Shown: one piece after another, positions 1-64,000 of the stretch
Position numbering within the stretch: the first letter of the stretch is position 1
Layout of the letters: each line of letters begins with the position of its first letter
Virus record (IMG/VR): IMGVR_UViG_3300045988_059940
Location: 38,650 to 102,649 of that record
Source of the DNA: a virus
Strand: one strand, 5' to 3'
Length of the DNA: 64,000 bases
Translations under genes and position numbers: made by a program
The notes under the pieces: generated by a model
Database searches by the model: none
What the model was told of the DNA's origin: nothing
What the model saw: the letters and a program-made list of their open reading frames with translations, nothing else

Positions 1-1523
1 TACGCACCTACTGCTGCAATACCGTTGTTTTCCATCTCTGCGTCAGCTGCGTCACAATACAAAATACCGCAAGCCAGAGGGTTACGTACCATAATACCAC
101 TTTCACCTAAGAAGTGAACTTGGTAACCGTCGCGGCTATTAGAACGCATCGTGTTAATTGAATTGCCATAACCACTAGGTATAACTGAACCACCAGTACA
201 CCAGGTTACAAACTCACGTCCTTTACGACAAACCTTAACGACGTTAGATTGTCCATCACGCATACCGAAATCTACAAACAAGAACGTATAAGACATAAGT
301 GGTTTGCCAGTCAGAGGATGAAGTTGACGGAACATTTCTGCATTGTCAAACATAGCACAGCGTTTCAATGTTAACTCAATACCGTTGGTCATCTTATAGG
401 TAGTAAACTGACCACCAAGCGTAAGTTCTTGACCAGAACCAGTAATAAACTTAGTATCAATGAGGTTGAAGCTAGCAACTTTTTCCTTCAATACACGGTC
501 GAACTCACGAAGTCCCATCTCTCCTGTAATACCAACAAACTTACGTTCGTTTGTACCAAGCATATTGTAGCTTAGGTCGAACAGATAATCTTCCAGCAAT
601 TCTGACGTAAGAGTAGTGTAATAACGTACGTTAGCAGGAGAAATCTGAGCAAACAAACCAGCACTGATATTTACAGGACGTCCGTTTGTACCTTTTAACG
701 TATAAGTACCGTCTGCATTACGGTTAGGTTTAGCAAACAGAAGCTTCATTTCTTCCCTCTTCTTCCATTCACGAAGGGCCTTCCAGTGTTGATAATCAGC
801 CCACAAATAACTCTTCTTACCAGTTTCTGGGTCAGTTAGAGCGATTGCTAATACGGTAGAATATGCATCACCAGTAATATCATAAGACAGACGTGAAATA
901 GAAAGCGAGTTACGCATCTTAAATGGCGTCTGATAGTTGATGATGTCAGCCTCATCTGAGTACTCTTCGTAAGCACTACCAATACGGCTTACTTGACGAC
1001 CAGGTAAAAGGTATTCGTTTGGAATATATGCACCAGCATAGTTATCTACAACATAGCATTCATAAACCCAAGCGTTACCATCCTGATAGGGAACACCGTT
1101 TGCACGTACTTGGAAATTATAGTTATCAAATGCCAATAGTGCACCAGGACCGAAGAAACGCTCTTCTATACCGAGATAAATAGGAGCACCATTCATACCA
1201 GCGAACCTATTTGCGTTATTATCGTCGCCAACGCGCTTACCACCAGCCTTAGCCCAAAGGATATTAACAGCATGGTCTGCATCAATTTGTACTGACCACT
1301 CATATTCACTGTTATCAATCGTCATAGTCTTACCAAGACCGCCAGTAAGCATGTCAATTACGGTAGATACGCCGTCGTCCTTTGTACCAAATACCAGTGA
1401 AAGAAGACCAGCAATCTCATGAGGTTTAGTTAATGCGGCGTTAGAAATCATATTTTCGTCTACAAGACCTGCAAAGCGCTTACCGCGATACAGTTGTAGA
1501 CCATTAAGTAATGTGTTATTCAT
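1..1523 (-). CDS. Major capsid protein (HK97-fold type); the N-terminal 507 codons are in the window and the 3' end runs off the left edge
   Basis: Hand translation from ATG 1523..1521 (MNNTLLNGLQLYRGKRFAGLVDEN...) stays open to position 1 with no stop of any kind. It is missing from the ORF track only because no stop lies in the window. It is the last gene of the TerL-portal-scaffold-capsid module. Confidence 0.7.
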   Translation of the reverse strand, partial: MNNTLLNGLQLYRGKRFAGLVDENMISNAALTKPHEIAGLLSLVFGTKDDGVSTVIDMLTGGLGKTMTIDNSEYEWSVQIDADHAVNILWAKAGGKRVGDDNNANRFAGMNGAPIYLGIEERFFGPGALLAFDNYNFQVRANGVPYQDGNAWVYECYVVDNYAGAYIPNEYLLPGRQVSRIGSAYEEYSDEADIINYQTPFKMRNSLSISRLSYDITGDAYSTVLAIALTDPETGKKSYLWADYQHWKALREWKKREEMKLLFAKPNRNADGTYTLKGTNGRPVNISAGLFAQISPANVRYYTTLTSELLEDYLFDLSYNMLGTNERKFVGITGEMGLREFDRVLKEKVASFNLIDTKFITGSGQELTLGGQFTTYKMTNGIELTLKRCAMFDNAEMFRQLHPLTGKPLMSYTFLFVDFGMRDGQSNVVKVCRKGREFVTWCTGGSVIPSGYGNSINTMRSNSRDGYQVHFLGESGIMVRNPLACGILYCDAADAEMENNGIAAVGA

Positions 1524-1545
1524 ATATTGTTATAAATTATATTAA

Positions 1546-2664
1546 TTAGTACATACCTGTCAACAGGTCTGTAACTGATTTTTCTTTACTTGTTGCACTC
1601 TGCGAAGTGTGATTTTTAGCAGAGTTTCTTAAAAGTTTTCTAAGTTTCTCAGCAGCAGACGTTTCGCCAGTCTTTTTTGCTGTTGAAACTACGGCATCAC
1701 CTTTCATAGTAAAGTAAGCAGATTCGATTAGGTTCTTTGCTAGATTAGAATCAAAGTCCTTCTGGTATTGTGTATAACCATCTTTATCTGTCTTGAAAAT
1801 ATAATCATACAAAGCTTTGCGGTCTGCTTTTGGGATAGCAATGCCACGAATTGAATCTAAACTATTAATACTATCTGTTACAGATTTCATAAATTGCTGT
1901 TGTTGAGCCTCTTGTTGTCTAGCCAACTCTGCCTGTTGCTTAGCATTTGCTTCTGCTTCATTCTTACGAATTTCTTTAAGCATCTCCAAAGCGTCTTCCG
2001 ACTCTTCGTATAATACGCCAGCATCTTCATATCTAGCAATCTTGTTATTAATCTGTTCATCTGTGTAGCCGTTGTGACGAAGCAAATCACCAATTACAGT
2101 ACGTTGATTGGATTCTGATTCCAAATCAATGTTATCAAGAGTAAGTGCTTGTTTTTGTACTTGATAGAAATCTTCAAACTTACCACCATTCTTTACAAAC
2201 TCATCTAACTTCTATATCCTATCATCTGCATACTGTGGAACTGAGTTCTACTGTACAACATCTGTAAGGTACTTAGTTAGACCATCTACTGTAAGTGGTC
2301 TTTCTTCATCACTAATGTCTGCTATATTCCAACCTAATGATTCAGCAACAGCATCGAACAAAACACCAACTTGTTGTGCCTCAGCAACATCTTCATCAGT
2401 TGGTTCATTTTCATCGACGTCTTGTGTATCTTCTTTATCATCAGATTGTTCTTTGTCAGCAGGCTCTGTGTCTGCTGCTTGATTTATATCATTATCTTCC
2501 TCATCAGGTTCATCGCCTTCTGGTTCTTTAATTTCTGTTACTTCGTCCTCAACCACAATATCTTCATCCAAGTTAGTAGCACTAGTATCTCCTTCTGAAT
2601 TACCGTACATGCTTAACAGGTCATCAAATGTGGATGGATTAGTTTCTTGTTTACGTTTTGCCAT
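1546..2664 (-). CDS. Acidic, coiled-coil head scaffolding-like protein (372 codons, 2 in-frame TAG)
   Basis: Track ORFs 2248..2664 and 1546..2124 share one frame. The only in-frame stops between them are TAG (2248-2250, 2212-2214), and the true stop is TAA at 1546-1548. It has a D/E-rich N-terminal half, a Q/A/E-rich helical segment, and sits just upstream of the capsid gene. Confidence 0.6.
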
Positions 2665-2713
2665 AATTATTAATTAATAATTAAATTATTTGTTTCGCTG
2701 TTTAATCAGCGTA

Positions 2714-3349
2714 TTACCATTCAGTATAATCATAAGGTCGCCTTAGAGTTGTAGGGACACCTTTTTTGGTTTTACCATACAACTAATCACGCATACCTTT
2801 CAATACTTTTTTCATATCTGGAACACCTTTTGTTTTGGCGTTCTTTGGATTTAGCTTCCATTTACTCATTGCAGCATCTATGCTCTTCATGTTAGCCATA
2901 CGATTACTATATGTGTCATATGAAGATTCATAGTATCCTGCGTCTTTTAGTATTCTGGCTGCTTTTCTTGGGTCTGTTTCGTCTAGTACATTATTGTACT
3001 TTTTATCCATTAAGAGATTGTCGCTAATGTAATAGTTAGCAAAGTCTTGTTCGTTTTTAAATTGTTTGTATTGATTAATATTTGGACTAACAATACCTCC
3101 ATAATTGTGTAGATTTCTAGCAATAGGAGATGTACCATTTAATGACTCCAATGCAGTTTGACGCATAGCATTATCTAGCCAATCTAGTTTTCCGACTTCT
3201 TGCAATCTGTCATATAATGCTGGTGCCATCTTTTCAACATATTCATCGTACTAGTCTTTGCCTCCTGCATAATTACGAATATCCCAATAGTTTTCACCAT
3301 TCTTCCAACGGTCAAATCTTTCTTGAAAAGACTTAGTATTATATCTCAT
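2714..3349 (-). CDS. Hypothetical head-module protein (211 codons, 2 in-frame TAG)
   Basis: ATG at 3349 lies 2 nt after the portal TGA. It is in frame with track ORF 2783..3229. TAG occurs at 3251-3253 and 2783-2785, and the terminal stop is TAA at 2714-2716. Confidence 0.6.
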
Positions 3350-3351
3350 AA

Positions 3352-5835
3352 TCAATTCTCCCCAGGAACTTTATTTTTTATAGCCACCTTAGCTTTAAGT
3401 CTTTCACGTTCAAGAGCAGCATCATCTTTTTGCTTTTGTAGCTCCATTTCATGGTTCATGCGCTTCTTTTCCAAGTCAATCTTAGCATCTTCTATTTCAC
3501 GCTTTTGACGTGCTTCATAGCGTTTCTAATAAGCATCTTGGTCAATCTTACGCAGCTGCGTAGCTTCTCTTGCCATCTCTAATGGGTCTGGAATACCGTT
3601 CATATCAATATCCTTATTCTCAGTACCACGATATGTACTAATCTCAGCAACTGCAATCTTAGTTTGATTATCAGCATCAATACGATAGCGTTCAAGGTCC
3701 ATTTCAGCCTCTTTTAGCATAAGTTCTTGTTGCTTAGCTTCATTCTACATTTGTTGTAATTGCATTTGAGCTTGTTGTTCTTGTTGTTGCTGCTGTTGTT
3801 GTAATTGCTCTTGACGAGTTTGCATATCTTGCAGTTTCTGCTTAATGATATTGAAGTTATCACTGGTAAGTAATTCCGCTGCTTCAAGTAAGCTAGCGCC
3901 ATTTTGCATAGCAGGTTGTATAAGCTGTTGAAGTTTTTGTATATTCTCCAAATCCTTAGAAGCATCACTTACAAATACATCCATATCTTCATAATAGAAC
4001 TTCTGTGATATATTTAAGAATGCCCTTTCACCATTATCGAATACATATGAAAGCTTTTGTTTTCCTGAGTCTTGCCAAGCACCTTTGGCTGTATTTAGCA
4101 GCATGTTTAATACTCTGCGCTTACATTGATTGTGTACCCAGAATAAAGGCTCTGTAATATGTGAAGATTGTACAACAGAACGCTCTACATTACCAACAAG
4201 TTCAGATGAACTAATTGCACCTTGACGTTGTTCTGTAATACCAGATATAGTACCTGCAAGCTGTTCAATCTTATCCATTAATTGAATATATTCAGATATG
4301 ACATTACTCATTGTTAAGTCAAGAGCTGTAATCTAATTGAACTGAGCAGGTTTTCCACCTTCTCTCCCTGGCACATTCCAACCTTCGTCATATGGATTAA
4401 TGAAGTTTACACCAACACTCGATAGATAGTGCATCCAACGTTCTGGTGTAATATTCATAGACTTAGGTATCTATGTAATGTCCATATTTACAACCTTACC
4501 TTTATCTCTTGCAATAGCCAACTCCAACCTATACCACAATACAATATACATGTATTGTAGAGGTTTAAGGATACTAACCAAAGACCTGGGCCTACTATTA
4601 GTATTGCTGTATACACAACCACAATATGGAAGCTTTTGTGAATTAGGATTATCAAGACTTACAAATTGATACTCTATTGGTTGTATACCGAAGTATAAGT
4701 CATTTCCTGCTTTATATCCTTCCCAGACCTCTATAATCCAGTCTGGTTCTACTGCTAGTTCTGTACCTACCTTCTTGTATGTCTCATCACATATATTGAT
4801 TTGTGGTTCACCATTTTCGTCCATCGTGGTCACATAGAATATCTTCTTGAAAGATTTCCAGCAACAGTGATATACATCTACATGGTGTTTAGAGTTCATG
4901 TCTCCACCGTCTGAAAGGTCAATAGAACGCATTCTAATGCCCTAGAACGTATCAACACCATCCTTCTCGATGTTATCTACACCAGGTGCACCAGAGAGCA
5001 TCTCATTGAGTTTATTTAGCTCTTTTTCACTAAGTTTATCATAATACCTATCATACACCTCTTGTATAGGTAATTTCATCTTACGAACACACCAAGAACC
5101 ATCTTCTATAAACTCTAAATCTGGACTCTTATCATAATTAAAGTATAAAGGATTTACACGTTCTGCATAAGGGTCACCATTTTGTACACCAACATAATAT
5201 ACTTCTGTACCACTAATTAGACCGTCTTTCCAACCTTTAATAAATTCGTTAGCTAAACCTAGTTTTTCTTTTAAGTACTCCAATGTGTGGTATGCTGTGT
5301 TTTCTATAATATCTTTGTAGTCCTTATCCATATATTTAGCAATAGCTTCTGGTGGCATTATCTCCCCAGATTGCAGTTGTTGTTCAAACTGCTACTGCTC
5401 TTCTGGACTCATTTTTGATTTTATTGATGCCATTATATACTACATCAACATATCCTTTTCTTTGTCTTGCAGCTCTGATACAGCATCCTGTGATGTACGT
5501 ATAACTCTAAAATTCATTGGTCGTTTTGTTTCTTCACCAATTAATAAGTCTATCTTTGGACGTACTATATTAAAGTCCTGTGGAGTAGCAGGAAATCCAT
5601 CATCTACCTTAAATGGATTGGTTATACGTTTAAAGTCGTCCTCATTGAACACACTATTGTATAAATCATAGTATGTTTGCATTTCACTAACATTACTACC
5701 TTTAACTAGTGCTGAATTACTTTTTGATTCGCCTATGATATAATCGACACACTTATGTTGCCAATCCTTATCTTTCTTTGTAAGTGGTAGTTTTTGTTGC
5801 GGAAACGAAGAAGTATGTAAATTACTATCTATCAT
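3352..5835 (-). CDS. Portal protein (827 codons, 7 in-frame TAG)
   Basis: Track ORFs 5440..5835, 4942..5358, 4471..4932, 3745..4311 and 3526..3720 are all in one frame. They are joined by TAG only (5440, 5392, 4942, 4471, 4333, 3745, 3526), with a terminal TGA at 3352-3354. The start lies 5 nt after the TerL stop, and the size and position are typical of a portal. Confidence 0.6.
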
Positions 5836-5839
5836 ATCG

Positions 5840-6480
5840 TTAAAGTGTAAATGTCGGTATGTCGTCCTATTCTGTCACATCGTTGTCCCAGTAATTATTA
5901 CTAAACAATGGCGTTTCAAATAGTTCGACTTGTTTGTTTTTATCTTTATGTGCTTGTGTTTTTATCTGATATAACTCTTCTCTATATATCATTACCATAC
6001 ACAAAGCAATTACTCTATCGACGTTTCTTATTCCGTCATTTTCAATCAGCTCCTCTAATAGAGGTTCGCTGTATATTCGTTCTAAGTTTAGTCGTCCTGG
6101 TTCATATTCATCCATTAACCATTCTAATATTAGACCTTCTCCATACGCTCGTATTGATTTGGTCATATGACAACCTTTTCTTCTTTGTACCTTAGAATCT
6201 TTAAATATCTCTGAGATTACTTTGTCTGGCTAATCAGCCAATAAGTAATCACAGTGTTTATTGGTGAAATAAGGATAAATTCCTTTACGTTCATTTTCAA
6301 ATAATAGTCTAGCATTATAGAACAACAATAACTTTCTTACGTTCTCATAATACTCTTCTGCTGTATCTGGTCTACCAGAATACTCAGCTACTATTACGTC
6401 ATTCCAAGCTTCACCTGCTTGCACGCGTTTAAATATAAATGTAGAGCCTAACGAATTAGTAAAGCTCTCATCGTGGTCAT
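5840..6480 (-). CDS. terL: Terminase large subunit, exon 2 (nuclease domain C-terminal part)
   Basis: This frame continues ...DHDESFTNSLGSTFIFKRVQAGEAWNDVIVAEYSGRPD... through TAG at 6230 and 5867 to TAA at 5840-5842. It joins exon 1 in frame once 6481-6719 is removed. Confidence 0.8.
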
Positions 6481-6719
6481 CAGTTTGTTATCGTACAGCT
6501 TTTTATCTGTACTTCTATATGTTTCCATATAGCCCAGCATACATTATTACTTTGATAGTATCGGGCACTCGTGGCAAGATTATATTTATTCACTTGCTAT
6601 GCGTTACGGTGACCTATAACCTTTCGTAATTTATAGGTTTACCACGGTGTTTCCACATATATTGATTATATAAGGTGTCCTCCGTATTTGCCCGATTTTA
6701 GACCCGCTGACTTACGCGT
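6481..6719 (-). other. Group I self-splicing intron (ORF-less, 239 nt) inside terL
   Basis: P1 pairs exon GACCCGU (6726-6720) with intron GCGGGUC (6707-6701), with a U.G wobble at the splice site. P10 pairs exon 2 UGAC (6479-6476) with GUCA (6711-6708). The intron ends in G (6481). P3 pairs AUCGGGCA (6696-6689) with UGCCCGAU (6567-6560). There is also a GAAA-capped hairpin at 6515-6532 and a hairpin at 6493-6512. Confidence 0.75.
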
Positions 6720-8136
6720 ACGGGTCGCACCCCCCTACATATAATCCATAAGGAGGGTCTTTAACTGGATATTCCCAGATTACAATAGAGCCATGAGGTT
6801 TATCATCTTTTTTTAAATGATATGTTGTAATATCACCAGACTTTTTCTCTGTTGCTACAACATTACCATTCTCAAACCTAAGGTCTACTATATGTTTCAT
6901 ATTCCTAAGCTTTTCGTTTGTTCTAATTCTGGTTAGTTGATTCATCAATAACTTTCTAGGGAATATGTTTTTTCCAAGTTCTAATACAGCTTCTTGTGGT
7001 TTCAAAGGACGTTCTGATACAAATCTGTCAATAGAAGTCTAACTGGCACCACCATCTTTAATAATGTTACGTTGTTTTATTAATTCTTCTATTGCTTTCT
7101 CTTTCATTGAGTTTCCATCTTTGTCCATATATATAGGGTTTCCATTTTCATCAGAACCCTCCATATTAGACCAAGCTGGAACAAAGAACCCACATTTTTT
7201 ATCGGTCTATCCGTCATCCCATATGTTTTCAAATCCTAATACATTAAATGCGTCTGGATTGTAGAATATGTTCTTCAAACCATCAAATGAGCCACCTTCT
7301 GTACCACCTGTTCCAAATAGACACAGAAGACCGAAAGCAACACCATCGTCAGTTTCCACAGCTGGTTGTTCAACACGCCAAGCTGTTTCTAGATTAGGAA
7401 ACTTACCACCTTCTTCAAATAGTACTAATTTACCACGAGTACCACGAAGACGTTCTGGGTCATTCTTCAATGTAATTCCAGTAATGCTTGATAAATAACC
7501 CTGTTCAGTCTATTTACCAAATTCATCGGTTACCTTAAAACCAGCAACACGTTCCATACGAGTACTTGTAAGACGCTGTTTAGACCAGTCTGTATGTTTA
7601 TCCACAAAGTCCATTATCTACCAGGCTTTGGTTAATATACCATCACCGATTAAGAATTTTTGTTCTGATGCTACTGCGAAGTTTTTAGAGCCTGGTATCA
7701 ATTCATAGTTGCGCACTAGCATTGATGCACCTTTAAAACTATATCCTCTCTGCCTACATTTTAATGTAGCCATATGTTTACCTTGCTCTTCCGCTTCTTC
7801 TATTGCATGATAGTAGTAGTAATCGTAATCCCAAAATCTAGGGAAACCAAATATACGCTCACGTCTTGTACGTTTTGCACCATATCTGTCTGTATACTCT
7901 ACTTCTTGCAGTTTCATAATTGGGCTATAATTCAAATAAAAGTAATGATAACCAGTTATAGCATCTCCATCGGGAGCTACATACCCATTTATACATCTGT
8001 CAGTCTCTCTGTCCCAATATGAATTATAGTCAGTAGTACCTCTTGGTGCAAGAGTATAACAACCATGTTCCTAAAAAAATATTGCGGCTTCACGGAATTT
8101 ATCTGAGTTTATCACTCTCTTATTAAAATCAACCAT
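6720..8136 (-). CDS. terL: Terminase large subunit, exon 1 (ATPase plus start of the nuclease domain)
   Basis: The gene starts at ATG 8136. Track ORFs 7618..7935, 7207..7470 and 6712..7005 are in one frame and are joined only by TAG (8071, 7618, 7510, 7207, 7039). The exon ends ...LYVGGCDPY. The two exons together are 2058 nt, or 685 aa. Confidence 0.8.
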
Positions 8137-8138
8137 AA

Positions 8139-8657
8139 TTAATTAGGTATTTCAAATCGACCTATAATACCACCACCTTTAACCTTACCAGATTCCATTT
8201 GTTCAGCTTTTGCTTGTTTCATTGCTATATCTAACGATTTAACAACAGAACTAACATCTTTTAATATTCTGGTTATTTTGAGCGCAGTATCTATGTCCAT
8301 GTTTCCTTCTGAATATTGATTCAGAGTTTCTATCAACCCTTCTGCTGCTGACTGTGAAGAAGCTAGCAATCTGGTACTAGGAGTCTATTGAAACTCCTAG
8401 AACCTTTTTGCTAATTCTTTTACAGATACAGAAGGAATATAATTCTCATCTTTAAATACATCTTTTGCTACAATTGAAGCCCTTTCCTTCTCTGGATACG
8501 CTTCATATGGCGTATTCCATTTATATAACCATACGATGTATTCTATTTCCTTCAACGCCTATTCTTTATCTTTGGCAGTATTGTAATGTTCCTTAAATGG
8601 CGGTACTGCTAAGTCTTCGGTGTTGAGTTTTATTTTACTTCCTTGTATATCAAACAT
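8139..8657 (-). CDS. Hypothetical protein upstream of terL (172 codons, 3 in-frame TAG); its position would fit a small terminase subunit
   Basis: The gene runs from ATG 8657 to TAA 8139-8141, with in-frame TAG at 8559, 8397 and 8385 and no TAA or TGA. It contains track ORF 8139..8369. Confidence 0.55.
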
Positions 8658-8668
8658 ATTTAATTATA

Positions 8669-9898
8669 TTATGCTACTACTGTACCATTGGCGTCAACCC
8701 ATTTGTTATCTTTACCAAACCAGAGCGGTTTATTCTTTACTGTATCAAAGAACATTTGACCAAGTACTGGATTTGCTGGTCTAGTTGCAGCAGGAGTTTG
8801 TGGCAATACATCTTGTACTTTCCTACCATCAGCCAAATACATATCTCCGTTCACCCTAATATCTAATGCATTACTTCTTACTGTATCAGACTATCCATTA
8901 CCTATTGTAAATAACGAAGACTATTTAGCTTGATTTGCATCTTTTACAATAGTACTATAAGAACCATCCCCAACTGTATTTGAAAACGCGCCGAATACAG
9001 CTGCATAATCTACATTAGATTTATTATTATTTCCAGTTATAAACTAAGCGTTTTTGTAAGACTTATTCTTTGCACCAGATATAAAAGACCCATTGGCGTT
9101 TGCGCCTATGTAGTTAGAAAATCCAAATGTTGCTGAATATTTTGTTTTTTCTGCAATATTCTATGTACCAACCGCAATACTATTTGTATAGTTTCCACGA
9201 TTCTCACCAGCAAGTATTGAACATTTACCATCATTGCTAGTTGTAAACATAGAAATAATGCCAGGTTTTGTTAATCCGCATTCTATTGCATTTGTGATTA
9301 TGACCTTATTGTCGGAATTAACATCAAATATTACTTTCTTTAATGTAGATTTTGAAAATTTTTCACCTTCTAGTTTTAATCCGTTGGCGTATTTTCCAAC
9401 AATCATATATACATCGTAAGACTTTAAATATGTATATGACGAACTTGTACTATCATACGCAGTGACCGCGATGTCACCATTTACAGACTTTATTTTAAAT
9501 ATATATGCATTTGCTATTATTAAATTCTGTTCACCTTTATTTAGAATGCCGAATCCGCAAAGTATAGATGTATTGCCCAAAGATGCAATATTATATCCAG
9601 AAATAATATCCGATGGACCAGAATATACATTGTGGTTTGACTTTATTGTAGTTAGTGTTATTGCTGTATTATTTATATTTTCTGTCTTATTGTCTGCGGA
9701 ATAAGATGGCGATATAACACTATCTACTAATGAATTAGATGTTCCACCAACAATATTTAAAGATTTTACTTCATTTGCATCCAATATTGTACCTGGTTCA
9801 AAACCATTTTTTATATCACCCAAAACTATCTATGGTGTAACGGCATACTTTAATCCTCCACCCTAAATAGTTGTACCATTTAATTTTACTGTTTCCAT
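8669..9898 (-). CDS. Tail fibre-like protein (409 codons, 6 in-frame TAG)
   Basis: ATG 9898 overlaps the TAA of the giant gene (TAATG). Track ORFs 9161..9823 and 8669..8854 share its frame. TAG occurs at 9863, 9830, 9161, 9044, 8921 and 8891. The C-terminus reads ...GQMFFDTVKNKPLWFGKDNKWVDANGTVVA. Confidence 0.7.
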
Positions 9899-12800
9899 TA
9901 ATTATAATAGTTTTTAGTTGTATTATTATCTAATAGAGTTTTTGGATTTTCATGTATAGCATTTGCACCATAGTTCATAAATACTTCTCCATACTCTAAT
10001 TTATTATGTCCAGCTGAAACATATCTATTTGGTGTAAATACCTATGCAAACTTAACCTTTCCTGGACTTACAAATAGTGTACTACCACAGAAAGCACCTC
10101 TTATATAAGATAATTGATTAAATCCGTAGAATACGCCACTTATCTATACTGGTTGAGATGAGTTGCCCGTAACATAATGACAATATGCAAATGCAAACCC
10201 TATGTCTCCTAATACAGACTTATTTATATCCTATATAGCAGAAAGATTAGTTCCTAGATACAATGTTATACCATTAAATGTATTTCTAAGAGTTGTTATA
10301 TTAGGACAGTATTTAAACAAGCTCTTTGGTATTGTGTAATTTGTAGTACCGTCTAATAAAGTATATGTAGACAAATATGTACAATTATAAAACATTCCAG
10401 TTATATTTTTTGTATAACCATTAAATGGTAACAATAATACTGGTGGAATACGTCCGAATAATCCGCCTCTATCTTGAACATTATAACCACATCCACAACC
10501 GTAAAATATATTCTATATCTCAGCATCACCATTACAATATCTAAATAAATCTGGTGCGCAACAATAGTTTAGTGTACCACTTAATATAGTATTATCTCTT
10601 GTGATTACAGAAGATACTAAGTTCTCATCGTGTTCATCATCTCCATCATGTACCCCAGTCTTCTTATGTACACCATCATAACTCCACATTATTGTGTTGT
10701 TTACAGTATCAGGTTGAGCTTTCTAGAATTTACCATTTATAAATAATATGTTGTATGGTTGATATGTATGGTTTTGAATTTCCTCTGGACTGTTATTAAC
10801 ATAAGGTTGTATATAATTGTACTAAAATAGATTATTAGTAAAGTTTATCTTTGAGTTTGGTTTCTTTGTAGTAATTGTAGTTTTAAAATATACAACACCT
10901 TCTGGGTTCTATATTACCGTACCATCTTTACTCCACTCTATTGTTTCGCCTGTCTATTTATATTTAAATATATCACCGTTCTTATGTGTTATTGTCACAG
11001 TTGTTGTTGAAACACCATTTGATGTAGATGTTTCTGATTCAATTTTACCATCAACTATTCCATAATATGTCTATGTAACATCCGTTTCACCGTGATATAA
11101 TAACTTATACGGTATATGACTTTTTATCCGCTCTTGATATGAAGAATTTGCAAACAAATAAGATACCTAATTTAATGAAGTACAATTTGCAAACGAGTTC
11201 CCAGTAAGCTTATAATCAAACTTTAAATCTGAGAACAAACCATATACATCGGTTAACTATGGATTGTTTATAAATAAATTACCAGGTAACTCTGGAATAG
11301 ATATTAGATTTTCTGCTGTTGAATTACTGAACAAATATCGTACAACACTTAACTTTTTACAATCTTTAAATATATTTTCTGGAAAACCTCCAACAATACG
11401 CTTTTTATAGCCATATCCAAACATTGTTATATTGTTGATAGTGCTTCTATTATTAAAATGCGTAAGGTTGGTAAAACCTTCAAATAACTGATTTGTAATT
11501 GGGAAATCAACAGATGTTGTACCTTTGCTTAAGCATGCAAATGCAGATATAACTGATACATGTTGTGGATGCTTGAACATATTCTTAAAAGATATGGTTC
11601 CTTTTCCATAACTTGAAATAAAAGCATCAGATACAGAATTTACTGGATTTTCAAAAGTTATTGTATCATAATCTATAAAACATGCGTTAAAGCAACTAGT
11701 ATAATTCTTTGTTAATAAATTCTTGGTAAACATTGTAAGATTTCCTCTATCAGCACCGCCAGTTTTTGATAATTCTAAATCTCCATTGGCGTATTTATTA
11801 TCAAAGTCTACAAATCCTGCATTGTTTACATCTTCAACGATGATTGAATTTTTATGATTAAAAAATCCAGTAAATGAATTTATTTTATAATTCTTAGATG
11901 AATGTCTAAACATAAATCTATCGAACATGCCGTGGAATCCATTTGCCCAACAATCTATATTTGTCAAACTATCTATAAGTGGACTAAACAGACCGTTGTC
12001 TTTCGTAACATTGTTTTCATCGTGTTCTGGTGAGAATATTCTAATGTTTTTATAACATCCCCATAGAATATCACGAATATCCCAAACGCCAGTTGCGAAA
12101 TGATACATATAACGATTTGGACTATTATCCACAGTAGCTGTACGTTCAAAGTTTACCTTTGACTAAAAGAACATACCACGTAAACTCTTCATCTGTCCTA
12201 AGTTTGATAATGCGTAGTATACATCAAATACTGTACATGCGGTTTCTCTAAACATATAATCACACACAGCAGTTCCAAATGTTATATTAGTTACACCATC
12301 ACCACTTTGCCACGGCATCTTCCAATTCAATGGAGGCTGTTTACCTTTACTATCTGGATTAGTTATTTCGTATGGCATAAGAACTCTACCGTCTGTGTCT
12401 ACAACAGATTTGTTCATAAATTTAACAGTAGATACATCTGAACCATGTAGTGAGAATTTATTCAGCAGATAAAACGTTCTTGTTGATGCAATTACTATAT
12501 TACCATATAAACGCTTTAAATTGGCACAGCCTTGGAATTGCTAAGTTAAAGTAATAGGTTTATCTTTATCATTAGCAAACTGTATGTATTCTACTGTACT
12601 ATTTTGGCTAATATTGAATGTTTGTAAACCTGTAAACTTACTAAGATTTAATATATCTTTGCTAGATGGACTTCCTTTTATTGCACTACCGTTCAAGTAT
12701 AAGTTTTCAACGTTAGCTTCATTACAGTTGTCGATAGTAACATAATTCAACTTAGAATTTGAAGATAAATCTATACTGGTAAGTGCTCGCAAATCAGATA

Positions 12801-15800
12801 GTGTAACATAATTTGTATTAGAATCACCAATCAATGCTTGGTTGTTTATTATTCTTACACTATCTAACCTAGGACAGTTTTCAATAGCAATTTGTGTTAA
12901 GTTTACATTATTTGCTATTGTTAAATTAGTAAGATTTTTACAGTTTATAATCTATACCTTTTGTAAGTTATTATAACCAGACAAGTCCAAAGATGTATAA
13001 CCATCGCAATCTTCTATATAAACCGTCTATAAATTGTTACATCCTGTCAAGTCAATCTGTTTTAGATATGGTTGATGTCTCAAATCCAACTCATTTATGT
13101 TAGACCTTTGTATCTATAATGTTTTCAAAGGTACGTTGGTCGGTATGTATATGTTTGTAATACATTTACTACCAGATATATTTATATCAGTAAGTTTAGT
13201 AAACTTTGTAAATGCGTGTGGAGTTTTGCTGTTTTGTTCTATATCTAAAACAAATGTTTTCGTGGGGTCTAAGCACTGTGTATTAGAAAAGTCCATAGTT
13301 CTAATCTAAGACTGTATGTCTTTTCTAAATACATCTAATTTAAAGTCTGGGCTAAAATGTTTGTTGCCACTCAAATCTATTTCATATAATGCTGGGAATC
13401 CTAATGCATCTATTGTATTTTGTGCTTCTGTTGCAGCTAATATAGATACCTACATACTTGATAACTTATTGTTAGCATTACCAAGCTTTATGAAGTTATT
13501 TGAATTAGTAATGTTCCAGTTATATGGACCACCATATTTAATGTTGCCAACGTTTACAAACGTTTCTTTATTGTCCTATAAGAAATAGAAAGCGGTAACT
13601 GTATCGCCAATACTTATCTTTGATATTATTGGACAGTTTGTTGTTACTGGGAATACCTGTTGATTTGTACCCATTATACTGTTACCAGTAGATACATCTG
13701 CATTTGATTTAAATGTAATAGATTGCTGTTGCTTTGCAGTATCGCGCCACTTAAATAAGCTATCTAAGAATATAGTATGCTTCTTCAACCAATTTCTACT
13801 ATGTGCAATCTTACGACCATGTAGCTTAGTCATATCTTTTGTATTACTAATTTGGTCGTTAGTAAATTGTAATAGATATTTTAGCTTATAGTCATAATTA
13901 AATATCAACGAACCACAATCTGATGTTTGCTTATCAAAGTATTCATCAATGAAATAATTCGTAAATGTATCATATCCTTTTGACTTAGCTAAATCTTCTG
14001 TAAACTTTCTAAAATCATACCAATATTTTGTATATAGTGAATTTACATCTTCTCCAAATACTGCCCTACTAAACGATGTGTCTAATGACAACCACAGTTT
14101 GTTTGTATTTGCAGACACTGTTTTTCTAGATATAGCTTCGTCGAAATTAAATGTTTCTGATACATACTACAATCCATTTTGTGCATTTGCAACAGTACCC
14201 TTGTTTGTTAGATACTTAATCCACACATCTGGTGTAATAGACAACTAACCTTGGTTATCACCGCTCATAGAACAGTCTAGGTCATAAAAGTCAGTAAGGT
14301 ATTTGTTTCCATCCCAAGACCTATATGTTGAGTTCTTTCCAAAGTTATCAACTAATCCAAAGAAGTTTGCAATGATGAAGTATTTCATTGCACTTTCTAC
14401 ATTGAATCCTAGGTTCTCAGCACTTACTGCATTGGAATCAATTTCAATATCTTGTTTCTAACCAGTCTTATAATAGTTATTAAAGTTATCAACTGAGTAT
14501 AAATCATAAGACCCTGCAATATAGTTTTTAGAAATCGTACCAATAGAGTCACTACTATAACAGCGTTCTATTGGGAAGCGCATTATGTTCTTTACGAACT
14601 GTACAAATCCTGGGTAATCGCTAACCTATTTATTTGATGGGTATCTAACATCAAACCTACGATTTAAGATTTCTCTATCACTTTGCCAGAAATCACCATT
14701 TGAAGTATTTATACCTTCTGGAAGTGTATCTTTTACATTTGCAAAATCACTTAGAGATACAGTATCTTTAATTTCTATCCAGTTTGCATTTTGTGTATCT
14801 TCCTCTACGTATTTTACTTTATCTTTATAGAATGGGAATGTAGTTACCTCAAATACATTATTACCTTCATCTACGATTTTATTTACTTTCTTAAATCCTA
14901 AGTTTCTATATGCGTTACGACCTAGGTTAAATGAATATATTCCAAGTGGCGTAGTAGATACTTTATTTTGCGCATCTGTGTAGAATTTCATTATTAAGAA
15001 TACAGGGAAACCTTCTACTGTATGTTTAAGTGTAGCTGTCTTTTGCTGCTTCTTAACATAATCAGACTCATATACATTGTCTACTGCTTTTTTATCGAAT
15101 GGGAAATATTCAGATGTACCAATTCTACCAAGTGCACTATTTATAAACGAACCAATAGAAGCATTACTAGCATGAGAGCTGTCTACAACGTCAGCTTTAA
15201 GTGTATATGTCTGTTCAGGAAACCATGTAGATTTTGGTACAAATGCTGTTGTGTCAGGTACAGTTATGTTTACGTTCTTAACTGCGTCTGCTAGCGTTGA
15301 AGTACCTTGTAATTCAATTGTGACACCGTTAATTGTTTTAATACTAGTGTCAATACCTGTCTTATCTTGTTTGTTTATTCCAACTGGGTCCCAGTATTGT
15401 ATAACTTTATTTGTAGTAGCAGTTAGAGTTGTAGATGATGCTGATTGCTGTTTTACAAACTAATCAAATGTCCAAGATGAGTCGTTACTAACATCAATCA
15501 ATACAATAGGTATGCCAATAAATGCAGCCTATTCTTGTATGCTTTTACTATTTAATCTACCATTAGAATCTAGTAAGAAGTCTACATTATAGCCAGTATG
15601 CTCGTTGTATAGGTATGATTTAATACTACCATCAGATTTTCTTTCACAGAAGTTCTTTTTTAATTCTACCTATATTCTTGCATAGTTTGGAGTTCCATTT
15701 ACATAATCAGTTGACACAATATTATTTATACTATCAACCATTATGTCGAACTCATTAAGTGCATATGTATATATATTCATGTTATATATATCTACATCAC

Positions 15801-17697
15801 ACTTATTATATATTACAGACTTTCCATTCTTAATATATTGTCTAGCTCCTAAATATATAGTATCACCAAATACAATTGGAGTTGTTAGATTTCTAATAGC
15901 TGACAATACTCCGTCCAAATACACCTTGACTACATATGATACACTATCCACATATCCAGTTGCTATTTGTGTACGTGTCGTCTACTTCTTACACGTAATT
16001 GTAATATCATTTTCAGTACTATCTTCAAGCTATATTACATTTTCATTATTAATATAAATGTTATGTACATCAATGGATATACCATTAATCATAGCTCCAA
16101 GATTCTAGTCTGCAACAGAAGTATTACCAGAGAATAATATTGTTCTCTCATCATCTGGGTGATAGTCTGCTTTATAATGTATATGAATTGTAAATTCGTC
16201 ACCGCTTGACGATATGATGTCATTAAACTTATATTTTCTAGATTCTAGTGAAATGTCATCAAATTTGGCATATGCACCATTACTAATCCTATAATACTAT
16301 ACAGCAGAATCTAAAATAGATACTCTTGACCTAATATTACTTTCCATTGTTCGCAACACAGAACCTATTTGGAATTGTGATTTATAGTTTGTATTTGTAA
16401 ATTCAAACGTATCATCACCAACGTTCTATGCTCTGGCATGCAATGAGAATATTCTGTTGTTTATAATATTAGATGTGTCTGATAAATATGTAACTGATGA
16501 TTTTATAAACTTAATGTAATATGTCGTAGTTGCTGTCTTCTGTCCAGAAGTAACGGTCACCTTCAACGGTACTGTCTTATTTGCAACAGTCCACGGTTTA
16601 TTATTTACAGATATATAATCACTAACCTACCTACCAAATACACCGTCAGCGTCTTGTCTAACAAGATTTCCATCTATTTCTATATTATACTTATAAGACG
16701 TGTACTGACTTACATATGCTGTAAATACAACATTAACAGAACCATCCATACTAACCTCTGTTGGCTGTCCTTGTACTTTGCTCATTACAGCAGACGATAT
16801 TAGAATTTCTGATGACACCACTGTCATTGTAGATTTAATCGTCTTCTTTACAGATTGTGTTGTTTTGTTCTGTAAAGTACATTCTACAACATAACTATCT
16901 ATGTAATCTTCTGTCTATCCTATCAAGTCACTAAGTACAATAGATTTTAAGAACTAGTCGGTTGTAGCAATTACTAAGTCATACTCTTTTGTAATTGTAT
17001 GTAATCTACCTATGAGCTTAATTGTCAACTTGTAGTTACCGACAACACCTACACTATAATACAACTTTAAAAAAGAAGTATTTAAGCTAGTTAGTGTACT
17101 TTGTATATCTTCACATGACATTTCTATGTTGTTGTCAATAATAACACCAGACCACTGTGCAGAGCCGTATATACCCTTTTCGTCATCTTCATAAGATGCA
17201 GATATATTCAGCTTTCCAGTATGATTTGATAATTGACTTACAACAGTATCATATGGTACAAACAGTATAGGATTTGACGCATTAGCTACTGAACTATATA
17301 TCTATGTACTACCTATACGAGCTATTACATTCCACCCTTTATTGTATTTTACACTTAAATCTGACAGCTTTATCTGTAAACCTCCCTAGTCCATTATTAT
17401 TTGTGAACCAGTTGGTTTATCATTTACAGTAATAGTTGTATTTACTTCTGTATCACCAGGTGTTGCTCCTCCACCTCCACTACCAGAGCCTCCACCTCCA
17501 TGTAGTGCGAGCCATGATATATTTCCTTGTGCGACAGTTAAATCATCTTTTAATCTTTCCATCGCAGTATCAACAGAGATTATATTCTCTCCGTCTTTTA
17601 AGAACTTAGGGTTTGTTGTACCGATACCTTTTGCATCATTACTTGCTACAATATCCCAAGTTCTTTTTGATTCATTATATTTCTTTATGTTATTCAT
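9898..17697 (-). CDS. Giant multidomain tail / receptor-binding protein (2,599 codons, 36 in-frame TAG) with LRR-like repeats
   Basis: Ten track fragments (17386..17697 down to 10231..10434) share one frame. I read every in-frame triplet between them and found 36 TAG and no TAA or TGA before TAA 9898-9900. After the N-terminal domain there is a GGGGSGSGGGG linker. Repeats of the form LxxLDLSGxxNLxxVxIxNC occur around 12.5-13.3 kb. Confidence 0.8.
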
Positions 17698-17708
17698 TGT
17701 AAGAAAGA

Positions 17709-20700
17709 TTATAAGGTGATTGTATATTTGTCCTATGTGGTTATATTATATGCAGATAAATCTTGCGGTAATGATTCTTTCAATGTCATTGCTACTGCTG
17801 ATAGACTATCTAATTGTTTATTCATGTCATACTTTGCAGTATTCTTATCTTCATTCACCGTCCAAACACCTTTTATTTGTTTAGCTGTAATATCTATTTT
17901 ACTATCTGACATTTCATACACTACATACATGGGGTAATGTTGCTTAACATTTTCCTTCGGTGTAACTTCACTAGTCTTAGCTTTAAAATATGCTAACAAC
18001 CAAGGTATTTGATAATCTGGCCCAGACGGCTGTTCTTTGTTTGAAACTAACTTCCAACCAGTTGCCTATGACATAACATATGTTGGTGCATTGATTTTAT
18101 CTACTATTTCAAATCTTGCAAATTGTAACCAATCATTATTTATATCTGATGCCTTTGTTACCTAAATTACTGGTTTTCTAGAAACACCTTCTGTTACTTC
18201 GCCCATAAACTCAACGGCTGTATTTTGCCTGTTATTCTATATATAATCAGCTGGTGCATCATATATTGGTTTACTTATACTATAAGTATGTTTGTGACCA
18301 CCAAATACTAATCGTATACCATACTTCTTAAACAATCTAGAAAACCTATATGTACCATTGTTATTTAGTGTATTTAAGTGTGAACCACTACGTCCTTTTA
18401 CACCATTCATGAAGTCCCAGGTTACGATTGTAAATGGCATTTCATGCATATAACAAAGTGTATTTTTACAGTCAGTTGGATTCTCTACACCATAGTATAT
18501 CTATAAATCTTTCTTTAACCAATCTTCAATTTTAGCGTTCATTGTTTTAGCAAAGGTAGCATCGCCAGAGTTTGTACTAATGTTCCAATCATCTGTATAC
18601 ACTTTACTAGTAGCTACCGCATTTTCTGAATTAATAGATATGAAATGGAATTTCCCATAATTAAACGAATATGTAGAATACATTAAACATTTCTTCCCAT
18701 TCCATGTTAATTCATATTCATTGTTTGGGTCTAGCTCAAATGTAAAGTATTTCAATACATTTACATGGTTATATTTAGATGTAACATCATCACCGTCTGT
18801 TAGTTGTGTAGCATTATGTCCACACAAGTCATTGTTACCAACAGTAAACATTTCAGTTTTATCACCTAAGAACTCGTCTAGTGCTTGATAGTAATCTAAC
18901 CATTCATTCTCCCTATTACCGTTCTAAGTAATATCTCCTGTATTTATCAAGAAGTCTGCGTCTTGTTGGTCTTGTGCTAACATCTTGGCCGATTTACGCC
19001 AAGCCTGGTAATCTATCCAACTGAACCCTTGTTGGTCAGTTTCTTGTACGAATTTAAAAGTTGTTACCTCTGAGTTGTCTTTGACCGTTAACGTCTTAAT
19101 TGTACTATAATATGACTCGTCAAAGTCTCTTCCTATGCGATATTCATATACGCCAGCTTCAAACTATTCACTTAATACTACCTTATGAGTAGTAACCATT
19201 GTACCGCGTACCGTCTTCCAGCGTAATCTTTCATAATGGTCTATGAACTTATTTATAACAGCTGAGTTAGAAGAATCATCTCTTGTTATAGAATATTGTT
19301 TCTTCCATTCAGTTTGTCCTTTTTTACGATATTCTATAAACTCATCGTAATATCCGACAGATACCCAATTGAAGCATCTAGAAGCCTTTTTGTGATTTGC
19401 TGTATCGGAAGTGGCTTGAATACCAAATGTACACCTTATGCAGTTTGGTTTATTCTTATTGAACTCTGTTTTATCTGTAAAGAAGTTTTTACCCTCCCAT
19501 GATGCTTTTGGTGTATATTTCTCTTTCATCTCATCTAGATAGTAATACTGTATACTATTACCTATCTTTGTAGTTTGACGTTTAAGATTTACATATATCC
19601 ATAAGCTTGTAGACTTTCTAGCACCATATGCTTTATTACCCTATTTGGCTGGTTCTAACATAAACCTACGTATAAATAGCGCATCATTCCAAGAATCTCC
19701 TGGCTCTAATAAGAATGTAGTTCCACCTTCACTTAACGAGCCTACACCAAATCCACAGCTATCTATATATCCTTTATTTACCTTTTGTTTATTCCAAGGT
19801 GAAGCTAACTCTCCAACAGCATATAGATTACCATTGGAATCGTACACCCAGTTATCTGTTGGACTACCAACACACAAATAGAAGCTAGAACAAGTTTGGC
19901 TAAACTTTATTAGTTCACCATTTGAGAACCACTCTTGGTCATATGTATTAACATCAATGAATTGAGAGTTATAATCATTACATTTAGCTCCTCGTATTAA
20001 ATATGTAGAGCCTGCTTTTATTACACCACTTAGCGGTAATGTGTGCCACTTGTATCCGTTTGTACCTCCACCATATGGTGTACCATCTGTATAGAGTAGA
20101 TATATACCATTTAAGTTAATATCTTCTGTTGAACCATTTGCAAGCTCTACAAAGTTGTGTGAACACATACAGTCTTCTGAACCTTGTCCACCGCAATATA
20201 CTTCATTTATACAGAGTAGATGATTTATAAATACACCCCAAGACCCATCTGGGTTACCTATACCAGTTGGAGTTTGTATATTCTTATGTATCATAAACTC
20301 GCCAGACTTACTTACTTCTACTTTGTATGTAGATTCACCGTCTGTAAAGTTTAGATACCTTAGTTTCGTAGCATATAAATCTTCTACACTAATTCCACCA
20401 CCAGAACCTCCTGAGCCACCATCTGTTGTGCCTACAAGATTGAACTTCCCATCTTTATATAGAACTAAACGTTTTTTATCTGTATAGAATAGTATTTCAC
20501 CGTCTATTAGGTTTTGTCTATTCTTATTGAAATTAGCTACTGTATCCATCTTTATAGATACATGATTTACAGTAGGTTCTATTCCTTCTGTATTAGGTTT
20601 ATCTTTAACTATACCTGGAATATCTTTTGATTCCTTTGGTTTAAGAGGGTCTGCTGAACGCATGATAATTTCCCTAGCACTAGAATGTGCATCACCAGCT

Positions 20701-21380
20701 ACTACACCGTTGAGTATTATTTTATTTACAACACTCATGTTTTTGTATATTTCAGCGAGTGCTGCTTTTATCTTCTTTAACTCATCAGCATCATTCTATG
20801 TTAGATTTGTAGTATCACGAGTGTCTATCCACAACTTGCTTTTATCCTCTGGTGCAATTTGTCCAACATATATCTACGAACTTGATATTTCTGATAAACC
20901 TGTTGATAACAGACGATATAATACGCCTGTTGTTTTATTATATATTATTTTTGTAGATGCTTCTTTGTAATCATCAGATGACCCATAATTATCAGTGGAT
21001 GCCCACTGTGCATATGCAAAACCTGCCTTTATTGCTAGGAATTTTTTATGTGCGTCACTGTATACTATTTTATCGTAAGTATTTGCTACGTTTACATCAT
21101 CGATAGTATATATTGTCGTATCTATTGAATCTATTGTTAATACGTCAGACTTACGACCATTCTGCTTTATTTTTTTTAATATTTCATCAATGTTTATATC
21201 TGGCTATTGTGCCTATAAACGCTCTACAATACGTTTAATGGAGTTGGCATCAAATATATCCCCATCTTCAAACTAATGGTTATTGATATATTCGCCACGC
21301 TATAACATGATTACTTTTGGAGTCCTAGGTATATCTATGTTATCAATAATCCTAGTACCAAATAGTTTTGTTTTTTTCAT
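17709..21380 (-). CDS. Tail-associated protein with an internal calcineurin-like metallophosphoesterase domain (1,223 codons, 14 in-frame TAG)
   Basis: Translation from ATG 21380 to TAA 17709-17711 is a single frame. Track ORFs 19641..20738, 19164..19529, 18501..18851, 18237..18449 and 17733..17999 are joined by TAG only. Motifs are FVQETDQQG, GDIT(TAG)NG, GNND and GGHKH, with a GGSGGSGGG linker. Confidence 0.7.
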
Positions 21381-21411
21381 GTGCTATAATTAAAAGATTA
21401 TACAAACAAGG

Positions 21412-21440
21412 AAAGGGGACCCCTTATCGGGACCCCCTTT
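21412..21440 (-). terminator. GC-rich hairpin downstream of dut
   Basis: AAAGGGG..CCC-loop-GGG..CCCCTTT forms a symmetric stem. It is the only strongly G+C-rich stretch in this spacer. Confidence 0.4.
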
Positions 21441-21495
21441 TACCTGCGAGATATTGCCAGTCTATGTACGCCATCTCAGGTAAGCTTGTTACGCG

Positions 21496-22056
21496 TCACT
21501 CGCTTACTTCAGTGTCTTCCGTCGACACCACCGCTTCTGGCTCAAATTCTTGCTCAGCTTGTACGGCATCGTTTGTGCTGCTAGCTTCCTGTGCAGAATT
21601 ATTATTCAGTGCGCTCAATTTCTCATCGCTGGAACCATATCCACCTTCCCCGCGTTCTGTTTCGCTAAGTTCCGTTACTTCTGTTACTGTAACTTCTGGA
21701 ATCGGCATTACAATCAATTGTACAAAACGTTCCCCAATTTGGTATAATGCAGGAGCGCCGTTTGTTGTAATGTGCATCTTTGCTGTTACTTCTCCCCTGT
21801 ATCCAGCGTCTATTACGCCAACACAGTTTGTCATAAACATTGATTTCTTAGCAATACTAGAACGAGGAAAGAGATAGCCTACGTAACCTTCTGGAATTTC
21901 TATCGCTAGACCAGAATGATATACTACAACCGTTTGACCAGCATCGTTTGGTTCTAATGTAATATCAACCGCTGTAAGGTCAAGTCCTGCGTCATTCTTA
22001 TGTGCGCGTATAGGCATTATAGCCTTGTCATTCAATCTCTTAATTTTTAGTTCCAT
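21496..22056 (-). CDS. dut: dUTP pyrophosphatase (trimeric dUTPase) with an acidic C-terminal extension
   Basis: Motifs AGLDL, PRSS, GVIDAGYRGE and RGEGGYGSS are present. The stop is TGA and there is no internal TAG. Confidence 0.9.
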   Translation of the reverse strand: MELKIKRLNDKAIMPIRAHKNDAGLDLTAVDITLEPNDAGQTVVVYHSGLAIEIPEGYVGYLFPRSSIAKKSMFMTNCVGVIDAGYRGEVTAKMHITTNGAPALYQIGERFVQLIVMPIPEVTVTEVTELSETERGEGGYGSSDEKLSALNNNSAQEASSTNDAVQAEQEFEPEAVVSTEDTEVSE

Positions 22057-22082
22057 GTATTATTTTATATTAATTTATATAG

Positions 22083-22170
22083 ACGCCCCAGTAGGAGTCG
22101 AACCTACCCTGTCACCTTCAGAAGATACGCGGTTTTAGAGACCGCCAGTGCCACCGTACACCATAGGGCG
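22083..22170 (-). tRNA. Amber suppressor tRNA, anticodon CUA, class II (long variable arm)
   Basis: Hand fold: CGCCCTA / TG / GTG..CAC D-arm / GCGGT-CTCTAAA-ACCGC / 21-nt variable arm / GTAGG-TTCGACT-CCTAC / TGGGGCG / T73. The anticodon loop is C-U-CUA-A-A. Confidence 0.85.
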
Positions 22171-22327
22171 TTATGACGCTGTTTAAAGACTCACACGTCA
22201 ACGTCTATGAGAAATCGTATTTTTACGTACTAATGGTGAATAATAGCACGGTGCGGAGGTCGTTATAGTCAGACCGCCATGACTTTGTAAAATTATGCCT
22301 AAACAAAATAAAAATATTTTATTATAG

Positions 22328-22400
22328 TTGCGGAGGATGGATTCGAACCACCGACCTCACAGGTTATGAGCCTGGCTATCTACCTCTGATATACTCCGCG
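22328..22400 (-). tRNA. tRNA-Met (CAU), initiator-like
   Basis: The sequence is CGCGGAG...CTCATAA...GGTGG-TTCGAAT-CCATC-CTCCGCA-A. It has a C1.A72 mismatch and resembles E. coli tRNA-fMet in its acceptor ends. Confidence 0.75.
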
Positions 22401-22495
22401 ATATGTGCAGTTTTATAGATGCTGCACTCATCTTAATTATTTTTCCTATTAAATATGAAACAATTGATTTGTTATAATTTTAAACTTTTTAACAA

Positions 22496-22585
22496 TCCCT
22501 AGAATACGAGTCGAACGTACATCTTCAATAAACATTGGCATGCATATTTATTGTTGTGCTAATTTACCAATTACACCACCTAGGG
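22496..22585 (-). ncRNA. tRNA-like element with an aberrant, extended anticodon arm
   Basis: The acceptor (CCCTAGG/TCTAGGG), a D-arm containing GG, and the T-arm (GTACG-TTCGACT-CGTAT) look normal. The anticodon arm, however, is a 10-bp helix (CAATAAATAT/ATGTTTATTG) capped by an 8-nt loop, GCATGCCA. Confidence 0.5.
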
Positions 22586-22591
22586 AGGGGG

Positions 22592-22618
22592 TAAGCCGTT
22601 GTTTAAGTCTACGGCTTA
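22592..22618 (-). terminator. Hairpin downstream of gene 22633..22980
   Basis: TAAGCCGT and ACGGCTTA form an 8-bp stem with an 11-nt loop. Confidence 0.35.
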
Positions 22619-22632
22619 AAGACTTATATGTT

Positions 22633-22980
22633 TTAGTTGTTACATGATTGTGTACAACAGGCATCCGATTCTTTTGCTTTCTTACGCATTTGCATTCGTG
22701 CGTTAACAGTGTTTGTTATGTATTCGGCCATTTGATTTCCATTGGTAATGTCTATTACATCATCGTTGTGCGTAATAAGTATGATTGTACCACTTTTGAA
22801 GATTTTATGTTCAGTTACAAAGTCATCGTCATTACGAACGATATTAGTTATGTCACTGTCTTCTTCTAGTTTATAGAGTTGACCAAGTGCCCCGCAATAT
22901 ATATCACCGCTTGCACTTCGCAAATATCCACTTTCTTTATCGTGATACTTCAAATAACCGTCTATTACTATATACTTCAT
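22633..22980 (-). CDS. Hypothetical protein (115 aa)
   Basis: Track ORF with an ATG start and TAA stop, tightly spaced with its upstream neighbour. Confidence 0.6.
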   Translation of the reverse strand: MKYIVIDGYLKYHDKESGYLRSASGDIYCGALGQLYKLEEDSDITNIVRNDDDFVTEHKIFKSGTIILITHNDDVIDITNGNQMAEYITNTVNARMQMRKKAKESDACCTQSCNN

Positions 22981-22982
22981 AA

Positions 22983-23276
22983 TTACTTATTGTTAGTCAA
23001 CCAATTCCAAAAACGCTTTACAACATTCTGCTTCTTTTCAACAGGCTTAGTTTCAACGCTAAGCATTGTAACAGCTTCACCGTATTGGAAACCTTCATCA
23101 AAGCCACTATTGTAACCTTCCACACCACACTCTTGTACAGCATAGTCATAATCATAAATAGAGATTGGCAGTTTAGCTTTACACTTAGCTTGATTCATCC
23201 TATGTATCCAAGCTTCTGGTTTAGTGACATCAACTACATCAACTACAAATGCGGGCTTATTTACTTTCTTTGCCAT
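22983..23276 (-). CDS. Hypothetical protein (97 aa)
   Basis: Track ORF with an ATG start. Confidence 0.6.
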   Translation of the reverse strand: MAKKVNKPAFVVDVVDVTKPEAWIHRMNQAKCKAKLPISIYDYDYAVQECGVEGYNSGFDEGFQYGEAVTMLSVETKPVEKKQNVVKRFWNWLTNNK

Positions 23277-23472
23277 TTTGTATTAGCTTTAAAAATTTAT
23301 TTTTTAGTTTAAACTTAAACAATCCATGAAACAATATTGCCAATGTATTATCATCATCTTTCATCTTCTTTTCTGTAAAGTTAAAAGGATGTCTACATAC
23401 AGCTGTAACAGATTGTTCATCATAACCAGTTTCTTTTTGAACTTCTTTTATTATCTATTCTAATGTTATCAT
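23257..23472 (-). CDS. Hypothetical small protein (71 codons, 1 in-frame TAG)
   Basis: ATG 23472 overlaps the upstream TGA (ATGA). The protein reads MITLE(TAG)IIKEVQKETGYDEQ... and ends at TAA 23257-23259. Confidence 0.45.
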
Positions 23473-23861
23473 TTCTGAATAGCGATGATTCCGAATCTAG
23501 AAATAAGAACTGAATCTTTCAACCAATCGAACGTTTGAGCTAAGCCTGGCTTAAATACAATTACATTTCCAACTTGTATATCTTCTCTGCGATTTGTATC
23601 AGCTTTGTAAGTCATAGGAACTTTAATTACTACGCCTTTTGCGTAATCTGAATCAACCTCCTTAACCTCAGTCTCAACCTTATCGTAATCAATTACGTCG
23701 CCGTCTTTCTGTTTCTTTGACGGAATTGGTTTACTAAATTCTTTCTTTACTTTAATTGGGTCTAGCTTTTTTACTAGAAACAAATCGGTAAATTCGTAAT
23801 CAATCTTAGCAGCAATATCTTCTGCTAACTTTGTTTGGTCTATAATCTTTTTGTCTTCCAT
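23469..23861 (-). CDS. GroES / gp31-like co-chaperonin candidate (130 aa)
   Basis: The C-terminal part ...VGNVIVFKPGLAQTF..DSVLISRFGIIAIQK resembles GroES ...[36 protein letters not shown]. Confidence 0.4.
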   Translation of the reverse strand: MEDKKIIDQTKLAEDIAAKIDYEFTDLFLVKKLDPIKVKKEFSKPIPSKKQKDGDVIDYDKVETEVKEVDSDYAKGVVIKVPMTYKADTNRREDIQVGNVIVFKPGLAQTFDWLKDSVLISRFGIIAIQK

Positions 23862-24271
23862 TACTTCTTCAAAGATTTAAGATACATCAAAAGGTCGATG
23901 TTACTTTCGATAACGTTTGAATGTTCTTTTTGTAACCAACTCGGTTTGTCTTCGTTGGCATTAACAAACTTCTTAGCCTCTTCTTGGAACTCTTCAAGTA
24001 GGTTGTCAATTTCATCAAAGACATTTACGAATGATGAAGATTTCTTTTCTTTCTCTTCTTCAACGTAGGCAAATGTACCAAGCTCAACAAGCTCTTTTGC
24101 TTTACTTGCGCCAATCTTGAAAACGAAATCGAATGTAGATTGTAACCCTGTCTCTGAATTTACACCCTTGTGTACTTCAAGTAAATACATCTTACCGTCA
24201 TCTGATAACGTAAGCGTATCTCCAACTTCAAGTCCGTAGAACGGAGAAATTACTTTAATTTTCTTTGTCAT
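23861..24271 (-). CDS. Hypothetical protein (about 136 aa)
   Basis: Track ORF 23861..24319 begins at GTG. The in-frame ATG at 24271 (MTKKIKVISPF...) is preferred as the start. Confidence 0.55.
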   Translation of the reverse strand: MTKKIKVISPFYGLEVGDTLTLSDDGKMYLLEVHKGVNSETGLQSTFDFVFKIGASKAKELVELGTFAYVEEEKEKKSSSFVNVFDEIDNLLEEFQEEAKKFVNANEDKPSWLQKEHSNVIESNIDLLMYLKSLKK

Positions 24272-24382
24272 GCTTTTTATTTTTGCAAATTTGACCCCAT
24301 AACGTAAATTTTCATACACTTGGTTGCAAAATGAAAAATATTTTGTTAAATATGCAACTTTTTCAAGTTTTTTACGTTATAA

Positions 24383-24418
24383 GGGAGAGAAGGGGGGATT
24401 ATAGGGGGGTTAAGAGGG
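24383..24418 (+). promoter_or_regulatory. Canonical G-quadruplex motif at the divergent strand-switch region
   Basis: GGG-AGAGAA-GGGGGG-ATTATA-GGGGGG-TTAAGA-GGG gives four G-runs separated by 6-nt loops, in an otherwise AT-rich spacer. Confidence 0.5.
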
Positions 24419-24427
24419 ATTAGAGGA

Positions 24428-24534
24428 GTATATATAGATTATATAGATATATACTATATAGAACATATAAACAGTATTATTCATAATACTATATAACATA
24501 TACTATCATAAGACATATAAACTATACTATTTGT
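24428..24534. repeat. AT-rich repeat tract (iteron-like)
   Basis: ACTATATAGAACATATAAAC (24453-24472) and ACTATCATAAGACATATAAAC (24502-24522) are about 50 bp apart. Several TATATAGAT / ACTATATA units also occur. Confidence 0.45.
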
Positions 24535-24939
24535 ATGAATAATAAATCTATAATAGATACTTATCGTACTATCTATGATATAGACTTAGTAATAGCTAAT
24601 CAATATACTACATTAGAGAAGTTAAGAAGATTATACAAGTATGAAGATAATAGTAATCTTGTTGAAGATACTATGATTGGATTAGCTACTACTTCTCTTG
24701 TTGTAAATAAGAAAACTAATCGTAAGTCTGTTTTAGTTAAAATAAATAAACTAAAAATACCGAAATATACAGATAAAAAGTTGGAGTTAGTAAACATAGC
24801 TGCACATGAAGAAATGCATGTACTATGTGATATATACAGCCGTGTAGGTGCAGAAGTAGTTTTTAATAATCAAGAACCGTCGGCTTATTTCTTAGGGTGG
24901 ATTACTCAAAATATTTATAAAACCATGATTTCCAAATGA
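24535..24939 (+). CDS. Putative Zn-metallopeptidase (HExxH)
   Basis: Contains the motif AAHEEMHVL. This is the first plus-strand gene after the strand switch. Confidence 0.45.
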   Translation: MNNKSIIDTYRTIYDIDLVIANQYTTLEKLRRLYKYEDNSNLVEDTMIGLATTSLVVNKKTNRKSVLVKINKLKIPKYTDKKLELVNIAAHEEMHVLCDIYSRVGAEVVFNNQEPSAYFLGWITQNIYKTMISK

Positions 24940-25406
24940 ATGACATAGAATTAAATGCAATATTATACTACGCTGATTTTCTATCTTTGAAGACTTTAAA
25001 TAAGCCAATTACTCATACGTGCAAGTACTTTTTTATCCACGGTACGCCATTAAATGCTACGTATATTGCTACTGGTACACTACAATATGAAGAAGATAAT
25101 CCATTCTTCTTACAGGCTAGAAAAGAATACGAAACAATTAAAGATAAGTTTGGTTTAGAGGGTGTAGAAAGCTTCTTAGAAGATATATCTTATCTACGTG
25201 CAAGAGGAGCTGTTGATGCTAAACAGATGCTTAGATGTATACATCAATACAGCACTAGGATAGAAAGAAAGTAGGCCTTTACTAGCTATTACAAGTGGTT
25301 AGATGAACAGAAATATACACACATTGTACTCGACGATGATGGAAAAGAAGTAGAAAAAGAATGCTCAAAATACGTGCTACACTTTGAAGCAGGCTGCAAC
25401 AGATGA
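24936..25406 (+). CDS. Hypothetical protein, probably read through TAG 25272-25274
   Basis: Its start overlaps the upstream stop (ATGA). After the TAG the frame continues for 43 protein-like codons (AFTSYYKWLDEQKYTHIVLDDDGKEVEKE...) to TGA 25404-25406. The N-terminal ILYYADFLSL... is weakly reminiscent of DUF4065/Panacea domains. Confidence 0.45.
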
Positions 25407-25490
25407 TAAGTTTAAGCAAGCTCTTGAACTAATACAAAAAGAGCAGAAATATAGACTAAAACATGGATTGTACAATAAAGACAGTGAACA

Positions 25491-25883
25491 ATGGGAAAGA
25501 TAAATAAATACGCAAATCTATACGACAAACAAGGTAATTTACTACGTAAAACAGAAAAAGATGGATTGAAAGATTATACAATAAAAGAACTTTCAGACTT
25601 AGTAGATAAGCTTGGTACAGAGAAAGATGAGAACGGTAATCTTAAAGATTATGAAGGTTATAAGGATGCACAAGCTGTACTAACTAGAATGTTAATGGAC
25701 CCCAAATATGCAGCTGAAAGAGAAGCGATGCTTAAAGAAATAACATCTAGAATTAAAGCCAATAAAGAAGAGAAAGATAAGGCCTTACAAGACCTAGATG
25801 AAGAATTAACTAAGAAAGAAATTGAAGAAAAAGACGGCATCCCGTATACCGAATTTGAGGAGGTAAGTAATGGAAAAGTTTGA
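25491..25883 (+). CDS. Hypothetical K/E-rich protein (130 aa)
   Basis: Track ORF with an ATG start. Confidence 0.6.
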   Translation: MGKINKYANLYDKQGNLLRKTEKDGLKDYTIKELSDLVDKLGTEKDENGNLKDYEGYKDAQAVLTRMLMDPKYAAEREAMLKEITSRIKANKEEKDKALQDLDEELTKKEIEEKDGIPYTEFEEVSNGKV

Positions 25884-26439
25884 CAAAATCAAAGTATTTT
25901 TTACATCTGATTTACACTTTAACCACAAAAATATAATTACATTTTGCGGTAGACCATATACCAACGTAGAGGAAATGAATGCTGCTTTAATTAGCAATTG
26001 GAATACAGTTGTACCAGAAGATGGTGTAGTATTTGTATTAGGAGATATAGGGTTTTGTTCAGTTACGGTTTTAAAAGAGTTGTTCAACAAGATGAACGGA
26101 ACTAAGTATCTTATTCTCGGCAACCATGATTATTCTATGCAAACACAACTTGAAAAAGCTGGAATATTTAAAGAAATATATAATCTCAAACAGATTAAGG
26201 TTGATACACAAAATATAGTTCTTTGCCACTATCCAATGTTATGTTTTAATGGAGACCATTATGGTGCATGGCAGTTATTTGGGCACATACACAGTGGTCC
26301 AGGGATAATAACAAATGATACCATAAAAGCACAAACATTGCGTCCAACACAATATGATGTAGGTGTAGATAATAATAACTATACACCAATTAGTTTTGAG
26401 CAATTACAAACAATAATAACCAATAAAAGTAGAGTATGA
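25870..26439 (+). CDS. Calcineurin-like metallophosphoesterase
   Basis: Motifs SDLHFNH, GDIGF, GNHD and GHIH are present. Confidence 0.8.
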   Translation: MEKFDKIKVFFTSDLHFNHKNIITFCGRPYTNVEEMNAALISNWNTVVPEDGVVFVLGDIGFCSVTVLKELFNKMNGTKYLILGNHDYSMQTQLEKAGIFKEIYNLKQIKVDTQNIVLCHYPMLCFNGDHYGAWQLFGHIHSGPGIITNDTIKAQTLRPTQYDVGVDNNNYTPISFEQLQTIITNKSRV

Positions 26440-27236
26440 ATTTAGTACATAGTTCAGTAAAAATTATACAACAAAAGCCTGGTTTACAAGGTGTGTACGA
26501 ACAGATAGAAAAGGCTGGTAGGTTAGCGTATAAATCAGAAGATAATATCACATACGACATATATGGAAATAGTACCAGTGCTGAGAAGTTTGTAGAAAAA
26601 CTAATACAGTTAGGCCATATGTCACCACTAGAACACGGTACAGTCTATCTACATTTACCAAAAGGTGTTGGTGCAGATTCATACCAATTAAGTCCATTTT
26701 GTACATGCTATATTTCAGAAGATAGTGGATGGTACATTACTACAAACTACCGCTTTATGTATGAAGCAGAATTATTGCAAGACTTAAAGTACATATGTGA
26801 ACCAACAGATAGTCATGAACGTAGAATTACAGCTGATTTCATATGTGATAGAGGTATATCACACGAATTTGTAAGACACAGAGTATTCTCATTCTTAATG
26901 GAAAGCTAGCGTTATTGTAACTATACAAAAAGTAAATTTAACAATATTATCACATTTGTAATGCCCTATTGGTATACAGAAGAAACACCAAAAGAAGCTA
27001 GATTACTCTTTGATAAACAACTACTAGATGCCGAAAAGGCATATCTTACAATGATAAACGACTATAAGTTGAAACCAGAAGAGGCTCGTGTAATCCTCCC
27101 AAATGCTACAAAAACAGAGCTACTAATGACTGGTACAGAGTCTCAATGGTATGAGTTTTTTAGACTAAGGTGTGCTAAATCAGCTCATCCAGATGCCCAA
27201 AAATTAGCTAATAAATTAAAGGAGATTATATTATGA
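26436..27236 (+). CDS. thyX: FAD-dependent thymidylate synthase ThyX, with one in-frame TAG
   Basis: Track ORFs 26436..26909 and 26961..27236 share one frame. TAG 26907-26909 sits inside the ThyX signature: RHRVFSFLMES-(TAG)-RY. Confidence 0.85.
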
Positions 27237-27496
27237 TTAAATCTATTATAAATAAAATTACACCAAAGTGGACGAAAGAAAGTAACCGCCCAAAGCACGT
27301 ATATGCTGGTATTTTAACAGCCACATTCGGTACAATACTGTGTACATTTGGCGCTGCATTAGCTGCTGAATATAAAGATAAACAGTATGGGAATAAGTTT
27401 GATTGGCTAGATTGGGCTGCTACAATGATTGGAGGAGTCATAGGTCAAGCGTTCCAAATTGGAACAATAGCTCTAATAAGTTCAATTGTACGATAA
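27233..27496 (+). CDS. Small membrane protein (87 aa)
   Basis: Two hydrophobic segments, with ATGA overlap to thyX. Confidence 0.55.
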   Translation: MIKSIINKITPKWTKESNRPKHVYAGILTATFGTILCTFGAALAAEYKDKQYGNKFDWLDWAATMIGGVIGQAFQIGTIALISSIVR

Positions 27497-27741
27497 TGAA
27501 AGCAGGAGAGATAATTAAATCCATCCTAGTATCTACTAAGGGGAGCATAAGCAGTAAACGTGTATGTGGGGTATTAGGATGGTTTATCTGCGTAGGAGTA
27601 ATGGTATATTGTACAATCGTAGATAAACAAGCACCTATTGTAGTAGACAGTGTACTATTAGGTTCAGCAGCAATGTTGGGTGTAGATAGTATTACAGGTA
27701 TATGGTCTAATAAAGATAAAAAAGATGATGGAAAAGCATGA
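27496..27741 (+). CDS. Small membrane protein (81 aa)
   Basis: Its ATG overlaps the upstream TAA (TAATG). The protein reads MKAGEIIKSILVST...GWFICVGVMVYCTIV. Confidence 0.5.
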   Translation: MKAGEIIKSILVSTKGSISSKRVCGVLGWFICVGVMVYCTIVDKQAPIVVDSVLLGSAAMLGVDSITGIWSNKDKKDDGKA

Positions 27742-27931
27742 TAACTGGGCAGGAGTAACTCATAGAAGTAAGATAGATGGTAAGTTCTATACAACAGTAT
27801 TTCATAATAACAGTGTAGCTGGAATGATTCCACATGAAGTGTATGAACGTATAGCTGACACATTCGATAAGTGTGATTATCCAACTATAATGCAAATACT
27901 AGACCAAAATAAAGTAGATTTCTGGCCATGA
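27725..27931 (+). CDS. Hypothetical protein (68 aa)
   Basis: Track ORF. Confidence 0.45.
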   Translation: MMEKHDNWAGVTHRSKIDGKFYTTVFHNNSVAGMIPHEVYERIADTFDKCDYPTIMQILDQNKVDFWP

Positions 27932-28374
27932 TTGATATTGATGACATACAAAAGACACGTGAATACTACAAATTATATGTAGCAACAAGACTGCTTGATA
28001 AAAATCCAAGTAATATCGCATCAAGAATAATTCCAAAGAAACCAAATCCGTCGATTAGAGAAGTTTATTATGATTTAGTGTGGAAAACATTTTTTGGAAA
28101 AGAATAGGTTACAAAACAAGAGATGGAAAACTTATTGTCAATACAATGGGAAACACGTAAATACATTGAAGAAAGAGATATGTTAATAAACGCTATGCAA
28201 TTCTATTGTAAAGACCCATGTAATATGACTAATACAGAATTTATAAAATTTATAAGTCCATATGAAACAGACGATACAAGCAAAGAAATCAAGAAAGCAG
28301 CGAAACAGCTCTCGGACTGGTACAAAGAAGAAGTATACACAAAAGAATACCAAAAGAATCGTGGACAAAGATGA
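27928..28374 (+). CDS. Paralog family member 1 (148 codons, 1 in-frame TAG at 28105)
   Basis: ATG 27928 is in frame with track ORF 28123..28374. It shares the C-terminal motif LINAMQFYCKDPCNMTNTEFIKFISPYETDDTSKEIKKAAKQLSDWYK. Confidence 0.6.
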
Positions 28375-28467
28375 TAATTTTGTATATATGGGTAATGGAT
28401 TGTTGGCACAAATATATGCCATGAAGCCTGTTATAGTTAAAAGTAAAGACGGAGAGGAGATTAGAAT

Positions 28468-28914
28468 ATGGGTGTAAAACCATCAGCAAGTTTAGAGGAT
28501 ATTCGACAAGCAGCGGGTCTATATCAACAATATGTCGAGCAAATGAAACAAATAGATATGCGTCCAAAGAACATAGCACTTAGTGTAATACCAACAAGGC
28601 CAAGTGTAAAGAAAAGGAAAGAGCTATTTAAATTGCAGAAAAAGCTATTTAAAGGTCAAGAATTGACACAAGAAGAGCATTGTAAATTTACAGTATACAC
28701 TGATGAATTACAAACTTATGCTAGACAAAAAGCTGCACTAATTAATTCAATGGAGTTTTACTGTAATGACCCATATCACATGACTGAGGCGGAGTACTTA
28801 CGATTTATAGGTCCATATACAACAGATGGAACATCAAAAGAAATTAAGAGTGAAGCAAGACGTCTTTCCAAGTGGTATAAAAAGATAATGACACCACCAA
28901 ATATGAAAAAATAA
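28468..28914 (+). CDS. Paralog family member 2 (148 aa)
   Basis: Contains LINSMEFYCNDPYHMTEAEYLRFIGPYTTDGTSKEIKSEARRLSKWYK. Confidence 0.65.
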   Translation: MGVKPSASLEDIRQAAGLYQQYVEQMKQIDMRPKNIALSVIPTRPSVKKRKELFKLQKKLFKGQELTQEEHCKFTVYTDELQTYARQKAALINSMEFYCNDPYHMTEAEYLRFIGPYTTDGTSKEIKSEARRLSKWYKKIMTPPNMKK

Positions 28915-28924
28915 AAGTTGCGAT

Positions 28925-29356
28925 ATGGATACGAAGTCACAAATTGGTTTATAGGATGAATTACGTGCATTTGGTCTATGTGATGGTTATATAGAGCAAC
29001 AAAATAAATACAACTTACCAATAATTCCAAAAAGACCAAGTAAAGAGTTAGAAAAAGAATGTATAAAGTTGCTAGAAAAATCATATGAAAAAGATGGTCT
29101 TTCACAACAAGAACACAATAGACTAATTGTATGTATGGCTAAGTGGCAATCCTATCAAACACAAAAAAGAACATTAATTCATGCGTTGGAGTATTTTTGC
29201 AAAGACCCACATCATATAACAGCAGAAGAATATTTGTGGTGTATTAGAATAACAGAAGATAATATAACAATGTCTAAATTACAAGAATATGCAGACCAAC
29301 TATCTTCTTGGTATACAGAAGTTACGACACCATTAGCACAAAGATTAAGCAATTAA
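28925..29356 (+). CDS. Paralog family member 3 (143 codons, 1 in-frame TAG at 28952)
   Basis: ATG 28925 is in frame with track ORF 29069..29356. It contains LIHALEYFCKDPHHITAEEYLWCIRITEDNITMSKLQEYADQLSSWYT. Confidence 0.6.
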
Positions 29357-29366
29357 AAACAAGATA

Positions 29367-29645
29367 ATGCCAACTATCAGTAAAATGCCGTTTTAGAGAT
29401 TTGTCATTAAAACAAATACATTATAGGTACAATATATAATATTCTATCGAGATGAAACATGTTTGATATATGGAGATATTGTAAATGACATTAAAATCCC
29501 AAAAGAACATTATGACCAAATGTTACAGTTCGTTCGTCGTAGATGGGGCGAAGACTATACTCCAAATGTAAGAAGATATACAATGGACGACGCATTAAAA
29601 AAGATGCGAGAAATGTCCAATAGATTTGTGATAGTCCCTGGTTGA
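29367..29645 (+). CDS. Hypothetical protein (92 codons, 2 in-frame TAG)
   Basis: ATG 29367 is in frame with track ORF 29463..29645, and the frame passes through two TAG codons. Confidence 0.4.
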
Positions 29646-29685
29646 TTAAGTTCAACTGGGGATTTTTATTTTTAAAATTTTTTAT

Positions 29686-29833
29686 TTTAAAATTGTTTTG
29701 TGAATGTAAAAATAAGTAATAAAATTTTACTATAAATGTGAAAACGAAGAATATTTTATAAAATTGTTACGTGTACAAAAACAAGGAATAAATTTTTGTT
29801 ATGTGTATAAAAATCAGAAATAGCAATAAATCT
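29686..29833 (+). repeat. Three to four tandem imperfect repeats of about 35-40 bp (promoter/operator-like)
   Basis: AAATTGTTTTGTGAATGTAAAAATAAGTAATAAAATTTT, AAATTGTTACGTGTACAAAAACAAGGAATAAATTTTT and GTTATGTGTATAAAAATCAGAAATAGCAATAAATCT. Confidence 0.5.
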
Positions 29834-29952
29834 GACCCCTGTATCGACTATCGGATGGAAACACCCCCACATGTTCCAACCCACACACATTATTATATGT
29901 GGCGTGCGTATTGTGGGTATAACTTACATTACACTAACAAAACTTACACAAC

Positions 29953-30498
29953 ATGGCACAACTTATCTCAATTATCCAGGACGAAGCCACATACAAGGCT
30001 TCAAACACATCAATTGTTACCTGTGTTTTCAGTCCTACGACTGAAAAAACTGGAACACTGGCTACTATGTTAGCAAAAGGGGCTTTCGGCTCTGCTAACT
30101 CCTACACTCTTTCGTTTGATTTGTCGCGCATCTTCCCCGAAATGGTCGGGGAGAATGGAAAGTTTAAGCGCATGGCCGCTTACAAAGAATTTCTAGGCAT
30201 TATGCCTATTGGCATTAATATCCCAGAAGTACAATGTTTTGACATTCCCGTGTCTGAAATTAGCGAATACGAGGGTGTACAATTTGAAAGAGATGGCGAA
30301 ACACGCACCATCAAAACCTATCATCTTGCCGTTATGGGCGATAGGGATGCAGCCGTACAGCTTGCAAAGTCGGGTTTACAGAACGGTATTACAAAGGGTC
30401 GCTTAACTCCAATTGATGGAAGTGAAACTACTGTGAAAAATGGTAACATTTCACAAACCGCACCCGTTGACAACGAAGACGAGGAAGACGAGGAATAA
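29953..30498 (+). CDS. Hypothetical protein with an acidic C-terminal tail (181 aa)
   Basis: Track ORF ending ...DNEDEEDEE. It is followed by a strong terminator and preceded by a repeat array and a CA-rich leader. Confidence 0.6.
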   Translation: MAQLISIIQDEATYKASNTSIVTCVFSPTTEKTGTLATMLAKGAFGSANSYTLSFDLSRIFPEMVGENGKFKRMAAYKEFLGIMPIGINIPEVQCFDIPVSEISEYEGVQFERDGETRTIKTYHLAVMGDRDAAVQLAKSGLQNGITKGRLTPIDGSETTVKNGNISQTAPVDNEDEEDEE

Positions 30499-30526
30499 GC
30501 CGTATTTAATATATGGCTAAACAACA

Positions 30527-30558
30527 AAACAGACCGCTGAAAGGCGGTTTGTTTTTTG
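30527..30558 (+). terminator. Rho-independent terminator
   Basis: AAACAGACCGC-TGAAAG-GCGGTTTGTTT followed by a T-run. Confidence 0.75.
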
Positions 30559-30920
30559 GAGCATTTAAACATGCTCTCATAAATAGAAACTTTCCAAGTA
30601 ATTGGTTATAATACTCGGTACAGGGAGGATTATATAAAAGTACGCAGAAGCCTAAGGGAAACTATGGTGAGTGGTCTGTACAACACTAGACATCTTTTAC
30701 AAAACATCGTATTCGTAAAAGAGAGCCTGAAAAGGTATCCTGGTACATCCTGGTTTAATATTAACATTAAAGCAGTAGATAGTATTCCGAGAAGAGACAG
30801 GATTTAAACGGCGGATGAGTTTTCTAGTGGCGTGTGAACTCACACATACAACAAAGAGGAACTCTGCACATAAAAGCAGACATATACCTGTGAATAGTTC
30901 TTAGTAAGAATTGTGTAAAG
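30559..30920 (+). ncRNA. ORF-free structured intergenic region (candidate ncRNA or long UTR)
   Basis: About 360 nt with no credible ORF. It looks G+C-richer than the flanking genes and has several short helices. Confidence 0.3.
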
Positions 30921-30941
30921 TTGGGGTATTTTAATATTTCT

Positions 30942-31322
30942 ATGAAAAATTCAGTAGAAATAGTATCCTTCAATTGTAAATACTGGTTAGAGCGTTATAT
31001 CAAACGCACATATACAGAGATTTACAAACAAATTAACGATAAATATGGCGATAACGCCGTACGTTGGGCAGAAGTTACAATCTATAATAACTATGTTTAT
31101 CTTATCGTTAGTTTTACATCAGAAGCCGAATATAAGTTTGGTAACGAAGGTATTCAAGATTTATTTGGTAAAGCCATTAGAGGTGAATATAGAAAGACTT
31201 TTAATAAAGACACTCTGTACTTTACTAACGCATTAGGGATGATGTGTTATGTATTCTACGGCGCTTCTATGGAAAAAATTATCAAATCTTGTGATGCCGA
31301 TGGTAATTATCATCTGATGTAA
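30942..31322 (+). CDS. Hypothetical protein (126 aa)
   Basis: Track ORF 30921..31322 starts at TTG. The in-frame ATG at 30942 is preferred. Confidence 0.55.
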   Translation: MKNSVEIVSFNCKYWLERYIKRTYTEIYKQINDKYGDNAVRWAEVTIYNNYVYLIVSFTSEAEYKFGNEGIQDLFGKAIRGEYRKTFNKDTLYFTNALGMMCYVFYGASMEKIIKSCDADGNYHLM

Positions 31323-31709
31323 GGGATTTTGCATCTCCTCAGTAAGGAGAATGTAATCTGAGGTAGCGTAACACCTTGGGAACACCAAGTTACGCAGTAG
31401 GCAGGCTTATCTGCATTGAACATTTACAGCAGTGGTTCGCTTAGCGTTTGGGCACACAACAAAGGTTGCCACACTGCTGCTCTTTTAAACATAGTTAATG
31501 TATGAGTAACGCCACTTAGGTCTGACCCTCTGAATTAACTATCATTAACCGTACTTTAATCTTGCATCTTTTCAATGCCGATAATTATGTACGGTTCTAC
31601 CTCGTTCGGATTGACGAGTATAAATAATCAACGCGTGGCTTTTGAGAGTGTTTCACACGGAAAACTGAAACCTAATTATATTTAACGATAAAACTTAAAA
31701 CCGTTATAT
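31323..31709 (+). ncRNA. ORF-free structured intergenic region (candidate ncRNA)
   Basis: Long helices are present, for example GCGTAAC-A-CCTTGG/CCAAG-TTACGC, CAGCAGTG...CACTGCTG (8 bp), CTCCT..AGGAG and CCTCAG..CTGAGG. Confidence 0.35.
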
Positions 31710-32060
31710 ATGAAAAGATTTATCAAAAGTCTCATATTGCTCCTCATTGGGGCAGTACTTGGCATCATTACACACATAGTAGTGATGTCGTCATGGGGTT
31801 ATAAAATGCTTACCCCATTAGAAATGGCGAACTTTAACACTCTTCCTTATAAAGTAGAGGCGTTGAAAGCCTACAATGCCTACTATAACGCAGTAGAAAA
31901 TCTGCTAGACTCCACAAATCTAGCCGAAGATGATACTATGTTAGAAACCGACGCGGGTTCAAACTATTTGAACAAAAAATGGCGCGTTGATTCTCTAACC
32001 AATCTTGAAAAAGATGAGCTAGCTCCTTATAAACCTATAAAACAGTGTTTCAATGAATAA
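31710..32060 (+). CDS. Membrane-anchored hypothetical protein (116 aa)
   Basis: Track ORF with an N-terminal hydrophobic helix. Confidence 0.6.
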   Translation: MKRFIKSLILLLIGAVLGIITHIVVMSSWGYKMLTPLEMANFNTLPYKVEALKAYNAYYNAVENLLDSTNLAEDDTMLETDAGSNYLNKKWRVDSLTNLEKDELAPYKPIKQCFNE

Positions 32061-32295
32061 GAAATACTATGTTGTATGTAACAGTTTCTTTGGAGTCCCA
32101 AAAAACAAATATACCACATACATTATTACACAAAATAACTGTATAACATTTGCAGTAGCAATGTTAAATAGAAGTGGTATATGGTATGAGAAAGGTACAC
32201 TTAAAACAACAGCAGATGATGATTGGAACTATATATCTCTACATAAAAATAAAGTAGAAATTACCAAGGAACAATGGCTAAGAATATTTAAATAA
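32053..32295 (+). CDS. Hypothetical protein (80 aa)
   Basis: Track ORF that overlaps its upstream neighbour. Confidence 0.55.
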   Translation: MNKKYYVVCNSFFGVPKNKYTTYIITQNNCITFAVAMLNRSGIWYEKGTLKTTADDDWNYISLHKNKVEITKEQWLRIFK

Positions 32296-32352
32296 GGATT
32301 TATTTTTACCATATAAAATTTGAAAGATTGGAGACAGATATTAAAAACCTTA

Positions 32353-32385
32353 ATACCACGATTCGTGAGAACCGTGGTATTTTTA
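32353..32385 (+). terminator. Rho-independent terminator
   Basis: ATACCACG-loop-CGTGGTAT followed by TTTTT. Confidence 0.7.
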
Positions 32386-32395
32386 AAGCATTACC

Positions 32396-32700
32396 TAATC
32401 CAGCCACACCACAGTGACAGTCCTAAGCCTGTTAAATGGAGAAGGGGTAATTGTAAACAACTCTAAATTGAATATGGGTAATGAGCCTACGCCCCGTTTA
32501 GATAGTTTACAGCTCACCTAACGAGCAGCTCACTCAAAGTATATGTGGAATACTGAGAGTAAAAGAGGCGGCCGATAACCAAATCCGAGTTTATATATTT
32601 AGAAAAGCTTTATCAGCAAAACGAACATTATTGTGCACAATAATGTTTATGTGTAGTTTAGTCCAACAATATGTTTCTGCTCTGGAAGTTTTTACACATT
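32396..32700 (+). ncRNA. Structured element A (copy 1 of a roughly 300-nt family)
   Basis: It shares with element B, in the same order, TAATC(C/T)AGCCA, then GTCCTAAGCC, then GAGAAGGGG(G)TAA, then the hairpin TCATAGGTATTATGA. There is no ORF. Confidence 0.4.
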
Positions 32701-32773
32701 TCTCCCTTAGCTCAATCTAGTCAGAGCATCATAGGTATTATGAAAGATTCTGGTGCAAATCCAGAAGGGAGAA
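32701..32773 (+). ncRNA. tRNA-like element with a shortened (15-nt) anticodon arm
   Basis: The acceptor (TCTCCCT/AGGGAGA) is perfect, and the D-arm (GCTC/GAGC) and T-arm (TCTGG-TGCAAAT-CCAGA) are present. The anticodon arm is TCATA-GGTAT-TATGA, with a 5-nt loop, or 4 bp plus AGGTATT. Confidence 0.5.
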
Positions 32774-32814
32774 CGAACGACGTTTTTAAATTTTGCATAA
32801 GAAAAAGGATTATG

Positions 32815-32945
32815 TTTCGCTAAGTAACCTGTGAAGGCGAAAGAAATAGGAATTGATACGAAATTTCGCTGAGTAATCTGCAAAGATGAAAAGATTACGG
32901 AATTTGGAAAGCGTAAATCTGTGAAGACAAGCGCTTTTGTTTTTA
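32815..32945 (+). repeat. Three tandem hairpins with related loop sequences
   Basis: The stems are TTTCGC...GCGAAA, AAATTTCG..GTAATCT...AGATTAC..CGGAATTT and AAGCG...CGCTT followed by a T-run. The loops carry CCTGTGAAG, TCTGCAAAG and TCTGTGAAG. Confidence 0.5.
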
Positions 32946-32954
32946 CGTTTATCT

Positions 32955-33253
32955 TAATCTAGCCAGTCCCAATGTCGGTCCTAAGCCCGAAATGCGTTCA
33001 TTACGTATAATAGAGAAGGGGGTAAACGCACACCAAAAATGGCGTAATTAACCAAGGTGTGTCTCTCAGTCCAGACGTAAGAGAGTAATCCGCTCATAGT
33101 GGGAATATGAGTGAAAAAATACAATTAAGTAAGTAGTTGTAGAAAGAATTAAAATAAGTGCTTACTCACAAAACCGAAAATAATGTGTTTGGGTTTATCG
33201 TAGCGCGCAAAGAAGCGGATTTCAGAACACATAATCGTCATAGGTATTATGAC
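32955..33253 (+). ncRNA. Structured element B (copy 2 of the family)
   Basis: It has the same ordered motifs as element A (32955, 32978, 33012, hairpin 33237-33253) plus many local helices such as CACACC/GGTGTG, CTCTC/GAGAG and CTCATA/TATGAG. Confidence 0.4.
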
Positions 33254-33861
33254 AATCTTTCTCTCTTAGTTTAAATAATAAAACATCTATAAGATAGGAA
33301 ATATTGAAACACCTATTAATAGAAGATATTGGCGTAAATCCAATAGAGAGAACTATTTTATTCAAATATAGCAGTAACTATTATACCAAAAACTTAATAA
33401 CTTTCCAAGTCATTGAGGACACCAGTTTCTTACACCCAGTAAGTTTTAGGTGTAAAATGCAATTCAAGACACTAATCACGTCTAGAATCCATCTTTGTTT
33501 GAATTGATTACTCAAACGGAGAAATACCCGTAAAACGGAGCTCAACTACAAAATACGCTCGTAGTTGCTGAGTATAGGTAGAATTGTGTTTAGTAATTGA
33601 GTACGAGGATACGAAGTTACGTGACACTCTGGAAAGACAGAGAGTATGCTTAATTGCGCAAGTAAGTATACTAGCACTATCGTATAACATATAGATTACG
33701 CTCCGTGCTGTCGGAGAAATGTAGGCTTATTACCTACTAGTGCACTAATTGTTGTCAGCCCCTGTGTGAATAATAGTAACACTTATAGGAACTGTCTGGT
33801 GTGGTCACGAAAGTGGCAATTTAATCATAGCTTAATTAAATCCTGCTATGGGGTAAATATT

Positions 33862-34317
33862 ATGGCAATTAAATGTTTTAAACATGAAAACAATTCTAAG
33901 GCTTACATTGACAGTAAACACATCTGCTATGTAAGAGAATGGTCAGACGGAGAAACAGAAATAGCCACAGTAGATGGAGGTTCAACCTATGTGAAACAAA
34001 GTGTAGAGTCTGTTGTAAGTTGGTGGAAGAAACAACAAGAAACGGACGTAAAAGAGCCTAAGTTCAAAGAGGTTGACGATGTTTATACAATTAGCTTGGC
34101 TAACATAAACAATAGAAGGTATCACGTTGTGGAGGCGCTCAAAGAAGTGCTTAACTTTCACTTAGATGAAAAAAGAAGTTTAGGTGAAAGCAGCAGACTA
34201 ACCGTACTTATAACAAGAAACAAAGTAGAAGCTATGGAGGTATGGGCAAAACTAAAAGCAAGATTGTTCTGTGTCGGTGTCAATGTAATTCTTGAAATAG
34301 ATTCAGTAAGAGAATAG
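33862..34317 (+). CDS. Protein with a ribosomal bL12 (L7/L12) C-terminal-domain-like module
   Basis: The segment ...RYHVVEALKEVLNFHLDEKRSL...KVEAMEVWAKLKARL..GVNVILE matches the bL12 CTD pattern. The track ORF starts at GTG 33766, but ATG 33862 is preferred. The terminal codon is TAG. Confidence 0.45.
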   Translation: MAIKCFKHENNSKAYIDSKHICYVREWSDGETEIATVDGGSTYVKQSVESVVSWWKKQQETDVKEPKFKEVDDVYTISLANINNRRYHVVEALKEVLNFHLDEKRSLGESSRLTVLITRNKVEAMEVWAKLKARLFCVGVNVILEIDSVRE

Positions 34318-34506
34318 ACAACAAGATGGTAAAGTTACGGCTCCTAAAAGATTGTAAGATTGTTATATCTGACAATACTTTAAAAGTATTTAAAGACAAT
34401 AATAATTTTACAGTAGAAATGCAAGCAAAAAAATATTGCAATTGCAGAATACGATAGTTTTGTTGATATTTTATCTAATCTTCCCGTCGAAAAGAAAACT
34501 AGCGAA

Positions 34507-34779
34507 TTGAAAAAACCTGTAAAAGTTTATAAAGTTCGATTGGTACACGTACTCGGCGACAGACTTAGAGCAATAAAAGCGGTTAAAGAAATACTTAATC
34601 TCTGCTTAGCAGACGCAAAAGATTATTGCAGAATTGAAGAGTCAAACAAAACTGAATCAATAGTTGTATGTACAACAACAAATAAAGAAGAGGCCTTGAA
34701 AACATGGTCAAAGTTTAAAGAAGAACTAAAAGACACCAACGTTAAAGTAGATTTCAATGAGTACACATCAGAACAATAA
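34507..34779 (+). CDS. bL12 C-terminal-domain-like protein
   Basis: VKVYKVRLVHVLGDRLRAIKAVKEILNLCLADAKDY...NKEEALKTWSKFKEELKDTNVKVDF aligns with E. coli bL12 [34 protein letters not shown]...[22 protein letters not shown]. The start codon is uncertain: it may be TTG, or it may lie further upstream. Confidence 0.5.
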   Translation: MKKPVKVYKVRLVHVLGDRLRAIKAVKEILNLCLADAKDYCRIEESNKTESIVVCTTTNKEEALKTWSKFKEELKDTNVKVDFNEYTSEQ

Positions 34780-35173
34780 AAAGACAACTGCTCTCACAGA
34801 AGCAATGCTGCCCAAATTACGCAAAACGGTCCACATCGAAGGCGAAAAGAAGCAAAAATCTTTCGCCAAGCATAGGCGCAAATCCTATGTGTATGATGCT
34901 GAAAAAGACAAATACGTCAAGGTCTGGCGTAATCCTCCTAAGAAAGATATGACCAAAAAAGAGCTCAAAGAGTTCTACGGTCATGGATTCAAAGTGACAT
35001 TTACTCCTGTTCGAGAAATAGAACTGAAAAAGTTCAACATCACTCTACGCTTCAACCGTAGCAATCAATTTATTGATTTTACGGGAGTTGAAGACAAAGA
35101 GGATATACAAATGGTTTCATCTGTACTCGGACAACCAGTAGGGAAAGTATTGCAATTCTTCCAAGACATCTAG
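34757..35173 (+). CDS. Hypothetical basic protein (138 aa)
   Basis: Track ORF with TAG as the terminal codon. Confidence 0.6.
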   Translation: MSTHQNNKKTTALTEAMLPKLRKTVHIEGEKKQKSFAKHRRKSYVYDAEKDKYVKVWRNPPKKDMTKKELKEFYGHGFKVTFTPVREIELKKFNITLRFNRSNQFIDFTGVEDKEDIQMVSSVLGQPVGKVLQFFQDI

Positions 35174-35174
35174 T

Positions 35175-35393
35175 ATGAGGTTTCAAAATCAACTCCATCA
35201 ACCTAGGAAAAAGACTAAAACGGTCGATAAACTAGGTAATCAGAGAAGGCGTATGTGGTTTAAGTGTGGTAATTCAACCATGCTCTTTACCGAATGTACA
35301 CCAGAAGCAGCCAAATGCCTAAACCGCTCATTAAAAGAACTGTTACAGGCATACGGCTGCAAGTTAGAAGGAACATTTATTGTAACAAAATGA
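35175..35393 (+). CDS. Hypothetical protein (72 aa)
   Basis: Track ORF. Confidence 0.5.
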   Translation: MRFQNQLHQPRKKTKTVDKLGNQRRRMWFKCGNSTMLFTECTPEAAKCLNRSLKELLQAYGCKLEGTFIVTK

Positions 35394-35815
35394 ACGAAAG
35401 AGTGACTTTGCTCCAAGCTAAACGATTACGTAGGCTTGGATATAATAAACCATGTTCAACGTATCATTGCGCAGCAGGCAACCAAATCAAGGTAGACAAA
35501 CCTATGAATTGGAATGCCGAAAAACGGCAATTTTGGTACGATAACTCGAATGAACATCAATGTACCTCTATTCCTAAATGTGATGATGTTATCAATTGGT
35601 TAAGAGAGAAATATAAAATTATAGCAACTACATTTGCTTTTAGAAGTATGTCACCTGATACAGAAACTATACGATATGAAACGCACGCTTCGTGTCGTGA
35701 AAAATCTAAGTGTAAACTTATATTTGCAAGAAAAAGGTTCTATAAAGATATTTTCGCTGCTAAACGTGGCATCATCACTAAGTGTTTAACTTACATAGAA
35801 TCATTATCAAAATGA
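35390..35815 (+). CDS. Hypothetical protein (141 aa)
   Basis: ATG 35390 overlaps the upstream TGA (ATGA) and is in frame with track ORF 35294..35815. Confidence 0.55.
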   Translation: MNERVTLLQAKRLRRLGYNKPCSTYHCAAGNQIKVDKPMNWNAEKRQFWYDNSNEHQCTSIPKCDDVINWLREKYKIIATTFAFRSMSPDTETIRYETHASCREKSKCKLIFARKRFYKDIFAAKRGIITKCLTYIESLSK

Positions 35816-36174
35816 CAAAAGAACTTAGCCCCAAATGGCTCATCATAGCATTTATTACAATGCTACTATTGTTGTTTGCCAAAAATGTATTTGGTCAAAC
35901 AAAGACAACGGTAAAACCAGATACTGTGTTGTGTAAGAATGAATGTATTGTAAAATATGTTCAGACTGAAACAAAGTCTGGTAAGGTGAAAACCTACGCT
36001 GTTTACAAAGACGAAAAGAATGGTATCGAGGAGTTAATTCCTATATCTCAAACCGTTCTAGATTACGTAAAACTATGCGGTCAGAATAACTTGAAACCTA
36101 CATTAGGTATTAAAGTTAAGAATGGCCAAATAGTATCTCTCATTCGGTACAAGCCTAAATTTGTTAAAAAATGA
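35812..36174 (+). CDS. Secreted or membrane-anchored hypothetical protein
   Basis: ATG 35812 follows ATTATCAAA, and the N-terminal hydrophobic signal is ...LLLLFAKNVFGQ. Confidence 0.55.
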   Translation: MTKELSPKWLIIAFITMLLLLFAKNVFGQTKTTVKPDTVLCKNECIVKYVQTETKSGKVKTYAVYKDEKNGIEELIPISQTVLDYVKLCGQNNLKPTLGIKVKNGQIVSLIRYKPKFVKK

Positions 36175-36611
36175 AACAAGGCAATGTTGTACGAAGGATA
36201 ACAACAAATGGTACGCTGGTTGGCGCTTATTACATGGTTCATAAAGCCAAAGGTAATGAGTTGCTAGCCAGCTCACCAGCTGGCGATAAACCAGTAGTGT
36301 TAAATAAGGATGAATTTGTCAAAATCCCAAAATATATCTTACGTGTAAATAAAACTACATTTAAGAAAGTATTAAATGGTTTAAGAACAATAGAACGAGA
36401 ACCGTCTAAAAACTGGGAGAAAGTCTATGATGCAAACGGAGATGGTATAATCGCGGTTTACAATGTAGAATTAGACCAATATTTATACTTTGAGTATGGT
36501 AACGTAACGAAAGTATTACGTACAAACATACTTGGAGAAAATAGATTTGGTCAATTGAGACAACTTCAACCATTAATCAGAGTTGAACTAAAAACTAGAA
36601 TTTGGTTATGA
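36171..36611 (+). CDS. Hypothetical protein (146 aa)
   Basis: Track ORF with ATGA coupling. Confidence 0.6.
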   Translation: MKQGNVVRRITTNGTLVGAYYMVHKAKGNELLASSPAGDKPVVLNKDEFVKIPKYILRVNKTTFKKVLNGLRTIEREPSKNWEKVYDANGDGIIAVYNVELDQYLYFEYGNVTKVLRTNILGENRFGQLRQLQPLIRVELKTRIWL

Positions 36612-37258
36612 TAACATTTGAAAGATTCTTAGAACTTTTTTGTAAAAAGGCTAGAATTAAATACGTATCGTTAGCAAAAACGCGACAACAAATACGATTG
36701 AATTTCACCGAATTATGCCACAAAGATATTATCAACGGAGTATACATCAAGAAATATAAAGTATATTTTGAACGATTGAATGTATTCTATAATATAGGAA
36801 ATTGTACAGAAGACTTTCCATCAAAAGATGAATATGTGTGTATTTTCGTTGAAAATAATCCTGAGATAATTATATCTAAAAAAGCAAAAGCATATTGTGT
36901 TAACAGTAGTGTAGGATTGTTCAAAAACGCAAAAGCATGCTGTATACGTTGTGATATACGTTGTTTTGAAAATTCAAAAGTTATTGCATATAAATGTGAT
37001 AATATCACAATGCACGCTAATACGAAAGGATTATTTAAATGTTGTAGTGACATAACAGCAGAATGTAATGCAACAATTAAACTTCTTGGTCATTGTATGG
37101 CGTATGCCACTGGTGATGCGGTTATCACTGCGAGTGAGATGTGTTATGTAGCTGCAACAGATAATGTGAAAATAACTGCAAAACAATACACTTATGCTCT
37201 TATTTATAAAAATGTAACAATTGAAGCAGATGAAACATGTTCAGTTAGAAGATTATGA
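36602..37258 (+). CDS. Hypothetical Cys-rich repeat protein (218 aa)
   Basis: Track ORF with a repetitive pattern suggestive of a beta-helix. Confidence 0.55.
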   Translation: MVMITFERFLELFCKKARIKYVSLAKTRQQIRLNFTELCHKDIINGVYIKKYKVYFERLNVFYNIGNCTEDFPSKDEYVCIFVENNPEIIISKKAKAYCVNSSVGLFKNAKACCIRCDIRCFENSKVIAYKCDNITMHANTKGLFKCCSDITAECNATIKLLGHCMAYATGDAVITASEMCYVAATDNVKITAKQYTYALIYKNVTIEADETCSVRRL

Positions 37259-37443
37259 AAACTCCAAAACCAGGTCAATTTGCTAATATTAACGGTGTAA
37301 TTGTACGTGCTGTTGTGCGTAAATCTGGATGTAAAGGATGTATGTTTGACAACCTGTTCGGCTGTCCTCGAATGAAAGACGAGCGTAGCAAAGAGTCACG
37401 TATTGACTGTGAGTTAGCAGGAATTATATTCAAAAAGATATGA
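37255..37443 (+). CDS. Hypothetical protein (62 aa)
   Basis: Track ORF with ATGA coupling. Confidence 0.5.
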   Translation: MKTPKPGQFANINGVIVRAVVRKSGCKGCMFDNLFGCPRMKDERSKESRIDCELAGIIFKKI

Positions 37444-37799
37444 ATACATTACAAAAAGCACTGAAACGAAGGTTAGACTGTTTTCTTATCGGTCTATGTG
37501 GAGAAGAAGACTTGAAAGACAAATATAACATGGCTTATATTATTCTTCGCGGCAAACTGACACCTAGATTTTTGTACATACACGAAAAAGAGTTATATGA
37601 ACTCGGATATTCCTTAGACAAAGTGGTCGAAGGTAAAGTATGTATAATTACAAAAAGTGGTACAGAATATAAAAACTGTGAATGTATTTGTTATACAAAA
37701 TACAATTGCAGCGTAGAAAATGGGAATATAGTCATAATAAGTGGCAAAGTACATTGTATCACGAGAGCTTTATTCGTACAAAAGAGAACAACAAACTGA
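37440..37799 (+). CDS. Hypothetical protein (119 aa)
   Basis: Track ORF with ATGA coupling. Confidence 0.55.
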   Translation: MNTLQKALKRRLDCFLIGLCGEEDLKDKYNMAYIILRGKLTPRFLYIHEKELYELGYSLDKVVEGKVCIITKSGTEYKNCECICYTKYNCSVENGNIVIISGKVHCITRALFVQKRTTN

Positions 37800-37836
37800 A
37801 TGTCAAATTGTATGACAAATCACAAATGATGTATAT

Positions 37837-38070
37837 ATGAAAAAATTATTTGGCAAAGGCCTAACATTCTTATACGGAAATATACTGCTGGTAATGGCTG
37901 TAATTCCGTTGGTAGAGTTAATTACAAAACCGCAACTTATGACGGGATTTAGTACATTGGCTCTAAGTTTAAACTTGATAATATTAATAATATTAATGTT
38001 GTCAGGCTGTGTAATAGTTTATTTTGGTTGGTACCGCATAGTGGAAGAAGACCAGACTGAAAAAGACTAA
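37837..38070 (+). CDS. Small membrane protein (77 aa)
   Basis: Two hydrophobic segments. Confidence 0.55.
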   Translation: MKKLFGKGLTFLYGNILLVMAVIPLVELITKPQLMTGFSTLALSLNLIILIILMLSGCVIVYFGWYRIVEEDQTEKD

Positions 38071-38076
38071 AAATCA

Positions 38077-38103
38077 AGAGGGGTGGAATCAATCCATCCC
38101 TCT
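38077..38103 (+). terminator. Strong hairpin after gene 37837..38070
   Basis: AGAGGGGTGGA-ATCAA-TCCATCCCTCT forms an 11-bp stem with one G.U pair. There is no U-tract. Confidence 0.45.
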
Positions 38104-38286
38104 ACAAAAGACTTTTAATGTGGCCAAAGACAGTTGCAAGCCTGTAAACACAGAGCAAAAAGTCCATTTTACTTATTTAATTCAATTTTAAATGTTTAAC
38201 GTTATTATCTTTAATAAGCAAACAGAATGCCAGTATTAGCGAATACTTTTGAAGTATAGTGCTTGTGAAAGTATTATACTTTTTAT

Positions 38287-38373
38287 GCCTCCATGTTGTA
38301 ACTAGGTAGCCAAGGTAGACTTAAAATCTACTGAACAGTAATGTTCGTATGGGTTCGAATCCCATTGGAGGTA
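38287..38373 (+). tRNA. tRNA-Leu (UAA), class II
   Basis: GCCTCCA / GTAGA-CTTAAAA-TCTAC / variable arm TGAACAGTAATGTTCGT / ATGGG-TTCGAAT-CCCAT / TGGAGGT-A. Confidence 0.9.
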
Positions 38374-38446
38374 CTACGGTTTTTCCAAGTTTCCATAAAA
38401 CTGGATATTAAATATTTAATAAAAACTTTCAAAAATTATCAAAATT

Positions 38447-38878
38447 ATGAAACATTTATTTAGTGCAGTAATAGCATTTATTTTAATCGTTGCTGCATTG
38501 TGTGGAATTATGAGCCTGACTTCTTGTCGAGGTGAATCGCCACAAGAAAAACAAAAAGAGTTTGCAAAACAGTATGAACTGTATGCAAACCCAGAGTTCT
38601 CTTCTTTTGAAGAAGCACTCGACTATCAAGCTGCTGACATTAAGCAGTTTAGAGAGGACTCTGTATTTCGATGTATACCCGAAGAGTCATTGGAAAAAGT
38701 TATCATCGTATTACAGAACACTGGTGCCAAACTGTCAAAAAGTACAATTGCCGAACAATACTTAGAAGGCAAGAAGATATTTGACAACCTCGAACCGAAG
38801 ATAGAACACAAACAAGTCCAAGAGGAGATTGACAGTATCGCATCGTTACAACTAACAACAACTTCAAAAGATGAATAG
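38447..38878 (+). CDS. Lipoprotein (143 aa)
   Basis: The signal peptide carries the lipobox LTSC, and the start context is ATTATCAAAATTATG. The terminal codon is TAG. Confidence 0.6.
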   Translation: MKHLFSAVIAFILIVAALCGIMSLTSCRGESPQEKQKEFAKQYELYANPEFSSFEEALDYQAADIKQFREDSVFRCIPEESLEKVIIVLQNTGAKLSKSTIAEQYLEGKKIFDNLEPKIEHKQVQEEIDSIASLQLTTTSKDE

Positions 38879-39320
38879 GGCGCTCGTTGTGCGCTATTAT
38901 GGCGCAGAATTGAACGAGGAACAAATTGCAAAGATTGCAGTTATTGTTTCTCAAATGGTCAAAGAAGAAGACAAAAACAAGATTTCTATTGCAGTGTTCG
39001 ATGCAAACAACATCGACAATGCAATACTTAACTTTACGCCAATTGTTCAAAGGAAAGACGAAATCGTAGAACTAGTCAATCTCATGAAAACAAGACTGGG
39101 CTATACGGATTCGAAGCCAGCAATTACGTATGTTTTTGCTATTCTGGACAAAGTAAAGAGTGATAATGACTTTTTACACGACTTTATGCAAGTACATAGT
39201 GTATTGTCAAAAATAGACGAAACACAATTTGCCAACATTGCTAAAAAATGCAATGTAAAGAAACATTTCATTGAAACAATGTACAGCATAGGCAACCGAA
39301 TCTTCTTCAATGTGTGCTAA
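38871..39320 (+). CDS. Hypothetical protein (149 aa)
   Basis: Track ORF. Confidence 0.55.
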   Translation: MNRALVVRYYGAELNEEQIAKIAVIVSQMVKEEDKNKISIAVFDANNIDNAILNFTPIVQRKDEIVELVNLMKTRLGYTDSKPAITYVFAILDKVKSDNDFLHDFMQVHSVLSKIDETQFANIAKKCNVKKHFIETMYSIGNRIFFNVC

Positions 39321-39453
39321 AAAGTATGACGACCAACACAAGGTAGTCAAAAACGGAAAACAAGAACGCGCTAAACACGTAAATGCCATCCCGTATAAGC
39401 GCGAAAAATACAAATATGATGGCGATAGTAAGAATTTTTAAATCATTATCAAA

Positions 39454-39927
39454 ATGGCAAAAGAACAAAAGAAAGTAGAACAACCTGTTACTTTGAGCAT
39501 GGAAAACGTAGTAGACAATATCCGAAAGGATAACACTCTACAACGTAAGAACATTGATGCAGCAATCGAAAAGATTGCTCAGCAAAAAGACGAGAAGCAG
39601 CAGAAAGAAGCTATGGACGCAATGTTGCGTGCTGACTTCAATGTTAAGAAGTCGTTGTTGCAGCTACGTGCTCGTCGTGGTGAAGAGAAAGCCACGAAAG
39701 AAGCTCTCGTGAGGAACGCTGCTTTCCTTAACAGACTTACTGGTCGTGACGGAGAAGGCAAAGAACTTCCTGCCGACCAAGTTATTACTCCCAACGAGTA
39801 TGGTCAACTTCTTGAAGAGTCTAACAGAAAGACCAAAGAAGACATTAGGAAGGTAAACGAAGAGCTCGAAAAGCACACACGCGAATTGCGTGACTCTTTC
39901 GAGGGTCAATATTGCTATTGGTGGTAA
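39454..39927 (+). CDS. Hypothetical charged helical protein (157 aa)
   Basis: Track ORF with start context ATTATCAAAATG. It looks G+C-richer than neighbouring genes. Confidence 0.65.
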   Translation: MAKEQKKVEQPVTLSMENVVDNIRKDNTLQRKNIDAAIEKIAQQKDEKQQKEAMDAMLRADFNVKKSLLQLRARRGEEKATKEALVRNAAFLNRLTGRDGEGKELPADQVITPNEYGQLLEESNRKTKEDIRKVNEELEKHTRELRDSFEGQYCYWW

Positions 39928-39930
39928 CAC

Positions 39931-40369
39931 CTGGTGATGTACAAAAATCAGTATTCAAAATCGAGAGTCTTAGAACCAGTGATTAGCAGAGGAGGAAGGG
40001 AATTAGTTTAACGTTGGACGGATGTTAGTGTATAGAACACCTCGTCTGGTGAATTAACACCAGCTACAAGAGCCTTTGAGCCAGTAGGAATACGAACTTC
40101 TGAAAATACGGAAGTAAAACTATATTAGTATCAAAAATACGTTGCATCTGAGCCAGAGAGCCGAACAAAAAGGTTTAGAGAAACATAATGATGTTCGTGC
40201 AATATATCAAGAGATACGCGTGTCGTAACAAGAACCATTGAGTCAGTTTACATAAACACGTATATTTACCTGTTTAATTGCGTTCTAAGCAATCATAACG
40301 TATTGGATGGATTAGCTACCCAGAAGGTATAATATATGCGCTTAAAACAAAAAAGAATAGGGTCTTTTT
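39931..40369 (+). ncRNA. ORF-free structured region (candidate ncRNA or 3' UTR)
   Basis: About 440 nt without an ORF, ending at the terminator at 40370-40401. Confidence 0.3.
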
Positions 40370-40401
40370 AGTACGTAGAGAAGGCCTATCTACGTACTTT
40401 T
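40370..40401 (+). terminator. Rho-independent terminator directly abutting tRNA-Arg
   Basis: AGTACGTAGA-loop-TCTACGTACT forms a 10-bp stem followed by TTT. Confidence 0.7.
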
Positions 40402-40474
40402 GCACCAGTAGTTCAATGGATAGAGCAGGAGTTTTCTAAACTCTTAGTTGTGGGTTCGAGTCCTACCTGGTGTA
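40402..40474 (+). tRNA. tRNA-Arg (UCU)
   Basis: GCACCAG / GTTC..GAGC / GGAGT-TTTCTAA-ACTCT / GTGGG-TTCGAGT-CCTAC / CTGGTGT-A. Confidence 0.9.
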
Positions 40475-40490
40475 CTAAAACGTAATCAAT

Positions 40491-40934
40491 ATGAAAACAA
40501 AAGGCTATAAAGGAATGCTACGAGATAGACTTCCTCAAACAATAGACATTGCTCTAAAATGGTGTAAAGCCAAAGAGAAATGGATAGACCATACTTATCA
40601 TAATTTTGTACAATTCTTGTCTGATAAAGAAGATAGAGATGAAGCTACTAGAATTATTTTAGGTATAAGTAAAAAATATAGAGAATTTGATTTCCACAAA
40701 AGCGTTATGTGGGACAATTTGTCAGAAGAGGAAACTCTTTATTGGCAAAATGTAGAAACTTGGGTCAATTGGTTTAGAGTAAAGTATATTTACATCCAAA
40801 ATGAATATAACAATTCGTTATCATTAGGATTGAATGTCTATACAATAAAACAAAAGATTAAAAAGAACTTCTTATCAAGTCTCAATGAAGAATGGCAAGA
40901 GAAACTCTGTAATTATTTAATCAGTACATTATGA
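40491..40934 (+). CDS. Hypothetical protein (147 aa)
   Basis: Track ORF. Confidence 0.6.
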   Translation: MKTKGYKGMLRDRLPQTIDIALKWCKAKEKWIDHTYHNFVQFLSDKEDRDEATRIILGISKKYREFDFHKSVMWDNLSEEETLYWQNVETWVNWFRVKYIYIQNEYNNSLSLGLNVYTIKQKIKKNFLSSLNEEWQEKLCNYLISTL

Positions 40935-41314
40935 TACAATATTGGAATATTTCAGGTATGATAAACAACCAATGGTGGTATATAGCACCAGGTCAATACA
41001 ATGAATTATCCTTTGTACAACATGTAAGTCGTAACATGTTAACGATTAACTTATCACAAAATCTCAATTGGACAACTCCAAAAGAGTTACTCGATAGGCA
41101 AGTTGCAGAATGTATTGATTGGATGTTTCATAATATATTTCTACAAATAGAAACACTCAACTATAATAGTTTAGGTGTTCTAATACGAATATTCACAGGT
41201 ATGCTTATGAAATGTAGTATAGATATAATATTCTTACAACAATTACATGGAGCAATAGCTAGTTCGTTGTGGAAATTATATTGGGAAAACAGAGTGAAAG
41301 ACCTACCATTCTAA
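40931..41314 (+). CDS. Hypothetical protein (127 aa)
   Basis: Track ORF with ATGA coupling. Confidence 0.55.
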   Translation: MIQYWNISGMINNQWWYIAPGQYNELSFVQHVSRNMLTINLSQNLNWTTPKELLDRQVAECIDWMFHNIFLQIETLNYNSLGVLIRIFTGMLMKCSIDIIFLQQLHGAIASSLWKLYWENRVKDLPF

Positions 41315-41401
41315 GGTATAAATTATTCGTTTAGCTTATATCTACTAAAAGCGGTTATCGTGTCCGTAATGCCAGTGACAGGCTAATAAACGATTTTGAT
41401 T

Positions 41402-41959
41402 ATGAAAAATCCTAGAATCACAGAATCAGAGATTTTGCTAATCAGAGAAGCTCAACAGGGTAGTCAACTTGCTTTTAGTAAGTTGTTTGAGAAATATAAA
41501 GGCTTTGTAGAAAGCATTTTATTTTCTTACATTAAGGATATGGATGAAGCGAAAGATATTGCTAACATCGTATTCCTTAAAGTCTACCACAAACTTTCAA
41601 AATTCACAGATTATTCTTCTTTTGGAGGATGGCTGAGAATTTTAACAAACCGTACAGCAATAGATTATCTACGTAGTATCCGATTGAAACAACGTGCCGA
41701 AGTTGAAACAGACCGACTAACTGCTTCAACTCAAATCTCTTCAAGTGAAGACGAACTAGTCAATCGTTTGGCATATAAAAAGATATTAGAGGAATTTGAA
41801 AAGTTCCCCGTGCATATGAAACGTATATTGGAATTATATTATGTAGAAAATTTAACAGTTGTACAAATTAGTGAAGCTCTGTGTGTTCCTACTGGAACTA
41901 TTAAGTCGATTTTATCAAGAACGCGCAAGCAAATTCAAAGTTCAATTAATAAAATTTAA
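41402..41959 (+). CDS. ECF-type sigma-70 family RNA polymerase sigma factor
   Basis: Region 2 (AFSKLFEKYKGFVESILFSYIKDMDEAKDIANIVFLKVY...GWLRILTNRTAIDYLR) and region 4 (LELYYVENLTVVQISEALCVPTGTIKSILSRTRKQI) are both recognisable. Confidence 0.8.
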   Translation: MKNPRITESEILLIREAQQGSQLAFSKLFEKYKGFVESILFSYIKDMDEAKDIANIVFLKVYHKLSKFTDYSSFGGWLRILTNRTAIDYLRSIRLKQRAEVETDRLTASTQISSSEDELVNRLAYKKILEEFEKFPVHMKRILELYYVENLTVVQISEALCVPTGTIKSILSRTRKQIQSSINKI

Positions 41960-41962
41960 CAA

Positions 41963-42361
41963 ATGACTTTATTTTTGTTTATCCTAGGGTTGTTTGCAAT
42001 CTTTTGTATCGGAAGATATAATGAGAGCAACAAACTATTCTGGACTCTTCTAATTGCTTTCGTTGGCGGTTTTACCGCTGCTCGTATCGCAATAGAGTCT
42101 ATGGGGACAAACAAGGCTAAGGTATGCAAACTTGAAACAAAGTCCACACAGGTATCAGAAGGGTTGTCGAAACTAACGTTTCTAGTGACAGACAACCTTG
42201 ATGATGCAATCGAGGCAACTCAAAACCCTGTGGGTCAGACATCCTGTGTTGAATTATTTGCATACTACAATAAGTCCTTGCCCGAAGTATTAAATCAGTC
42301 TAAACTTTTAAGACCACCAATACTTAATTTACCAACATCTAACTACGATGATACATCATGA
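41963..42361 (+). CDS. Membrane protein immediately downstream of the sigma factor (possible anti-sigma)
   Basis: Two N-terminal TM segments. It starts 4 nt after the sigma gene stop. Confidence 0.4.
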   Translation: MTLFLFILGLFAIFCIGRYNESNKLFWTLLIAFVGGFTAARIAIESMGTNKAKVCKLETKSTQVSEGLSKLTFLVTDNLDDAIEATQNPVGQTSCVELFAYYNKSLPEVLNQSKLLRPPILNLPTSNYDDTS

Positions 42362-42442
42362 CTAACATGATTATCATCTGAGTGTTATAAATAAAGTATT
42401 AATTTAAAAAGTAGTGTTTAACAATTTAAAATCATTATCAAA

Positions 42443-43852
42443 ATGAGTAAGAAACAAAAGAAGGCTAACAGCCAAAAGGTAGTAAACAAAGTAGAAAAGA
42501 AGGTAGAGATGAAAATCGTACCTCCTGCACCTGAAACTAAAGAAGAAACCAAGGTTGAAGAAGCTAAGGTTAAAGAGGTTAAACCTGTAATCAATGTTAT
42601 CGACACGGGTCAGCTGAAAGAGAATCTCAACCCTCAAACGTCAGGACTTAGTCCAGACAAACAAGTTGACCTACTGGCTATGATGGACAGAACGTTCCGT
42701 CAAGACAAGAATGCAGCTGTTCGTTATCATATGAGCCAAGAGGCCATCGATATGATTAACGAAGTAAGTGCTATTGGTCAGGTTGCAGTTCTTATGAACG
42801 AGGTTGTTAACGGTACGAGCAATTTTGCTGTACGTATGCGTGTTGGTACGCTTGACAACATTCGTAAGATTGCTCCAATGGTTGGTGTAGAGATTGTTGA
42901 AAACGCTCTACCTGCACCAGTTGACGGAGTAGTAGAAGTACAATCGAAAGCCTTGAAGGTTTCTGAGGAAGCAAAGAAAGCTTTGAAGGCTGAGAAAAAG
43001 GCAGTAGAAAGCAAAGTGCTTGACCCGAAGGACATAAAGACGAAAGAAGAGCTGACAACAGCTTTGTTGCAGTTCCTGTCTAAGCGTAACAATATTCACG
43101 AAAACATTCAGCAAGCAATTGCCTTTATGCGTGAATACAAGAACGTAAACGCAACTGATGAAACTAGGGAGGCTGTAAAACAGCTGACTAGAATCGAGTT
43201 GCTCAAAGAAGTTGTAGCAACTGTTGAGGAGGCGCCTATCGTATTGAGCGGTATTGGCAACTTTCTTTACACTACCACTTCGACTTCGAAATCCCCTATT
43301 TCGGCGTTCTGTCATTTTAGGAACACAACCCTCATCAAGGAGACAGGAGAGCCTACTTTGGATGATGCAGAAGTGGCTGATTATGTCAAGATTCTCGTAA
43401 CTTGGGCATGCGAAATCAAGAAGAGACAATCCACTGCTGAAATCAAGAAGATAGAGGACAATCTCAAAGTTCTCCAAAAGGACAAGAAGAACAACAAGGT
43501 TGCTATCGCCGAACAGGAGAAGAAGATTGAGACTCAGAAAAACAATATCGTACACTTCGATGGCGTAATTGACTATGTTACGAACGCATCAGAAGAGTTC
43601 GTTACAAGGTTGATTCCTGAGTACGAAAAGAAGGAAATGATGTTTGTAAAAACATTCAACGTGATTGCAAGCAGCTATTATTCAGACGAAGAAATTAAGC
43701 AAGCTAAGCTGGCTTCTTTGAAGAAGAACGTTGAGCAACGCGCTGGTATCATTACCAACTTATTCCGTTCACCGCTTTCGCAGATGATTAATTACAGCGA
43801 AAGCAACATCACCGAGCTAGAAAAGGTAGAAAATGAACCTGAAAAAAACTAG
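42443..43852 (+). CDS. Hypothetical K/E-rich protein (469 aa)
   Basis: Track ORF with start context ATTATCAAAATG. Its terminal codon is TAG, followed immediately by a hairpin. Confidence 0.7.
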   Translation: MSKKQKKANSQKVVNKVEKKVEMKIVPPAPETKEETKVEEAKVKEVKPVINVIDTGQLKENLNPQTSGLSPDKQVDLLAMMDRTFRQDKNAAVRYHMSQEAIDMINEVSAIGQVAVLMNEVVNGTSNFAVRMRVGTLDNIRKIAPMVGVEIVENALPAPVDGVVEVQSKALKVSEEAKKALKAEKKAVESKVLDPKDIKTKEELTTALLQFLSKRNNIHENIQQAIAFMREYKNVNATDETREAVKQLTRIELLKEVVATVEEAPIVLSGIGNFLYTTTSTSKSPISAFCHFRNTTLIKETGEPTLDDAEVADYVKILVTWACEIKKRQSTAEIKKIEDNLKVLQKDKKNNKVAIAEQEKKIETQKNNIVHFDGVIDYVTNASEEFVTRLIPEYEKKEMMFVKTFNVIASSYYSDEEIKQAKLASLKKNVEQRAGIITNLFRSPLSQMINYSESNITELEKVENEPEKN

Positions 43853-43855
43853 TTC

Positions 43856-43886
43856 CGACCGATGAGCCAAAAACGTTTATCGGTCG
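43856..43886 (+). terminator. Hairpin directly after TAG 43850-43852
   Basis: CGACCGAT-loop-ATCGGTCG forms an 8-bp stem. Confidence 0.5.
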
Positions 43887-43928
43887 AATAAGAGAAGTGT
43901 GGAATAAACTCACCAAATTATCAAAATT

Positions 43929-44333
43929 ATGAAACGCTTTACAACTATCATTTGTAGTATAGCATTTGCCGTATTTGGCGTATGTATTGCAACAGATAAG
44001 ATAGAGGTAGCTACGCAAGAACAAAACGTAGCTTATGCACAGCCGATACCGAACTTCGATTTGGCAAAAGTGCAAGTACCAAAAGACATCCAAATGAGTC
44101 TTTATGCAAAGCAGCTGGAATCTGAGAAAGCTACATCTCAGAAAGTGCCAGAGGTAACTATCGTAGCATCGAAGCGCGTTAAGGAGCGCGTTAGAGTAGT
44201 TCACAAGACTTCGTATGTTCCTGTGCTCTACATAGCAACTCCTAAAAAAGAATCTTCCAAGTATCAGTATGATGTACAGCGTGCTGATATTCAAGCTCCT
44301 CCAATTAAAGGAGAGCCAACGTGGGAAGACTGA
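43929..44333 (+). CDS. Membrane-anchored or secreted hypothetical protein (134 aa)
   Basis: N-terminal hydrophobic segment, with start context ATTATCAAAATTATG. Confidence 0.6.
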   Translation: MKRFTTIICSIAFAVFGVCIATDKIEVATQEQNVAYAQPIPNFDLAKVQVPKDIQMSLYAKQLESEKATSQKVPEVTIVASKRVKERVRVVHKTSYVPVLYIATPKKESSKYQYDVQRADIQAPPIKGEPTWED

Positions 44334-44339
44334 TAGTAA

Positions 44340-46480
44340 GACGATTTAGGTCTCATTAGCCAATAATCGCTCAAACATCAAAAAATTTACTTGGTCCGAG
44401 AATATGTTAACCTTCTCAAAAGGCAAGATGTCCGAAAAAGTGTGGACTATCAAAAGGTAGGACGAAAGACAAGATTGGTGTGAAAAGCCAACTTGTATAG
44501 GGGATAGTGACGCATCAAAACCCCTACACGTGTATAAACCAGTTGCAGTCCTTTATGCTGAACTAGGATAATCTTATCGTGGTGTACACGTAAGGAACAG
44601 CACATAAATCACGGCCTTGAAAAATAGATAACCGTGTAAAAGTTGATGCCGTATCGTAGACAATGCTTTTAGATACAAATTGTATTGTAACGTAACACGA
44701 GTTGAATTTATCAATTAGTCAGGACTATAAAGAGGCGCTCTTGTAGTCTTATAGGGGATGGATGTGGATGGTAGTGATGATGAGGTCCAACTCTCATTGA
44801 TAAAGTATCAGTAAGTCGAGCATAGTGTTCATGAGGTCCAAAGTCATTATGAAGGTGCGAAAAAATATGTGGAGTAAAACAATATCGTGAGGATAATGCT
44901 CACGGGGTGTACCGTAACTATGCCGCCTATGTAAGGCCAGTTCCGTGCAACTCGGATGCCTCTCGTCACGCGCGTAGGGGAGTAAGTGGGTAAAACGGCT
45001 GATTTATGGTGATGCATGACCGCCAGGCTTTTGTTGTTTATGCGGGATATAAAAGTGAAACAACCAGGAGAGTGGGGCAGACTCTTAATGCGAAGTAGGG
45101 CTAACAAGCTTGAAGGCTACGCGAAACGAGTGCGCGGACAAACACTGATTTAATATGAATATACCTGGCTAGACGAGGTGAAGATGTAAGTTATTCATAT
45201 AAGATAGATAGAACTAAAAAGCTACTATCCACTACGATGACAACGTTACAGTCAAAAAATGTACGCTTGCATACAATCAAGCCGAACCAAATTAGGTTTA
45301 TCGGTTCCAATGCCATATTGCCAATGGTAGTGAAGACCCATTAACCTTTGATGTAATAAATAATCAAGGTGTATCACTATTATAATAATATCATTATATC
45401 TCTATTGGAGTAATTAAACCAGTATATATGATGTGCATTATGATATATACAAACAAACCAGAGATGAAATAAAAACATCACAAATGAGAGTAAATAACAT
45501 GTTTAACAAAAATAGGTGTCCCCCGATAGGTGCCACTTTCGTTGTAAGAAAGAGCTGAGTCGGAAGCCTGAGTGCCAACCGTGACTTTGAAAAAATTATA
45601 CAGAATAAACTATACAATTTCCGTCTAAGTTTGAACCGCCGAACGTGAATACATTAATAGGTAACCGTGGACGGTAATTGAAGTAGGACAGCAAATCTTT
45701 ATAGATTTATAGAGTAGTTATCCATTAATTGATGGGCAGCAACAACCTAAGTACGTCCTTGCAATAAGGATAGGGAGTTAGTGACTCATTGGTGTACACT
45801 GTCTATGTACATTGATAGGGAATGTTGTGGGTGACAAGAAGCGTGGGTAGGGTTGAAATCCCAAGTATTCGAGCACTTCTCAATGAAAAGCGAGATAAAA
45901 CAAATGAGGAAGCAAAATCCAAGAGAAGAAACAGCCGTAGCATCCGAGATACCCCTTGAAGGCTAGATGGTCCGATAATGAAACGTCGCTATTACGTTAT
46001 AGTATAGCTGAGAGAGGCCTGGTCGCCACCTCGAATAAGAATTGAAAGCACCAGCAACTGAGAAAACTGCAAACAACGATATGACCGATAGTCTTGAAAA
46101 AGACAATGTCGCCATACTTTCGGTGTCGTATACTGACAATGGCAAAAGCACTACGGGTTAGTGTGGAGAGAATTTTTATTAAGTAAGTAACAATTTTTTC
46201 AAAACAATTTTCGTGGGTTAAACTTATAAACAGGGTGTAATGCATTCTGTATGAGTTTTTTATTTAAGAATTTAAATTACAAAATACAAGCACTTGAATG
46301 TGCATTTTCGGCATTTGAAGTTTCAAGTAAACAAATTTAGGCTAAGCTAATCCTACCATTGGATTCCCTTGTATTTGACTTCCATACTACTTGTAGATAG
46401 GATATATAATACATGTTTGTTGAAATAGTAAACGACCTCTCATTAGCACGGTTAAACCGAATCTTATTTTAAACTGAGTG
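44340..46480 (+). ncRNA. Roughly 2.1-kb ORF-free, G+C-enriched, helix-dense region (one or two large ncRNA candidates)
   Basis: No credible ORF on either strand, even when TAG is read through. It has many local stems and an AT-rich break at about 45360-45500, and it ends at the terminator at 46481-46516. Confidence 0.4.
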
Positions 46481-46516
46481 TCGGTGCGTCGAGCCACCGA
46501 GCCTGCACCAATTTTT
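46481..46516 (+). terminator. Terminator-like hairpin with a T-run
   Basis: TCGGTG..CACCGA and GGTGC..GCACC helices followed by AATTTTT. Confidence 0.55.
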
Positions 46517-46574
46517 AATTCCGACTAGCGTTTACGTTAGTTAATCAATAACAATTTCAAAAAGGTAAACAAAA

Positions 46575-47186
46575 ATGGAAAAAATTAATATTAATGCGCT
46601 TGCAAACAATCGCAAGCCACTATCTAACATGGGAGCCCTCTTTGGGTGTCAATACTTCAAGGCTGAATTGCGTGAGCATGACACCAATTTCACTAAGCGT
46701 GAACTACAAACCAAGCAGAACGGCAACATCGACTTGATGCCTAATAGAACAATTCACCGTTATCGTATGACAGACTTTGATGTTGTAAGCATCAACTTCG
46801 TAACCAACCCTGATGGCAGCAATTCTGTTATCTTCAACATGGGAACGGACGATGAGGTTGTGCTGCCTGTTGATAGCAACATGACACAAGTAGGTGAAGT
46901 TAACGAAAACGCACTGAAAGAGTCGTTGCGCGGTGATAACAAGAACGTTATCTTCGCAAACCCTGAGAACTTGGCTGCGATGCTCAATCGCATGAACCAA
47001 GCAGAAATTAACCGAGCCGAAAGCTTGATTAAAGAGCTAGAAACTGCTATTAAGCAAGCTCGTCGGGCAATGGACGAAAACCAGAAGAAGGTTGAAACGT
47101 ACATGTCCCAGATGGTGAACTCTACTCCCGCACCTATGTCGCGAGGAACAGAGGTTAACATTAACATCAAAACGACTGAGGAGTAA
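46575..47186 (+). CDS. Hypothetical protein (203 aa)
   Basis: Track ORF. Confidence 0.65.
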   Translation: MEKININALANNRKPLSNMGALFGCQYFKAELREHDTNFTKRELQTKQNGNIDLMPNRTIHRYRMTDFDVVSINFVTNPDGSNSVIFNMGTDDEVVLPVDSNMTQVGEVNENALKESLRGDNKNVIFANPENLAAMLNRMNQAEINRAESLIKELETAIKQARRAMDENQKKVETYMSQMVNSTPAPMSRGTEVNINIKTTEE

Positions 47187-47191
47187 GACTG

Positions 47192-47779
47192 ATGGAAAAG
47201 CTTGTTTCGGAATCGAGCAAGCTGTTAATCCAAGTTTTGATGACTGACCCCAAAATATCAGAAAAAATACTTGAAAACTCGACGGAGTCTGACAAGTATA
47301 AGAATTGTTCTATTCTAGAATCTGGTACCATTGTTCTAGGTAAAACAAACTGTATTTGGTGGAACAAACTCATCAACTGTCAGGACAAAATCCCATTTGA
47401 CAGTTTTGCTCTTAAAGTATGGGACGCGCTAGTTGATATGTCTAGCGGTCTTAACAACAAGGCTATCCTCAACGGTTTATCCTTAGAGATAGTAAAGAAA
47501 TCCATTCGTAGTAAAGAATACGATTGTGTAGTACGACGTTTGTTTGATTGCTGGTCACACGTAGCTCAGAAAAGTGCTGGATACCAACAAGGAGAGACCT
47601 CTGCGGAGGGTAAAGGCCTGGCGCCCCATCTTCTTGACAATTCATCATTTAATGAGAACCGTGAGATTACAATTAACATAAACGGTATAAGAAAGACAAT
47701 TCCTTTTGTAGATAGTATTGGAGACAAACTCAACATTGAGTTAGAAACAGGAATAATAGGTTTTCGAAGATTGAATTAG
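47192..47779 (+). CDS. Hypothetical protein (195 aa)
   Basis: Track ORF with TAG as the terminal codon. Confidence 0.6.
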   Translation: MEKLVSESSKLLIQVLMTDPKISEKILENSTESDKYKNCSILESGTIVLGKTNCIWWNKLINCQDKIPFDSFALKVWDALVDMSSGLNNKAILNGLSLEIVKKSIRSKEYDCVVRRLFDCWSHVAQKSAGYQQGETSAEGKGLAPHLLDNSSFNENREITININGIRKTIPFVDSIGDKLNIELETGIIGFRRLN

Positions 47780-48073
47780 CACTCACTGCGGTCAGGGGTG
47801 TATGTGAATTGTACCGAAGGTTAAGCTGCACTCAGCTAACAATTAACGAATATCGAACTTCTTATTTCGCCAATTAAGAGTTTTATCCAAAACAAAACAT
47901 TATATTAGTTATTCCATTCTCTGCGGAGAAAGGGGGGGATTACTCCTGCGGAAAGTGCCTCCCCGCGGAACAACTTTTATTATGTATAGGTGCGACTCCT
48001 ATAAAGGAACAAGGTAAAGCGGTTTTCAAATTCATGCATTATTTTAAGTTTAACATCAAAAAATTATTAAATC

Positions 48074-48622
48074 ATGAATAAGAACATCAATTTGAACTCT
48101 GCAAACATTATTAACATTCGTAAAGAACTAGACACTAATATTGCAAAGTATTGGAAGATTATCCGTACTGAAAACGTAATCTCGAAGAAGGCTAAGGCCT
48201 CAGGTCTAGGTTCTGGTTATGACCTAAAAGCTCTATATAATGAAATAACACAAATGGCTGAAAAGCGTATCATTGTTAAGGCGATGTTGAATTACCTTAA
48301 TAGCGGCATTACGACTTTCGACTATGAAGAGTTTAAGAAGACCAACAATTATAGCATTTTTGCCGCTGGTGAAGCGAAAGAAGCTATTGCTCAGTTGAAG
48401 ATGATTTCAACAATTAACCCCTCAGAGAAGGCTAAAAAGGGCAAAAACGGTCTTTCTAAGACTGAAACGTTTACTTCTGCAAAGATTGCTCAGCTTATCA
48501 AAGAACAACAGATGTTGGCTAATAAGTTTGATGCAAATCTAAAAGAATTTAACGATAATACATCAATCGAGCTAAAAGACGATTATATTGCTGATAAATT
48601 TAAGATTTACGCAATTTTATAA
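48074..48622 (+). CDS. Hypothetical protein (182 aa)
   Basis: Track ORF. Confidence 0.65.
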   Translation: MNKNINLNSANIINIRKELDTNIAKYWKIIRTENVISKKAKASGLGSGYDLKALYNEITQMAEKRIIVKAMLNYLNSGITTFDYEEFKKTNNYSIFAAGEAKEAIAQLKMISTINPSEKAKKGKNGLSKTETFTSAKIAQLIKEQQMLANKFDANLKEFNDNTSIELKDDYIADKFKIYAIL

Positions 48623-48636
48623 TACAAACTATGAAA

Positions 48637-48691
48637 AAACTTATGGTTTTCGGGCCAGCTTTATGCGACAGTTCGACTCTGTCTAAGTTTA
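48637..48691 (+). ncRNA. Mini tRNA-like element (55 nt: acceptor stem plus T-arm only)
   Basis: AAACTTA / 23-nt linker / GACAG-TTCGACT-CTGTC / TAAGTTT-A. The acceptor is a perfect 7 bp and the T-stem a perfect 5 bp. Confidence 0.5.
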
Positions 48692-48812
48692 CAACGCGTT
48701 TAAGGCTATTTTAAGCGCTTCTATGCCACTCAAATTTATTTTTGGACTAATCTATTGATTTGTTGATTTGAGTGTCTTAAAACGAAAATAAACAGTATAA
48801 CACATTATCAAA

Positions 48813-49667
48813 ATGAAAAACGAAATGCAACCAAAAGGGTATAGTTTCCTCGTTAACTATAAAAACATTAAGAAAAAACGAGAAGAGTTTCTTAAAAAAA
48901 GTTTCAGTGGTATATGTAGATTTTATTCTAAGCAAAGTCAGAAAAGACAATTTGTTAGAACAAGAAAAACTCCTTGGTACATGCTTACCTGTGGAAAACA
49001 ATACAACTACGAAGAACGAAAATTTCCAGGAGGTGCACATACGGGCTATTTTAGAGTAGATTCAGAGATGAAAGAACTTGCGAAAAAGAACGGTATCTTA
49101 CGGGGGGTAAGGGGGGAGTGTAAACTAGAACTTTATACTAAACACAAGCTAAACAAATGGATTAAACGTAATCCTAAGCCGTGTGATGATAGAGATTTAT
49201 TTGCACAACAATACTTACCAGAATGGGAAAATCGTAAAAAAGAAGCTGAAACACAAATACAAAATCATCTAAGTTTTTTATACAAAAAAGAATTTAGATT
49301 TGATTCAAAATTAGCAGCTATACTATATACTAAACGAGATATATATAGATATGGACGCTATACACTACGAACATATACTAATATAGTATATCAACACGAA
49401 TATTGTAGAGGAAACGATATAGTATATGTTTGTGATATTAAACCAAACGAACTAGTTACAGTAAATCGAATTATCAAAGAGCTTAAAGAAATGCTTTTGG
49501 GATTGGAAAAAATTAACAAGCCGTTGCGAATAATATTTCAACAAAACGGCATTAATATTATTGTAAACAAAGATAGAACAACCAAGTGTTGTGTAAAAGG
49601 AGTACGAACCAAAAAGTTCGGAAACAAAAACTATAACAAACATTATGATGTTTGGAAAAACAAATAA
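48813..49667 (+). CDS. Hypothetical basic protein (284 aa)
   Basis: Track ORF with start context ATTATCAAAATG. Confidence 0.65.
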   Translation: MKNEMQPKGYSFLVNYKNIKKKREEFLKKSFSGICRFYSKQSQKRQFVRTRKTPWYMLTCGKQYNYEERKFPGGAHTGYFRVDSEMKELAKKNGILRGVRGECKLELYTKHKLNKWIKRNPKPCDDRDLFAQQYLPEWENRKKEAETQIQNHLSFLYKKEFRFDSKLAAILYTKRDIYRYGRYTLRTYTNIVYQHEYCRGNDIVYVCDIKPNELVTVNRIIKELKEMLLGLEKINKPLRIIFQQNGINIIVNKDRTTKCCVKGVRTKKFGNKNYNKHYDVWKNK

Positions 49668-49931
49668 ACAACAAGGATGGGTAAATATACGCTGGTAATG
49701 GTCTACATCAGCCTTAAAGTACACGTGAAACCTAAGTAGCGATACGTAACAATTCTTTAAGTAAACTTATCATAAACTTATAGATACGTAAAGTGAATTG
49801 ACCATCGAATGATTAGCGTGTGAAGCAAGTACAAGTTCCGTAATAAGTACGGTAGGCAAGTTCTATGTACTGTTTTGCTAGATGCTTATGAAAGTATATT
49901 TGTTGTTTGGCTCTTCGACGGAAGAGCATTT

Positions 49932-50018
49932 GGAGAAGTGGCAGAGTGGTTAAATGCAACGGTCTTGAAAACCGTCGGTCGGTAATACGGCTCGTAGGTT
50001 CGAATCCTACCTTCTCCG
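49932..50018 (+). tRNA. tRNA-Ser (UGA), class II
   Basis: GGAGAAG / ACGGT-CTTGAAA-ACCGT / 18-nt variable arm / GTAGG-TTCGAAT-CCTAC / CTTCTCC-G73. Confidence 0.9.
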
Positions 50019-50072
50019 CGCAGAGAGACATAAGTCTCAATGTAACATTTAATAAATTCAAACAACAAAAAG

Positions 50073-50399
50073 ATGAAAAAAATCAATTTTGTAAAAGTGT
50101 TTGTTCTAGGTATGTTAGCATCCATTGTGGTCTACATTACAGGAGTAGCTGTGTACAACTATGGTTCTGTTCTTCAACAGGACAGTCCAGAGGTTAAACA
50201 AGTAATAACGAAGGTTGATAGTCTTCCAGCGAAGAATATCAGAATAACAGACCTTCGTGAAGTACTCGACTCAACTGGTGAGTACAAACCAGTACAATTG
50301 CTCTACTATGACACAGACAGCACAAAGAGAATTATTCAATTAAATGTTGAAAAGAAGTGGTGGAAGTACCACGTCAAAGACTATGTGGTAAAACACTAA
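50073..50399 (+). CDS. Membrane-anchored hypothetical protein (108 aa)
   Basis: Track ORF with an N-terminal TM segment. Confidence 0.6.
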   Translation: MKKINFVKVFVLGMLASIVVYITGVAVYNYGSVLQQDSPEVKQVITKVDSLPAKNIRITDLREVLDSTGEYKPVQLLYYDTDSTKRIIQLNVEKKWWKYHVKDYVVKH

Positions 50400-50550
50400 G
50401 TCTTAGTTTATAACAATTTGAGCGTGGGAGCGCACACCACCTGAGGGGTATAGGAGCTGTAATAAATCATTTACAGACCACCTTGGTAGTTTACATGCGG
50501 TAAGAACTGGATTGTTATATTTTATTTAATTAATTATAAAATCAATTTAT

Positions 50551-50793
50551 ATGAAGATTAGAATTGTAAAAAAGTTTTTAAAATACACCATTGAAGAAGA
50601 AGGATTTCCGTTTTCAGAATGGAGAAAATTTAGAAAGCCGTTTTCAAACAACACATTTGAAAAAGAAGAATGGTATGAAGTGTTATTATTTGCATTAGAA
50701 GACGACTGGGTTTTCTTACCGAAAAAACTGAAAGGATATATGATGGCATATATAAAATGGTTTGAAAAAAGACATTCTAATTACTTTATGTAA
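50551..50793 (+). CDS. Hypothetical protein (80 aa)
   Basis: Track ORF. Confidence 0.5.
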   Translation: MKIRIVKKFLKYTIEEEGFPFSEWRKFRKPFSNNTFEKEEWYEVLLFALEDDWVFLPKKLKGYMMAYIKWFEKRHSNYFM

Positions 50794-50798
50794 TGTGA

Positions 50799-50883
50799 GG
50801 AAGATTGGGTGAGTGGCTTAAACCAGCAGTTTGCTAAACTGTCAGTCAGAAATGGCTCAGAGGTTCGAATCCTCTATCTTCCG
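50799..50883 (+). tRNA. tRNA-Ser (GCU), class II
   Basis: GGAAGAT / GCAGT-TTGCTAA-ACTGT / variable arm CAGTCAGAAATGGCTC / AGAGG-TTCGAAT-CCTCT / ATCTTCC-G73. Confidence 0.9.
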
Positions 50884-50906
50884 CATAATTACAACAATAG
50901 GCCTGC

Positions 50907-50994
50907 GGTTCCATATGTCAGAAGATTGGTAAACTGACCAGTAATTTTACTGAACGATATATCGTTATAGCGAGTTCGATTCTTTCTGGAACTG
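50907..50994 (+). ncRNA. Class II tRNA-like element with a truncated anticodon arm (pseudo-tRNA or decoy)
   Basis: The acceptor (GGTTCCA/TGGAACT), D-arm (GTCA/TGAC) and long variable hairpin (AACGATATATCGTT) are present. The T-loop is TTCGATT with an imperfect stem, and the anticodon arm is only CAGTA-ATTT-TACTG. Confidence 0.45.
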
Positions 50995-51090
50995 AGACTG
51001 TGCCGAACGTGATGTAACTGCAAAAACTACGTAGAGTAGAAAGGCTATCACGGTTGTTGTAATTACCTTATAATTTAGACTCTTGAAGCA

Positions 51091-52968
51091 ATGATTATAC
51101 GAAACAAAACAGTCATTACATATGACATTGAAGTTTTCCACAACGTATTTCATTGTACGTGTAAAGATACAGAAACAGGTCAGTTACACTTTTTTGAGTT
51201 AAGTAACAGAAAGAATCAACTAAGAGAATTAGTTGATTTTTTTCGTATTAATACTTATCTATTTTGTGGATATAACAATAAGCATTTTGATGATGTAGTA
51301 ATAAATTATATCATTGATATGATTAATGTAATAGAAACAAAAACTCGATTAAGAGTGGCTGAATCTATTTTTAATCTTTCACAAACAATAATTACGTCTG
51401 AGGAAGATATTAGTCCATTTAAGAAGTGGAAGTATATGTATAATTTTGCTTCTATGGACTTGCTTACAATGCAATTTAGTTCAAAATTACGTGTGGGCTT
51501 AAAGGAAATGCAAGTAACTATGTATTATCCTAACGTAAAAGAATATGCAGGAGATTTTAACGACAACCTGGCAGATTCTGAAATTGACGAAATGATTGCA
51601 TACAACATTAATGATGTTGATTCTACTACGGAGTTATTAAACAGATTAAAATCTGATATAGAATTACGAGAATATATACGACAAGAATATGACATTGATG
51701 CATTGTCTATGGACGGCGTTAAGATTGGTGAGACTTTACTATTGAAAAAGTATTGTGAAGCTACAAATCTAGACCAAGAATATGTGAAAACATTAAGCAG
51801 TCCAATGGATTATATTGCATTAAAAGATGTAATATTACCTATCGTACAATTTAAAAATCCGATTTTAAAAGACGTTCTTGACGAGATGAAAGCCCAAGTT
51901 GTCTACACAAAAGAACGCAAAGGCTATGAGAAGAAGTTTGTTCTCTCAAATGTGTGCTATTCTATTGGAGTAGGAGGAATACATTCCATCCATACTCCTA
52001 GAATCTTCACTCCTAATGCAGATGAATATATTGGACACAGCGATGTAGCATCAATGTATCCGTCCTTTATTATACAGTATGGATGGATACCACAACATTT
52101 AGGTAAAGATTTTTGGCAGGTGTACAGCGCAGTTTACAATGAGCGCATAGAAGCCAAACGTGTCAAACAGAAGTTGAAGGATAAAGTATTAAAGCTTTCC
52201 TTGAACGCTGTTACAGGGAAAATGCAACAAGAGACAAGTTGGATGTACGACCCACTGTCAGTATTTAAAATACGAATTAACGGACAATTAGTTCTGTTGA
52301 TGTTAGTGGAGCGTCTATTAGAGTTAGGTTGTAAGATTGTACAAGTTAACACTGACGGAGTGGTGTATATTGCAAAAAAAGACAAAGCCGAACAAGTAGG
52401 GCAGAGTATTAGAGAAATAGAGCAATTAACACGCTTGTCATTTGAAACAGATAGATACGAAGCGTTTTATCAGTACGCAATCAATGATTATTTCGGTGTC
52501 GTTGATGGTTTCTCTCAATCTAGGGACGAGAAACTGATAGAAAAGAAAGGTATGTTTATCACCAACACCAACCTTGGGAAAGGGTTAACTCCAACCGTAA
52601 TACCAAAGGCGGTGATAAACTATTTTGTAAACAAAGAACCAGTGTCAGAATTTATTAAGAAAGATGAAAACATCTGTGACTTTCTTATGGCACAAAAATG
52701 CGACAGAAAGTTTAAAGTTATACATGGAGAAAAGCCTGTACAACGTATTAATAGATTTTACGCATCAACGAATGACTATTCGTTATTCAAAGTTTCACCA
52801 GAAGGAAAAGAGATTAATATGCTCACAAAATCTGGTGTAACAATCTTGAACCAATTAGATAGTAAGCCGATAGGGGAGAGACATCTAAACTATCTATATT
52901 ATATTAGTGAAGCGAAGAAAATTATTCACGCTTTTGAATGTAGACAGTTAGATTTATTTAATGATTAA
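51091..52968 (+). CDS. Family B DNA polymerase
   Basis: ExoI is YDIEVF, ExoII is YNNKHFDDVVI and ExoIII is YNINDVDST. Motif A is SDVASMYPS, motif B is KLSLNAVTGKM and motif C is VNTDGV. There is no internal TAG. Confidence 0.85.
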   Translation: MIIRNKTVITYDIEVFHNVFHCTCKDTETGQLHFFELSNRKNQLRELVDFFRINTYLFCGYNNKHFDDVVINYIIDMINVIETKTRLRVAESIFNLSQTIITSEEDISPFKKWKYMYNFASMDLLTMQFSSKLRVGLKEMQVTMYYPNVKEYAGDFNDNLADSEIDEMIAYNINDVDSTTELLNRLKSDIELREYIRQEYDIDALSMDGVKIGETLLLKKYCEATNLDQEYVKTLSSPMDYIALKDVILPIVQFKNPILKDVLDEMKAQVVYTKERKGYEKKFVLSNVCYSIGVGGIHSIHTPRIFTPNADEYIGHSDVASMYPSFIIQYGWIPQHLGKDFWQVYSAVYNERIEAKRVKQKLKDKVLKLSLNAVTGKMQQETSWMYDPLSVFKIRINGQLVLLMLVERLLELGCKIVQVNTDGVVYIAKKDKAEQVGQSIREIEQLTRLSFETDRYEAFYQYAINDYFGVVDGFSQSRDEKLIEKKGMFITNTNLGKGLTPTVIPKAVINYFVNKEPVSEFIKKDENICDFLMAQKCDRKFKVIHGEKPVQRINRFYASTNDYSLFKVSPEGKEINMLTKSGVTILNQLDSKPIGERHLNYLYYISEAKKIIHAFECRQLDLFND

Positions 52969-53563
52969 CTCGATAACCTTAGAGTATAAGAGAATGATTA
53001 TTGAAATTAACACAAAACTTCTGGGTATTCCAGAAAAAATAAATTTAAATCAATTACTTTTCCTAAGTATGGTATTGGATAAGAATCAAAAAGCCAATAA
53101 TCAAGACGTCCGCCGAATTGTCAGCCTTATCGACGATGACGAAATATCATGCTTAGTTCAACAAGGACTGCTCACCTCGATAGAGAGAGGTGGGTCAATT
53201 ACATACAAAGAAACAGACAAATTGCTCAACTATATTAAACCTAGTAAAGCTTATTTTGACTTATTCTTTGAGATGTACCCAGTTTATGTAGATAGACCAG
53301 ATGGAACGAAAGGTTACCTTCGAACTAATATACATAAATGCAGACATTTATATAATACCTACGTTGGTAACAGCCAAACTATGGCGGAACACATCAACAA
53401 ATGCCTTGAAAAAGAGTTAGCTAAAAAAGCTCAACAAGGCAAATTAGGTTATATGAAGACTATGTGGAGATGGTTAGTTGACCATCAGTGGGAAGAAATT
53501 GAAGAAGAGATGCGCCACGAAGAAACAACCCAGACACAATCCTATGGAACAGAACTTATCTAA
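52961..53563 (+). CDS. Hypothetical replication-module protein (200 aa)
   Basis: Track ORF overlapping the polymerase stop. Confidence 0.6.
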   Translation: MINSITLEYKRMIIEINTKLLGIPEKINLNQLLFLSMVLDKNQKANNQDVRRIVSLIDDDEISCLVQQGLLTSIERGGSITYKETDKLLNYIKPSKAYFDLFFEMYPVYVDRPDGTKGYLRTNIHKCRHLYNTYVGNSQTMAEHINKCLEKELAKKAQQGKLGYMKTMWRWLVDHQWEEIEEEMRHEETTQTQSYGTELI

Positions 53564-54470
53564 GCTCATTAGACCTATGTCTAGTGTAGCACAAGAAGCT
53601 ATAAATTATATTGAAGGTAGAAAAAATCATGATATAGATTCTTTAAAGACAAGATGGGAGAAGTTCAATAAGCAATGTATGGGTGGTATTGAACCTAACA
53701 CGGTTTATACTATCGCAGGTATTTCTGGAAGCGGTAAATCAAGCGTTACAAACTTGATGCAAACTGATGTAATTGATTTAAATAAGGATAAAGATATTAT
53801 TATACTTAATTTCTCATTAGAGATGGTTGGATTTAGGCAAGTTGGAAGGACGCTATCTAATAAACTTAGAAAAACGACTTCGACTCTGTATAGTTCTGAA
53901 AAGGACCTAGATGACAAAACTTTTAGTGAAGTCATTAAAGTTTCCAATCAGTTAAAGCAGTATCCTATCTACTTTGTAGATGTACCAGTAACTGCCACAC
54001 AAGTAAGTGAAATAATAAAAGAGTTCTATGAATCGTACGTAAAAGGTACGAATAAATACTTCATTATATTCTACGACCATACTTTGTTAACAAAACAAGT
54101 AGGTTCAGTTATAGAAACAATTAGTGAACTTGAAAAAGTATTCATTCAAGCGAAAAAATATCCTCTCACTTCGGTTATACAAATAGCTCAAATGAATAGA
54201 AACATAGAAACTCCTGAACGAATTAACAACTCGTTACATCATTATCCTATGAGAAGTGATATTTCTTCATCAGATGCAGTATTTCAAGCAAGTGATTACG
54301 TATTCGTAATCCATCGACCAGAAATATTGAACATACAAGAATATGGTCCAAACGCTTTACCTACTTATAACAAAGTATACATGCATTTACTTAAAAATAG
54401 AGATGCAGGTAAACCATGTATACTAGAATTTGAAAACGACCTAGCGTTCAATAATCTGATTGAGAGTTAA
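53544..54470 (+). CDS. DnaB-family replicative helicase (RecA-like domain)
   Basis: The Walker A motif is GISGSGKSS, with FSLEM and IAQMNRNIE also present. The start is ambiguous: ATG 53544 or ATG 53577. Confidence 0.7.
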   Translation: MEQNLSKLIRPMSSVAQEAINYIEGRKNHDIDSLKTRWEKFNKQCMGGIEPNTVYTIAGISGSGKSSVTNLMQTDVIDLNKDKDIIILNFSLEMVGFRQVGRTLSNKLRKTTSTLYSSEKDLDDKTFSEVIKVSNQLKQYPIYFVDVPVTATQVSEIIKEFYESYVKGTNKYFIIFYDHTLLTKQVGSVIETISELEKVFIQAKKYPLTSVIQIAQMNRNIETPERINNSLHHYPMRSDISSSDAVFQASDYVFVIHRPEILNIQEYGPNALPTYNKVYMHLLKNRDAGKPCILEFENDLAFNNLIES

Positions 54471-54510
54471 TACTGCATTAAGTATTAACATTTTTATTAG
54501 GCTGACATAT

Positions 54511-54990
54511 ATGAAACTTTACACATTCAATTTTACTTCTACTAACAACAGTAAGCAAACCAAGAAGACTAACAACTTTCCTAAGTATGCTAAACAAACA
54601 GACTATTCTAAGATTCTTGATAGTATTATACTTAATAATGTAATTAATACAAACACGTATTTGACCAAAACAGCCACGGATAAGGCAGTAGAAGAAGCAT
54701 TCAAGGCAAATACGAGTATTAAGTATGGTCTAAGCACGTACGCTGCATATCTTGTAAATCTTATTAAGTCAAAGACAAACTTCCCGTTCAAGTTTGGTAA
54801 GAAGTATATCACAAACAACGGAACTATTATCATTTTCTACGATGATGAAGTTCAGATTGGAACTGACATTTATTCATACGAAGAGTTTGAAGATGAACTG
54901 TTCCTAAACAACTTGGAGCAACCTAAGAAGAAGATTATTATCGACATCTTTGCTCCTGGTAAAAACATTTCAATTAACATTAAGAAATAA
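54511..54990 (+). CDS. Hypothetical protein (159 aa)
   Basis: The in-frame ATG at 54511 within track ORF 54460..54990 is preferred. Confidence 0.55.
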   Translation: MKLYTFNFTSTNNSKQTKKTNNFPKYAKQTDYSKILDSIILNNVINTNTYLTKTATDKAVEEAFKANTSIKYGLSTYAAYLVNLIKSKTNFPFKFGKKYITNNGTIIIFYDDEVQIGTDIYSYEEFEDELFLNNLEQPKKKIIIDIFAPGKNISINIKK

Positions 54991-54995
54991 TATAC

Positions 54996-55736
54996 ATGTT
55001 AGTATTACCTACAACGAAAATTCCAGCTAAGTCTACAAATCCGAAGTATTTAATTATATACGGATTACCTAAATCTGGCAAAACGTCAGCAGTAGCACAG
55101 CTAGAAAATAATTTGATTATAGACCTAGAAGGCGGTTCTACGTTTATTGATGCAATGTCAATACAATGTAGAACTATAAACGAATTAGGCGAAGCCGCAC
55201 AAGCAATTCGCGCTAAGAATGAAGAAGTAGGAAAAAACTTTTACAAACATATAACCATTGACAATGCTACGCGATTAGAAGATATTTGTCTATCATTTGC
55301 AGCACAGCTTTATAGGAAAACAGAGCTTGGAAAGAATTGGAAAGGAGATGACGTAACAACGTTACCTCGTGGTGCTGGATATAAGTATCTACGAGACGCG
55401 GTAAAAAAGGTTATAGATATGTTTAAAGACTTGTGTGATGAGTTTATTCTCATTGGACATGTCAAAGATAGCATTATCGAGAAAGATGGCGAAGAAGTGA
55501 CCGCTAAGGAGATAGACCTTGTCGGCAAACTTGGTAAAATTATATGCGGATTGTCAGATGCAGTAGGATACATCTATCGCAAGGGAAATGAAACCCATAT
55601 CTCATTTAAAGGAGGTACTGACGAAACTATAATGGAAGCAAGAGCTAAGCATATTGCTGGTAAAGATATAGTAATCGCCACTGGAAACGAAGATGGTTCT
55701 ATCACTACGTATTGGGATAGAATCTATAAAGATTAA
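54996..55736 (+). CDS. RecA-like / AAA_24 (Sak4-like) ATPase
   Basis: The Walker A motif is YGLPKSGKTS and the Walker B-like segment is FILIGH. Confidence 0.55.
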   Translation: MLVLPTTKIPAKSTNPKYLIIYGLPKSGKTSAVAQLENNLIIDLEGGSTFIDAMSIQCRTINELGEAAQAIRAKNEEVGKNFYKHITIDNATRLEDICLSFAAQLYRKTELGKNWKGDDVTTLPRGAGYKYLRDAVKKVIDMFKDLCDEFILIGHVKDSIIEKDGEEVTAKEIDLVGKLGKIICGLSDAVGYIYRKGNETHISFKGGTDETIMEARAKHIAGKDIVIATGNEDGSITTYWDRIYKD

Positions 55737-55767
55737 AAACAAATTTAGAACTTATAAGTCAATAATT

Positions 55768-56328
55768 ATGTACAATACGAAAACAGCCGTAACACAAGAG
55801 CAAGAATTTACTTCTGCTTATATGCCCGCAGGTATTAACGAAAACGTAACTTTAAAAGAAGTAAACGTACGTAAGTCACCTACGGACAAAGATTTTTTAG
55901 AGTTTATCTTCGAAGATGTTGACGGAAAAACCGCTAGCATGACAGAATGGAAAAACGAAAAGAACATGTGGATTAAGACCGACGAAGATTTGCAACGTCG
56001 TGATGATTTACAGTTCGGTCGTATTATGCAGATTATAAACTGCTACTATCCTGCAATCGAAGGTTCTTTCGATACATTTAAGGAGATGATTGAGTGGGTT
56101 AAGAAACAGCTTGACCCAATGATTAATACTAAGAAGGCATTGCGTCTAAAAGTAGTTTACGATAACCGTAACTACACGCGCGTATCTTCAAATGGTATCT
56201 TTGTAGAACCAATGACCGTTGAAGACTCTAAAATTAAGAAGTTTGCTCGTGACACTTTCGAGCGACAAATTGTTGCTGACGAAGAGTCAAAACAGGCGGC
56301 AGCAGCTGATAGTGACCTGCCTTTCTAA
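55768..56328 (+). CDS. Single-stranded DNA-binding protein candidate
   Basis: The C-terminal tip ...AAADSDLPF resembles the bacterial SSB tail (DDDIPF). The gene sits in the replication module. Confidence 0.5.
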   Translation: MYNTKTAVTQEQEFTSAYMPAGINENVTLKEVNVRKSPTDKDFLEFIFEDVDGKTASMTEWKNEKNMWIKTDEDLQRRDDLQFGRIMQIINCYYPAIEGSFDTFKEMIEWVKKQLDPMINTKKALRLKVVYDNRNYTRVSSNGIFVEPMTVEDSKIKKFARDTFERQIVADEESKQAAAADSDLPF

Positions 56329-56363
56329 AACTATCCAGTTAAGGGTTCTGTAAAAACCCATAA

Positions 56364-56458
56364 GACACGAATGTGGAACTACAAAAAGTTGATTAATCAT
56401 AGGTTCTTATTTATTGTTGTATTGTAGTTGAGGGGTTCGATTCCCCTCCGTGTCACCA
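56364..56458 (+). ncRNA. tRNA-like element (92 nt plus encoded CCA) with a non-canonical core
   Basis: The acceptor is GACACG/CGTGTC, the T-arm is AGGGG-TTCGATT-CCCCT, and A73 plus CCA are encoded. The core is replaced by an 8-bp helix (AACTACAA/TTGTAGTT) enclosing about 37 nt. Confidence 0.45.
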
Positions 56459-56510
56459 AACAGAGTATTTTTATAAAACGTTTTGTTTGTGAAACTTAGT
56501 ATTAGTTTCA

Positions 56511-56570
56511 GGCAATAGTCTTGGAGATTTCTTTGTAAAAAGATTAGCGGTTCGATTCCGTGTATTGCCA
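56511..56570 (+). ncRNA. Mini tRNA-like element (60 nt)
   Basis: GGCAATA / TCTTT-GTAA-AAAGA hairpin / GCGG-TTCGATT-CCGT / TATTGCC-A. Confidence 0.5.
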
Positions 56571-56589
56571 CTAACTTAAATTATTTCAT

Positions 56590-56922
56590 ATGAAATTTAA
56601 AATTAAAAAGATTGATTACGGAGAAGGTAATGTTCATTATGTTATATTAAAACGAAATTGGCTAGGATTATATGTAAAATTCTTCTATAAAATAAATGGG
56701 TACCATATATATGAATGGAATGATGTGTGTATGAAGCAATTCAATCGAAAAATACTACATTTGACACAAATGGCGTTCGATGAATGCATTATATTAAAAC
56801 ATCTACTTGGTTATAGTGTATTAGACTATTTTACAGACATAGATGCAGCAAAGCATTTTATCAGACTAGTTATAAAATATAAAAAGAAACGTAAAAAAAT
56901 AACATATGAAAAATATCCGTAA
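56590..56922 (+). CDS. Hypothetical protein (110 aa)
   Basis: Track ORF with AT-rich coding composition, embedded in the tRNA-like array. Confidence 0.5.
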   Translation: MKFKIKKIDYGEGNVHYVILKRNWLGLYVKFFYKINGYHIYEWNDVCMKQFNRKILHLTQMAFDECIILKHLLGYSVLDYFTDIDAAKHFIRLVIKYKKKRKKITYEKYP

Positions 56923-56928
56923 TTTTTA

Positions 56929-56989
56929 GGTAATAGCTTCGGAAGCCTCTTCATAAAAAGAGAGTATTGGTTCGACTCCAATATTACCA
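56929..56989 (+). ncRNA. Mini tRNA-like element (61 nt)
   Basis: GGTAATA / GCTT-CGG-AAGC / CTCTT-CATAAA-AAGAG / TTGG-TTCGACT-CCAA / TATTACC-A. Confidence 0.5.
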
Positions 56990-57433
56990 CAACATGCAGT
57001 CTGGTGTAATTAACCCAAGTTAGAATGTGTACAATTCGATGCGGGTGGAGTATGAAAAGAAAATAAGTAGAAGTAGAAAAACTCGCGAATAAGTATATTT
57101 TAAAAGTTTTCAAAGTAATATCTTGCAGACCATCTATGAGGATGGAGGTTGGAGATAACAAGTTTATCTACTGCATTATGGGGGTATATGGCTTTGATTT
57201 TAGACGGAAGATATGTAAGCATGTAGAGCTTGTAACAGCTCTTAAATATAGTTACAATAAAATTAACCGACAACGTTATTTTGTCAATTGCAGCTTAATT
57301 GAATAATAGTAAATTTGGCGCACATTACACAGAACCACTCAAAGTAACTGTATATGTAATGTAATTATTTGGGATTCAAAATGTTTATTCATAATTTTAA
57401 ACATGTAGAAAGCATATAATAACTCTGAAAGAC

Positions 57434-57458
57434 GTGGGTTCGAATCCCACTACCTCCA
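57434..57458 (+). ncRNA. Orphan T-arm plus 3' acceptor strand (tRNA 3' half-like)
   Basis: GTGGG-TTCGAAT-CCCAC-TACCTCC-A. The only candidate 5' partner (GGAGGTT) lies about 290 nt upstream at 57144. Confidence 0.35.
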
Positions 57459-57560
57459 CAAGGCCATTCTTTTGCGTTTTAAGCGCTTAATACAGCTCTC
57501 TAACACATTTCATCACCTCCCAGTGTTGAGTGGCTTAGAACAAAAAAGAATGGCTAATTT

Positions 57561-57606
57561 GAGTAATAATATAGGAACAAGGAAGGTTCAAATCCTTCAT
57601 TACTCA
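57561..57606 (+). ncRNA. Minimal tRNA-like minihelix (46 nt)
   Basis: GAGTAAT / 14-nt linker / GAAGG-TTCAAAT-CCTTC / ATTACTC-A. Confidence 0.5.
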
Positions 57607-57630
57607 CACTAACTAAGAACTTATAAGTCA

Positions 57631-58602
57631 ATGTATAGTACAAAAACCGCAATAACCATGAGTTTACGTGATTTGTTGTCTATGTTAGATGATGAAAGCA
57701 TTTACACTTATTATTTAGGTTCTATTAAAGTAAATAAGCTAATCAATTCACCTATAAGAGATGGAGATAAAAATCCATCATTTGCAATATTTAGAGGAAA
57801 AGAAGGAGGTTTATTCTTTAAAGACCACGGAACTGGCGAAGGAGGTAACTCATTTAAATTCGTTAAGTTAATGGCCAAAATAGATACACGAGAAGAGCTA
57901 GAAAAAGAACTTCTACGTATAGTCAAAAAAACTAATCCAAGTATGATAGTAAAGAATCATACGTATTTTACGGTAGAACATACAGTAGATATAGGAGTAG
58001 TAAGACAGCCATTTACGGAAGTAGATAAGAGGTTTTGGAAGCAATTTCATATATCTCTTGATACTTTACGTAAATACCAAGTTTTTAGCATTAAATACTT
58101 TCTTTGTAATAGAATCGTCAAAGGAATCTACAAAGAAGATAGTCCTATGTATGCATATAAAGTGTTAGATAAGTTTAAGATTTATCGACCACTAGCGTCG
58201 AAGTATACTAAATGGCGTTCGAATCTGACAAATTCGTATGTTCAGGGACTATCCGAAATACCTATCGACGGAGGTAATCTGCTAATAATCACAAAATCAT
58301 TGAAAGATGTTATGTGTTGTTATGAGATGGGATTTAATGCAATAGCAGCTTCAAGTGAAACTTCTTTTATACCAGAAGATATACTAGAAGACTTAAAAAA
58401 TAAGTGGAAAAATATTGTAATACTATACGATAGAGATAAAACAGGAATGTTGAAGGCTAGACAATATAGTAGACAGTATAAATTAGATGCATTTTTTATC
58501 CATAGGAGATTTAAAGCAAAAGATTTATCTGATGCAATAAAACTAAATGGATTTGACCAAGTAAACAAATGGTTATCAAAAACATTAGAAAATTATGTTT
58601 AA
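57631..58602 (+). CDS. DnaG/TOPRIM-type DNA primase
   Basis: The N-terminal primase-like segment is DKNPSFAIFRGKEGGLFFKDHGTGEGGN, and the TOPRIM region is LLIITKSLKDVMC...AASSE...ILYDRDKTG. Confidence 0.65.
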   Translation: MYSTKTAITMSLRDLLSMLDDESIYTYYLGSIKVNKLINSPIRDGDKNPSFAIFRGKEGGLFFKDHGTGEGGNSFKFVKLMAKIDTREELEKELLRIVKKTNPSMIVKNHTYFTVEHTVDIGVVRQPFTEVDKRFWKQFHISLDTLRKYQVFSIKYFLCNRIVKGIYKEDSPMYAYKVLDKFKIYRPLASKYTKWRSNLTNSYVQGLSEIPIDGGNLLIITKSLKDVMCCYEMGFNAIAASSETSFIPEDILEDLKNKWKNIVILYDRDKTGMLKARQYSRQYKLDAFFIHRRFKAKDLSDAIKLNGFDQVNKWLSKTLENYV

Positions 58603-58837
58603 TTTTATTTTATTAACGTTTGTTGCTTTACTCGGTAGCGGACTAGGTTGTTATTTATATGATGAACTAGTATGTTGGAAAGTAATAAAAACGAAAACGA
58701 TAAAAGTTCAACTCTTCGAAGGACAAGTACACTCTTTTGTTAGTGTACTAAATAAAAAATCAAATGAGATAATTAATGTCTATTTTGATAAAGACGGAGC
58801 TTATTCTGTAAAATATGCGAGGTCAAGGGAGAGTTAA
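58595..58837 (+). CDS. Small membrane protein (80 aa)
   Basis: N-terminal TM segment. Confidence 0.5.
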   Translation: MFNFILLTFVALLGSGLGCYLYDELVCWKVIKTKTIKVQLFEGQVHSFVSVLNKKSNEIINVYFDKDGAYSVKYARSRES

Positions 58838-59210
58838 AAATGCGACAAGAGTCGATAAATATGGTCTACGTTTCCGTAGTAAACTCGAATGCTATACTTA
58901 TGAAGCTTTTATGAAGGCAGGAATACCTGTTCAGTATGAGCCAAAGCATTTTGAACTATTGCCTAAGTTTGAATACATGGGTGAAAAAATTCGAGCTATT
59001 ACATATCTACCAGATTTTATCGGGAAAGGATTTGTAGTAGAATGTAAAGGACTAATTGGTGACAGTTTTCCTTTACGTTATAAACTTTTCAAATACTACC
59101 TAAAAAGACACAACAGTAAAATGAAGTGTTATTTAGTGAGAAATCATAAACAGGTAGACGAAATGATTCAAGAATTATTAAATCAGAAATCATGCAAAAA
59201 AACTTCATAA
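58815..59210 (+). CDS. PD-(D/E)XK nuclease (DUF1064-like resolvase/endonuclease)
   Basis: Contains RSKLECYTYEAF...YLPDF...VVECKG. Confidence 0.5.
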   Translation: MRGQGRVKNATRVDKYGLRFRSKLECYTYEAFMKAGIPVQYEPKHFELLPKFEYMGEKIRAITYLPDFIGKGFVVECKGLIGDSFPLRYKLFKYYLKRHNSKMKCYLVRNHKQVDEMIQELLNQKSCKKTS

Positions 59211-59977
59211 AAAACGGAGAAGAAATAAGGTTTAAGGACAACATTCGTGGTGAAGAATATTCATTAGAAGGCGACAAAGTATATAGGGCCGATACCGACG
59301 AGTATGGCGAAATCATTTTAGTTAGAATGCCAAACTTTATAATGCCTAGCAAAATATATAGTACGGAAAGGAATGATGCTTTCAAACAAAAAGTATTAAA
59401 CCATTATGAAATTATGAATCGAGGCGTTCTAGGCGTAATGTTATCTGGTCTTAAAGGTTCTGGCAAAACAATCACGGCAAAACAAATTGCTTTGGAATCA
59501 ACTCTTCCTATTATATTGATTGATAAATACTTTCATCCAAAAAACTTTAAAGAAATGATAAAAATGCTGGAAGACACACCAATTTGTATCATCTTCGATG
59601 AGATAGATAAGGTTGGAGATAGATACGATATGGAAGCATTGCTTTCTATGTTAGACGGAACTGATACGTTTGGAAATATATTGCTACTTCTCACATGTAA
59701 TGACGAAAGTAAGATAGACGAGAATATGAAAGACAGGTGTTCTCGAATACGTTACTGGAAATCTTTCAATGAAACACCGAAAGATGTAATCGAAGAAGTA
59801 GTTAAGGACAAACTTCAAAACAAAGAGTTGGTTGAGTTGGTTGTTAACTTCATCGAAAATAACTTTGACAAGTTGATATTTGACAACATTTGTGCATTTA
59901 TTGATGAGATTAACATGAATCCAAATATCTCATTTGACGAATTGTTTGAAGACATGAATCTTACTCCGAAAGAATAA
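59192..59977 (+). CDS. AAA+ ATPase
   Basis: The Walker A motif is GLKGSGKT and the Walker B motif is ICIIFDEID. Confidence 0.65.
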   Translation: MQKNFIKNGEEIRFKDNIRGEEYSLEGDKVYRADTDEYGEIILVRMPNFIMPSKIYSTERNDAFKQKVLNHYEIMNRGVLGVMLSGLKGSGKTITAKQIALESTLPIILIDKYFHPKNFKEMIKMLEDTPICIIFDEIDKVGDRYDMEALLSMLDGTDTFGNILLLLTCNDESKIDENMKDRCSRIRYWKSFNETPKDVIEEVVKDKLQNKELVELVVNFIENNFDKLIFDNICAFIDEINMNPNISFDELFEDMNLTPKE

Positions 59978-60077
59978 TGGAAATATTAATTCCATATTAC
60001 GAGGATAAAACAAAAACAATGCAACCAAATTGATATAACATGCGTTATTATGTCGATTAAATTAAATATAATAAGCA

Positions 60078-60629
60078 ATGGAAGAAGTTTGGAAAGCAGT
60101 TAATGGATATGAAGGTATATATGAAATTAGTAATTTAGGTAGAGTTAAATCGTTAAGTAGAACTATAAAAGCTAAATATGGACGTGCGACACATTATTCG
60201 GAACAAAAAATTAAAGGACGAATATTAAAGCCTAATTTTACAACATACGGTTATGCGTATGTTGCGTTGGCTAAAAATGGAAAAAATAAAACTACACTAA
60301 TCCATAGAATAGTAGCAGAAACATTTTTAGAAAATCCAGAAAACCTACCATGTATAAATCATAAGGATGAAAATCGAAAAAATAATAACGTATCAAATCT
60401 TGAATGGTGCTCTTATGCTTATAATAACACGTATAAGAATATACATTTAAGACGAAAAAAAACAAATAGAAAAATAATCCAATATGATTTAGACATGAAT
60501 GAATTAAAACGATGGGAAAGTATAACAGAAGCCGCTAATTACTATGATATAGAAACCAGTAATATTTCAGCGTGTTGTACTGGAAAACGTAACCATTGTG
60601 CTGGATTCAAATGGAGGTATTATGAATAA
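60078..60629 (+). mobile_element. Free-standing HNH homing endonuclease (NUMOD4 plus HNH_3 type)
   Basis: Contains WKAVNGYEGIYEISNLGRVKS and HRIVAETFLENPENLPCINHKDENRKNNNVSNLEW. Confidence 0.7.
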
Positions 60630-61647
60630 TTCAACCGAAAATTATTACTTAGACAATACAAGAATTTCCAACAGCAACATAGGCTGGTTCTTAAACAAAG
60701 GGCCAGCCTTTTTGCATTCTATGTTGAATGGTGAAGCTAGTGGGGAAAATACACCTCAACTAGCACTTGGTAGCATGATACATGAGTATCTATTACAGCC
60801 AGAAGAGTTCCATAAACACTATTTAGTGTGGGACAAAAGTAGACCTTCATCTGCACAGCAGGAGAAGTTCTGTCGGGCGTTAATTGCTACCACTGAAATA
60901 GAGCCAAATAAAGTCGTTCTAAGCGCTTATAAAGAAGCGTATAGTACAACAGGAAGGTCGGATGAAAAGATGCTCTCAGAGGGGCTTAAAATAGCCTCTA
61001 CGTTGAAGGATTATATAGACTTCCTAAAACAGAAAGATGGGCGTATTCTAATCTCACCATATCAAGCTTCACAGCTAATGAAAATTAGCGAAAATATATG
61101 GAAACATAAAAAAGCAAAAACGCTTCTCCAAACCCCTTGTGAGGTCAGAAAAGCGTATGGCGAAGCTCCTTTTACAGAAGAAGGAAAGCTACAATCAGTA
61201 TTATATCATGAGTTCCACATAAACTGGGAGTTCATGAATGTGAACTGTAAATCTTTACTTGACAGTTTATACCTCGATTTTGAAAATAAGAAGTGTATAC
61301 TGATGGACCTAAAAACCACAGCAAAGATTAACAAGTTTGAGGAAAGTATGAAAGACTACGATTACCTTAGACAATTATGTTTTTATACAAAAGCTATTGA
61401 GTGGTACTTAGAGAACGAACTTAACGAAGAGCCAGGAGAATGGTTATTTGAATGGTATATTATAGCCATTGATACCATAAGTGACAATAGTATACATGTA
61501 TTTGGTTTTACAGAAGACCAAGTATACAGTAGACTAGACACAATAGAACAAGCACTAAAAGACATAAAGTGGCATCAAGACAATAATCTCTGGACATATA
61601 GAAGAGAGTATTACGAAGGAGATGGCACTGAACAATTAAATTTATAA
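60622..61647 (+). CDS. PD-(D/E)XK (RecB/Cas4-like) exonuclease
   Basis: Contains GSMIHEYLL, LMDLKTT and QLCFYTKAIEW. The start is ATG 60622. Confidence 0.55.
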   Translation: MNNSTENYYLDNTRISNSNIGWFLNKGPAFLHSMLNGEASGENTPQLALGSMIHEYLLQPEEFHKHYLVWDKSRPSSAQQEKFCRALIATTEIEPNKVVLSAYKEAYSTTGRSDEKMLSEGLKIASTLKDYIDFLKQKDGRILISPYQASQLMKISENIWKHKKAKTLLQTPCEVRKAYGEAPFTEEGKLQSVLYHEFHINWEFMNVNCKSLLDSLYLDFENKKCILMDLKTTAKINKFEESMKDYDYLRQLCFYTKAIEWYLENELNEEPGEWLFEWYIIAIDTISDNSIHVFGFTEDQVYSRLDTIEQALKDIKWHQDNNLWTYRREYYEGDGTEQLNL

Positions 61648-61656
61648 TCAGAATCT

Positions 61657-61860
61657 ATGAATCAGAATTATATGACACAAGAAGAGGTTTTAAACGATAG
61701 TTTAGTTAATGCTACAATTGAAGCAGAAGCTGATAATATAGAAGCAGCTACAATGTTAACTGAATTAGCTGACAACGATGTTATTGACGAAGAGTTGTTA
61801 ACAGAAGAAGGAATCGCTCAACAAAGTGATTTATTTAGAACAATCTTAAACAAAAAGTAA
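61657..61860 (+). CDS. Small acidic protein (67 aa)
   Basis: Track ORF. Confidence 0.5.
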   Translation: MNQNYMTQEEVLNDSLVNATIEAEADNIEAATMLTELADNDVIDEELLTEEGIAQQSDLFRTILNKK

Positions 61861-62172
61861 GTGGATGTAAAAGATAAAATTATATGCTCTTACATATTTG
61901 AATTTAGTGAACTTTTTAAAAAGAAGTGTTTGTATTACAAACTAATAGCTTTACAGAATAAAACCGAAATATCGTTTTATTTTAACATTCAGTCTTTACT
62001 ACAATTAAATAATATCCGTAGAGAAATAAAAAAGAATGAATTGTTTATATCAGAAAGTGTTAGAAATGGATGTTTGTGTTTTACATTTAAAGTAAAAGAT
62101 AAACATACTTATACGCTTAGATATTTAGTAAAATTGTTATCGCTAGATTTAAGGTTAAAAAGAATTTGTTAG
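61861..62172 (+). CDS. Hypothetical protein (103 aa; GTG start, TAG terminal codon)
   Basis: Track ORF with a non-ATG start. Confidence 0.35.
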   Translation: MDVKDKIICSYIFEFSELFKKKCLYYKLIALQNKTEISFYFNIQSLLQLNNIRREIKKNELFISESVRNGCLCFTFKVKDKHTYTLRYLVKLLSLDLRLKRIC

Positions 62173-62188
62173 TTAGTGTATATGAAGA

Positions 62189-62230
62189 AGCCCCGAACTG
62201 CTCATAACGAGTAGTCGGGGCTTTATTTTT
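62189..62230. terminator. Bidirectional terminator between convergent blocks
   Basis: AGCCCCGA-loop-TCGGGGCT followed by TTATTTTT. It lies at the plus/minus convergence point. Confidence 0.7.
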
Positions 62231-64000
62231 ATCTAAACATTTGTAATAAGTATGGGTCGTTTTCATCGACTTTACTTGTGTTCATAATTTGGTTTTCCAT
62301 ATAAGAACGTTTAGATTTAGAATTTTTAACTTGTTCATATAAATTATGTGCTGGTAAAAACTTAAACATAGCTTTATCTGTTTTATTCCAACCTTTATAT
62401 GCACCTCGTTTTACTAAATCTTCATCTTCATCTTCTTCATTATTAAATAAATCTTTATAGTTTTGTGACGGGTCAAATAGCAACTCTCCGCGTGGAGACA
62501 CTAAATTAATAGTGCTTTTCGTAGCTTGTTGCGCCAAATCGCTCACTTTATCAGTAAGTGACGTACTTGCTGTTGGTGATTTAATTGCACTCATAAATTC
62601 ACTACCTCTATATGGGGTATATGACTCCCATTGGAAAGACCTAGCTATATAAGCAAGCATTTGTTTCCACCACGCTTCATCGTCATCGTCTGCCCATTTA
62701 CAAATAAGATTTACCACTGGGGTAATTAACAAATTGTAAATCGCCAATTCTAGTATTACTTGTTTGATATTCTTTTTGTTTGAACGTGAAAGTAAATATT
62801 GTTGTTCAGTATCTCCTTTACTTATATATTCATTATACAATTGTTTTAAAGATTTTTTCTGTAATAAACCTTGTTTTTGATATTTGTGTGCACGATTTCT
62901 GATAAACATAGCTGCACCTACACCTATAAGAGAACCGAGAGGGCCGCCAAATGCACCTCCTAAAATAGCACCAGAAGCAGCTCCTGCATAGATATTATTC
63001 TACATTAGGTCTCTAACAATGTTAAATACTGTTCTAAATTGACCATTTTTATACATCTATGTATCATAATCATATACACGCTCTCCAAATCTTTCTTGTA
63101 TAATCATGGGTAAGAACTGCCTGTGAATTAGAATAAAAGAACCTATCCAAGATTGTGTAACAGCAGCTCGTTGTGTTTCAGTAGGCATACCATCGGCAGC
63201 TTCTGCAAACTTTTGAGCCCTTATTTTAACGATAAATTCAGCAGCTTCATATGCTTTCTTATACTTATCTTCTACTTCTAATTTACCATCATTAGCTGTT
63301 AAAACAGAATACATAGATTTACCTTGTTTCCATTTCTATAACAGCTGTTTGTACTTTTCTTCACCTAATCTAAATCTACGATTGTGTATATCTTCCTGTG
63401 ACATAAATTGCCCATCGACATACCTAAAAGACATAACAGTAGCTACCGCTATTTGTGCTTTTGAATAATAGTCTTGTGCTGTAAGAAAGCCGAAAGTTTT
63501 ATTTTCATTAATTGCATTTATCAACTTTGAACGGTTTGATAGTCTATATTTTTTTTCAAACATTTCCATCATATCTAGACGTTCAAGTAATAATTGTAAT
63601 TTATCATTACTATTTCTACTTTCTATATATCCAAGACCGCCGCCATTTTTTAACACACGTAAAGTAACTTCCCTAAATGCAGCCATACCTTCACGAACTG
63701 TATATTTCTAACCAGTAAGTTGGTTTATAAAGTGAGAGTATTGTGATGTTAGAAAACCAACAGCGGCTACTTTTGGGTTAAGCCCTAAGTTAATTGCCGT
63801 AGTTACATTTTTTACACCAGAAGCTATTTTAGCTAGTTTGTTTGATGTTTTCTTTTTATCATACATAAACATCTCCATAAACTTCTATGCTTCACGAAAT
63901 GTTCTAGAATCTTTTTGAACAGTTTTGTTACTAAATTGTCCACCAGTTCTAAAATGTTGATTTTCTAAGAAGTCAACAAGTGCTTCACATGTATCTCTGA
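62229..64000 (-). CDS. Large late (virion?) protein; the C-terminal 590 codons are in the window, with 5 in-frame TAG, and the 5' end lies beyond the right edge
   Basis: Track ORFs 63336..63686, 63057..63314 and 62229..62909 share one frame and are joined by TAG (63885, 63708, 63336, 63057, 63000). The frame is open to position 64000 and ends at TAA 62229-62231. A Gly-zipper segment GAAGAILGGAFGGPLGSLIGVGAA is present. Confidence 0.7.

What the first reader, a model, noticed from the sequence alone, without database searches (positions are those of the whole stretch)
1546..21380. Late genes are saturated with in-frame TAG, so amber is read as a sense codon
Every break between consecutive minus-strand ORF-track fragments is 'cta' on the plus strand, which is TAG. 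The fragments on either side always stay in the same frame.

I read all in-frame triplets between fragments and found no TAA or TGA until a single terminal stop per gene. TAG counts per gene:
- scaffold-like: 2
- 2714-3349: 2
- portal: 7
- TerL: 7
- 8139-8657: 3
- fibre: 6
- giant protein: 36
- 17709-21380: 14
- right-end gene 62229-64000: 5

That is roughly one TAG per 70-120 codons. Reading through TAG restores full-length, sensibly ordered proteins (TerL 685 aa, portal 827 aa). This matches the TAG reassignment (genetic code 15) previously described for crAss-like and other gut phages.
Basis: partly seen in the sequence, partly recalled or inferred. Interest (0 to 1): 0.75.

Follow-up and report, generated by a model that had tools for sequence, protein, structure and literature searches.

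The report
Amber codon recoded in crAss-like phage
The virion genes of this crAss-like phage use the stop codon TAG as a glutamine codon, a trick already known in these phages, and the window also holds the phage's own TAG-reading tRNA, whose extra arm copies a glutamine anticodon loop.

Summary
Ten minus-strand late genes (1546-21380 and 62229-63998) contain 83 in-frame TAG codons and no TAA or TGA in 7138 codons. Reading TAG as sense raises coding density from 59% to 98%.

Codon-level alignments to five related crAss-like phages run straight through the TAG positions. They pair the window's TAGs mostly with CAA or CAG, so glutamine is by far the best fit. This is the TAG-to-Gln recoding (code 15) already described for delta-group Crassvirales, so the recoding itself is not new.

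Three refinements:
- TerL is also interrupted by a 239-nt intron-like insert that carries an in-frame TAA.
- The reassignment is not genome-wide. The capsid gene and dUTPase lack TAG, and several plus-strand early genes appear to end at TAG.
- An amber-suppressor tRNA (CUA anticodon) lies at 22082-22170(-), in a TAG-free unit just upstream of the recoded block.

That tRNA has a long extra arm. In all 57 distinct relatives found in viromes and metagenomes, the loop of this arm is a glutamine anticodon loop (YUG). It matches the real anticodon loop except at the suppressor position. I found no description of this feature in the papers searched. Its function is unknown.

The parts
1546..2664 (-). 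Scaffold-like late gene with 2 sense TAG codons
   Evidence: Both TAGs align to CAA/CAG in most relatives.
2714..3349 (-). Late gene with 2 sense TAG codons
3352..5835 (-). Portal gene, 827 aa, 7 sense TAG codons
   Evidence: It is 75-84% identical at protein level to the portals of five relatives across all TAGs. ORF codons 468 and 514 sit at positions where every one of 117 homologs has Q, with TAG, CAG or CAA codons in the relatives.
6720..8136 (-). TerL exon 1, with 5 sense TAG codons
6481..6719 (-). 239-nt intron-like insert in TerL. The 5' exon ends in U and the insert ends in G. It carries an in-frame TAA.
   Evidence: It is absent from TerL of L004 and L005. Fold z-score is -2.3. Similar DNA lies in unannotated spots in or next to TerL of cr131_1, cr7_1, cr118_1 and Staphylococcus and Clostridium phages. 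Rfam gives no hit.
5840..6480 (-). TerL exon 2, with 2 sense TAG codons
8139..8657 (-). Late gene with 3 sense TAG codons
8669..9898 (-). Fibre-like late gene with 6 sense TAG codons. TAG makes up 55% of its Gln-type codons.
9898..17697 (-). Giant late protein (about 2599 aa) with 36 sense TAG codons
17709..21380 (-). Late gene (1223 aa) with 14 sense TAG codons. It is the first gene of the recoded block.
21412..21440 (-). Terminator-like hairpin of 12 base pairs, between the TAG-free tRNA/dUTPase unit and the recoded block
21496..22056 (-). dUTPase gene, TAG-free
   Evidence: Homologs are annotated as dUTPase.
22082..22170 (-). Amber-suppressor tRNA (anticodon CUA), 89 nt. It is a canonical 7/5 cloverleaf with C1-G72 and U73, plus a long extra arm whose loop UUCUGAA imitates a Gln (CUG) anticodon loop.
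22327..22400 (-). tRNA-Met next to the suppressor. The same pairing is seen in close relatives.
62229..63998 (-). Minus-strand gene at the right end of the window (cut by the window edge), with 5 sense TAG codons
1..1529 (-). Major capsid protein gene (cut by the window edge), 509 codons with no TAG
   Evidence: About 5.9 TAGs are expected at the late-gene rate, so P(0) is about 0.003. The capsid genes of cr131_1 and cr272_1 are also TAG-free.
24936..25406 (+). Plus-strand gene with one sense TAG (25272-25274)
   Evidence: The TAG aligns to Q in the cr272_1 homolog, and the alignment continues for 38 more residues.
42443..43852 (+). Early gene that apparently stops at TAG (43850-43852)
   Evidence: The cr131_1 homolog ends at exactly the aligned position. 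Read-through would add only 12 codons.
47192..47779 (+). Early gene that apparently stops at TAG (47777-47779)
   Evidence: The homolog's C-terminus lies within about 5 residues of the TAG. Read-through would add 14 codons.

Best explanation
This is a crAss-like phage (Crassvirales, Suoliviridae/Oafivirinae) that reads TAG as glutamine in its late virion and packaging genes.

Shown:
- In-frame TAG is the only interruption in these genes.
- Reading it as sense restores full-length, collinear homologs of portal, TerL and the other late proteins.
- Across relatives, TAG exchanges mainly with CAA and CAG.

Inferred mechanism:
- The phage's own tRNA with anticodon CUA (22082-22170, minus strand) is expressed from a TAG-free unit (tRNA-Met, tRNA-CUA, dUTPase).
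- This unit lies immediately upstream of the recoded block and is separated from it by a terminator-like hairpin.
- The tRNA is charged with glutamine, presumably by the host GlnRS, and competes with release factor 1 at UAG.
- Replication and early genes on the plus strand are readable in the standard code, and several seem to end at TAG. The recoding therefore acts as a switch: late proteins can be completed only once the suppressor is present.

The suppressor belongs to a phage-restricted tRNA family. Its body resembles tRNA-Gln (D-arm, and a weak first pair in most members). It carries an added extra arm whose loop is a copy of a Gln anticodon loop.
For: Statistics:
- 83 in-frame TAG against 0 TAA and 0 TGA in 7138 codons.
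- Coding density rises from 59% to 98% when TAG is read as sense.

Amino-acid identity at the codon level. This was needed because the database proteins were themselves called with TAG=Q (searches report 'translates_to_query: no').
- Window TAGs align to CAA 32, CAG 16 and TAG 23.
- 44 of 105 aligned sense residues are Gln. The log-likelihood is -244 for Q against -360 for the next best, K. With one vote per site it is -114 against -145.
- The relatives' own TAGs align to window Gln 63 times out of 130.
- At well-conserved sites the partner is nearly always Q.

Suppressor tRNA:
- The tRNA is found by ARAGORN.
- Covariation supports a cloverleaf plus extra arm: 98.9% of cells paired, 17 of 25 pairs with changes on both sides, 0 of 500 shuffles as good, and 39-47% paired in the slid controls.
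- It sits at the site where cr131_1 and cr272_1 carry their CTA tRNA.
- Its D-arm is nearly identical to cr131_1's tRNA-Gln(UUG).
- In the family, the 1-72 pair is A/U or a mismatch in 47 of 57 distinct members, and G-U in 2 more.

Genome layout:
- A terminator-like hairpin lies at 21412-21440.
- Early genes: 42443-43852 and 47192-47779 end at TAG where their homologs end.

Precedent: PMC7886860, bioRxiv 10.1101/2021.08.26.457843 and PMC9523058.
Against: - There are no protein data for this phage, so the inserted amino acid is inferred.
- More than half of the aligned residues at TAG positions are not Gln. Most of these are at variable sites.
- The tRNA is atypical for tRNA-Gln. It has a long extra arm, C1-G72 and U73. 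Its best Rfam match is tRNA-Sec at 42.9 bits, below the gathering threshold of 47.
- No release factor or aminoacyl-tRNA synthetase was found among 20 plus-strand proteins. About a third of the genome lies outside the window.
- The closest non-identical relative, L004, has no detectable CTA tRNA at the same site. A phage suppressor is therefore not always visible.
- The timing of expression is inferred from gene layout only.
Confidence: 0.88

Rival explanations
1. TAG is a sense codon but encodes an amino acid other than glutamine, such as Ser, Leu or Tyr. The reasoning is that the phage's CUA tRNA has the long extra arm typical of class II tRNAs.
For: - The tRNA is 89 nt with a long extra arm.
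- Its anticodon stem resembles those of tRNA-Ser(NGA).
- Its best Rfam match is tRNA-Sec, below threshold.
- It has C1-G72 and U73, which are not the E. coli Gln identity set.
Against: - Ser, Leu and Tyr together account for only 6 of 105 aligned residues at window TAGs. Gln is favoured by more than 100 log-likelihood units.
- TAGs specific to the window sit at sites where all relatives have CAA or CAG (ORF codon 514 in portal, codon 368 in TerL).
- The D-arm has a 4-bp stem and a short loop, like tRNA-Gln and unlike class II tRNAs.
- Most family members have U1-A72 or A1-U72.
Confidence: 0.05
2. TAG stays mainly a stop codon, and only a small fraction of ribosomes read through it. The host, not this phage tRNA, supplies the decoding activity.
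For: - Early genes seem to use TAG as a real stop.
- Some relatives have no detectable suppressor (PMC7886860).
- Sense TAGs are followed by A in 48% of cases, against 31% for CAA/CAG (p = 0.008). The difference from all codons is not significant (p = 0.15).
Against: - A protein with 36 TAGs could not be made by leaky read-through. Even at 50% read-through per site the yield would be about 1e-11.
- A CUA tRNA is encoded at the head of the recoded block, and its whole family lies in phage contigs. In 19 of the 33 loci of at least 6 kb, the longest ORF grows at least 1.5-fold when TAG is read as sense.
- The tRNA body, with any anticodon, gave no exact match in genomes of 185,579 bacterial and archaeal species.
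Confidence: 0.05
3. The interrupted genes are pseudogenes or assembly or sequencing artefacts of a defective phage.
For: Under code 11 the region looks fragmented.
Against: - Only TAG interrupts the genes, and the frame never shifts.
- TAG positions are partly shared with relatives from independent samples (23 TAG-TAG pairs).
- Near-identical contigs occur in several metagenomes.
Confidence: 0.01

Closest known systems
TAG-to-Gln recoding (genetic code 15) in crAss-like phages, especially the delta group (Suoliviridae). Sources: Yutin et al. 2021 (PMC7886860), Borges et al. (bioRxiv 10.1101/2021.08.26.457843), Peters et al. 2022 (PMC9523058).
   Same: - In-frame TAG is concentrated in late structural and packaging genes.
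- Early genes are compatible with the standard code.
- The phage encodes a CTA tRNA.
- Glutamine is inferred from alignments.
- The same phage family is involved. Relatives cr131_1, cr272_1 and cr113_1 are already annotated this way.
   Different: Nothing essential differs in the recoding itself. The suppressor here is an 89-nt tRNA with an extra arm, not the 73-74-nt form found in cr131_1 and cr272_1.
E. coli supE, a tRNA-Gln(CUG) mutated to CUA and still charged by GlnRS (textbook knowledge; also cited by Borges et al.).
   Same: - The anticodon is CUA, one change away from the Gln anticodon CUG.
- Most of the family has a Gln-like acceptor end (weak 1-72 pair, G2-C71).
   Different: - This family has a long extra arm.
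- The discriminator base varies (U in the window; G or A elsewhere).
- The window's member has C1-G72.
Standard-code 'code change module' placed upstream of recoded lysis genes in TGA-recoded Jade phages (Borges et al.).
   Same: The suppressor tRNA sits in a unit free of the recoded codon, directly upstream of the recoded genes.
   Different: No synthetase or release factor was seen here. The module consists of two tRNAs and a dUTPase.
Class II tRNAs (Ser, Leu, Tyr, Sec) and the non-canonical allo-tRNAs (Mukai et al., PMC5389517).
   Same: They have a long extra arm. Some allo-tRNAs carry nonsense anticodons.
   Different: - This tRNA has a canonical 7/5 acceptor/T arrangement. The register is fixed by the encoded CCA in relatives.
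- Its D-stem has 4 bp.
- The loop of its extra arm is conserved as a Gln anticodon loop. Such conservation is not, to my knowledge, a feature of those tRNAs.

Membership tests
Phage TAG-to-Gln recoding (code 15) | In-frame TAG, but not TAA or TGA, inside conserved phage genes | tested here: met
   83 TAG, 0 TAA and 0 TGA in 7138 codons.
Phage TAG-to-Gln recoding (code 15) | Reading TAG as sense restores full-length ORFs and normal coding density | tested here: met
   Coding density rises from 59% to 98%, and the longest ORF from 365 to 2599 aa.
Phage TAG-to-Gln recoding (code 15) | Homolog alignments pass through TAG and place Gln there | tested here: met
   Codon-level comparison with 5 relatives. 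CAA and CAG dominate, and Q is favoured by more than 100 log-likelihood units.
Phage TAG-to-Gln recoding (code 15) | A suppressor tRNA with anticodon CUA is encoded by the phage (common but not universal) | tested here: met
   The tRNA lies at 22082-22170(-).
Phage TAG-to-Gln recoding (code 15) | Recoding is concentrated in late genes, and early genes are readable in the standard code | tested here: met
   Plus-strand genes stop at TAA 33, TGA 16 and TAG 9 times. At least two of the TAG stops coincide with homolog C-termini. One plus-strand gene has a sense TAG.
Phage TAG-to-Gln recoding (code 15) | Peptides spanning TAG positions carry Gln | not testable with these tools
   No proteomic data were available. 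This has been shown for two other crAss-like phages (PMC9523058).
Crassvirales, Suoliviridae/Oafivirinae | Portal, TerL and capsid genes are homologous and in the same order as in classified members | tested here: met
   75-77% nucleotide identity to Bohxovirus, cr131_1, cr272_1 and cr273_1 over portal-TerL. 75-86% protein identity to five relatives with the same gene order.
tRNA-Gln (E. coli identity set, from memory: YUG anticodon, weak U1-A72 pair, G2-C71, G3-C70, G10, G73, class I variable loop) | Weak 1-72 pair and G73 | tested here: not met
   The window tRNA has C1-G72 and U73. In the family, 47 of 57 distinct members have an A/U pair or a mismatch at 1-72, and the discriminator varies among G, U and A.
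tRNA-Gln (E. coli identity set) | G2-C71 and G10, with a Gln-type D-arm | tested here: met
   G2-C71 and G10 are present. The D-arm UGGUGUA..GCACU matches cr131_1's tRNA-Gln(UUG).
tRNA-Gln (E. coli identity set) | Short (class I) variable loop | tested here: not met
   The variable region is 21 nt and forms a hairpin supported by covariation.
tRNA-Sec or allo-tRNA | An acceptor/T-stem arrangement of 8/5, 8/4 or 9/3, and a 6-bp D-stem | tested here: not met
   Relatives encode the discriminator base followed by CCA directly after a 7-bp acceptor stem. The D-stem has 4 bp. Rfam tRNA-Sec scores 42.9 bits, below the threshold of 47.
Group I intron (the TerL insert) | The 5' exon ends in U, the intron ends in G, and there is a conserved catalytic core | tested here: inconclusive
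   The U and G boundaries are met, and the insert is absent from the TerL genes of L004 and L005. Homologous DNA lies in or beside TerL of many phages. Rfam gives no match at E<=1.

The most novel reading that the evidence does not exclude
The extra arm of this amber-suppressor tRNA may be a functional copy of a glutamine anticodon stem-loop.

What the sequences show:
- In all 57 distinct family members, the loop of the extra arm is C/U-U-YUG-A-A/G. This is the tRNA's own anticodon loop (CUCUAAA) with G restored at position 36.
- The stem of the arm varies in length and sequence, and its pairs change together.

The reading: changing the anticodon to CUA removes a base that GlnRS uses for recognition. 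The second arm restores a glutamine identity signal, or it recruits or decoys another factor that reads the tRNA-Gln anticodon loop. One arm would decode UAG while the other marks the tRNA as a glutamine tRNA.

This would be a new way to uncouple tRNA identity from decoding, and it would explain why phages converge on Gln for TAG.
Probability: 0.25. Interest if true: 0.8.

Novelty: new member of a known kind. Interest (0 to 1): 0.4.

Why it matters
The recoding itself matters mainly for annotation. Under code 11, about 40% of the late region is lost and every large virion gene is broken. Genomes like this one need code 15, and because early genes seem to stop at TAG, they really need mixed-code calling.

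The suppressor tRNA is the less routine part. It belongs to a family found here only in viral and metagenome contigs. Its body, with any anticodon, gave no exact match in genomes of 185,579 species. It is shared by about 100-kb crAss-like phages and by contigs of up to 193 kb that carry large tRNA arrays. Its extra arm imitates a glutamine anticodon loop.

If that arm is an identity or recruitment signal, three things follow:
- It would give a direct, testable answer to an open question: how phage suppressors are charged with glutamine in a standard-code host.
- It would offer a natural design for engineering suppressor tRNAs.
- It may help explain why tRNA finders miss the suppressor in many recoded phages.

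Tried and rejected
- Protein-level check of TAG positions against database homologs. This turned out to be circular, because those proteins were called with TAG=Q. I replaced it with codon-level analysis.
- tRNA-Sec or an 8/5 fold for the suppressor. Rejected because relatives encode CCA directly after a 7-bp acceptor stem plus the discriminator base.
- Origin from a cellular tRNA. The family's D-arm plus anticodon arm, with any anticodon, found nothing in genome contigs. In IMG/VR it found only the same 10 CTA loci. Searches were wasted on a pattern with one A too many.
- An analogous design for opal suppressors (UCA anticodon plus an extra-arm loop with the Trp anticodon CCA). The 15 IMG/VR matches were all chance hits in coding DNA, and none was a tRNA.
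- Release factor or synthetase genes. None was found among 20 plus-strand proteins.
- Rfam searches on the TerL insert and on the 2.2-kb ORF-free region found nothing.
- A pseudoknot between the extra-arm loop (CUG) and the 3' linker (CAG or CGG) as the reason for loop conservation. It is possible in most members but not in L055, L088 or L066, and it would not explain the conserved U before the triplet or the A after it. This is unresolved.
- An alternative fold in which the extra arm takes the anticodon arm's place during charging. This is unlikely, because the extra-arm stem is only 2-4 bp in many members.
- The +4 nucleotide context of sense TAGs gave only a weak signal.
- The Bohxovirus 'endotrachealis' record stays fragmented even with TAG as sense. 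I did not pursue this.

Full report
**1. Observation**

I scanned the window stop-to-stop with TAG treated as sense and translated the minus-strand genes.
- Ten late genes (1546-21380 and 62229-63998) carry 83 in-frame TAG, 0 TAA and 0 TGA in 7138 codons.
- In the other two frames of the same DNA the counts are TAG 380, TAA 689 and TGA 426. The chance that all 83 interruptions are TAG is about 4e-50.
- On the minus strand of 1546-21389, ORFs of at least 60 aa cover 59% of the sequence under code 11 (33 ORFs, median 99 aa). With TAG as sense they cover 98% (17 ORFs, up to 2599 aa). With TGA as sense they cover 61%.

There is one exception to "a single terminal stop per gene". TerL is split into 6720-8136 and 5840-6480 by a 239-nt insert (6481-6719).
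- The insert begins with an in-frame TAA and changes the frame.
- It is absent from TerL of relatives L004 and L005.
- It follows a U and ends in G.
- Its fold z-score is -2.3.
- Similar DNA occurs in unannotated spots in or beside TerL of cr131_1, cr7_1, cr118_1 and Staphylococcus and Clostridium phages.
- Rfam does not recognise it.

It looks like a small mobile group I-type intron. The 685-aa TerL requires its removal.

**2. What the window is**

Megablast places the portal-TerL region at 75-77% identity to Bohxovirus sp., cr131_1, cr272_1 and cr273_1. These are Crassvirales, Suoliviridae, Oafivirinae. cr131_1 and cr272_1 also have in-frame TAGs in their annotated late genes. Each carries a 73-74-nt tRNA with anticodon CTA, labelled tRNA-Gln, next to dUTPase.

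**3. Which amino acid**

A search with the portal returned full-length homologs with Q at the TAG positions. Their encoding contigs do not translate to those proteins under code 11. They were therefore called with TAG=Q, and that evidence is circular.

I compared codons instead. Over five relatives, the window's TAGs align to CAA 32, CAG 16, TAG 23, AAT 11, GAA 8 and scattered others.

I also built substitution frequencies from the same alignments.
- The 105 aligned sense residues (44 of them Gln) give a log-likelihood of -244 for Gln and -360 for the runner-up, Lys.
- With one vote per site the figures are -114 against -145.
- In the other direction, the relatives' TAGs align to window Gln 63 times out of 130.
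- CAA, which is two mutations from TAG, outnumbers CAG. The signal is therefore functional equivalence and not mutational proximity.
- Ser, Leu and Tyr together account for 6 of 105 residues.

**4. Scope of the recoding**
- The capsid gene (509 codons in the window) and dUTPase have no TAG. For the capsid gene, P is about 0.003 at the late-gene rate. The capsid genes of cr131_1 and cr272_1 are also TAG-free.
- The TAG share of Gln-type codons ranges from 8% (scaffold-like gene) to 55% (fibre-like gene).
- On the plus strand, 58 ORFs stop at TAA (33), TGA (16) or TAG (9).
- 42443-43852 ends at TAG exactly where the cr131_1 homolog ends.
- 47192-47779 ends at TAG within a few residues of its homolog's end.
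- 24936-25406 has an internal TAG aligned to Q in cr272_1, and the alignment continues for 38 residues.
- TAG is thus a sense codon in late genes and in a few others, and apparently a stop in several early genes. This matches published descriptions.
- Twenty plus-strand proteins include a sigma factor, DnaB, primase, ATPases, a PD-(D/E)XK nuclease and an HNH endonuclease. None is a release factor or a synthetase.

**5. The decoder**

ARAGORN finds a tRNA with anticodon CTA at 22082-22170(-), 89 nt, with a long extra arm. On the minus strand, in the direction of transcription, the order is:
- tRNA-Met
- a conserved 110-nt spacer
- tRNA-CTA
- dUTPase (TAG-free)
- a 12-bp terminator-like hairpin at 21412-21440
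- the first recoded gene

Rfam's best match is tRNA-Sec, below threshold. However, relatives encode CCA right after a 7-bp acceptor stem plus the discriminator base. This fixes a normal 7/5 cloverleaf.

A pattern covering the anticodon arm and T-loop, with the variable region left free, found 10 IMG/VR loci and 97 metagenome stretches, of which 80 were returned. A covariance model built from the first set identified 73 members, 57 of them distinct.

The cloverleaf plus extra arm is strongly supported:
- 98.9% of cells are paired.
- 17 of 25 pairs have changes on both sides.
- 0 of 500 shuffles are as good.
- 39-47% are paired when the partners are slid.

Other properties of the family:
- It occurs in about 100-kb crAss-like contigs. 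These include RefSeq cr113_1, where the gene is annotated as tRNA-Gln.
- It also occurs in contigs of up to 193 kb with large tRNA arrays.
- In 19 of the 33 loci of at least 6 kb, the longest ORF grows at least 1.5-fold with TAG as sense. With TGA as sense this happens in 4.
- The body, with any anticodon, gave no exact match in genomes of 185,579 species.
- The D-arm matches cr131_1's tRNA-Gln(UUG).
- The 1-72 pair is UA in 29, AU in 12, a mismatch in 6, GU in 2 and CG in 8 members. A weak first pair is the hallmark of tRNA-Gln in E. coli (from memory).
- The window's copy has C1-G72 and U73.

**6. An unexpected feature**

The loop of the extra arm is not free to vary. All 57 distinct members contain YUG, the two glutamine anticodons. 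CUG occurs in about 50 and UUG in about 7. The commonest seven-nucleotide loops are:
- CUCUGAA: 24
- UUCUGAG: 14
- UUCUGAA: 5
- CUUUGAA: 3

The real anticodon loop is CUCUAAA. The commonest extra-arm loop is therefore the same loop with G in place of A at position 36, which is the wild-type Gln loop.
- The positions equivalent to 32 and 38 are C·A, U·G or U-A, and never C-G, as in true anticodon loops.
- The arm's stem varies in length (2-4 bp) and in sequence: UAUC/GGUG, GC/GC, UGGC/GCCG, GCC/GGC, UGUC/GACG and UUCC/GGAG.
- The search patterns did not specify this loop. About a dozen other long-arm CTA tRNAs hit by the same pattern lack it.
- Full-text searches, and a reading of the main papers on phage recoding, found no mention of it.

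What the arm does is unknown. The reading I favour is a glutamine identity or recruitment signal that compensates for the changed anticodon. I rate it at about one in four. The rival readings are a loop-linker pseudoknot, a decoy for some factor that reads the tRNA-Gln anticodon loop, or a structural relic. A matching design for opal suppressors was not found.

**7. Verdict**

The finding is real and correctly interpreted. The recoding is a known property of this phage family, so the overall novelty is low. The added value lies in three points: the precise scope of the recoding, the TerL insert, and the suppressor tRNA's anticodon-like extra arm.

Noticed in passing
window 6481-6719 (-): A 239-nt intron-like insert in TerL. 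The preceding exon base is U, the insert's last base is G, and it carries an in-frame TAA. It is absent from two relatives' TerL genes. Similar DNA lies in or next to TerL in many unrelated phages.
   Followed up: partly
window 44334-46575 (+), core about 44819-45087: A 2.2-kb stretch with no ORF longer than 158 codons under any single stop reassignment. The syntenic stretches in cr131_1 and cr272_1 have no annotation either. A 270-nt patch is 71-78% identical across the three phages. Its predicted consensus structure has 65 pairs, 21 of them with compensatory changes. Rfam gives no match. It is probably an undescribed structured RNA.
   Followed up: partly
window 57180-57461 (+): A tmRNA gene (Rfam 95 bits) among the replication genes. 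cr131_1 also has an annotated tmRNA.
   Followed up: no
window 33774-33855 (+): A RAGATH-12 RNA motif at 89 bits, above the gathering score.
   Followed up: no
window about 22175-22290 (-): A conserved non-coding element of about 110 nt between tRNA-Met and the suppressor tRNA. It is shared with relative L004, although L004 has no detectable CTA tRNA at that site.
   Followed up: no
window 1-1529 (-) and 21496-22056 (-): The major capsid gene and dUTPase contain no TAG, although they lie beside heavily recoded genes. The capsid genes of cr131_1 and cr272_1 are also TAG-free. This suggests TAG is avoided in the most highly expressed gene, or in genes expressed early.
   Followed up: partly
L002 (PV686213.1, Bohxovirus sp. 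'endotrachealis'): This GenBank relative is annotated with code 11 as dozens of short hypothetical proteins. It stays fragmented even with TAG as sense (the longest portal piece is 328 codons). This suggests frameshift errors or a further peculiarity.
   Followed up: no
window late genes, nucleotide after each sense TAG: Sense TAGs are followed by A in 48% of cases and by C in 7%. For CAA/CAG the figures are 31% and 22% (p = 0.008). The difference from all codons is not significant.
   Followed up: partly
window 60078-60629 (+): An HNH/NUMOD homing-endonuclease gene among the replication genes. It is consistent with the mobile-element load seen in crAss-like phages.
   Followed up: no
L020 (NC_055896.1 94123-94213): RefSeq cr113_1 annotates a 91-nt member of the same extra-arm tRNA family as tRNA-Gln. 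It has C1-G72, A73 and an encoded CCA. The gene is therefore already in public records, although its unusual arm is not remarked on.
   Followed up: yes

Follow-up and report, generated by a model that had tools for sequence, protein, structure and literature searches.

Phage genes with group I introns have long been known, and the T4 td and nrdB introns, which belong to group IA and self-splice experimentally, are well suited for comparison with the element described here. This element lies in an AT-rich stretch of 64,000 nt with 35% G+C, which we call the window. Like the T4 introns, it occupies a protein-coding phage gene, shows the order P3'-P8-J8/7-P7'-P9 (with GNRA loop) followed by a 3' hairpin, and has an additional helix between P7 and P3'. 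Unlike them, it is small: td and nrdB introns measure 0.6-1 kb and contain ORFs for I-TevI or I-TevIII, whereas the window intron has 239 nt and possesses neither ORF nor P2. Sequence similarity to the T4 introns is marginal (17-20 bits), and the host phages and host genes are unrelated.

The host gene in the window encodes the terminase large subunit (TerL). Group I introns were also described in TerL genes of Bacillus phages from Bastillevirinae, and experiments verified splicing for some of the predicted introns (Nucleic Acids Res 2025, PMC11878797). Most of the introns in that study resemble subgroup IA, HNH genes are present in 32 of 45, some lineages are devoid of a nuclease gene, and detection was accomplished with Rfam and GISSD models (PMC11878797). 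The window intron likewise splits TerL, and TerL copies in Staphylococcus phages of Sextaecvirus belong to the same RNA family. In contrast to both the Bastillevirinae and the Staphylococcus cases, it sits in another TerL lineage and at another insertion site; unlike the Bastillevirinae introns, its family goes undetected by the Rfam group I model.

The phage group itself has been surveyed before. Delta-group crAss-like phages recode TAG, carry suppressor tRNAs and harbor many self-splicing elements in their conserved genes (Yutin et al. 2021, PMC7886860). Introns were located there by means of their endonuclease domains, and in the Delta group "TerL typically contains an intein" (PMC7886860). 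The window belongs to the same phage group, but its TerL intron has no ORF, and in relatives TerL carries an intein together with an intron of the window type, 7 nt apart. Another system worth comparing is the psbA intron of cyanophage S-PM2, which reportedly engages in "collaborative homing" with the free-standing endonuclease F-CphI. Both are ORF-less phage introns whose spread may depend on an outside endonuclease cutting near the site. The difference is that the candidate endonuclease in our case belongs to an intein which only relatives possess, 7 nt upstream, and its link to the intron is putative. New here are an endonuclease-free intron in TerL of a crAss-like phage, its co-occurrence with an intein, and a family missed by the Rfam model.

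We propose, with a probability of about 93%, that positions 6719-6481 of the minus strand constitute an ORF-less 239-nt group I intron in TerL of a crAss-like phage that recodes TAG and is of the Suoliviridae/Oafivirinae type. The proposal is based on an exact junction, a covarying structure, a widespread family of phage introns to which the element belongs, and presence/absence polymorphism in relatives.

TerL is encoded on the minus strand and starts with ATG at 8136. The frame of its first part (ORF 6712..7005 on the minus strand) closes with ...GGCDPYA and a TAA at 6714-6712. TerL breaks off at 6720|6719 and continues from 6481|6480 in a different phase; downstream, the open TerL frame reaches back no further than 6489 (Q-T-D-DHDESF...), and the phase shift amounts to 6712-6230 = 482 = 3n+2. 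Joining of 8136..6720 with 6480..5840 results in a CDS of 2058 nt, which codes for 685 aa plus TAA and includes seven in-frame TAG codons. A previous reading of this DNA, made from the sequence only, had claimed both the stop at the end of exon 1 with resumption in a different phase and the 2058-nt in-frame product. The reading frames agree with the former, and uninterrupted relatives display a junction identical to the latter. Neither exon is disrupted by TAA or TGA, and invariant residues are intact. The spliced CDS matches PHROG 6681 (terminase large subunit) with E = 4e-149; searches of spliced TerL found no family in Pfam, and among PDB sequences only chance matches to nanobodies and HLA.

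The predicted spliced RNA joins ...GACCCGT to the exon-2 start ATGACCACG, so that the protein reads GGCDPY|DHDESF at the junction (peptide across the junction GGCDPYDHDESF). Spliced TerL is colinear over its full length with uninterrupted TerL proteins of crAss-like Suoliviridae (Oafivirinae), with 78-86% amino acid identity. Alignment to intron-less homologues, which the sequence-only reading named as a check, confirmed the junction: uninterrupted relatives such as cr272_1 encode GGCDPYDHDESFTNSLGSTF, the product of the predicted splice, contiguously. The motif spanning the junction, G.DP[YF] plus DHDES, is contiguous in 38 of the 120 best TerL protein clusters. The exact splice point could lie at either of two adjacent nucleotides (T|AT or TA|T); we chose T|AT because it is the sole option that gives U before the 5' splice site and G at the 3' end of the intron. 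The 80 best TerL relatives from IMG/VR are all intron-less, a sample biased by the search pattern CDPYDHDE, which itself spans the junction, and we based no estimate of intron frequency on them.

A tRNA with anticodon CUA, labelled "tRNA-Pyl" by ARAGORN, is located at 22082-22170 on the minus strand and is likely a suppressor for TAG. At least three of the seven TAG positions in TerL align with Gln in relatives. The presence of seven in-frame TAG codons in TerL along with a CUA tRNA implies that TAG is read as sense by the phage. Features of the locus and of its relatives are collected in Table 1.

Table 1. Positions of the TerL exons, of the intron elements and of related elements in other phages. 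Positions refer to the window unless another record is named; window coordinate = 6720 minus intron position.
Feature	Position	Strand	Intron position	Description
TerL exon 1	6720..8136	-		ends with T, first base of the Tyr473 codon; 5 in-frame TAG
TerL exon 2	5840..6480	-		opens with AT of the Tyr473 codon; TAA 5842-5840; 2 TAG
Group I intron (proposed)	6481..6719	-	1-239	239 nt, no ORF
P1	6701..6726	-	guide 13-19	exon GACCCGU 6726-6720 with guide GCGGGUC 6707-6701; loop 6719-6708
P10 guide	6708..6711	-	9-12	GUCA; pairs with exon-2 UGAC 6479-6476, one-nt offset
P3, 5' strand	6689..6695	-	25-31	partner 6567-6561
J3/4		-	32-34	AAU
P4 and P5	6644..6685	-	P4 35-40 with 71-76; P5 45-53 with 59-67	P5 inside P4
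P6/P6a	6608..6643	-	77-79 with 110-112; 82-89 with 101-108	conserved loop AUUACGAAAGG
J6/7		-	113-115	GUA
P7, 5' strand	6598..6604	-	116-122	A116, bulged C117, G118-A122; partner 6541-6536
P7.1	6574..6597	-	123-127 with 142-146	hairpin; conserved loop UGAAUAAAUAUAAU
P3, 3' strand	6561..6567	-	153-159	pseudoknot with P7
P8	6549..6560	-	160/161-163 with 169-171/172	hairpin
P7, 3' strand	6536..6541	-	179-184	
P9	6515..6532	-	188-194 with 199-205	7-bp hairpin, GAAA tetraloop
P9.1	6493..6512	-	208-213 with 222-227	6-bp hairpin
omega-G	6481	-	239	at 3' splice site; terminal G in all aligned family members
TerL of cr131_1 (L001, NC_055902)	1501-4837 of that record			same-site intron 3980-4202
TerL of cr7_1 (L002, NC_055895)	1119-4480 of that record			same-site intron 3616-3839
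TerL intein carriers	~2911-3969 in L001			L001, L002, L151, L212-L218, L220-L223
Homologue in cr118_1 (crAss)				within split helicase
Homologues in two Staphylococcus Sextaecvirus phages (L088, L089)				within TerL; 178-198 bits
Homologue in phage 6ec				tape-measure gene, downstream of HNH ORF
Artefact protein clusters				P0016-P0045, P0053-P0057, P0081; N-terminus M..YRS.DKKLYDN..

Much of this anatomy was already proposed in the sequence-only reading. P1 (GACCCGU/GCGGGUC with U.G at the cleavage site) is present on the minus strand, as are P10 (GUCA/UGAC, 6711-6708 with 6479-6476), the intron-terminal G, the 7-bp hairpin capped by GAAA (6532-6515) and the 6-bp 3' hairpin (6512-6493). Two of the proposed helices stand in part. 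An 8-bp P3 was claimed, and AUCGGGCA (6696-6689) does pair with UGCCCGAU (6567-6560) on the minus strand; across the family, however, P3 comprises 7 bp, as the eighth pair A24-U160 is rarely kept, and RNAalifold extends P8 rather than P3 through the column of U160. From the claimed TACGG/CCGUA helix, the ACGG part covaries with the first CCGU (intron 73-76, 6647-6644) and represents P4, but the second CCGUA (intron 111-115) is not its partner and corresponds to the 3' strand of P6 plus J6/7. The overall claim of a 239-nt ORF-less group I intron is supported by a covarying full architecture and by the lack of any ORF of at least 40 aa within 6481-6711, where each of the six frames contains at least two TAA or TGA stops.

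Other features are typical of group I introns as well, namely an A-rich J4/5, J3/4 and J6/7 of 3 nt each and a GNRA loop on P9; the P9 loop reads GGGA in the close relatives cr131_1 and cr7_1. The wobble pair U6720.G6707 of P1 falls exactly at the junction set by intron-less homologues. P10 of relatives is formed by GGUC with GAUC or GACC, so that 3-4 bp are kept. P4 of the window copy contains a single A.A mismatch (intron 39/72), and one same-site relative (L212) has identical bases there. In P7, the pair G118-C183 adjoins the bulged C117; 86 of 89 sequences have G-C there, in contrast to the covarying pair across the bulge (AU 43, GC 39, CG 4). We consider G118-C183 a candidate for the guanosine-binding pair, for which near-invariance next to a covarying neighbour is the expected pattern.

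The loops of P6a (6620-6630) and P7.1 (6579-6592), both on the minus strand, are highly conserved across the unrelated phages and host genes that were read, with bajarodcaudo virus 2 as an exception; the P7.1 loop doubled as the search pattern by which IMG/VR copies were collected. Both loops are candidates for tertiary contacts. By its P7.1 between P7 and P3', the intron resembles subgroup IA, a clean subgroup assignment being barred by the absence of P2 and P7.2 and by the single hairpin between P7 and P3'.

The structure was assessed on a family of related sequences. Seven complete cores were aligned, their structure was written and covariance models were built from them, which yielded 105 copies in the fetched phage loci. 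In a scan of the window with the family models, the only family copy is found at 6481-6699 on the minus strand; its 195-205 bits place it among the best hits, and the fetched loci with an intron at the same site score 190-223 bits. Over 97 distinct sequences, 93.4% of cells in the 54 pairs are paired, compared to 68.0% in shuffled and 32-44% in slid controls. Changes on both sides are seen in 49 of the 54 pairs (mean of 38.5 in shuffles), and not one of 500 shuffles attained any of the observed measures. The whole intron structure is far beyond chance. The fraction of paired cells is 76% for P3, 91.5% for P4, 98.5% for P6/6a, 98% for P7, 99.6-100% for P7.1, 96.7% for P8, 99-100% for P9 and 99.2% for P9.1, and all 11 pairs of P6/6a vary on both sides. 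A MAFFT alignment, fitted to no structure, has 96% of cells paired. Independently, RNAalifold recovers P3, P4, P5, P6/6a, P7.1, P8, P9 and P9.1.

Pairing of the P7 5' strand with the P3 3' strand, and of the P3 5' strand with the P7 3' strand, was rejected: only 15-64% of cells are paired in this arrangement, versus 76% for P3 and 98% for P7 when the strands are crossed. Because the alignment came from a model that paired these strands wrongly, the covariation test of P3 and P7 is not circular. The covariance model R2 was rebuilt with P3 only. R2 also has a weak match elsewhere in the window (13637-13805 on the minus strand, 16.5 bits, E = 0.03); it is contained in an uninterrupted ORF of 180 aa and probably arose by chance.

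The guide sequence tracks the exon also at other insertion sites, as in the combinations CAUGGU/GCCAUG, GACGGU/GCCGUC and CUGCGGU/GCCGCAG. P1 taken alone carries little weight, since P1-like helices of at least 7 bp occur in ~6% of shuffled upstream sequences. An automated search for P1 over 90 family members gave a weak enrichment (17% versus 6% of controls). In many copies, P1 and P3 are separated by a P2 hairpin or by an ORF, an arrangement disallowed by the script.

The search with Infernal and the Rfam group I model, which had been suggested as a check, gave a negative answer. RF00028 (Intron_gpI) had no match at its gathering threshold in the whole window, none with E <= 10 in positions 6380-6820 (441 nt), and none in eight loci that hold homologues of the intron. 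This says little about the element, because the same model scores the T4 td intron below threshold (40.3 bits versus 50) and misses the nrdB intron. RF00028 is thus a poor detector of phage IA introns, and it has been pointed out previously that variants of phage introns may escape Rfam and GISSD models (PMC11878797). An unfiltered search of 8 kb of T4 with R2 gave 28 matches, and the top three correspond, on the correct strand, to the td 3' core, the nrdB 3' core and td P4-P6. These matches reach only 14-20 bits, and their E-values of 6e-4, 3e-3 and 2e-2 are all rough, as is the calibration of the model; even so, it is unlikely that all three best matches would fall by chance within ~500 nt of a 16-kb search space. 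As the Rfam group I model is blind to a widespread family, surveys based on Rfam or on endonucleases undercount phage introns. The covariance model built here can be used for finding more family members.

In a blastn search, the intron had no match close to its full length, and partial similarity was detected in 145 phage records. Those homologues that were inspected sit between the halves of split genes in unrelated phages, and some of them adjoin HNH or LAGLIDADG ORFs. At least 120 IMG/VR stretches contain a 26-nt signature of the family, which the window has in a single copy. Members of the family are also found in Staphylococcus, Clostridium, Bacillus and cyano-phages.

Phage taxonomy and surveys of crAss-like phages rely on TerL as their main marker gene. 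The intron breaks this marker, and the outcome is truncated CDSs in RefSeq and at least 32 artefact protein clusters. Among the 120 best TerL protein clusters, 32 start inside the intron, at an AUG located in P7', from which P9 and P9.1 are translated into exon 2. The homologues at the same site in cr131_1 and cr7_1 have 223-224 nt; the RefSeq TerL CDSs of both phages comprise exon 1 together with an intein and stop within the intron, leaving ~640 nt of exon 2 unannotated. Annotation of the intron is absent from every record inspected.

If the element follows the standard group I pathway, the pre-mRNA would fold into the P3-P9 core, and the guide GCGGGUC would pair with the exon end GACCCGU to form P1. 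Free guanosine held at the G-C pair of P7 would then attack the phosphate after U6720. Subsequently, GUCA would align exon 2 through P10, the terminal G6481 would take the place of guanosine, and the exons would be ligated. Such ligation would restore the Tyr473 codon (T|AT) and the sequence GGCDPY-DHDESF. We infer catalysis by this intron.

One may ask whether the intron still splices at all. A decayed copy in a TerL pseudogene, residing in a defective phage or in a mis-assembled contig, would fit with the A.A mismatch in P4 and with the missing endonuclease ORF. We find this very improbable, given that all helices are intact and score among the best matches, that the exons are open and keep their invariant residues, and that TerL is essential for DNA packaging. 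Moreover, the comparison with L212, whose intron is 96% identical, reveals a compensatory change in P6a (A-U to G-C), which points to continued selection on the intron structure. A genuinely split TerL, with an ATPase-plus-linker protein and a separate nuclease protein divided by some other structured RNA, is harder still to accept. Gene callers do predict separate products, but exon 2 is without a start codon at its beginning and the called proteins begin at the AUG in P7'. The motif contiguous in 38 clusters speaks against the split as well, and in the model of a relative the break would part the invariant Asp from the rest of the nuclease fold.

The least credible explanation is that ribosomes bridge the gap while translating, either through programmed frameshifting or through hopping in the manner of T4 gene 60. 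The parts of TerL do lie in different frames and a stop codon follows soon after the junction. The gap to be crossed, however, is 239 nt long with at least two TAA or TGA codons per frame, its sequence shows covarying RNA helices across unrelated host genes, and the borders implied by protein alignment have U at -1 and a terminal G. The hop in T4 gene 60 spans 50 nt, and we know of no bypass approaching 239 nt. Even taken together the three alternatives are improbable, and the covariation is explained by none of them.

The preferred reading, a group I intron in TerL, raises the question of what it interrupts. According to the sequence-only reading it is the nuclease domain of terminase, and structural modelling concurs. 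An AlphaFold model (pLDDT 81, pTM 0.71) was made of an intron-less relative (cluster P0001) sharing 85% identity with the last 288 residues of spliced TerL. In a Foldseek search of this model against PDB, the top matches were T4 gp17 (E = 1e-5), RB49 gp17 and the nuclease of G20c TerL, with TM 0.64-0.70 for the nuclease domain of RB49 gp17. That the intron splits the RNase H-like nuclease domain of TerL is supported by these matches to the relative's model, which places the split between the first two strands of a nuclease-like domain. The Asp in GGCD, which does not vary among 50 sequences, terminates the strand 143-148 of the model; presumably it has a catalytic role. The intron is positioned two codons past this Asp, and its site is thus probably, as judged from the model, the first metal-binding motif of the nuclease domain.

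The same motif is occupied by a second element in relatives. Between GG and CDP, 7 nt upstream of the intron site, there is a LAGLIDADG intein (CLTPGEKV...THN|C), which the window lacks. Of the 11 distinct loci examined that have an intron at this site, 9 contain it. Eight clusters that start within the intron were traced to their contigs: seven carry intein and intron, and L219 alone has an intron without intein. Among the 120 best clusters, only one (P0015) possesses the intein by itself, and 38 contain neither element. The L219 intron (~2336-2560 of that contig) has its splice site 1 nt upstream of that in the window (GACCCU|...G|UACGAC, phase 0), with the matching guide UUGGGG. Either intron sliding or an independent insertion may account for this site.

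The window intron is 95.8% identical to the L212 intron, whereas the flanking exons share 77-80% identity; other same-site introns are ~72% identical at comparable divergence of exons. Such disparity between intron and exons indicates recent lateral transfer of the intron, which from sequence comparison would have taken place between intein-bearing and intein-less alleles. Exon-2 identity of the window and L212 is 84-89% near the junction versus ~80% overall, a slight rise that is not decisive for co-conversion. The window intron encodes no homing endonuclease, and an intron of this kind most likely spreads by means of an endonuclease acting in trans or by recombination during co-infection.

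We tentatively raise one further idea, which we hold to be possible but rather doubtful: the ORF-less intron and the LAGLIDADG intein could act as a cooperating pair in a case of "collaborative homing". The intein endonuclease would cut TerL that lacks both intron and intein at the codons of the Asp motif, and during repair one element or both would be copied into the break. An allele with only the intron, such as that in the window, would have the target of the endonuclease disrupted and would thereby be shielded from the intein. Consistent with this are the linkage to the intein in 9 of 11 loci and the single intein-only cluster versus 38 empty ones, and also a 96% identical intron shared by intein-bearing and intein-less alleles whose exons are ~80% identical. 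With an intron and an intein on the same putative active-site codons and a recent transfer of the intron indicated, the locus represents a tractable case for the study of endonuclease-less spread.

Several observations were made alongside. In Dulem virus 42 (L004, 826-1917), TerL is broken elsewhere, at ~aa 264-275, by a LAGLIDADG-encoding element. The gene directly downstream of TerL is enlarged in L222 (3694-6645) and in L217/L218 (3208-5705) and has Hom_end_hint or LAGLIDADG matches; in annotated relatives the gene after TerL is the portal gene, which suggests an intein in the portal gene of these phages, too. In other parts of the window, Rfam gives a full-length tmRNA match on the plus strand at 57180-57461 (95.4 bits, E = 6e-36), where ARAGORN makes no tmRNA call, and a match to RAGATH-12 RNA on the plus strand at 33774-33855, with 89 bits versus the Rfam threshold of 75.

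Follow-up and report, generated by a model that had tools for sequence, protein, structure and literature searches.

We report a tRNA gene in a crAss-like phage that is best explained as a working amber suppressor inserting glutamine (Gln) at TAG codons of the late genes, and that carries two anticodon-like loops. One loop holds the decoding anticodon CUA; the other, UUCUGAA, lies in an extra arm and evidently copies the anticodon loop of a tRNA-Gln (pyrimidine-32, U33, CUG, A37). The gene is located on the minus strand at 22083..22170 of the window, by which we mean the whole 64-kb stretch of phage DNA that was analysed. Across related phage tRNAs the loop of the extra arm is conserved while its stem covaries, and suppressors that read TGA carry a tryptophan (Trp) anticodon in the same place. 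We lean, if only slightly, toward regarding the extra arm as a pseudo-anticodon of natural origin, one that would keep the suppressor recognizable to the Gln-charging enzyme; that a synthetase reads the arm, and in what steric mode, we infer.

Results

The CUA tRNA gene and its fold

ARAGORN called a tRNA with anticodon CTA at 22082-22170 on the minus strand, the strand of all tRNA elements described here. Together with homologues and the consensus fold, this call delimits a gene of 88 nt that extends from C1 to the discriminator U73 without an encoded CCA, which is exactly the span (22083-22170) of the original prediction. The clean fold proposed there was reproduced part by part, by hand and by script. 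The acceptor 5′ strand CGCCCUA (22164..22170) forms seven of seven pairs with 22084-22090, all of which covary across relatives, and the 3′ strand UGGGGCG with U73 occupies 22083..22090; C1-G72, G2-C71, C3-G70 and U73 are all present as first described. The D-arm GUGU-ACGGUG-GCAC (22148..22161) has a small class I-type D-loop, G10, and a stem of three Watson-Crick pairs plus U-G. ARAGORN and parsing agree on the decoding anticodon arm GCGGU-CUCUAAA-ACCGC (22129..22145), whose anticodon CUA (22136..22138) reads UAG. Parsing and RNAalifold place the T-arm GUAGG-UUCGACU-CCUAC at 22091..22107, and the long extra arm noted earlier is confirmed as a variable region of 21 nt. RNAalifold applied to 18 diverse relatives recovered the acceptor, anticodon, extra-arm and T stems, with compensatory changes in 13 of the 19 consensus pairs. 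The cloverleaf is supported by homologues; the fold energy of the single sequence was not significant (z = -0.71).

Standard gene finders handle this tRNA poorly. The general Rfam tRNA model missed it at the gathering score, and the best Rfam match was tRNA-Sec (RF01852), at 42.9 bits below the cut-off of 47. An 8-bp, Sec-like acceptor stem was considered, as the base before C1 can pair with N73 (A-U in the window, U-A in cr113_1), and was ruled out by an encoded CCA placed directly after the 7-bp stem and discriminator in cr113_1 (A73-CCA) and in the close relative L035, which shares U73 (U73-CCA); the L035 CCA is the reason for reading the acceptor as 7 bp. The tRNA-Pyl label given by ARAGORN follows from the anticodon alone. 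Judged by a 3-nt variable loop, a tiny D-loop without GG and an atypical T-loop, tRNA-Pyl is ruled out by the 21-nt variable region, the GG in the D-loop and the standard T-loop UUCGACU. ARAGORN called no other CUA tRNA within the 64 kb that this count covers, about 35 kb of the phage genome lying outside the window.

TAG in the late genes and the gene neighborhood

By ORF analysis, the late/structural block (1546..21380, minus strand) contains about 75-80 in-frame TAG codons, including 7 in the portal gene (3352-5835), 5 in TerL (6712-8136), 36 in a 2600-aa ORF (9898-17697) and 14 in a 1224-aa ORF (17709-21380), all on the minus strand. With TAG read through, ORFs cover 81 kb instead of 53 kb, and a single ORF of 2616 codons emerges. 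A gap in TerL gave no match in an Rfam scan.

We assessed the meaning of TAG by codon-level tblastn against the genome DNA of seven related genomes (L072-L078). The combined log-likelihood at the window's TAG sites was -514.6 for Gln vs. -625.3 for the next best residue, and TAG sites face real CAA/CAG codons in crAss-like relatives, for example at portal positions 468, 514 and 710 and at TerL positions 175, 211 and 368. The original prediction had left the inserted residue undecided and considered Gln a poor fit; the codon alignment strongly favors Gln. Among the residues that homologues carry at TAG columns, whose tabulation it had proposed, Q dominates in 120 portal homologues, but this protein-level alignment is circular because near-identical full-length matches already had TAG translated as Q, and it is the codon-level DNA alignment that points to Gln. 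Two distant relatives, Flavobacterium phage Fpv2 and a PhiCrAss001-like phage, are uninformative: no residue stands out at TAG because the TAG sites fall in variable positions.

The complete genome cr113_1 (98,557 bp) encodes a tRNA of the long-arm type as its only tRNA gene, labeled tRNA-Gln in RefSeq, and carries 11 TAG codons in its portal gene and 73 in gp38; the log-likelihoods at its TAG sites are -734 for Gln, -828 for Ala and -861 for Ser. Proteomics identified TAG as Gln in crAss-like phages (PMC9523058), and in E. coli extract Gln was inserted by 28 of 29 phage tRNA-CUA and Trp by 13 of 13 phage tRNA-UCA (PMC12636597). For the late genes of the phage studied here, the alignments strongly favor Gln over all other residues as the likely meaning of TAG.

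The suppressor gene lies downstream of a tRNA-Met(CAU) (22327..22400, minus strand; ARAGORN and Rfam) and directly upstream of a dUTPase gene without TAG (21496..22056, minus strand), a neighborhood in which suppressor tRNAs are also found in cr113_1, cr272_1 and cr131_1. After the dUTPase gene, folding shows a strong terminator-like hairpin of 12 pairs with a T-run (21412..21440, minus strand), which sets the tRNA/dUTPase unit apart from the late genes with their TAG codons. A Pfam search of the window's ORFs of at least 150 aa and of 27 smaller ones found no phage synthetase, release factor or anticodon-binding domain. The tRNA must accordingly be charged by an enzyme of the host.

An extra arm with a glutamine-type loop

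The extra arm (22113..22127), recognized by parsing and predicted independently by RNAalifold, consists of the stem UAUC/GGUG (C-G, U-G, A-U, U-G) and a 7-nt loop. Its pseudo-anticodon CUG (22119..22121) has the flanks of a true anticodon loop, U-U and A-A, and a 5-nt linker, ACAGG (22108..22112), which has the length of a class I variable loop, connects the arm to the T-stem. The loop agrees with that of E. coli tRNA-Gln(CUG), UUCUGAU, at six of seven positions; genuine phage tRNA-Gln loops read CUCUGAC and CUUUGAC. The Gln-type combination of YUG and A37 is thus absent from the decoding arm (CUA) and present in the extra arm.

The architecture had originally been assigned to the Ser, Leu and Tyr tRNAs. 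The long, hairpin-forming variable region (21 nt, 4-bp stem) bears out part of that assignment, but the loop is anticodon-like with 7 nt and the 3′ linker has 5 nt. Genuine Ser and Leu arms from the same contigs (64 Ser, 58 Leu) mostly have 4-nt loops and 3′ linkers of 1-2 nt. Judged by this geometry, the extra arm is not a variable arm of the Ser/Leu/Tyr type.

The identity set of E. coli GlnRS comprises a weak U1-A72 pair, G73, G2-C71, G3-C70, G10 and an anticodon YUG with A37. The window tRNA has G2-C71 and G10, with C1-G72 and U73 in place of U1-A72 and G73, and C-G instead of G-C at 3-70. Its acceptor end fits the Gln rule as little as it fits any E. coli-type Ser, Leu or Tyr rule, the latter being what the original prediction had stated; the unusual charging route that it had raised may be involved.

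Conservation of the extra arm among phage suppressor tRNAs

We surveyed phage contigs with a fixed anticodon-arm sequence, so that the sample is a subset of suppressor tRNAs. Counting distinct sequences, not independent lineages, the Gln-anticodon motif Y-U-(CUG/UUG)-A is present in the extra-arm loop of 42 of 46 long-arm CUA tRNAs, vs. 1/38 Ser, 0/41 Leu and 1/11 Tyr control tRNAs, and the Trp motif in none of the 46. In the Ser, Leu and Tyr controls, the Gln and Trp motifs are both very rare. The motif-bearing CUA tRNAs comprise 27 different acceptor strands. Across 31 extracted arms, U35 and G36 never vary, position 34 is only C or U, U33 occurs in 27 and A37 in 28. In 29 curated distinct arms, 81.9% of stem cells are paired and stem covariation is 0.62 vs. 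0.21 in shuffles, a value of 0.62 being reached by none of 500 shuffles. Extra-arm stems range from 2 to 5 bp among long-arm tRNAs, and the 3′ linker from 5 to 7 nt in long-arm suppressors. None of the 38 motif-bearing relatives tabulated has G-C at pair 1-72, which in many cases is weak or mismatched; their N73 is G in 21, A in 10 and U in 7.

A corresponding arrangement is found in TGA-reading tRNAs. Of 38 long-arm UCA tRNAs, 24 carry U-CCA-A, with the tryptophan anticodon, while true selC-like tRNAs in the same scan are without the CCA loop motif. The extra arm of the UCA family is a 5-bp stem with a 7-nt loop (97.6% paired; stem covariation 1.12 vs. 0.30 in shuffles), its loop CUCCAAA is identical to genuine tRNA-Trp loops, and its 5′ linker measures 4-6 nt vs. 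1 nt in the CUA family. The UCA tRNAs with the Trp motif are an independent replicate of the CUA/Gln-motif design.

Short and long tRNA(CUA) sharing the same anticodon arm were found at 92 and 70 IMG/VR loci, respectively, and in several phages (L004, L028, L037 and others) short Gln-like and long-arm tRNA(CUA) genes are arranged in tandem.

Ancestry of the tRNA

An origin by duplication of a tRNA-Ser, as first suggested, is contradicted by the 5′ half of the molecule. Only 12 of its 27 positions agree with the tRNA-Ser(UGA) of the window, compared with 21 of 27 for the short tRNA(CUA) of cr60_1 and 20 of 26 for the long-arm tRNA L006. The reported likeness to tRNA-Ser(UGA) does exist in the anticodon arm (13/17) and the T-arm (16/17), but it is generic. 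The anticodon arm is also close to that of E. coli tRNA-Trp, with four differences in the window and, in some relatives, none except C35U. Sister phages (cr60_1, cr272_1 and cr131_1) decode TAG with a short class I tRNA(CUA) without the extra arm, located at the same genomic position as the long-arm tRNA of the window and agreeing with it in acceptor and D-arm. In the body of the window tRNA, the first base is not G, G2-C71 and G10 are present, the D-loop is small and 5 nt remain of a variable loop. These comparisons indicate descent from a Gln-type and not a Ser-type tRNA, and a body that is apparently a Gln/Trp-type class I tRNA with a 15-nt hairpin inserted right after the anticodon stem. 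Bohxovirus ‘endotrachealis’, the nearest relative in NCBI, was considered as a carrier of the long-arm tRNA; it has instead a short tRNA(CUA) split by an insert of ~970 nt.

Discussion

Proposed role of the extra arm

Most synthetases, GlnRS and TrpRS among them, identify their tRNAs mainly by the anticodon, so that altering it to match a stop codon as a rule weakens or corrupts charging. In the pseudo-anticodon reading that we slightly prefer, the decoding arm (CUA) would pair with UAG on the ribosome, while the extra arm would show an intact cognate anticodon, CUG, to the Gln-charging enzyme of the host, either GlnRS or, in hosts without GlnRS, a non-discriminating GluRS followed by GatCAB. 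The arm would thereby restore the anticodon identity signal lost by the G36-to-A change and would shield the tRNA from TrpRS and other synthetases. A broader proposition, that stop-reassigning phages have repeatedly evolved two-loop suppressors in which the mutated loop decodes and a cognate copy is read by the synthetase, seems to us evenly balanced. A full-text literature search, which covered few subscription journals, turned up TAG-as-Gln proteomics, charging screens and an engineered pseudo-anticodon but no natural one; an earlier description is possible.

Several observations weigh against such a role. The extra arm is not indispensable, because sister phages use a short tRNA(CUA) and short forms are no less frequent than long ones. 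GlnRS, a monomer, contacts the tRNA on its inner face, that of the D-arm, and variable arms project from the other face, so that simultaneous docking to the extra arm is not obvious; the spread of 2-5 bp in extra-stem length argues against a rigid geometry. E. coli GlnRS charges CUA tRNAs unaided, as in supE and su+7. Unaided charging of CUA tRNAs by this enzyme is supported by published work as well (PMC12636597). The tandem arrangement of short and long tRNA(CUA) would be unexplained if both simply insert Gln.

Alternatively, the arm could be a relic of anticodon-arm duplication or insertion, tolerated or at most aiding folding or stability, with Gln charging achieved through C34, U35 and the acceptor end alone, as in E. 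coli supE and su+7. We consider that unlikely, even though short CUA tRNAs serve sister phages and are no rarer than long ones, most phage tRNA-CUA receive Gln in E. coli extract, GlnRS binds the side of the tRNA that faces away from the variable region, and the real and extra loops can be as alike as CUCUAAA and CUCUGAA in cr113_1, which fits a duplication origin. A neutral remnant should decay, yet the loop is near-invariant over 27 acceptor stems and the stem compensates; position 34 varies only from C to U, which yields the other Gln anticodon, and the UCA family arrived at this design with another insertion point and another cognate anticodon. Since the conserved element is a full anticodon-loop look-alike, it could in principle be bound by any reader of such loops, and phage tRNAs are known to interact with anticodon-nuclease defenses. 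The arm might then act as a decoy or sponge for an anticodon-loop factor such as a host anticodon nuclease of phage defense, or as a handle for tRNA-Gln/Trp-specific modification enzymes or for a phage protein. This we hold to be less likely again: the pseudo-anticodon always fits the reassigned amino acid (Gln for CUA, Trp for UCA), a match that the synthetase model predicts and for which a defense decoy gives no evident reason, and the window encodes no candidate phage partner with a known RNA- or anticodon-binding domain.

It is more improbable still that the tRNA is two-headed, with either arm able to stack under the D-arm, so that it would read UAG or CAG, or be charged as a CUG-conformer and then switch. 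The CUA arm does join the D-stem through 1-2 nt and the CUG arm the T-stem through 5 nt, both canonical junctions, and in the UCA family both arms are full anticodon arms of 5 bp and 7 nt. However, the extra stem of the CUA family is mostly 2-4 bp, too short and variable for decoding, and we know of no natural precedent for a two-headed tRNA. The least probable reading, charging of a true class II tRNA by SerRS, LeuRS or TyrRS with TAG meaning Ser, Leu or Tyr, is, on the sequence comparisons, largely refuted. The length of the extra arm and the Ser(UGA)-like anticodon arm and T-arm speak for it, but the log-likelihoods of Ser, Leu and Tyr fall far below that of Gln, the 5′ half is unlike tRNA-Ser, the arm geometry is unlike Ser, Leu and Tyr, and U73 fits none of them. 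A weaker variant, in which a second class I tRNA-Gln(CUA) does the decoding, has room in the ~35 kb of genome beyond the window; against it stands cr113_1, complete and without any other tRNA, in which TAG is still Gln.

Implications

Weakened charging is a central obstacle to codon reassignment in nature and to genetic-code engineering alike. Should a synthetase read the extra arm, phages would have found a simple, modular fix, a spare cognate anticodon elsewhere in the tRNA, and with it a natural uncoupling of tRNA decoding from recognition for charging. Such a design would explain how TAG-as-Gln and TGA-as-Trp are imposed on standard-code hosts without phage synthetases, and it would provide a sequence signature by which the tRNA by itself predicts what amino acid a reassigned stop codon encodes. 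It would also explain missed or mislabeled genes, as with the ‘Pyl’ and ‘SeC’ labels and the sub-threshold score of the general Rfam tRNA model here; a suppressor has been detected in only ~40% of recoded phages. These tRNAs could further serve as natural templates for orthogonal or reprogrammed tRNAs.

Comparison with known systems

The tRNA(CUA) of code 15 crAss-like phages shares with the window tRNA the anticodon CUA, a site at the head of the late genes by dUTPase/TerL, and TAG as Gln. The sister-phage examples are class I tRNAs of 73-75 nt, to which the window tRNA adds the 15-nt hairpin with the Gln loop, C1-G72 and U73. A one-base anticodon change that yields a UAG reader charged by GlnRS is also seen in E. 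coli supE, a tRNA-Gln with CUA, and su+7, a tRNA-Trp changed from CCA to CUA and charged with Gln. Both lack an extra arm and show weaker or ambiguous charging, whereas the phage tRNA retains a second, unmutated anticodon loop.

Class II tRNAs likewise have a variable region of >10 nt with a hairpin between the anticodon and T arms. Their loop is mostly 4 nt and variable with a 3′ linker of 1-2 nt, whereas in the phage suppressors it is 7 nt and conserved with a linker of 5-7 nt; the window tRNA differs further in its class I-type D-arm, in having U73 and not G73/A73, and in its amino acid, Gln. A long extra arm is shared with allo-tRNAs and with tRNA-Sec, the best Rfam match, but tRNA-Sec has an 8/5 or 9/3 acceptor/T arrangement, a 6-bp D-stem and the anticodon UCA, compared with 7/5, 4 bp and CUA in the phage tRNA. 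Hairpins that copy an anticodon loop and are read by a synthetase are known from mRNA: the E. coli thrS operator contains an anticodon-arm mimic that binds its synthetase. Mimics of the thrS type regulate the synthetase’s own mRNA, whereas the phage mimic is located inside a tRNA and would serve aminoacylation identity.

The closest concept is an engineered one. A pseudo-anticodon built into the variable arm can enhance charging (Mukai 2020, PMC7590224), and that system, like the phage tRNA, places in the variable arm of an amber suppressor a hairpin mimicking the cognate anticodon arm. It is an artificial system that uses allo-tRNA scaffolds and required a HisRS with an additional anticodon-binding domain fused to it, and it recruits the anticodon-binding domain of the synthetase, while for the phage arm, which copies the loop, we infer synthetase binding. 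The phage design is natural, is widespread in phages and would have to use unmodified host enzymes; on its best reading, it would be a natural form of what had previously been known as an engineered pseudo-anticodon.

Structure and descent of the tRNA(CUA)

ARAGORN called six tRNAs in the window, one of them with anticodon CTA at 22082-22170 on the minus strand, where its 'Pyl' label is a consequence of the anticodon only. Read on that strand, the tRNA(CUA) runs for 88 nt from C1 (22170) to U73 (22083), with acceptor CGCCCUA/UGGGGCG, U8 and G9, D-arm GUGU-ACGGUG-GCAC and two connector bases, anticodon arm GCGGU-CUCUAAA-ACCGC, a 21-nt variable region, T-arm GUAGG-UUCGACU-CCUAC and discriminator U, CCA not being encoded. 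The original prediction had this structure right, its strand having gone unstated, and the tRNA finder agrees on the anticodon. The gene is so atypical that the general Rfam tRNA model did not report it at gathering score; its best Rfam match was tRNA-Sec, at 42.9 bits below the cut-off of 47, and its single-sequence fold energy is nothing remarkable. The cloverleaf is validated by relatives: across 18 diverse homologues, RNAalifold recovered the acceptor, anticodon, extra-arm and T stems, with compensatory changes at 13 of 19 pairs.

Descent from a duplicated tRNA-Ser, as proposed from the sequence at first, is unsupported. The 5′ half shares just 12 of 27 positions with this phage's tRNA-Ser(UGA) but 21 of 27 with the short tRNA of the related crAss-like phage cr60_1, and the likeness of anticodon arm and T-arm to tRNA-Ser(UGA) is generic. 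In cr60_1, cr272_1 and cr131_1, the syntenic slot beside dUTPase or TerL is occupied by a class I tRNA(CUA) of 73-75 nt that is annotated as tRNA-Gln. The window's anticodon arm is close to that of E. coli tRNA-Trp, and in some relatives the arm is identical to it but for C35U, the change of the classic su+7 suppressor, which is charged with Gln.

The closest NCBI relative, Bohxovirus 'endotrachealis' (PV686213.1; locus L076), has a short tRNA(CUA) at the syntenic position (about 1813-1850 and 2823-2865), its halves parted inside the anticodon loop by an insert of roughly 970 nt that holds a 301-codon ORF (1874-2779) and probably represents an intron encoding a homing endonuclease. This split tRNA was seen by neither ARAGORN, Rfam nor the record's annotation.

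TAG is probably read as glutamine

Homologues in protein databases carry Q at TAG columns, which we set aside as circular, since the entries had evidently already been translated with TAG as Q. Instead, late proteins of the window, with X at each TAG, were aligned to the DNA of seven related genomes and the aligned codons were read. Conserved TAG sites face genuine CAA/CAG codons (portal 468, 514 and 710; TerL 175, 211 and 368; ORF 5840-6487 site 86). A substitution-matrix log-likelihood for the window TAGs, built from those same alignments, was -514.6 for Gln, the next being Thr, Lys and Ala at about -625. The complete genome of cr113_1 (98,557 bp), whose sole tRNA gene is a homologous long-arm tRNA(CUA), carries 11 TAGs in its portal gene and 73 in gp38, and the same test gave Gln -734, Ala -828, Ser -861 and Trp -1110. 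Gln at TAG has been found in crAss-like phages by metaproteomics (PMC9523058), and a cell-free screen with E. coli extract recorded Gln insertion by 28 of 29 phage tRNA-CUA and Trp insertion by all 13 tRNA-UCA (PMC12636597). Therefore, although the inserted amino acid had been left undecided in the original prediction, with high probability it is glutamine, delivered by this tRNA.

Extra arms of long-arm CUA and UCA tRNAs

An IMG/VR scan, with a pattern of this anticodon-arm core, a long spacer of any sequence and then a T-loop, matched 70 CUA loci. Nearly all of the tRNAs found contain a short hairpin in the spacer with a 7-nt loop of the form pyrimidine-U-(CUG or UUG)-A-purine, typically CUCUGAA, UUCUGAA (the window) or CUUUGAA; genuine tRNA-Gln loops on the same contigs read CUUUGAC and CUCUGAC, and that of E. 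coli tRNA-Gln(CUG) reads UUCUGAU. Among 31 extracted arms, two later judged spurious, every loop has U35 and G36, position 34 is C in 25 and U in 6 (the two glutamine anticodons), U33 occurs in 27 and A37 in 28. Both closing pairs form in every arm, via four or five pair types. In 29 curated arms, 81.9% of stem cells are paired and covariation is 0.62 versus 0.21 in shuffles, a value reached by 0 of 500 shuffles, and shifting the partner column abolishes the signal. Arms were retained only if two or more flanking pairs could form, a filter that biases the inner pairs. Unlike true class II arms of the same contigs, these have loops of 7 nt rather than mostly 4 nt and 3′ linkers of 5-7 nt rather than 1-2 nt, and the window tRNA resembles a class I tRNA that has gained a hairpin directly after the anticodon stem. 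Among the motif-bearing CUA tRNAs, 27 distinct acceptor strands occur.

Repeated with anticodon UCA, for a TGA-suppressor analogue, the search gave 61 IMG/VR loci (L079-L139), among them long-arm opal suppressors with a complete second anticodon arm (for example L100, L104 and L133) that ARAGORN labels 'SeC'. Counted as distinct sequences, the Gln motif is present in 42 of 46 long-arm CUA tRNAs, 1 of 38 tRNA-Ser, 0 of 41 tRNA-Leu, 1 of 11 tRNA-Tyr and 1 of 38 long-arm UCA tRNAs, and a Trp motif (U-CCA-A, with the tryptophan anticodon) in 0, 0, 2, 1 and 24, respectively; the other UCA matches are mostly ordinary selC-like tRNAs without the motif. In 17 extracted UCA arms, the hairpin is a full 5-bp, 7-nt copy of an anticodon arm with U33, C34, C35 and A36 invariant, 97.6% of stem cells paired and covariation of 1.12 versus 0.30 in shuffles. 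GUCCAAA and CUCCAAA are the most frequent loops, and CUCCAAA is identical to genuine tRNA-Trp loops. The hairpin is inserted at different points in the two families, which points to convergence, not common descent, as the source of their likeness.

Within the set of bacterial and archaeal genomes, tRNAs with the motif lie on phage-like contigs rich in tRNAs that were binned with Bacillota, Mollicutes, Erysipelotrichaceae and Nanosyncoccus MAGs. Long-arm CUA tRNAs without the motif occur in Dehalococcoidia, Alphaproteobacteria, Acidobacteriaceae (Acidobacteria), Thermoguttaceae and Vicinamibacterales MAGs (motif-free bacterial loci L145, L148, L150, L151, L152 and L154); the bodies of those from Dehalococcoidia, Alphaproteobacteria and Acidobacteria are Ser/Leu-like, in some cases clearly so, and these tRNAs may be suppressors inserting Ser or Leu.

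Genomic context

The source is a crAss-like phage (Crassvirales), with Bohxovirus, cr131_1, cr272_1 and cr113_1 as nearest relatives. Its minus-strand late block (1546-21380; portal, TerL, a 2600-aa and a 1224-aa protein) contains about 75 in-frame TAGs; the major capsid and dUTPase genes contain zero. The tRNA(CUA) and a tRNA-Met stand at the head of this block, directly upstream of dUTPase, and because a strong, GC-rich, terminator-like hairpin of 12 pairs followed by a T-run lies directly after dUTPase (21412-21440, minus), the three genes appear to be transcribed as a unit separate from the TAG-containing late genes that follow. Pfam searches of the window's ORFs found no synthetase, release factor or anticodon-binding domain.

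The large terminase frame is broken: its N-terminal part (ORF 6712-8142, minus) stops at TAA, and the homologous C-terminal part picks up in ORF 5840-6487 (minus). The gap of about 220 non-coding nt (6488-6711, minus) could be an intron and matched no Rfam family; 67 nt at 6484-6550 are 87% identical to a Bacillus phage. The early region encodes a full-length tmRNA (57180-57461, plus; RF00023, 95.4 bits, cut-off 47), absent from the ARAGORN calls, and a RAGATH-12 RNA (33774-33855, plus; RF03149, 89 bits, cut-off 75). A tmRNA is also annotated in cr60_1, and such an RNA may have a bearing on ribosome rescue while a stop-reassigning phage switches the code. A ThyX-like gene of the early region is full length only by read-through of 2 TAGs, and a sigma-70-family factor is also encoded (26436-27236 and 41396-41959, both plus).

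The extra arm as a putative natural pseudo-anticodon

The pattern is a consistent one. In two independent families, the stop-codon reader retains an intact copy of the anticodon loop belonging to the amino acid that the stop codon now encodes, and this copy stays conserved while its stem changes by compensatory substitution. It is best explained by selection to be recognised by some factor reading those anticodons. GlnRS and TrpRS both use the anticodon as a major identity element, which makes the cognate synthetases the obvious readers. The arm may be especially important in the window tRNA, as its acceptor end (C1-G72, C3-G70, U73) lacks E. coli-type GlnRS determinants.

However, several observations count against this reading. 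Sister phages cope with a short tRNA(CUA), short forms sharing the anticodon arm are no rarer than long ones (92 vs 70 loci), and E. coli GlnRS charges CUA tRNAs unaided. The stem of the extra arm varies in length from 2 to 5 bp. Some phages carry both forms in tandem. GlnRS docks on the side of the tRNA away from the variable region, and how it would reach the arm is not obvious; the hairpin might lie beside the anticodon stem, or the arms might swap. As rival explanations, the arm may be a tolerated duplication relic, it may act as a decoy for some other reader of anticodon loops, or the tRNA may be a two-headed decoder. At the tandem loci (L004, L028, L037, L048, L057 and L059, also L060 and L064), two CUA tRNAs lie 3-4 nt apart, one of 75-78 nt, class I and Gln-like with U1 unpaired and G73, the other of 91 nt with a long arm and CUG loop.

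We class the locus as a phage Gln amber suppressor whose extra arm is apparently functional and seems previously undescribed; the full-text literature, covered incompletely so that an earlier description is possible, yielded no account of natural pseudo-anticodon arms. From the conserved loop pattern, the identity role of the anticodon and a synthetic precedent, we propose that the window's extra arm is a natural pseudo-anticodon serving glutamine charging. In that precedent, a HisRS fitted with an additional anticodon-binding domain charged better when the tRNA had a pseudo-anticodon in its variable arm (PMC7590224).

Follow-up and report, generated by a model that had tools for sequence, protein, structure and literature searches.

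The interval at 32.35–33.86 kb of the window (the whole 64,000-nucleotide stretch of DNA that was analysed) is best explained as an island of non-coding RNAs, modular in its make-up, in a crAss-like phage. The source is a gut phage of Suoliviridae-like type, and the island, ~1.5 kb in length, lies on the plus strand, the same strand as the flanking small genes. From 5′ to 3′ it consists of a hairpin, unit A, unit B, a 79-nt motif that we call M4, a third body with its own tRNA-like element (unit C) and a RAGATH-12 RNA at the next gene. Units A and B are assembled from the same parts in the same order, namely a type-P1 twister ribozyme, a body of ~210–250 nt and a non-decoding, cloverleaf-shaped tRNA-like element. 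A cloverleaf is located 120–310 nt 3′ of the twister, on the same strand, for all three twisters in the window, and one of these cloverleaves is a genuine tRNA-Leu. The features are as follows.

32352..32386, plus strand: terminator-like 13-bp hairpin with a GUGA tetraloop, then U5, ~5 nt 5′ of twister A
32390..32451, plus strand: twister A, type P1 (RF03160, 46.2 bits, E = 1.5e-8), with P1 at 32390-95/32446-51, P2 at 32399-402/32437-40, a short P3, P4 formed by ACA/UGU, and a pseudoknot T1 of C32422 C32423 U32424 with A32443 G32444 G32445
32452..32700, plus strand: body A, ~250 nt, several hairpins
32701..32773, plus strand: tRNA-like A, with a 7-bp acceptor, UA linker, 4-bp D stem, 5-bp anticodon stem, 5-nt variable loop and 5-bp T stem with a 7-nt loop; CCA not encoded
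32774..32944, plus strand: linker and three hairpins, each with a GNRA-capped mini-helix (CCUGUGAAGG, 32828-37; UCUGCAAAGA, 32877-86; UCUGUGAAGA, 32918-27)
32946..33028, plus strand: twister B, type P1 (RF03160, 32.2 bits, E = 1.5e-4), with a 9-bp P1 (32946-54/33020-28) and an additional P5-like hairpin
33029..33236, plus strand: body B, ~210 nt, fold z = −2.8
33237..33253, plus strand: hairpin GUCAUA-GGUAU-UAUGAC, with the very sequence of the anticodon arm of tRNA-like A
33259..33352, plus strand: tRNA-like B, with an extended anticodon arm (34-nt stem-loop); minimum-free-energy fold a cloverleaf (z = −3.0)
33383..33461, plus strand: M4, 79 nt, very conserved across crAss-like phage families
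33462..33743, plus strand: unit C, with a body of ~211 nt (33462-33672), fold z = −2.8
33674-33743, plus strand: tRNA-like C, with an anticodon loop of 6 nt; minimum-free-energy fold a cloverleaf (z = −2.2)
33750..33855, plus strand: RAGATH-12 (Rfam match 33774-33855; RF03149, 89 bits against a gathering threshold of 75)
38110..38165, plus strand: third type-P1 twister (RF03160, 35.6 bits, E = 5e-4), ~120 nt 5′ of a genuine tRNA-Leu(UAA) at 38287-38374

The first-pass annotation had described 32.3–33.8 kb as a structured non-coding RNA region with two related units and a tRNA-like element and had seen no credible reading frame in it, and both statements hold. The longest stop-to-stop frame in the interval has 83 codons in the standard code, 105 with TAG read as sense and 88 with TGA read as sense, and hidden reading frames arising through TAG or TGA recoding were accordingly rejected. 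Among the tRNAs of this phage is a suppressor tRNA(CUA).

Units A and B share a set of ordered motifs, all of which were found by a sequence check at the positions reported earlier.

32396-32406: TAATCCAGCCA, first motif of A
32955-32965: TAATCTAGCCA, first motif of B
32420-32429 (A) and 32978-32987 (B): GTCCTAAGCC, 24 and 23 nt after the first motif
32439-32450: GAGAAGGGGTAA, in A
33013-33025: GAGAAGGGGGTAA, in B
32729-32743 (A) and 33238-33252 (B): TCATAGGTATTATGA, 333 and 283 nt from the starts

Judged by their sequence, TAATCYAGCC, GTCCTAAGCC and GAGAAGGGG are the catalytic core of type-P1 twister ribozymes in both A and B. The Rfam alignments are full-length for the two twisters, with the conserved UAA, GCC, GUCCNAAGCC loop and GARGG in family order. 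The arrangement is that of the described type (RF03160; Roth et al. 2014), P1-UAA-P2-GCC-(P3)-P4 loop GUCCNAAGCC-P2′-GARGG-P1′, and so are the double pseudoknot, the optional P3 and P5 and the setting near phage genes, beside a RAGATH motif. In A, B and the third twister, P2 pairs at 4/4 positions and P4 at 3/3, with 3–9 bp in P1. The differences from the described type lie in the sub-cut-off scores, in a T1 with one U-A pair, or two, in place of the consensus C-G, and in the body and tRNA-like element that follow downstream. All three twisters remain below the gathering threshold of 67.2 bits, a shortfall that plausibly stems in part from the U-A pairing in T1, the short P3 and the inserted P5. 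Despite these scores, the twister fold of A and B is supported by compensatory changes in P1, P2, P3, P4 and T1 in related phages.

Twister A shows such changes in P2 in the relative L001 (UCCA/UGGA to ACUA/UAGU) and in P3 in the L005 group, and relative to the family consensus a C-to-U change in its core is offset by a G-to-A change in T1. For twister B, T1 is compensatory in L136 and L138, where a core C-to-U change (GGUUCUAAG) accompanies a G-to-A change (GAAGAGGG), and orthologues of the third twister in L115 and L139 have compensatory changes in P1, P2, P4 and T1. P1, P2, P4 and T1 are paired in every twister copy examined for pairing. T1 pairs 3/3 in all copies, in the versions CCU/AGG, UCU/AGA, UGC/GCA and UAC/GUA (family consensus CCC/GGG), and T2, the pairing of the loop with the 5′ GCC, is invariant as GC/GC. 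The L144 twister seems degenerate (26 bits, P2 unpaired). A fifth T1 version, GGC/GCC, was read by eye in the weak twister of cr6_1.

The same strings had originally been likened to conserved segments of a group I intron core. That the island consists of fragments of a group I intron, or of another large known ribozyme, has practically no chance of being right. GUCCUAAG and GGGGUAA resemble group I strings only superficially, the motifs are wholly explained as twister core, and exons and a host gene are absent. An Rfam scan of 32000–34100 returned no match at E ≤ 10 to Intron_gpI (RF00028), group II introns, RNase P, GOLLD, ROOL, HEARO or Y RNA, which refutes a group I intron, and the same kind of scan does detect the group I intron of cr128_1 (86 bits).

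Overall, the similarity between A and B far exceeds chance, with a local alignment z of 8.9 and none of 300 shuffles reaching the score. The earlier description of the two as diverged copies holds for their ends and finds weak evidence in the bodies of ~210–250 nt. At the 5′ end, searching with a profile made from unit A (first 59 columns) recovers B at E = 6.6e-6; towards the 3′ end, the hairpin 15-mer occurs exactly twice in the 64-kb window (chance expectation 0.02, one mismatch allowed). Alignment of body A with body B gives z = 2.8, nhmmer between them yields nothing at E ≤ 10, and a covariance model for the core of body A does hit body B in the correct position, yet at 7 bits and E = 0.57. 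The alignment does recover a common order of motifs, a hairpin with a GUGGGAA loop, UCACAAAAC and GUUUAUC. From these comparisons, homology is demonstrable at the ends only, and we do not claim that the bodies are homologous.

The tRNA-like A element had been considered well formed by the first-pass annotation, and its minimum-free-energy fold is indeed a cloverleaf (z = −3.3). The hairpin of copy B had been thought to stand alone; a second cloverleaf, tRNA-like B, the counterpart of tRNA-like A, follows it just past the end of the annotated piece. The covariance model R1, built on A-type tRNA-likes only, finds tRNA-like B at 38.2 bits (E = 6.4e-7) as its best non-self match in the window; it also finds the L144 tRNA-like at E = 1.3e-7 and, only more weakly, real tRNAs. 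Acceptor, D and T stems differ between A and B by compensatory changes. Among relatives of tRNA-like A, an acceptor C-G has become A-U in L142, and L145 has another anticodon stem with a 4-nt loop; the tRNA-likes of L144 and L145 also fold as cloverleaves at minimum free energy.

Elements A, B and C are tRNA-like and not tRNAs. Neither ARAGORN nor the Rfam tRNA model (E ≤ 10) calls any of the three, and none has the 7-nt anticodon loop, which is replaced by 5 nt only (GGUAU) in A, 6 nt in C and the extended arm in B. Since their anticodon loops have 4–6 nt or the arm is extended, the tRNA-likes cannot decode. The elbow nucleotides deviate as well: the D loops lack the GG (G18-G19), and the T loops read UGCAAAU (A), CGUAAAU (B) and CUUAUUA (C), with a G at position 55 in A and different deviations in B and C. 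Because of these D- and T-loop deviations, recognition by RNase P is not assured. The stems are kept by compensatory changes (A, B, L142, L144, L145) while the loops drift, which argues for selection for shape and not for decay.

Compensatory changes in related phages extend from the twisters and cloverleaf stems into body A, for which Rfam returned no match. When unit A, comprising twister, body and tRNA-like element, was aligned in 8 relatives, 95.7% of the cells at its 82 pairs could pair, compared with 36–52% for slid partners. Both sides changed at 16 pairs, compared with 0–5 in slid controls, and the covariation score was reached by none of 500 shuffles; helices 7, 11 and 13 are within the body. 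The linker hairpins also covary (CCUGUGAAGG vs UCUGCGAAGA; AAGCG/CGCUU vs AAGUG/CACUU vs CCACA/UGUGG), and the third of them (32908-32937 plus a U-tract) is terminator-like. The same loop motif, with slightly altered flanking bases, occurs in a terminator-like hairpin of cr6_1. ToxI-like antitoxin repeats were considered for the GNRA hairpins and rejected on account of their irregular spacing (49 and 41 nt). The hairpin after body B is evidently, from its identity in sequence, an extra copy of the anticodon arm of tRNA-like A, and a deletion variant found in L005, L142 and L139 has its left breakpoint within this hairpin (33240/33241).

These data bear on a rival explanation, in which the twisters do no more than insulate the flanking mRNAs or switch their stability, the cloverleaves are phage tRNA genes in decay and the bodies amount to functionless spacer or leader. 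Reviews propose mRNA processing for bacterial twisters (PMC6765202), the third twister lies 5′ of a real tRNA-Leu, an unrelated twister in L133 simply has an ORF on either side, and the tRNA-likes have no decoding loops, all of which would fit. We nevertheless consider this explanation unlikely, given the selection for cloverleaf shape, the covarying helices of body A and the 96% conservation of body B among six relatives, against a divergence of ~20% in their unit A.

Comparison of related phages shows that whole modules are gained or lost with sharp boundaries. Some relatives hold only one of the units, A or B, some hold both but lack tRNA-like B, and others have alternative bodies accompanied by a tRNA-like element of their own; unit C is likewise present or absent as a module, with L001 retaining only 33673-33749. 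In three relatives body B lacks a tRNA-like element and directly adjoins M4, so that a tRNA-like 3′ end is not obligatory. Such exchange might reflect selfish mobile cassettes of a retrozyme- or SINE-like kind that spread among crAss-like genomes, the twister and tRNA-like element taking part in the life cycle of the cassette itself, for instance via an RNA circle closed by RtcB. Whole units that come and go between phages at 80–93% identity, with sharp boundaries and alternative bodies in the same slots, would be expected of such cassettes, and the tandem twisters would free a 559-nt RNA (32397-32955) whose ends are RtcB substrates. The synthetic Tornado system works on the same principle, RtcB ligating ribozyme-made ends. 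However, reverse transcriptase, transposase and homing endonuclease genes are absent nearby, and the flanking proteins have no matches in Pfam or PHROG. The units always occupy one locus in one orientation, no target-site duplications were seen, and the second twister is missing in L001-type phages. Pattern scans of IMG/VR (twister variant, T arm, tRNA-like 3′ half) returned the same two phage types or chance matches only, and a scan of one JGI metagenome added solely an unrelated intercistronic twister, so that in these searches the units are confined to this phage lineage. Mobile cassettes are therefore, in our view, distinctly unlikely.

In the M4 motif, conserved 5′ and 3′ segments flank a hairpin whose length varies. 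The hairpin has 15 nt here and up to 125 nt or more elsewhere, and its fifth pair covaries (C-G, U-A, G-C, A-U). A 45-nt stretch of M4 is 100% identical to cr128_1 and 88–91% identical to 14 further phage records, and 30 distinct variants are present in IMG/VR. No Rfam family matches M4, and for twisters located 3′ of M4 in other crAss phages no cloverleaf was detected. In bacterial genomes M4 is absent except for one contig of a metagenome-assembled genome, and this near-absence led us to reject a host origin. Hammerhead, HDV/theta-like and hairpin ribozymes were rejected as well, since the invariant positions do not fit in a by-eye comparison of cores and no Rfam model matches. M4 might represent a new class of ribozyme or one more processing element.

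The RAGATH-12 RNA at the 3′ end of the island has ~25 nt of conserved sequence upstream and ends 6 nt before an ATG (33862). It is found in all related loci and in Bohxovirus, always 6–8 nt before a start codon; the protein that follows it here has no relatives in IMG/VR. This constant spacing, together with the strand that all elements share with the gene, would suit a single long regulatory 5′ leader of 1.5 kb for the gene at 33862, with the ribozymes tuning the mRNA level. The gene after RAGATH-12, however, varies by locus (151, 59, 173, 123 and 66 aa), and the upstream units vary independently of it. Twister cleavage would moreover part units A and B from that mRNA, and a terminator-like hairpin stands at the end of unit A. 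We regard the single-leader explanation as highly improbable. Besides tRNA-like B, the first-pass annotation had overlooked the third body with its tRNA-like element and this RAGATH-12.

We propose instead that the island is made of ribozyme-led RNA cassettes, from which defined RNAs are released, with 5′ ends made by twister cleavage and 3′ ends made by tRNA-type processing; to this proposal we give about an even chance. The twisters would cut near their own 5′ ends, at the predicted sites U32396/A32397 and U32955/A32956 (U38116/A38117 in the third), generating 2′,3′-cyclic phosphate and 5′-OH ends. Upstream RNA would thereby be detached, the cyclic phosphate remaining behind a stable hairpin, and the downstream RNA would gain a defined 5′-OH end. 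Host enzymes may then recognise the cloverleaf, RNase P acting on the 5′ side and RNase Z or exonucleases on the 3′ side, which would fix the 3′ end of the body and free a small tRNA-shaped RNA. One transcript might in this way yield several discrete, stable RNAs, the bodies being the putative functional products. Body C with tRNA-like C would form a third unit after M4, and RAGATH-12 would be the leader of the next gene. The locus of the third twister repeats the order of hairpin, twister, structured leader and cloverleaf at a genuine tRNA-Leu.

We read the hairpin at 32352..32386 as a protective 3′ hairpin of the upstream mRNA after the twister cut. Its stem covaries in relatives (ACCACG/CGUGGU vs ACUACG/uAGUAG), and similar hairpins precede the third twister and the unrelated twister of L133. 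It is also among the minus-strand terminator-like sites; the plus-strand U5 reading is taken directly from the sequence. Against co-transcription, unit A closes with a terminator-like hairpin and its U-tract (32908-32944), and the hairpin just described precedes twister A. If termination at these hairpins is efficient, the units are not co-transcribed as proposed.

A bolder version of the cassette proposal holds that these are an undescribed class of phage RNA genes, natural ‘ribozyme-cargo-tRNA’ units that excise structured RNAs of 200–300 nt with precise ends. Cargos and tRNA-shaped by-products alike would act in trans during infection, for instance as scaffolds or as decoys that engage host defence nucleases directed at tRNAs. 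We consider this version unlikely, and a trans-acting role of the released RNAs in takeover or counter-defence is a guess.

In MALAT1/mascRNA, in mitochondrial tRNA punctuation and in the stable RNAs of the phage T4 tRNA cluster, a cloverleaf acts as a cleavage signal and RNase P sets the 3′ end of the upstream non-coding RNA. Systems of this type have no 5′ ribozyme, unlike the units described here, for which we infer the processing; we know of none from crAss-like phages. In engineered cassettes (ribozyme-gRNA-ribozyme, tRNA-gRNA arrays, Tornado), self-cleaving ribozymes and/or tRNAs on its flanks free a cargo RNA, with exact ends, from a longer transcript. The proposed units share this logic, and their arrangement is natural, that of the cassettes synthetic.

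Among natural systems, the theta ribozymes of gut phages, which are minimal HDV-like ribozymes, are placed within ±5 nt of a tRNA, from which they trim the 3′ trailer (Kienbeck et al. 2024, PMC10879173). As with theta, which has been proposed to act in tRNA end maturation (PMC10879173), a small self-cleaving ribozyme, a predicted one in our case, is physically coupled to tRNAs or tRNA-likes in a gut phage. Unlike theta, the ribozyme here belongs to another class and lies 120–310 nt upstream, and two of its three partners are non-decoding tRNA-likes. In the literature searched, no paper ties twisters to tRNA-likes in phages or to Crassvirales.

The role of twisters in bacteria and phages, and that of the RAGATH RNAs near them, has been open since 2014–2017 (PMC6765202), and this locus, from a group of phages abundant in the human gut, offers an arrangement that is well defined and can be tested. 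Should the processing model be true, twisters would be linked to the maturation of tRNAs and tRNA-likes, complementing the theta ribozymes on the 3′ side, and the island would provide new stable phage RNAs to study and natural parts for exact-end RNA excision. If the units are indeed an undescribed class of RNA genes, this would be a first concrete role for bacterial and phage twisters and the adjoining RAGATH RNAs.

A comparable order exists in Bohxovirus, of the same phage family, in which RAGATH-15 (RF03150), an atypical tRNA and RAGATH-12 (RF03149; Weinberg et al. 2017) are combined. There, RAGATH-15 (290 nt) is directly followed by the atypical tRNA, and RAGATH-12 comes later, before a gene. 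In contrast to the window, no twister precedes RAGATH-15, and RAGATH-15 in turn does not match the bodies at E ≤ 10 in the Rfam scan of 32000–34100. By eye on the L008 sequence, and not by protein comparison, the Bohxovirus array adjoins a homologue of the 116-aa gene of the window.

The interval is a ribozyme-punctuated non-coding RNA island, of which the first-pass annotation gave an accurate, and incomplete, picture. As had been claimed, it contains no credible open reading frame: the longest runs to 83 codons in the standard code, to 105 with TAG as sense and to 88 with TGA as sense. No family could be assigned to the proteins on either side. Units A and B each consist of a twister, a structured body and a tRNA-like element, and unit C of a body and a tRNA-like element. 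The parts follow one another in this order:

Parts of the RNA island (positions in the window)
32352-32386: GUGA-capped hairpin and U5
to about 32944: unit A; three hairpins that contain GNRA-capped mini-helices form its end, and the last of these is terminator-like
32946-33352: unit B
33383-33461: conserved element M4
33462-33743: unit C
33750-33855: RAGATH-12
33862: ATG of the next gene

Direct reading of 31800-34300 located all the motifs that had been listed for the two copies, namely motif 1 (TAATCCAGCCA at 32396-32406 in copy A, TAATCTAGCCA at 32955-32965 in copy B), motif 2 (GTCCTAAGCC at 32420-32429 and 32978-32987) and motif 3 (GAGAAGGGG(G)TAA at 32439-32450 and 33013-33025). An Rfam scan of the window at gathering threshold returned tRNAs, a tmRNA and RAGATH-12. 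A separate permissive scan over 32000-34100, with matches taken to E ≤ 10, aligned the type-P1 twister model end to end at 32392-32449 (46.2 bits, E = 1.5e-8) and at 32951-33023 (32.2 bits, E = 1.5e-4). Both scores lie under the family cut-off of 67.2 bits, and the fold was therefore tested directly. The three motifs are the twister segments P1-UAA-P2-GCC, P4 loop and P2'-GARGG-P1', and both copies form P1, P2, P4 and the pseudoknot T1 with every pair intact. Relative to the consensus, the core carries a C to U change in the loop and a G to A change in the 3' strand, and in the model alignment these positions are partners in a single T1 pair. The proposed link to group I introns was wrong, as the motifs belong to twisters and the permissive scan gave no match at E ≤ 10 to group I, group II, RNase P, GOLLD, ROOL, HEARO, Y RNA or RAGATH-15.

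The window belongs to a crAss-like phage, whose DNA polymerase is 71% identical to those of the crAss-like phages cr131_1 and cr130_1 and 62% identical to that of Bohxovirus. Related loci were collected from IMG/VR (L001-L006) and through homologues of a 116-aa gene at 31710-32060 (L136-L146). Compensatory changes are found in P2 of L001 (UCCA/UGGA to ACUA/UAGU), in P3 of the L005 group (C-G to U-A) and in T1 of twister B in L136 and L138, where GGUCCUAAG becomes GGUUCUAAG along with a change of GAAGGGGG to GAAGAGGG. A third type-P1 twister, also sub-threshold (35.6 bits; T1 = UGC/GCA), lies at 38110-38165, and its orthologues show compensated changes in P1, P2, P4 and T1. A hairpin lies ahead of it, and a leader of ~120 nt separates it from a genuine tRNA-Leu(UAA) at 38287-38374. 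On these sequence comparisons, we regard all three as genuine twisters. The leader itself looks structured and has a CUUGUGAAAG GNRA hairpin.

The description of units A and B as two diverged copies holds for their architecture and for both ends. The 15-mer of the terminal hairpin, TCATAGGTATTATGA (32729-32743 and 33238-33252), occurs exactly twice in 64 kb, with 0.02 chance matches expected when one mismatch is allowed, and local alignment of the units yields z = 8.9 against shuffles. For the middle it is not shown, as homology of the bodies is not demonstrable: their alignment gives z = 2.8, nhmmer finds no match between them, and a covariance model of body A places body B at the right position with 7 bits and E = 0.57. 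The two bodies have a motif order in common (GUGG(G)AA-loop hairpin, UCA(G)CAAAAC, GUUUA(G)UC). That unit A is a structured RNA was borne out by an alignment of eight sequences, in which 82 pairs were scored over twister, body A and tRNA-like element. Pairing is seen in 95.7% of cells, compared with 36-52% when partners are slid, and both sides change in 16 pairs, compared with 0-5; the covariation score was reached by none of 500 shuffles. Ten of these 16 pairs sit in three helices of body A (helices 7, 11 and 13). In body B, 96% conservation across six relatives leaves few changes from which covariation could be scored.

The tRNA-like element A (32701-32773) is well formed, as originally noted: its minimum-free-energy fold is a canonical cloverleaf (z = -3.3). 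With 5 nt the "anticodon" loop is short, and neither ARAGORN nor the Rfam tRNA model calls it. The hairpin of copy B, previously thought to stand alone, is accompanied by a cloverleaf with an extended anticodon arm at 33259-33352, which a covariance model built from A-type sequences only detects with 38.2 bits (E = 6.4e-7) and ranks above the real tRNAs of the phage (tRNA-Arg, 28.7 bits). Elements A and B differ in a compensatory manner in the acceptor, D and T stems. Element A of L142 has one acceptor pair changed from C-G to A-U; in that of L145 a different anticodon stem closes a loop of 4 nt. A third cloverleaf, tRNA-like C (33674-33743), lies 3' of a structured stretch of 211 nt.

The modules vary between related loci. 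L141 has every module of the window; L136 and L138 lack unit C, L005 and L142 lack both tRNA-like B and unit C, and L139 has unit B without unit A. Unit A, M4 and tRNA-like C are present in L001, while L144 and L145 carry other bodies, each with its own cloverleaf. An 80-aa ORF at 32053-32295 (+) overlaps the end of the 116-aa gene, and its protein product looks, by eye, conserved in L001; the ORF is absent or uncalled in most other relatives, where hairpin and twister lie only 30-70 nt past the 116-aa gene.

When a twister cleaves, the downstream product starts with a 5'-OH and the upstream product ends in a 2',3'-cyclic phosphate, and type P1 twisters are cut near their 5' end; RNase P cleaves cloverleaf structures at their 5' side. 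In the window, each of the three twisters has a stable hairpin on its 5' side and a same-strand cloverleaf within 120-310 nt downstream, in one case the genuine tRNA-Leu. On the proposed model, the twister would detach the preceding mRNA, which would keep a protective 3' hairpin, and its cut would set the 5' end of the unit, while tRNA-type processing would both fix the body's 3' end and free the tRNA-like element. We regard this model as about as likely as not. The terminator-like hairpins, the sub-threshold twister scores, D and T loops of the tRNA-like elements that depart from the canonical form, variants in which body B has no tRNA-like element, and twisters of other crAss phages without a downstream cloverleaf all speak against it.

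A similar layout, without a twister, is found in Bohxovirus (L008, PV686213.1, 2203-2562), where RAGATH-15 (290 nt, 226 bits) is directly followed by an atypical tRNA (listed by ARAGORN as tRNA-??? with an anticodon of four bases; 40 bits with the Rfam tRNA model), and then by an apparent homologue, by eye, of the 116-aa gene and by RAGATH-12. As in the window, a large structured RNA precedes an odd cloverleaf. HDV-like theta ribozymes adjoin tRNA 3' ends in gut phages (PMC10879173). According to reviews, it has yet to be determined why twisters and hammerheads are found with particular genes in the vicinity of phage genes, and what the non-cleaving RNAs beside them do (PMC6765202). Our literature search turned up neither twisters coupled with tRNA-like elements nor any description of twisters in Crassvirales. 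Judged by their sequences, the window's twisters are additions to a ribozyme class already known, and the RAGATH-12 motif has also been described before; the cassette of twister, structured body and non-decoding cloverleaf, with its modular shuffling, therefore appears to be a new arrangement of known parts, one that offers phage twisters a concrete, testable role.

M4 is very conserved across crAss-like phage families (window 33383-33461; L007 3001-3133; L009 3016-3130; L147-L182), with 30 distinct variants. A 5' segment, AAAAACUUAAUAACUUUCCAAGUCAUUGAGGACACCAGUUU, is followed by a hairpin that is 15 to 125 nt or more in length and closed by CUUAN/NUAAG, and then by UUUUAGGUGUAAAAUGC; pair five of the hairpin occurs in C-G, U-A, G-C and A-U versions. 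It is present once in the window and at one place per phage record, has no Rfam match, and was found in bacterial genomes only on one metagenome-assembled genome (MAG) contig. Elsewhere among phages, M4 has twisters and tRNAs on its downstream side, on the same strand, and among the features scanned no twister, tRNA or RAGATH-12 was found within 1.8 kb upstream. M4 may act as a leader or a processing signal, or may represent a new ribozyme.

RAGATH-12 matches its Rfam model at 33774-33855 with 89 bits (cut-off 75), and ~25 nt on the 5' side of the model (UUGUUGUCAGCCCCUNUGUGAAUAA) are likewise conserved. In the window (33750-33861) and in L008, L138, L139, L142, L144 and L145, it ends 6-8 nt before a start codon wherever the junction was read, and the genes behind it are very unequal in length between loci (151, 59, 173, 123 and 66 aa). 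RAGATH-12 behaves like a portable translation-initiation leader.

Unusual terminator-like hairpins (window 32352-32381 and 32908-32937; L009 about 3198-3226; L144 about 2230-2265) have a covarying outer stem around a conserved AAUCUGUGAAGAC or UUCGUGAGAA mini-helix, a GUGA tetraloop cap and a U-tract after it, a type that is repeated across crAss-like phages. Near-threshold Rfam matches to NsiR1 (31-34 bits; cut-off 39) recur in seven related phages, each time at a matching position upstream of the gene that anchors these loci, and probably represent another small conserved hairpin RNA:

NsiR1-like matches in related loci
L005: 2633-2685
L136: 2206-2258
L138: 3067-3119
L139: 1219-1271
L141: 1601-1657
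L142: 2720-2772
L145: 1246-1297

The window also encodes a suppressor-type tRNA with anticodon CUA at 22082-22170 (-), labelled Pyl by ARAGORN and scoring 42.9 bits on the Rfam tRNA-Sec model, and the phage's own tmRNA at 57180-57461 (+; 95 bits); because of these two, TAG may be recoded in part of the phage genome.
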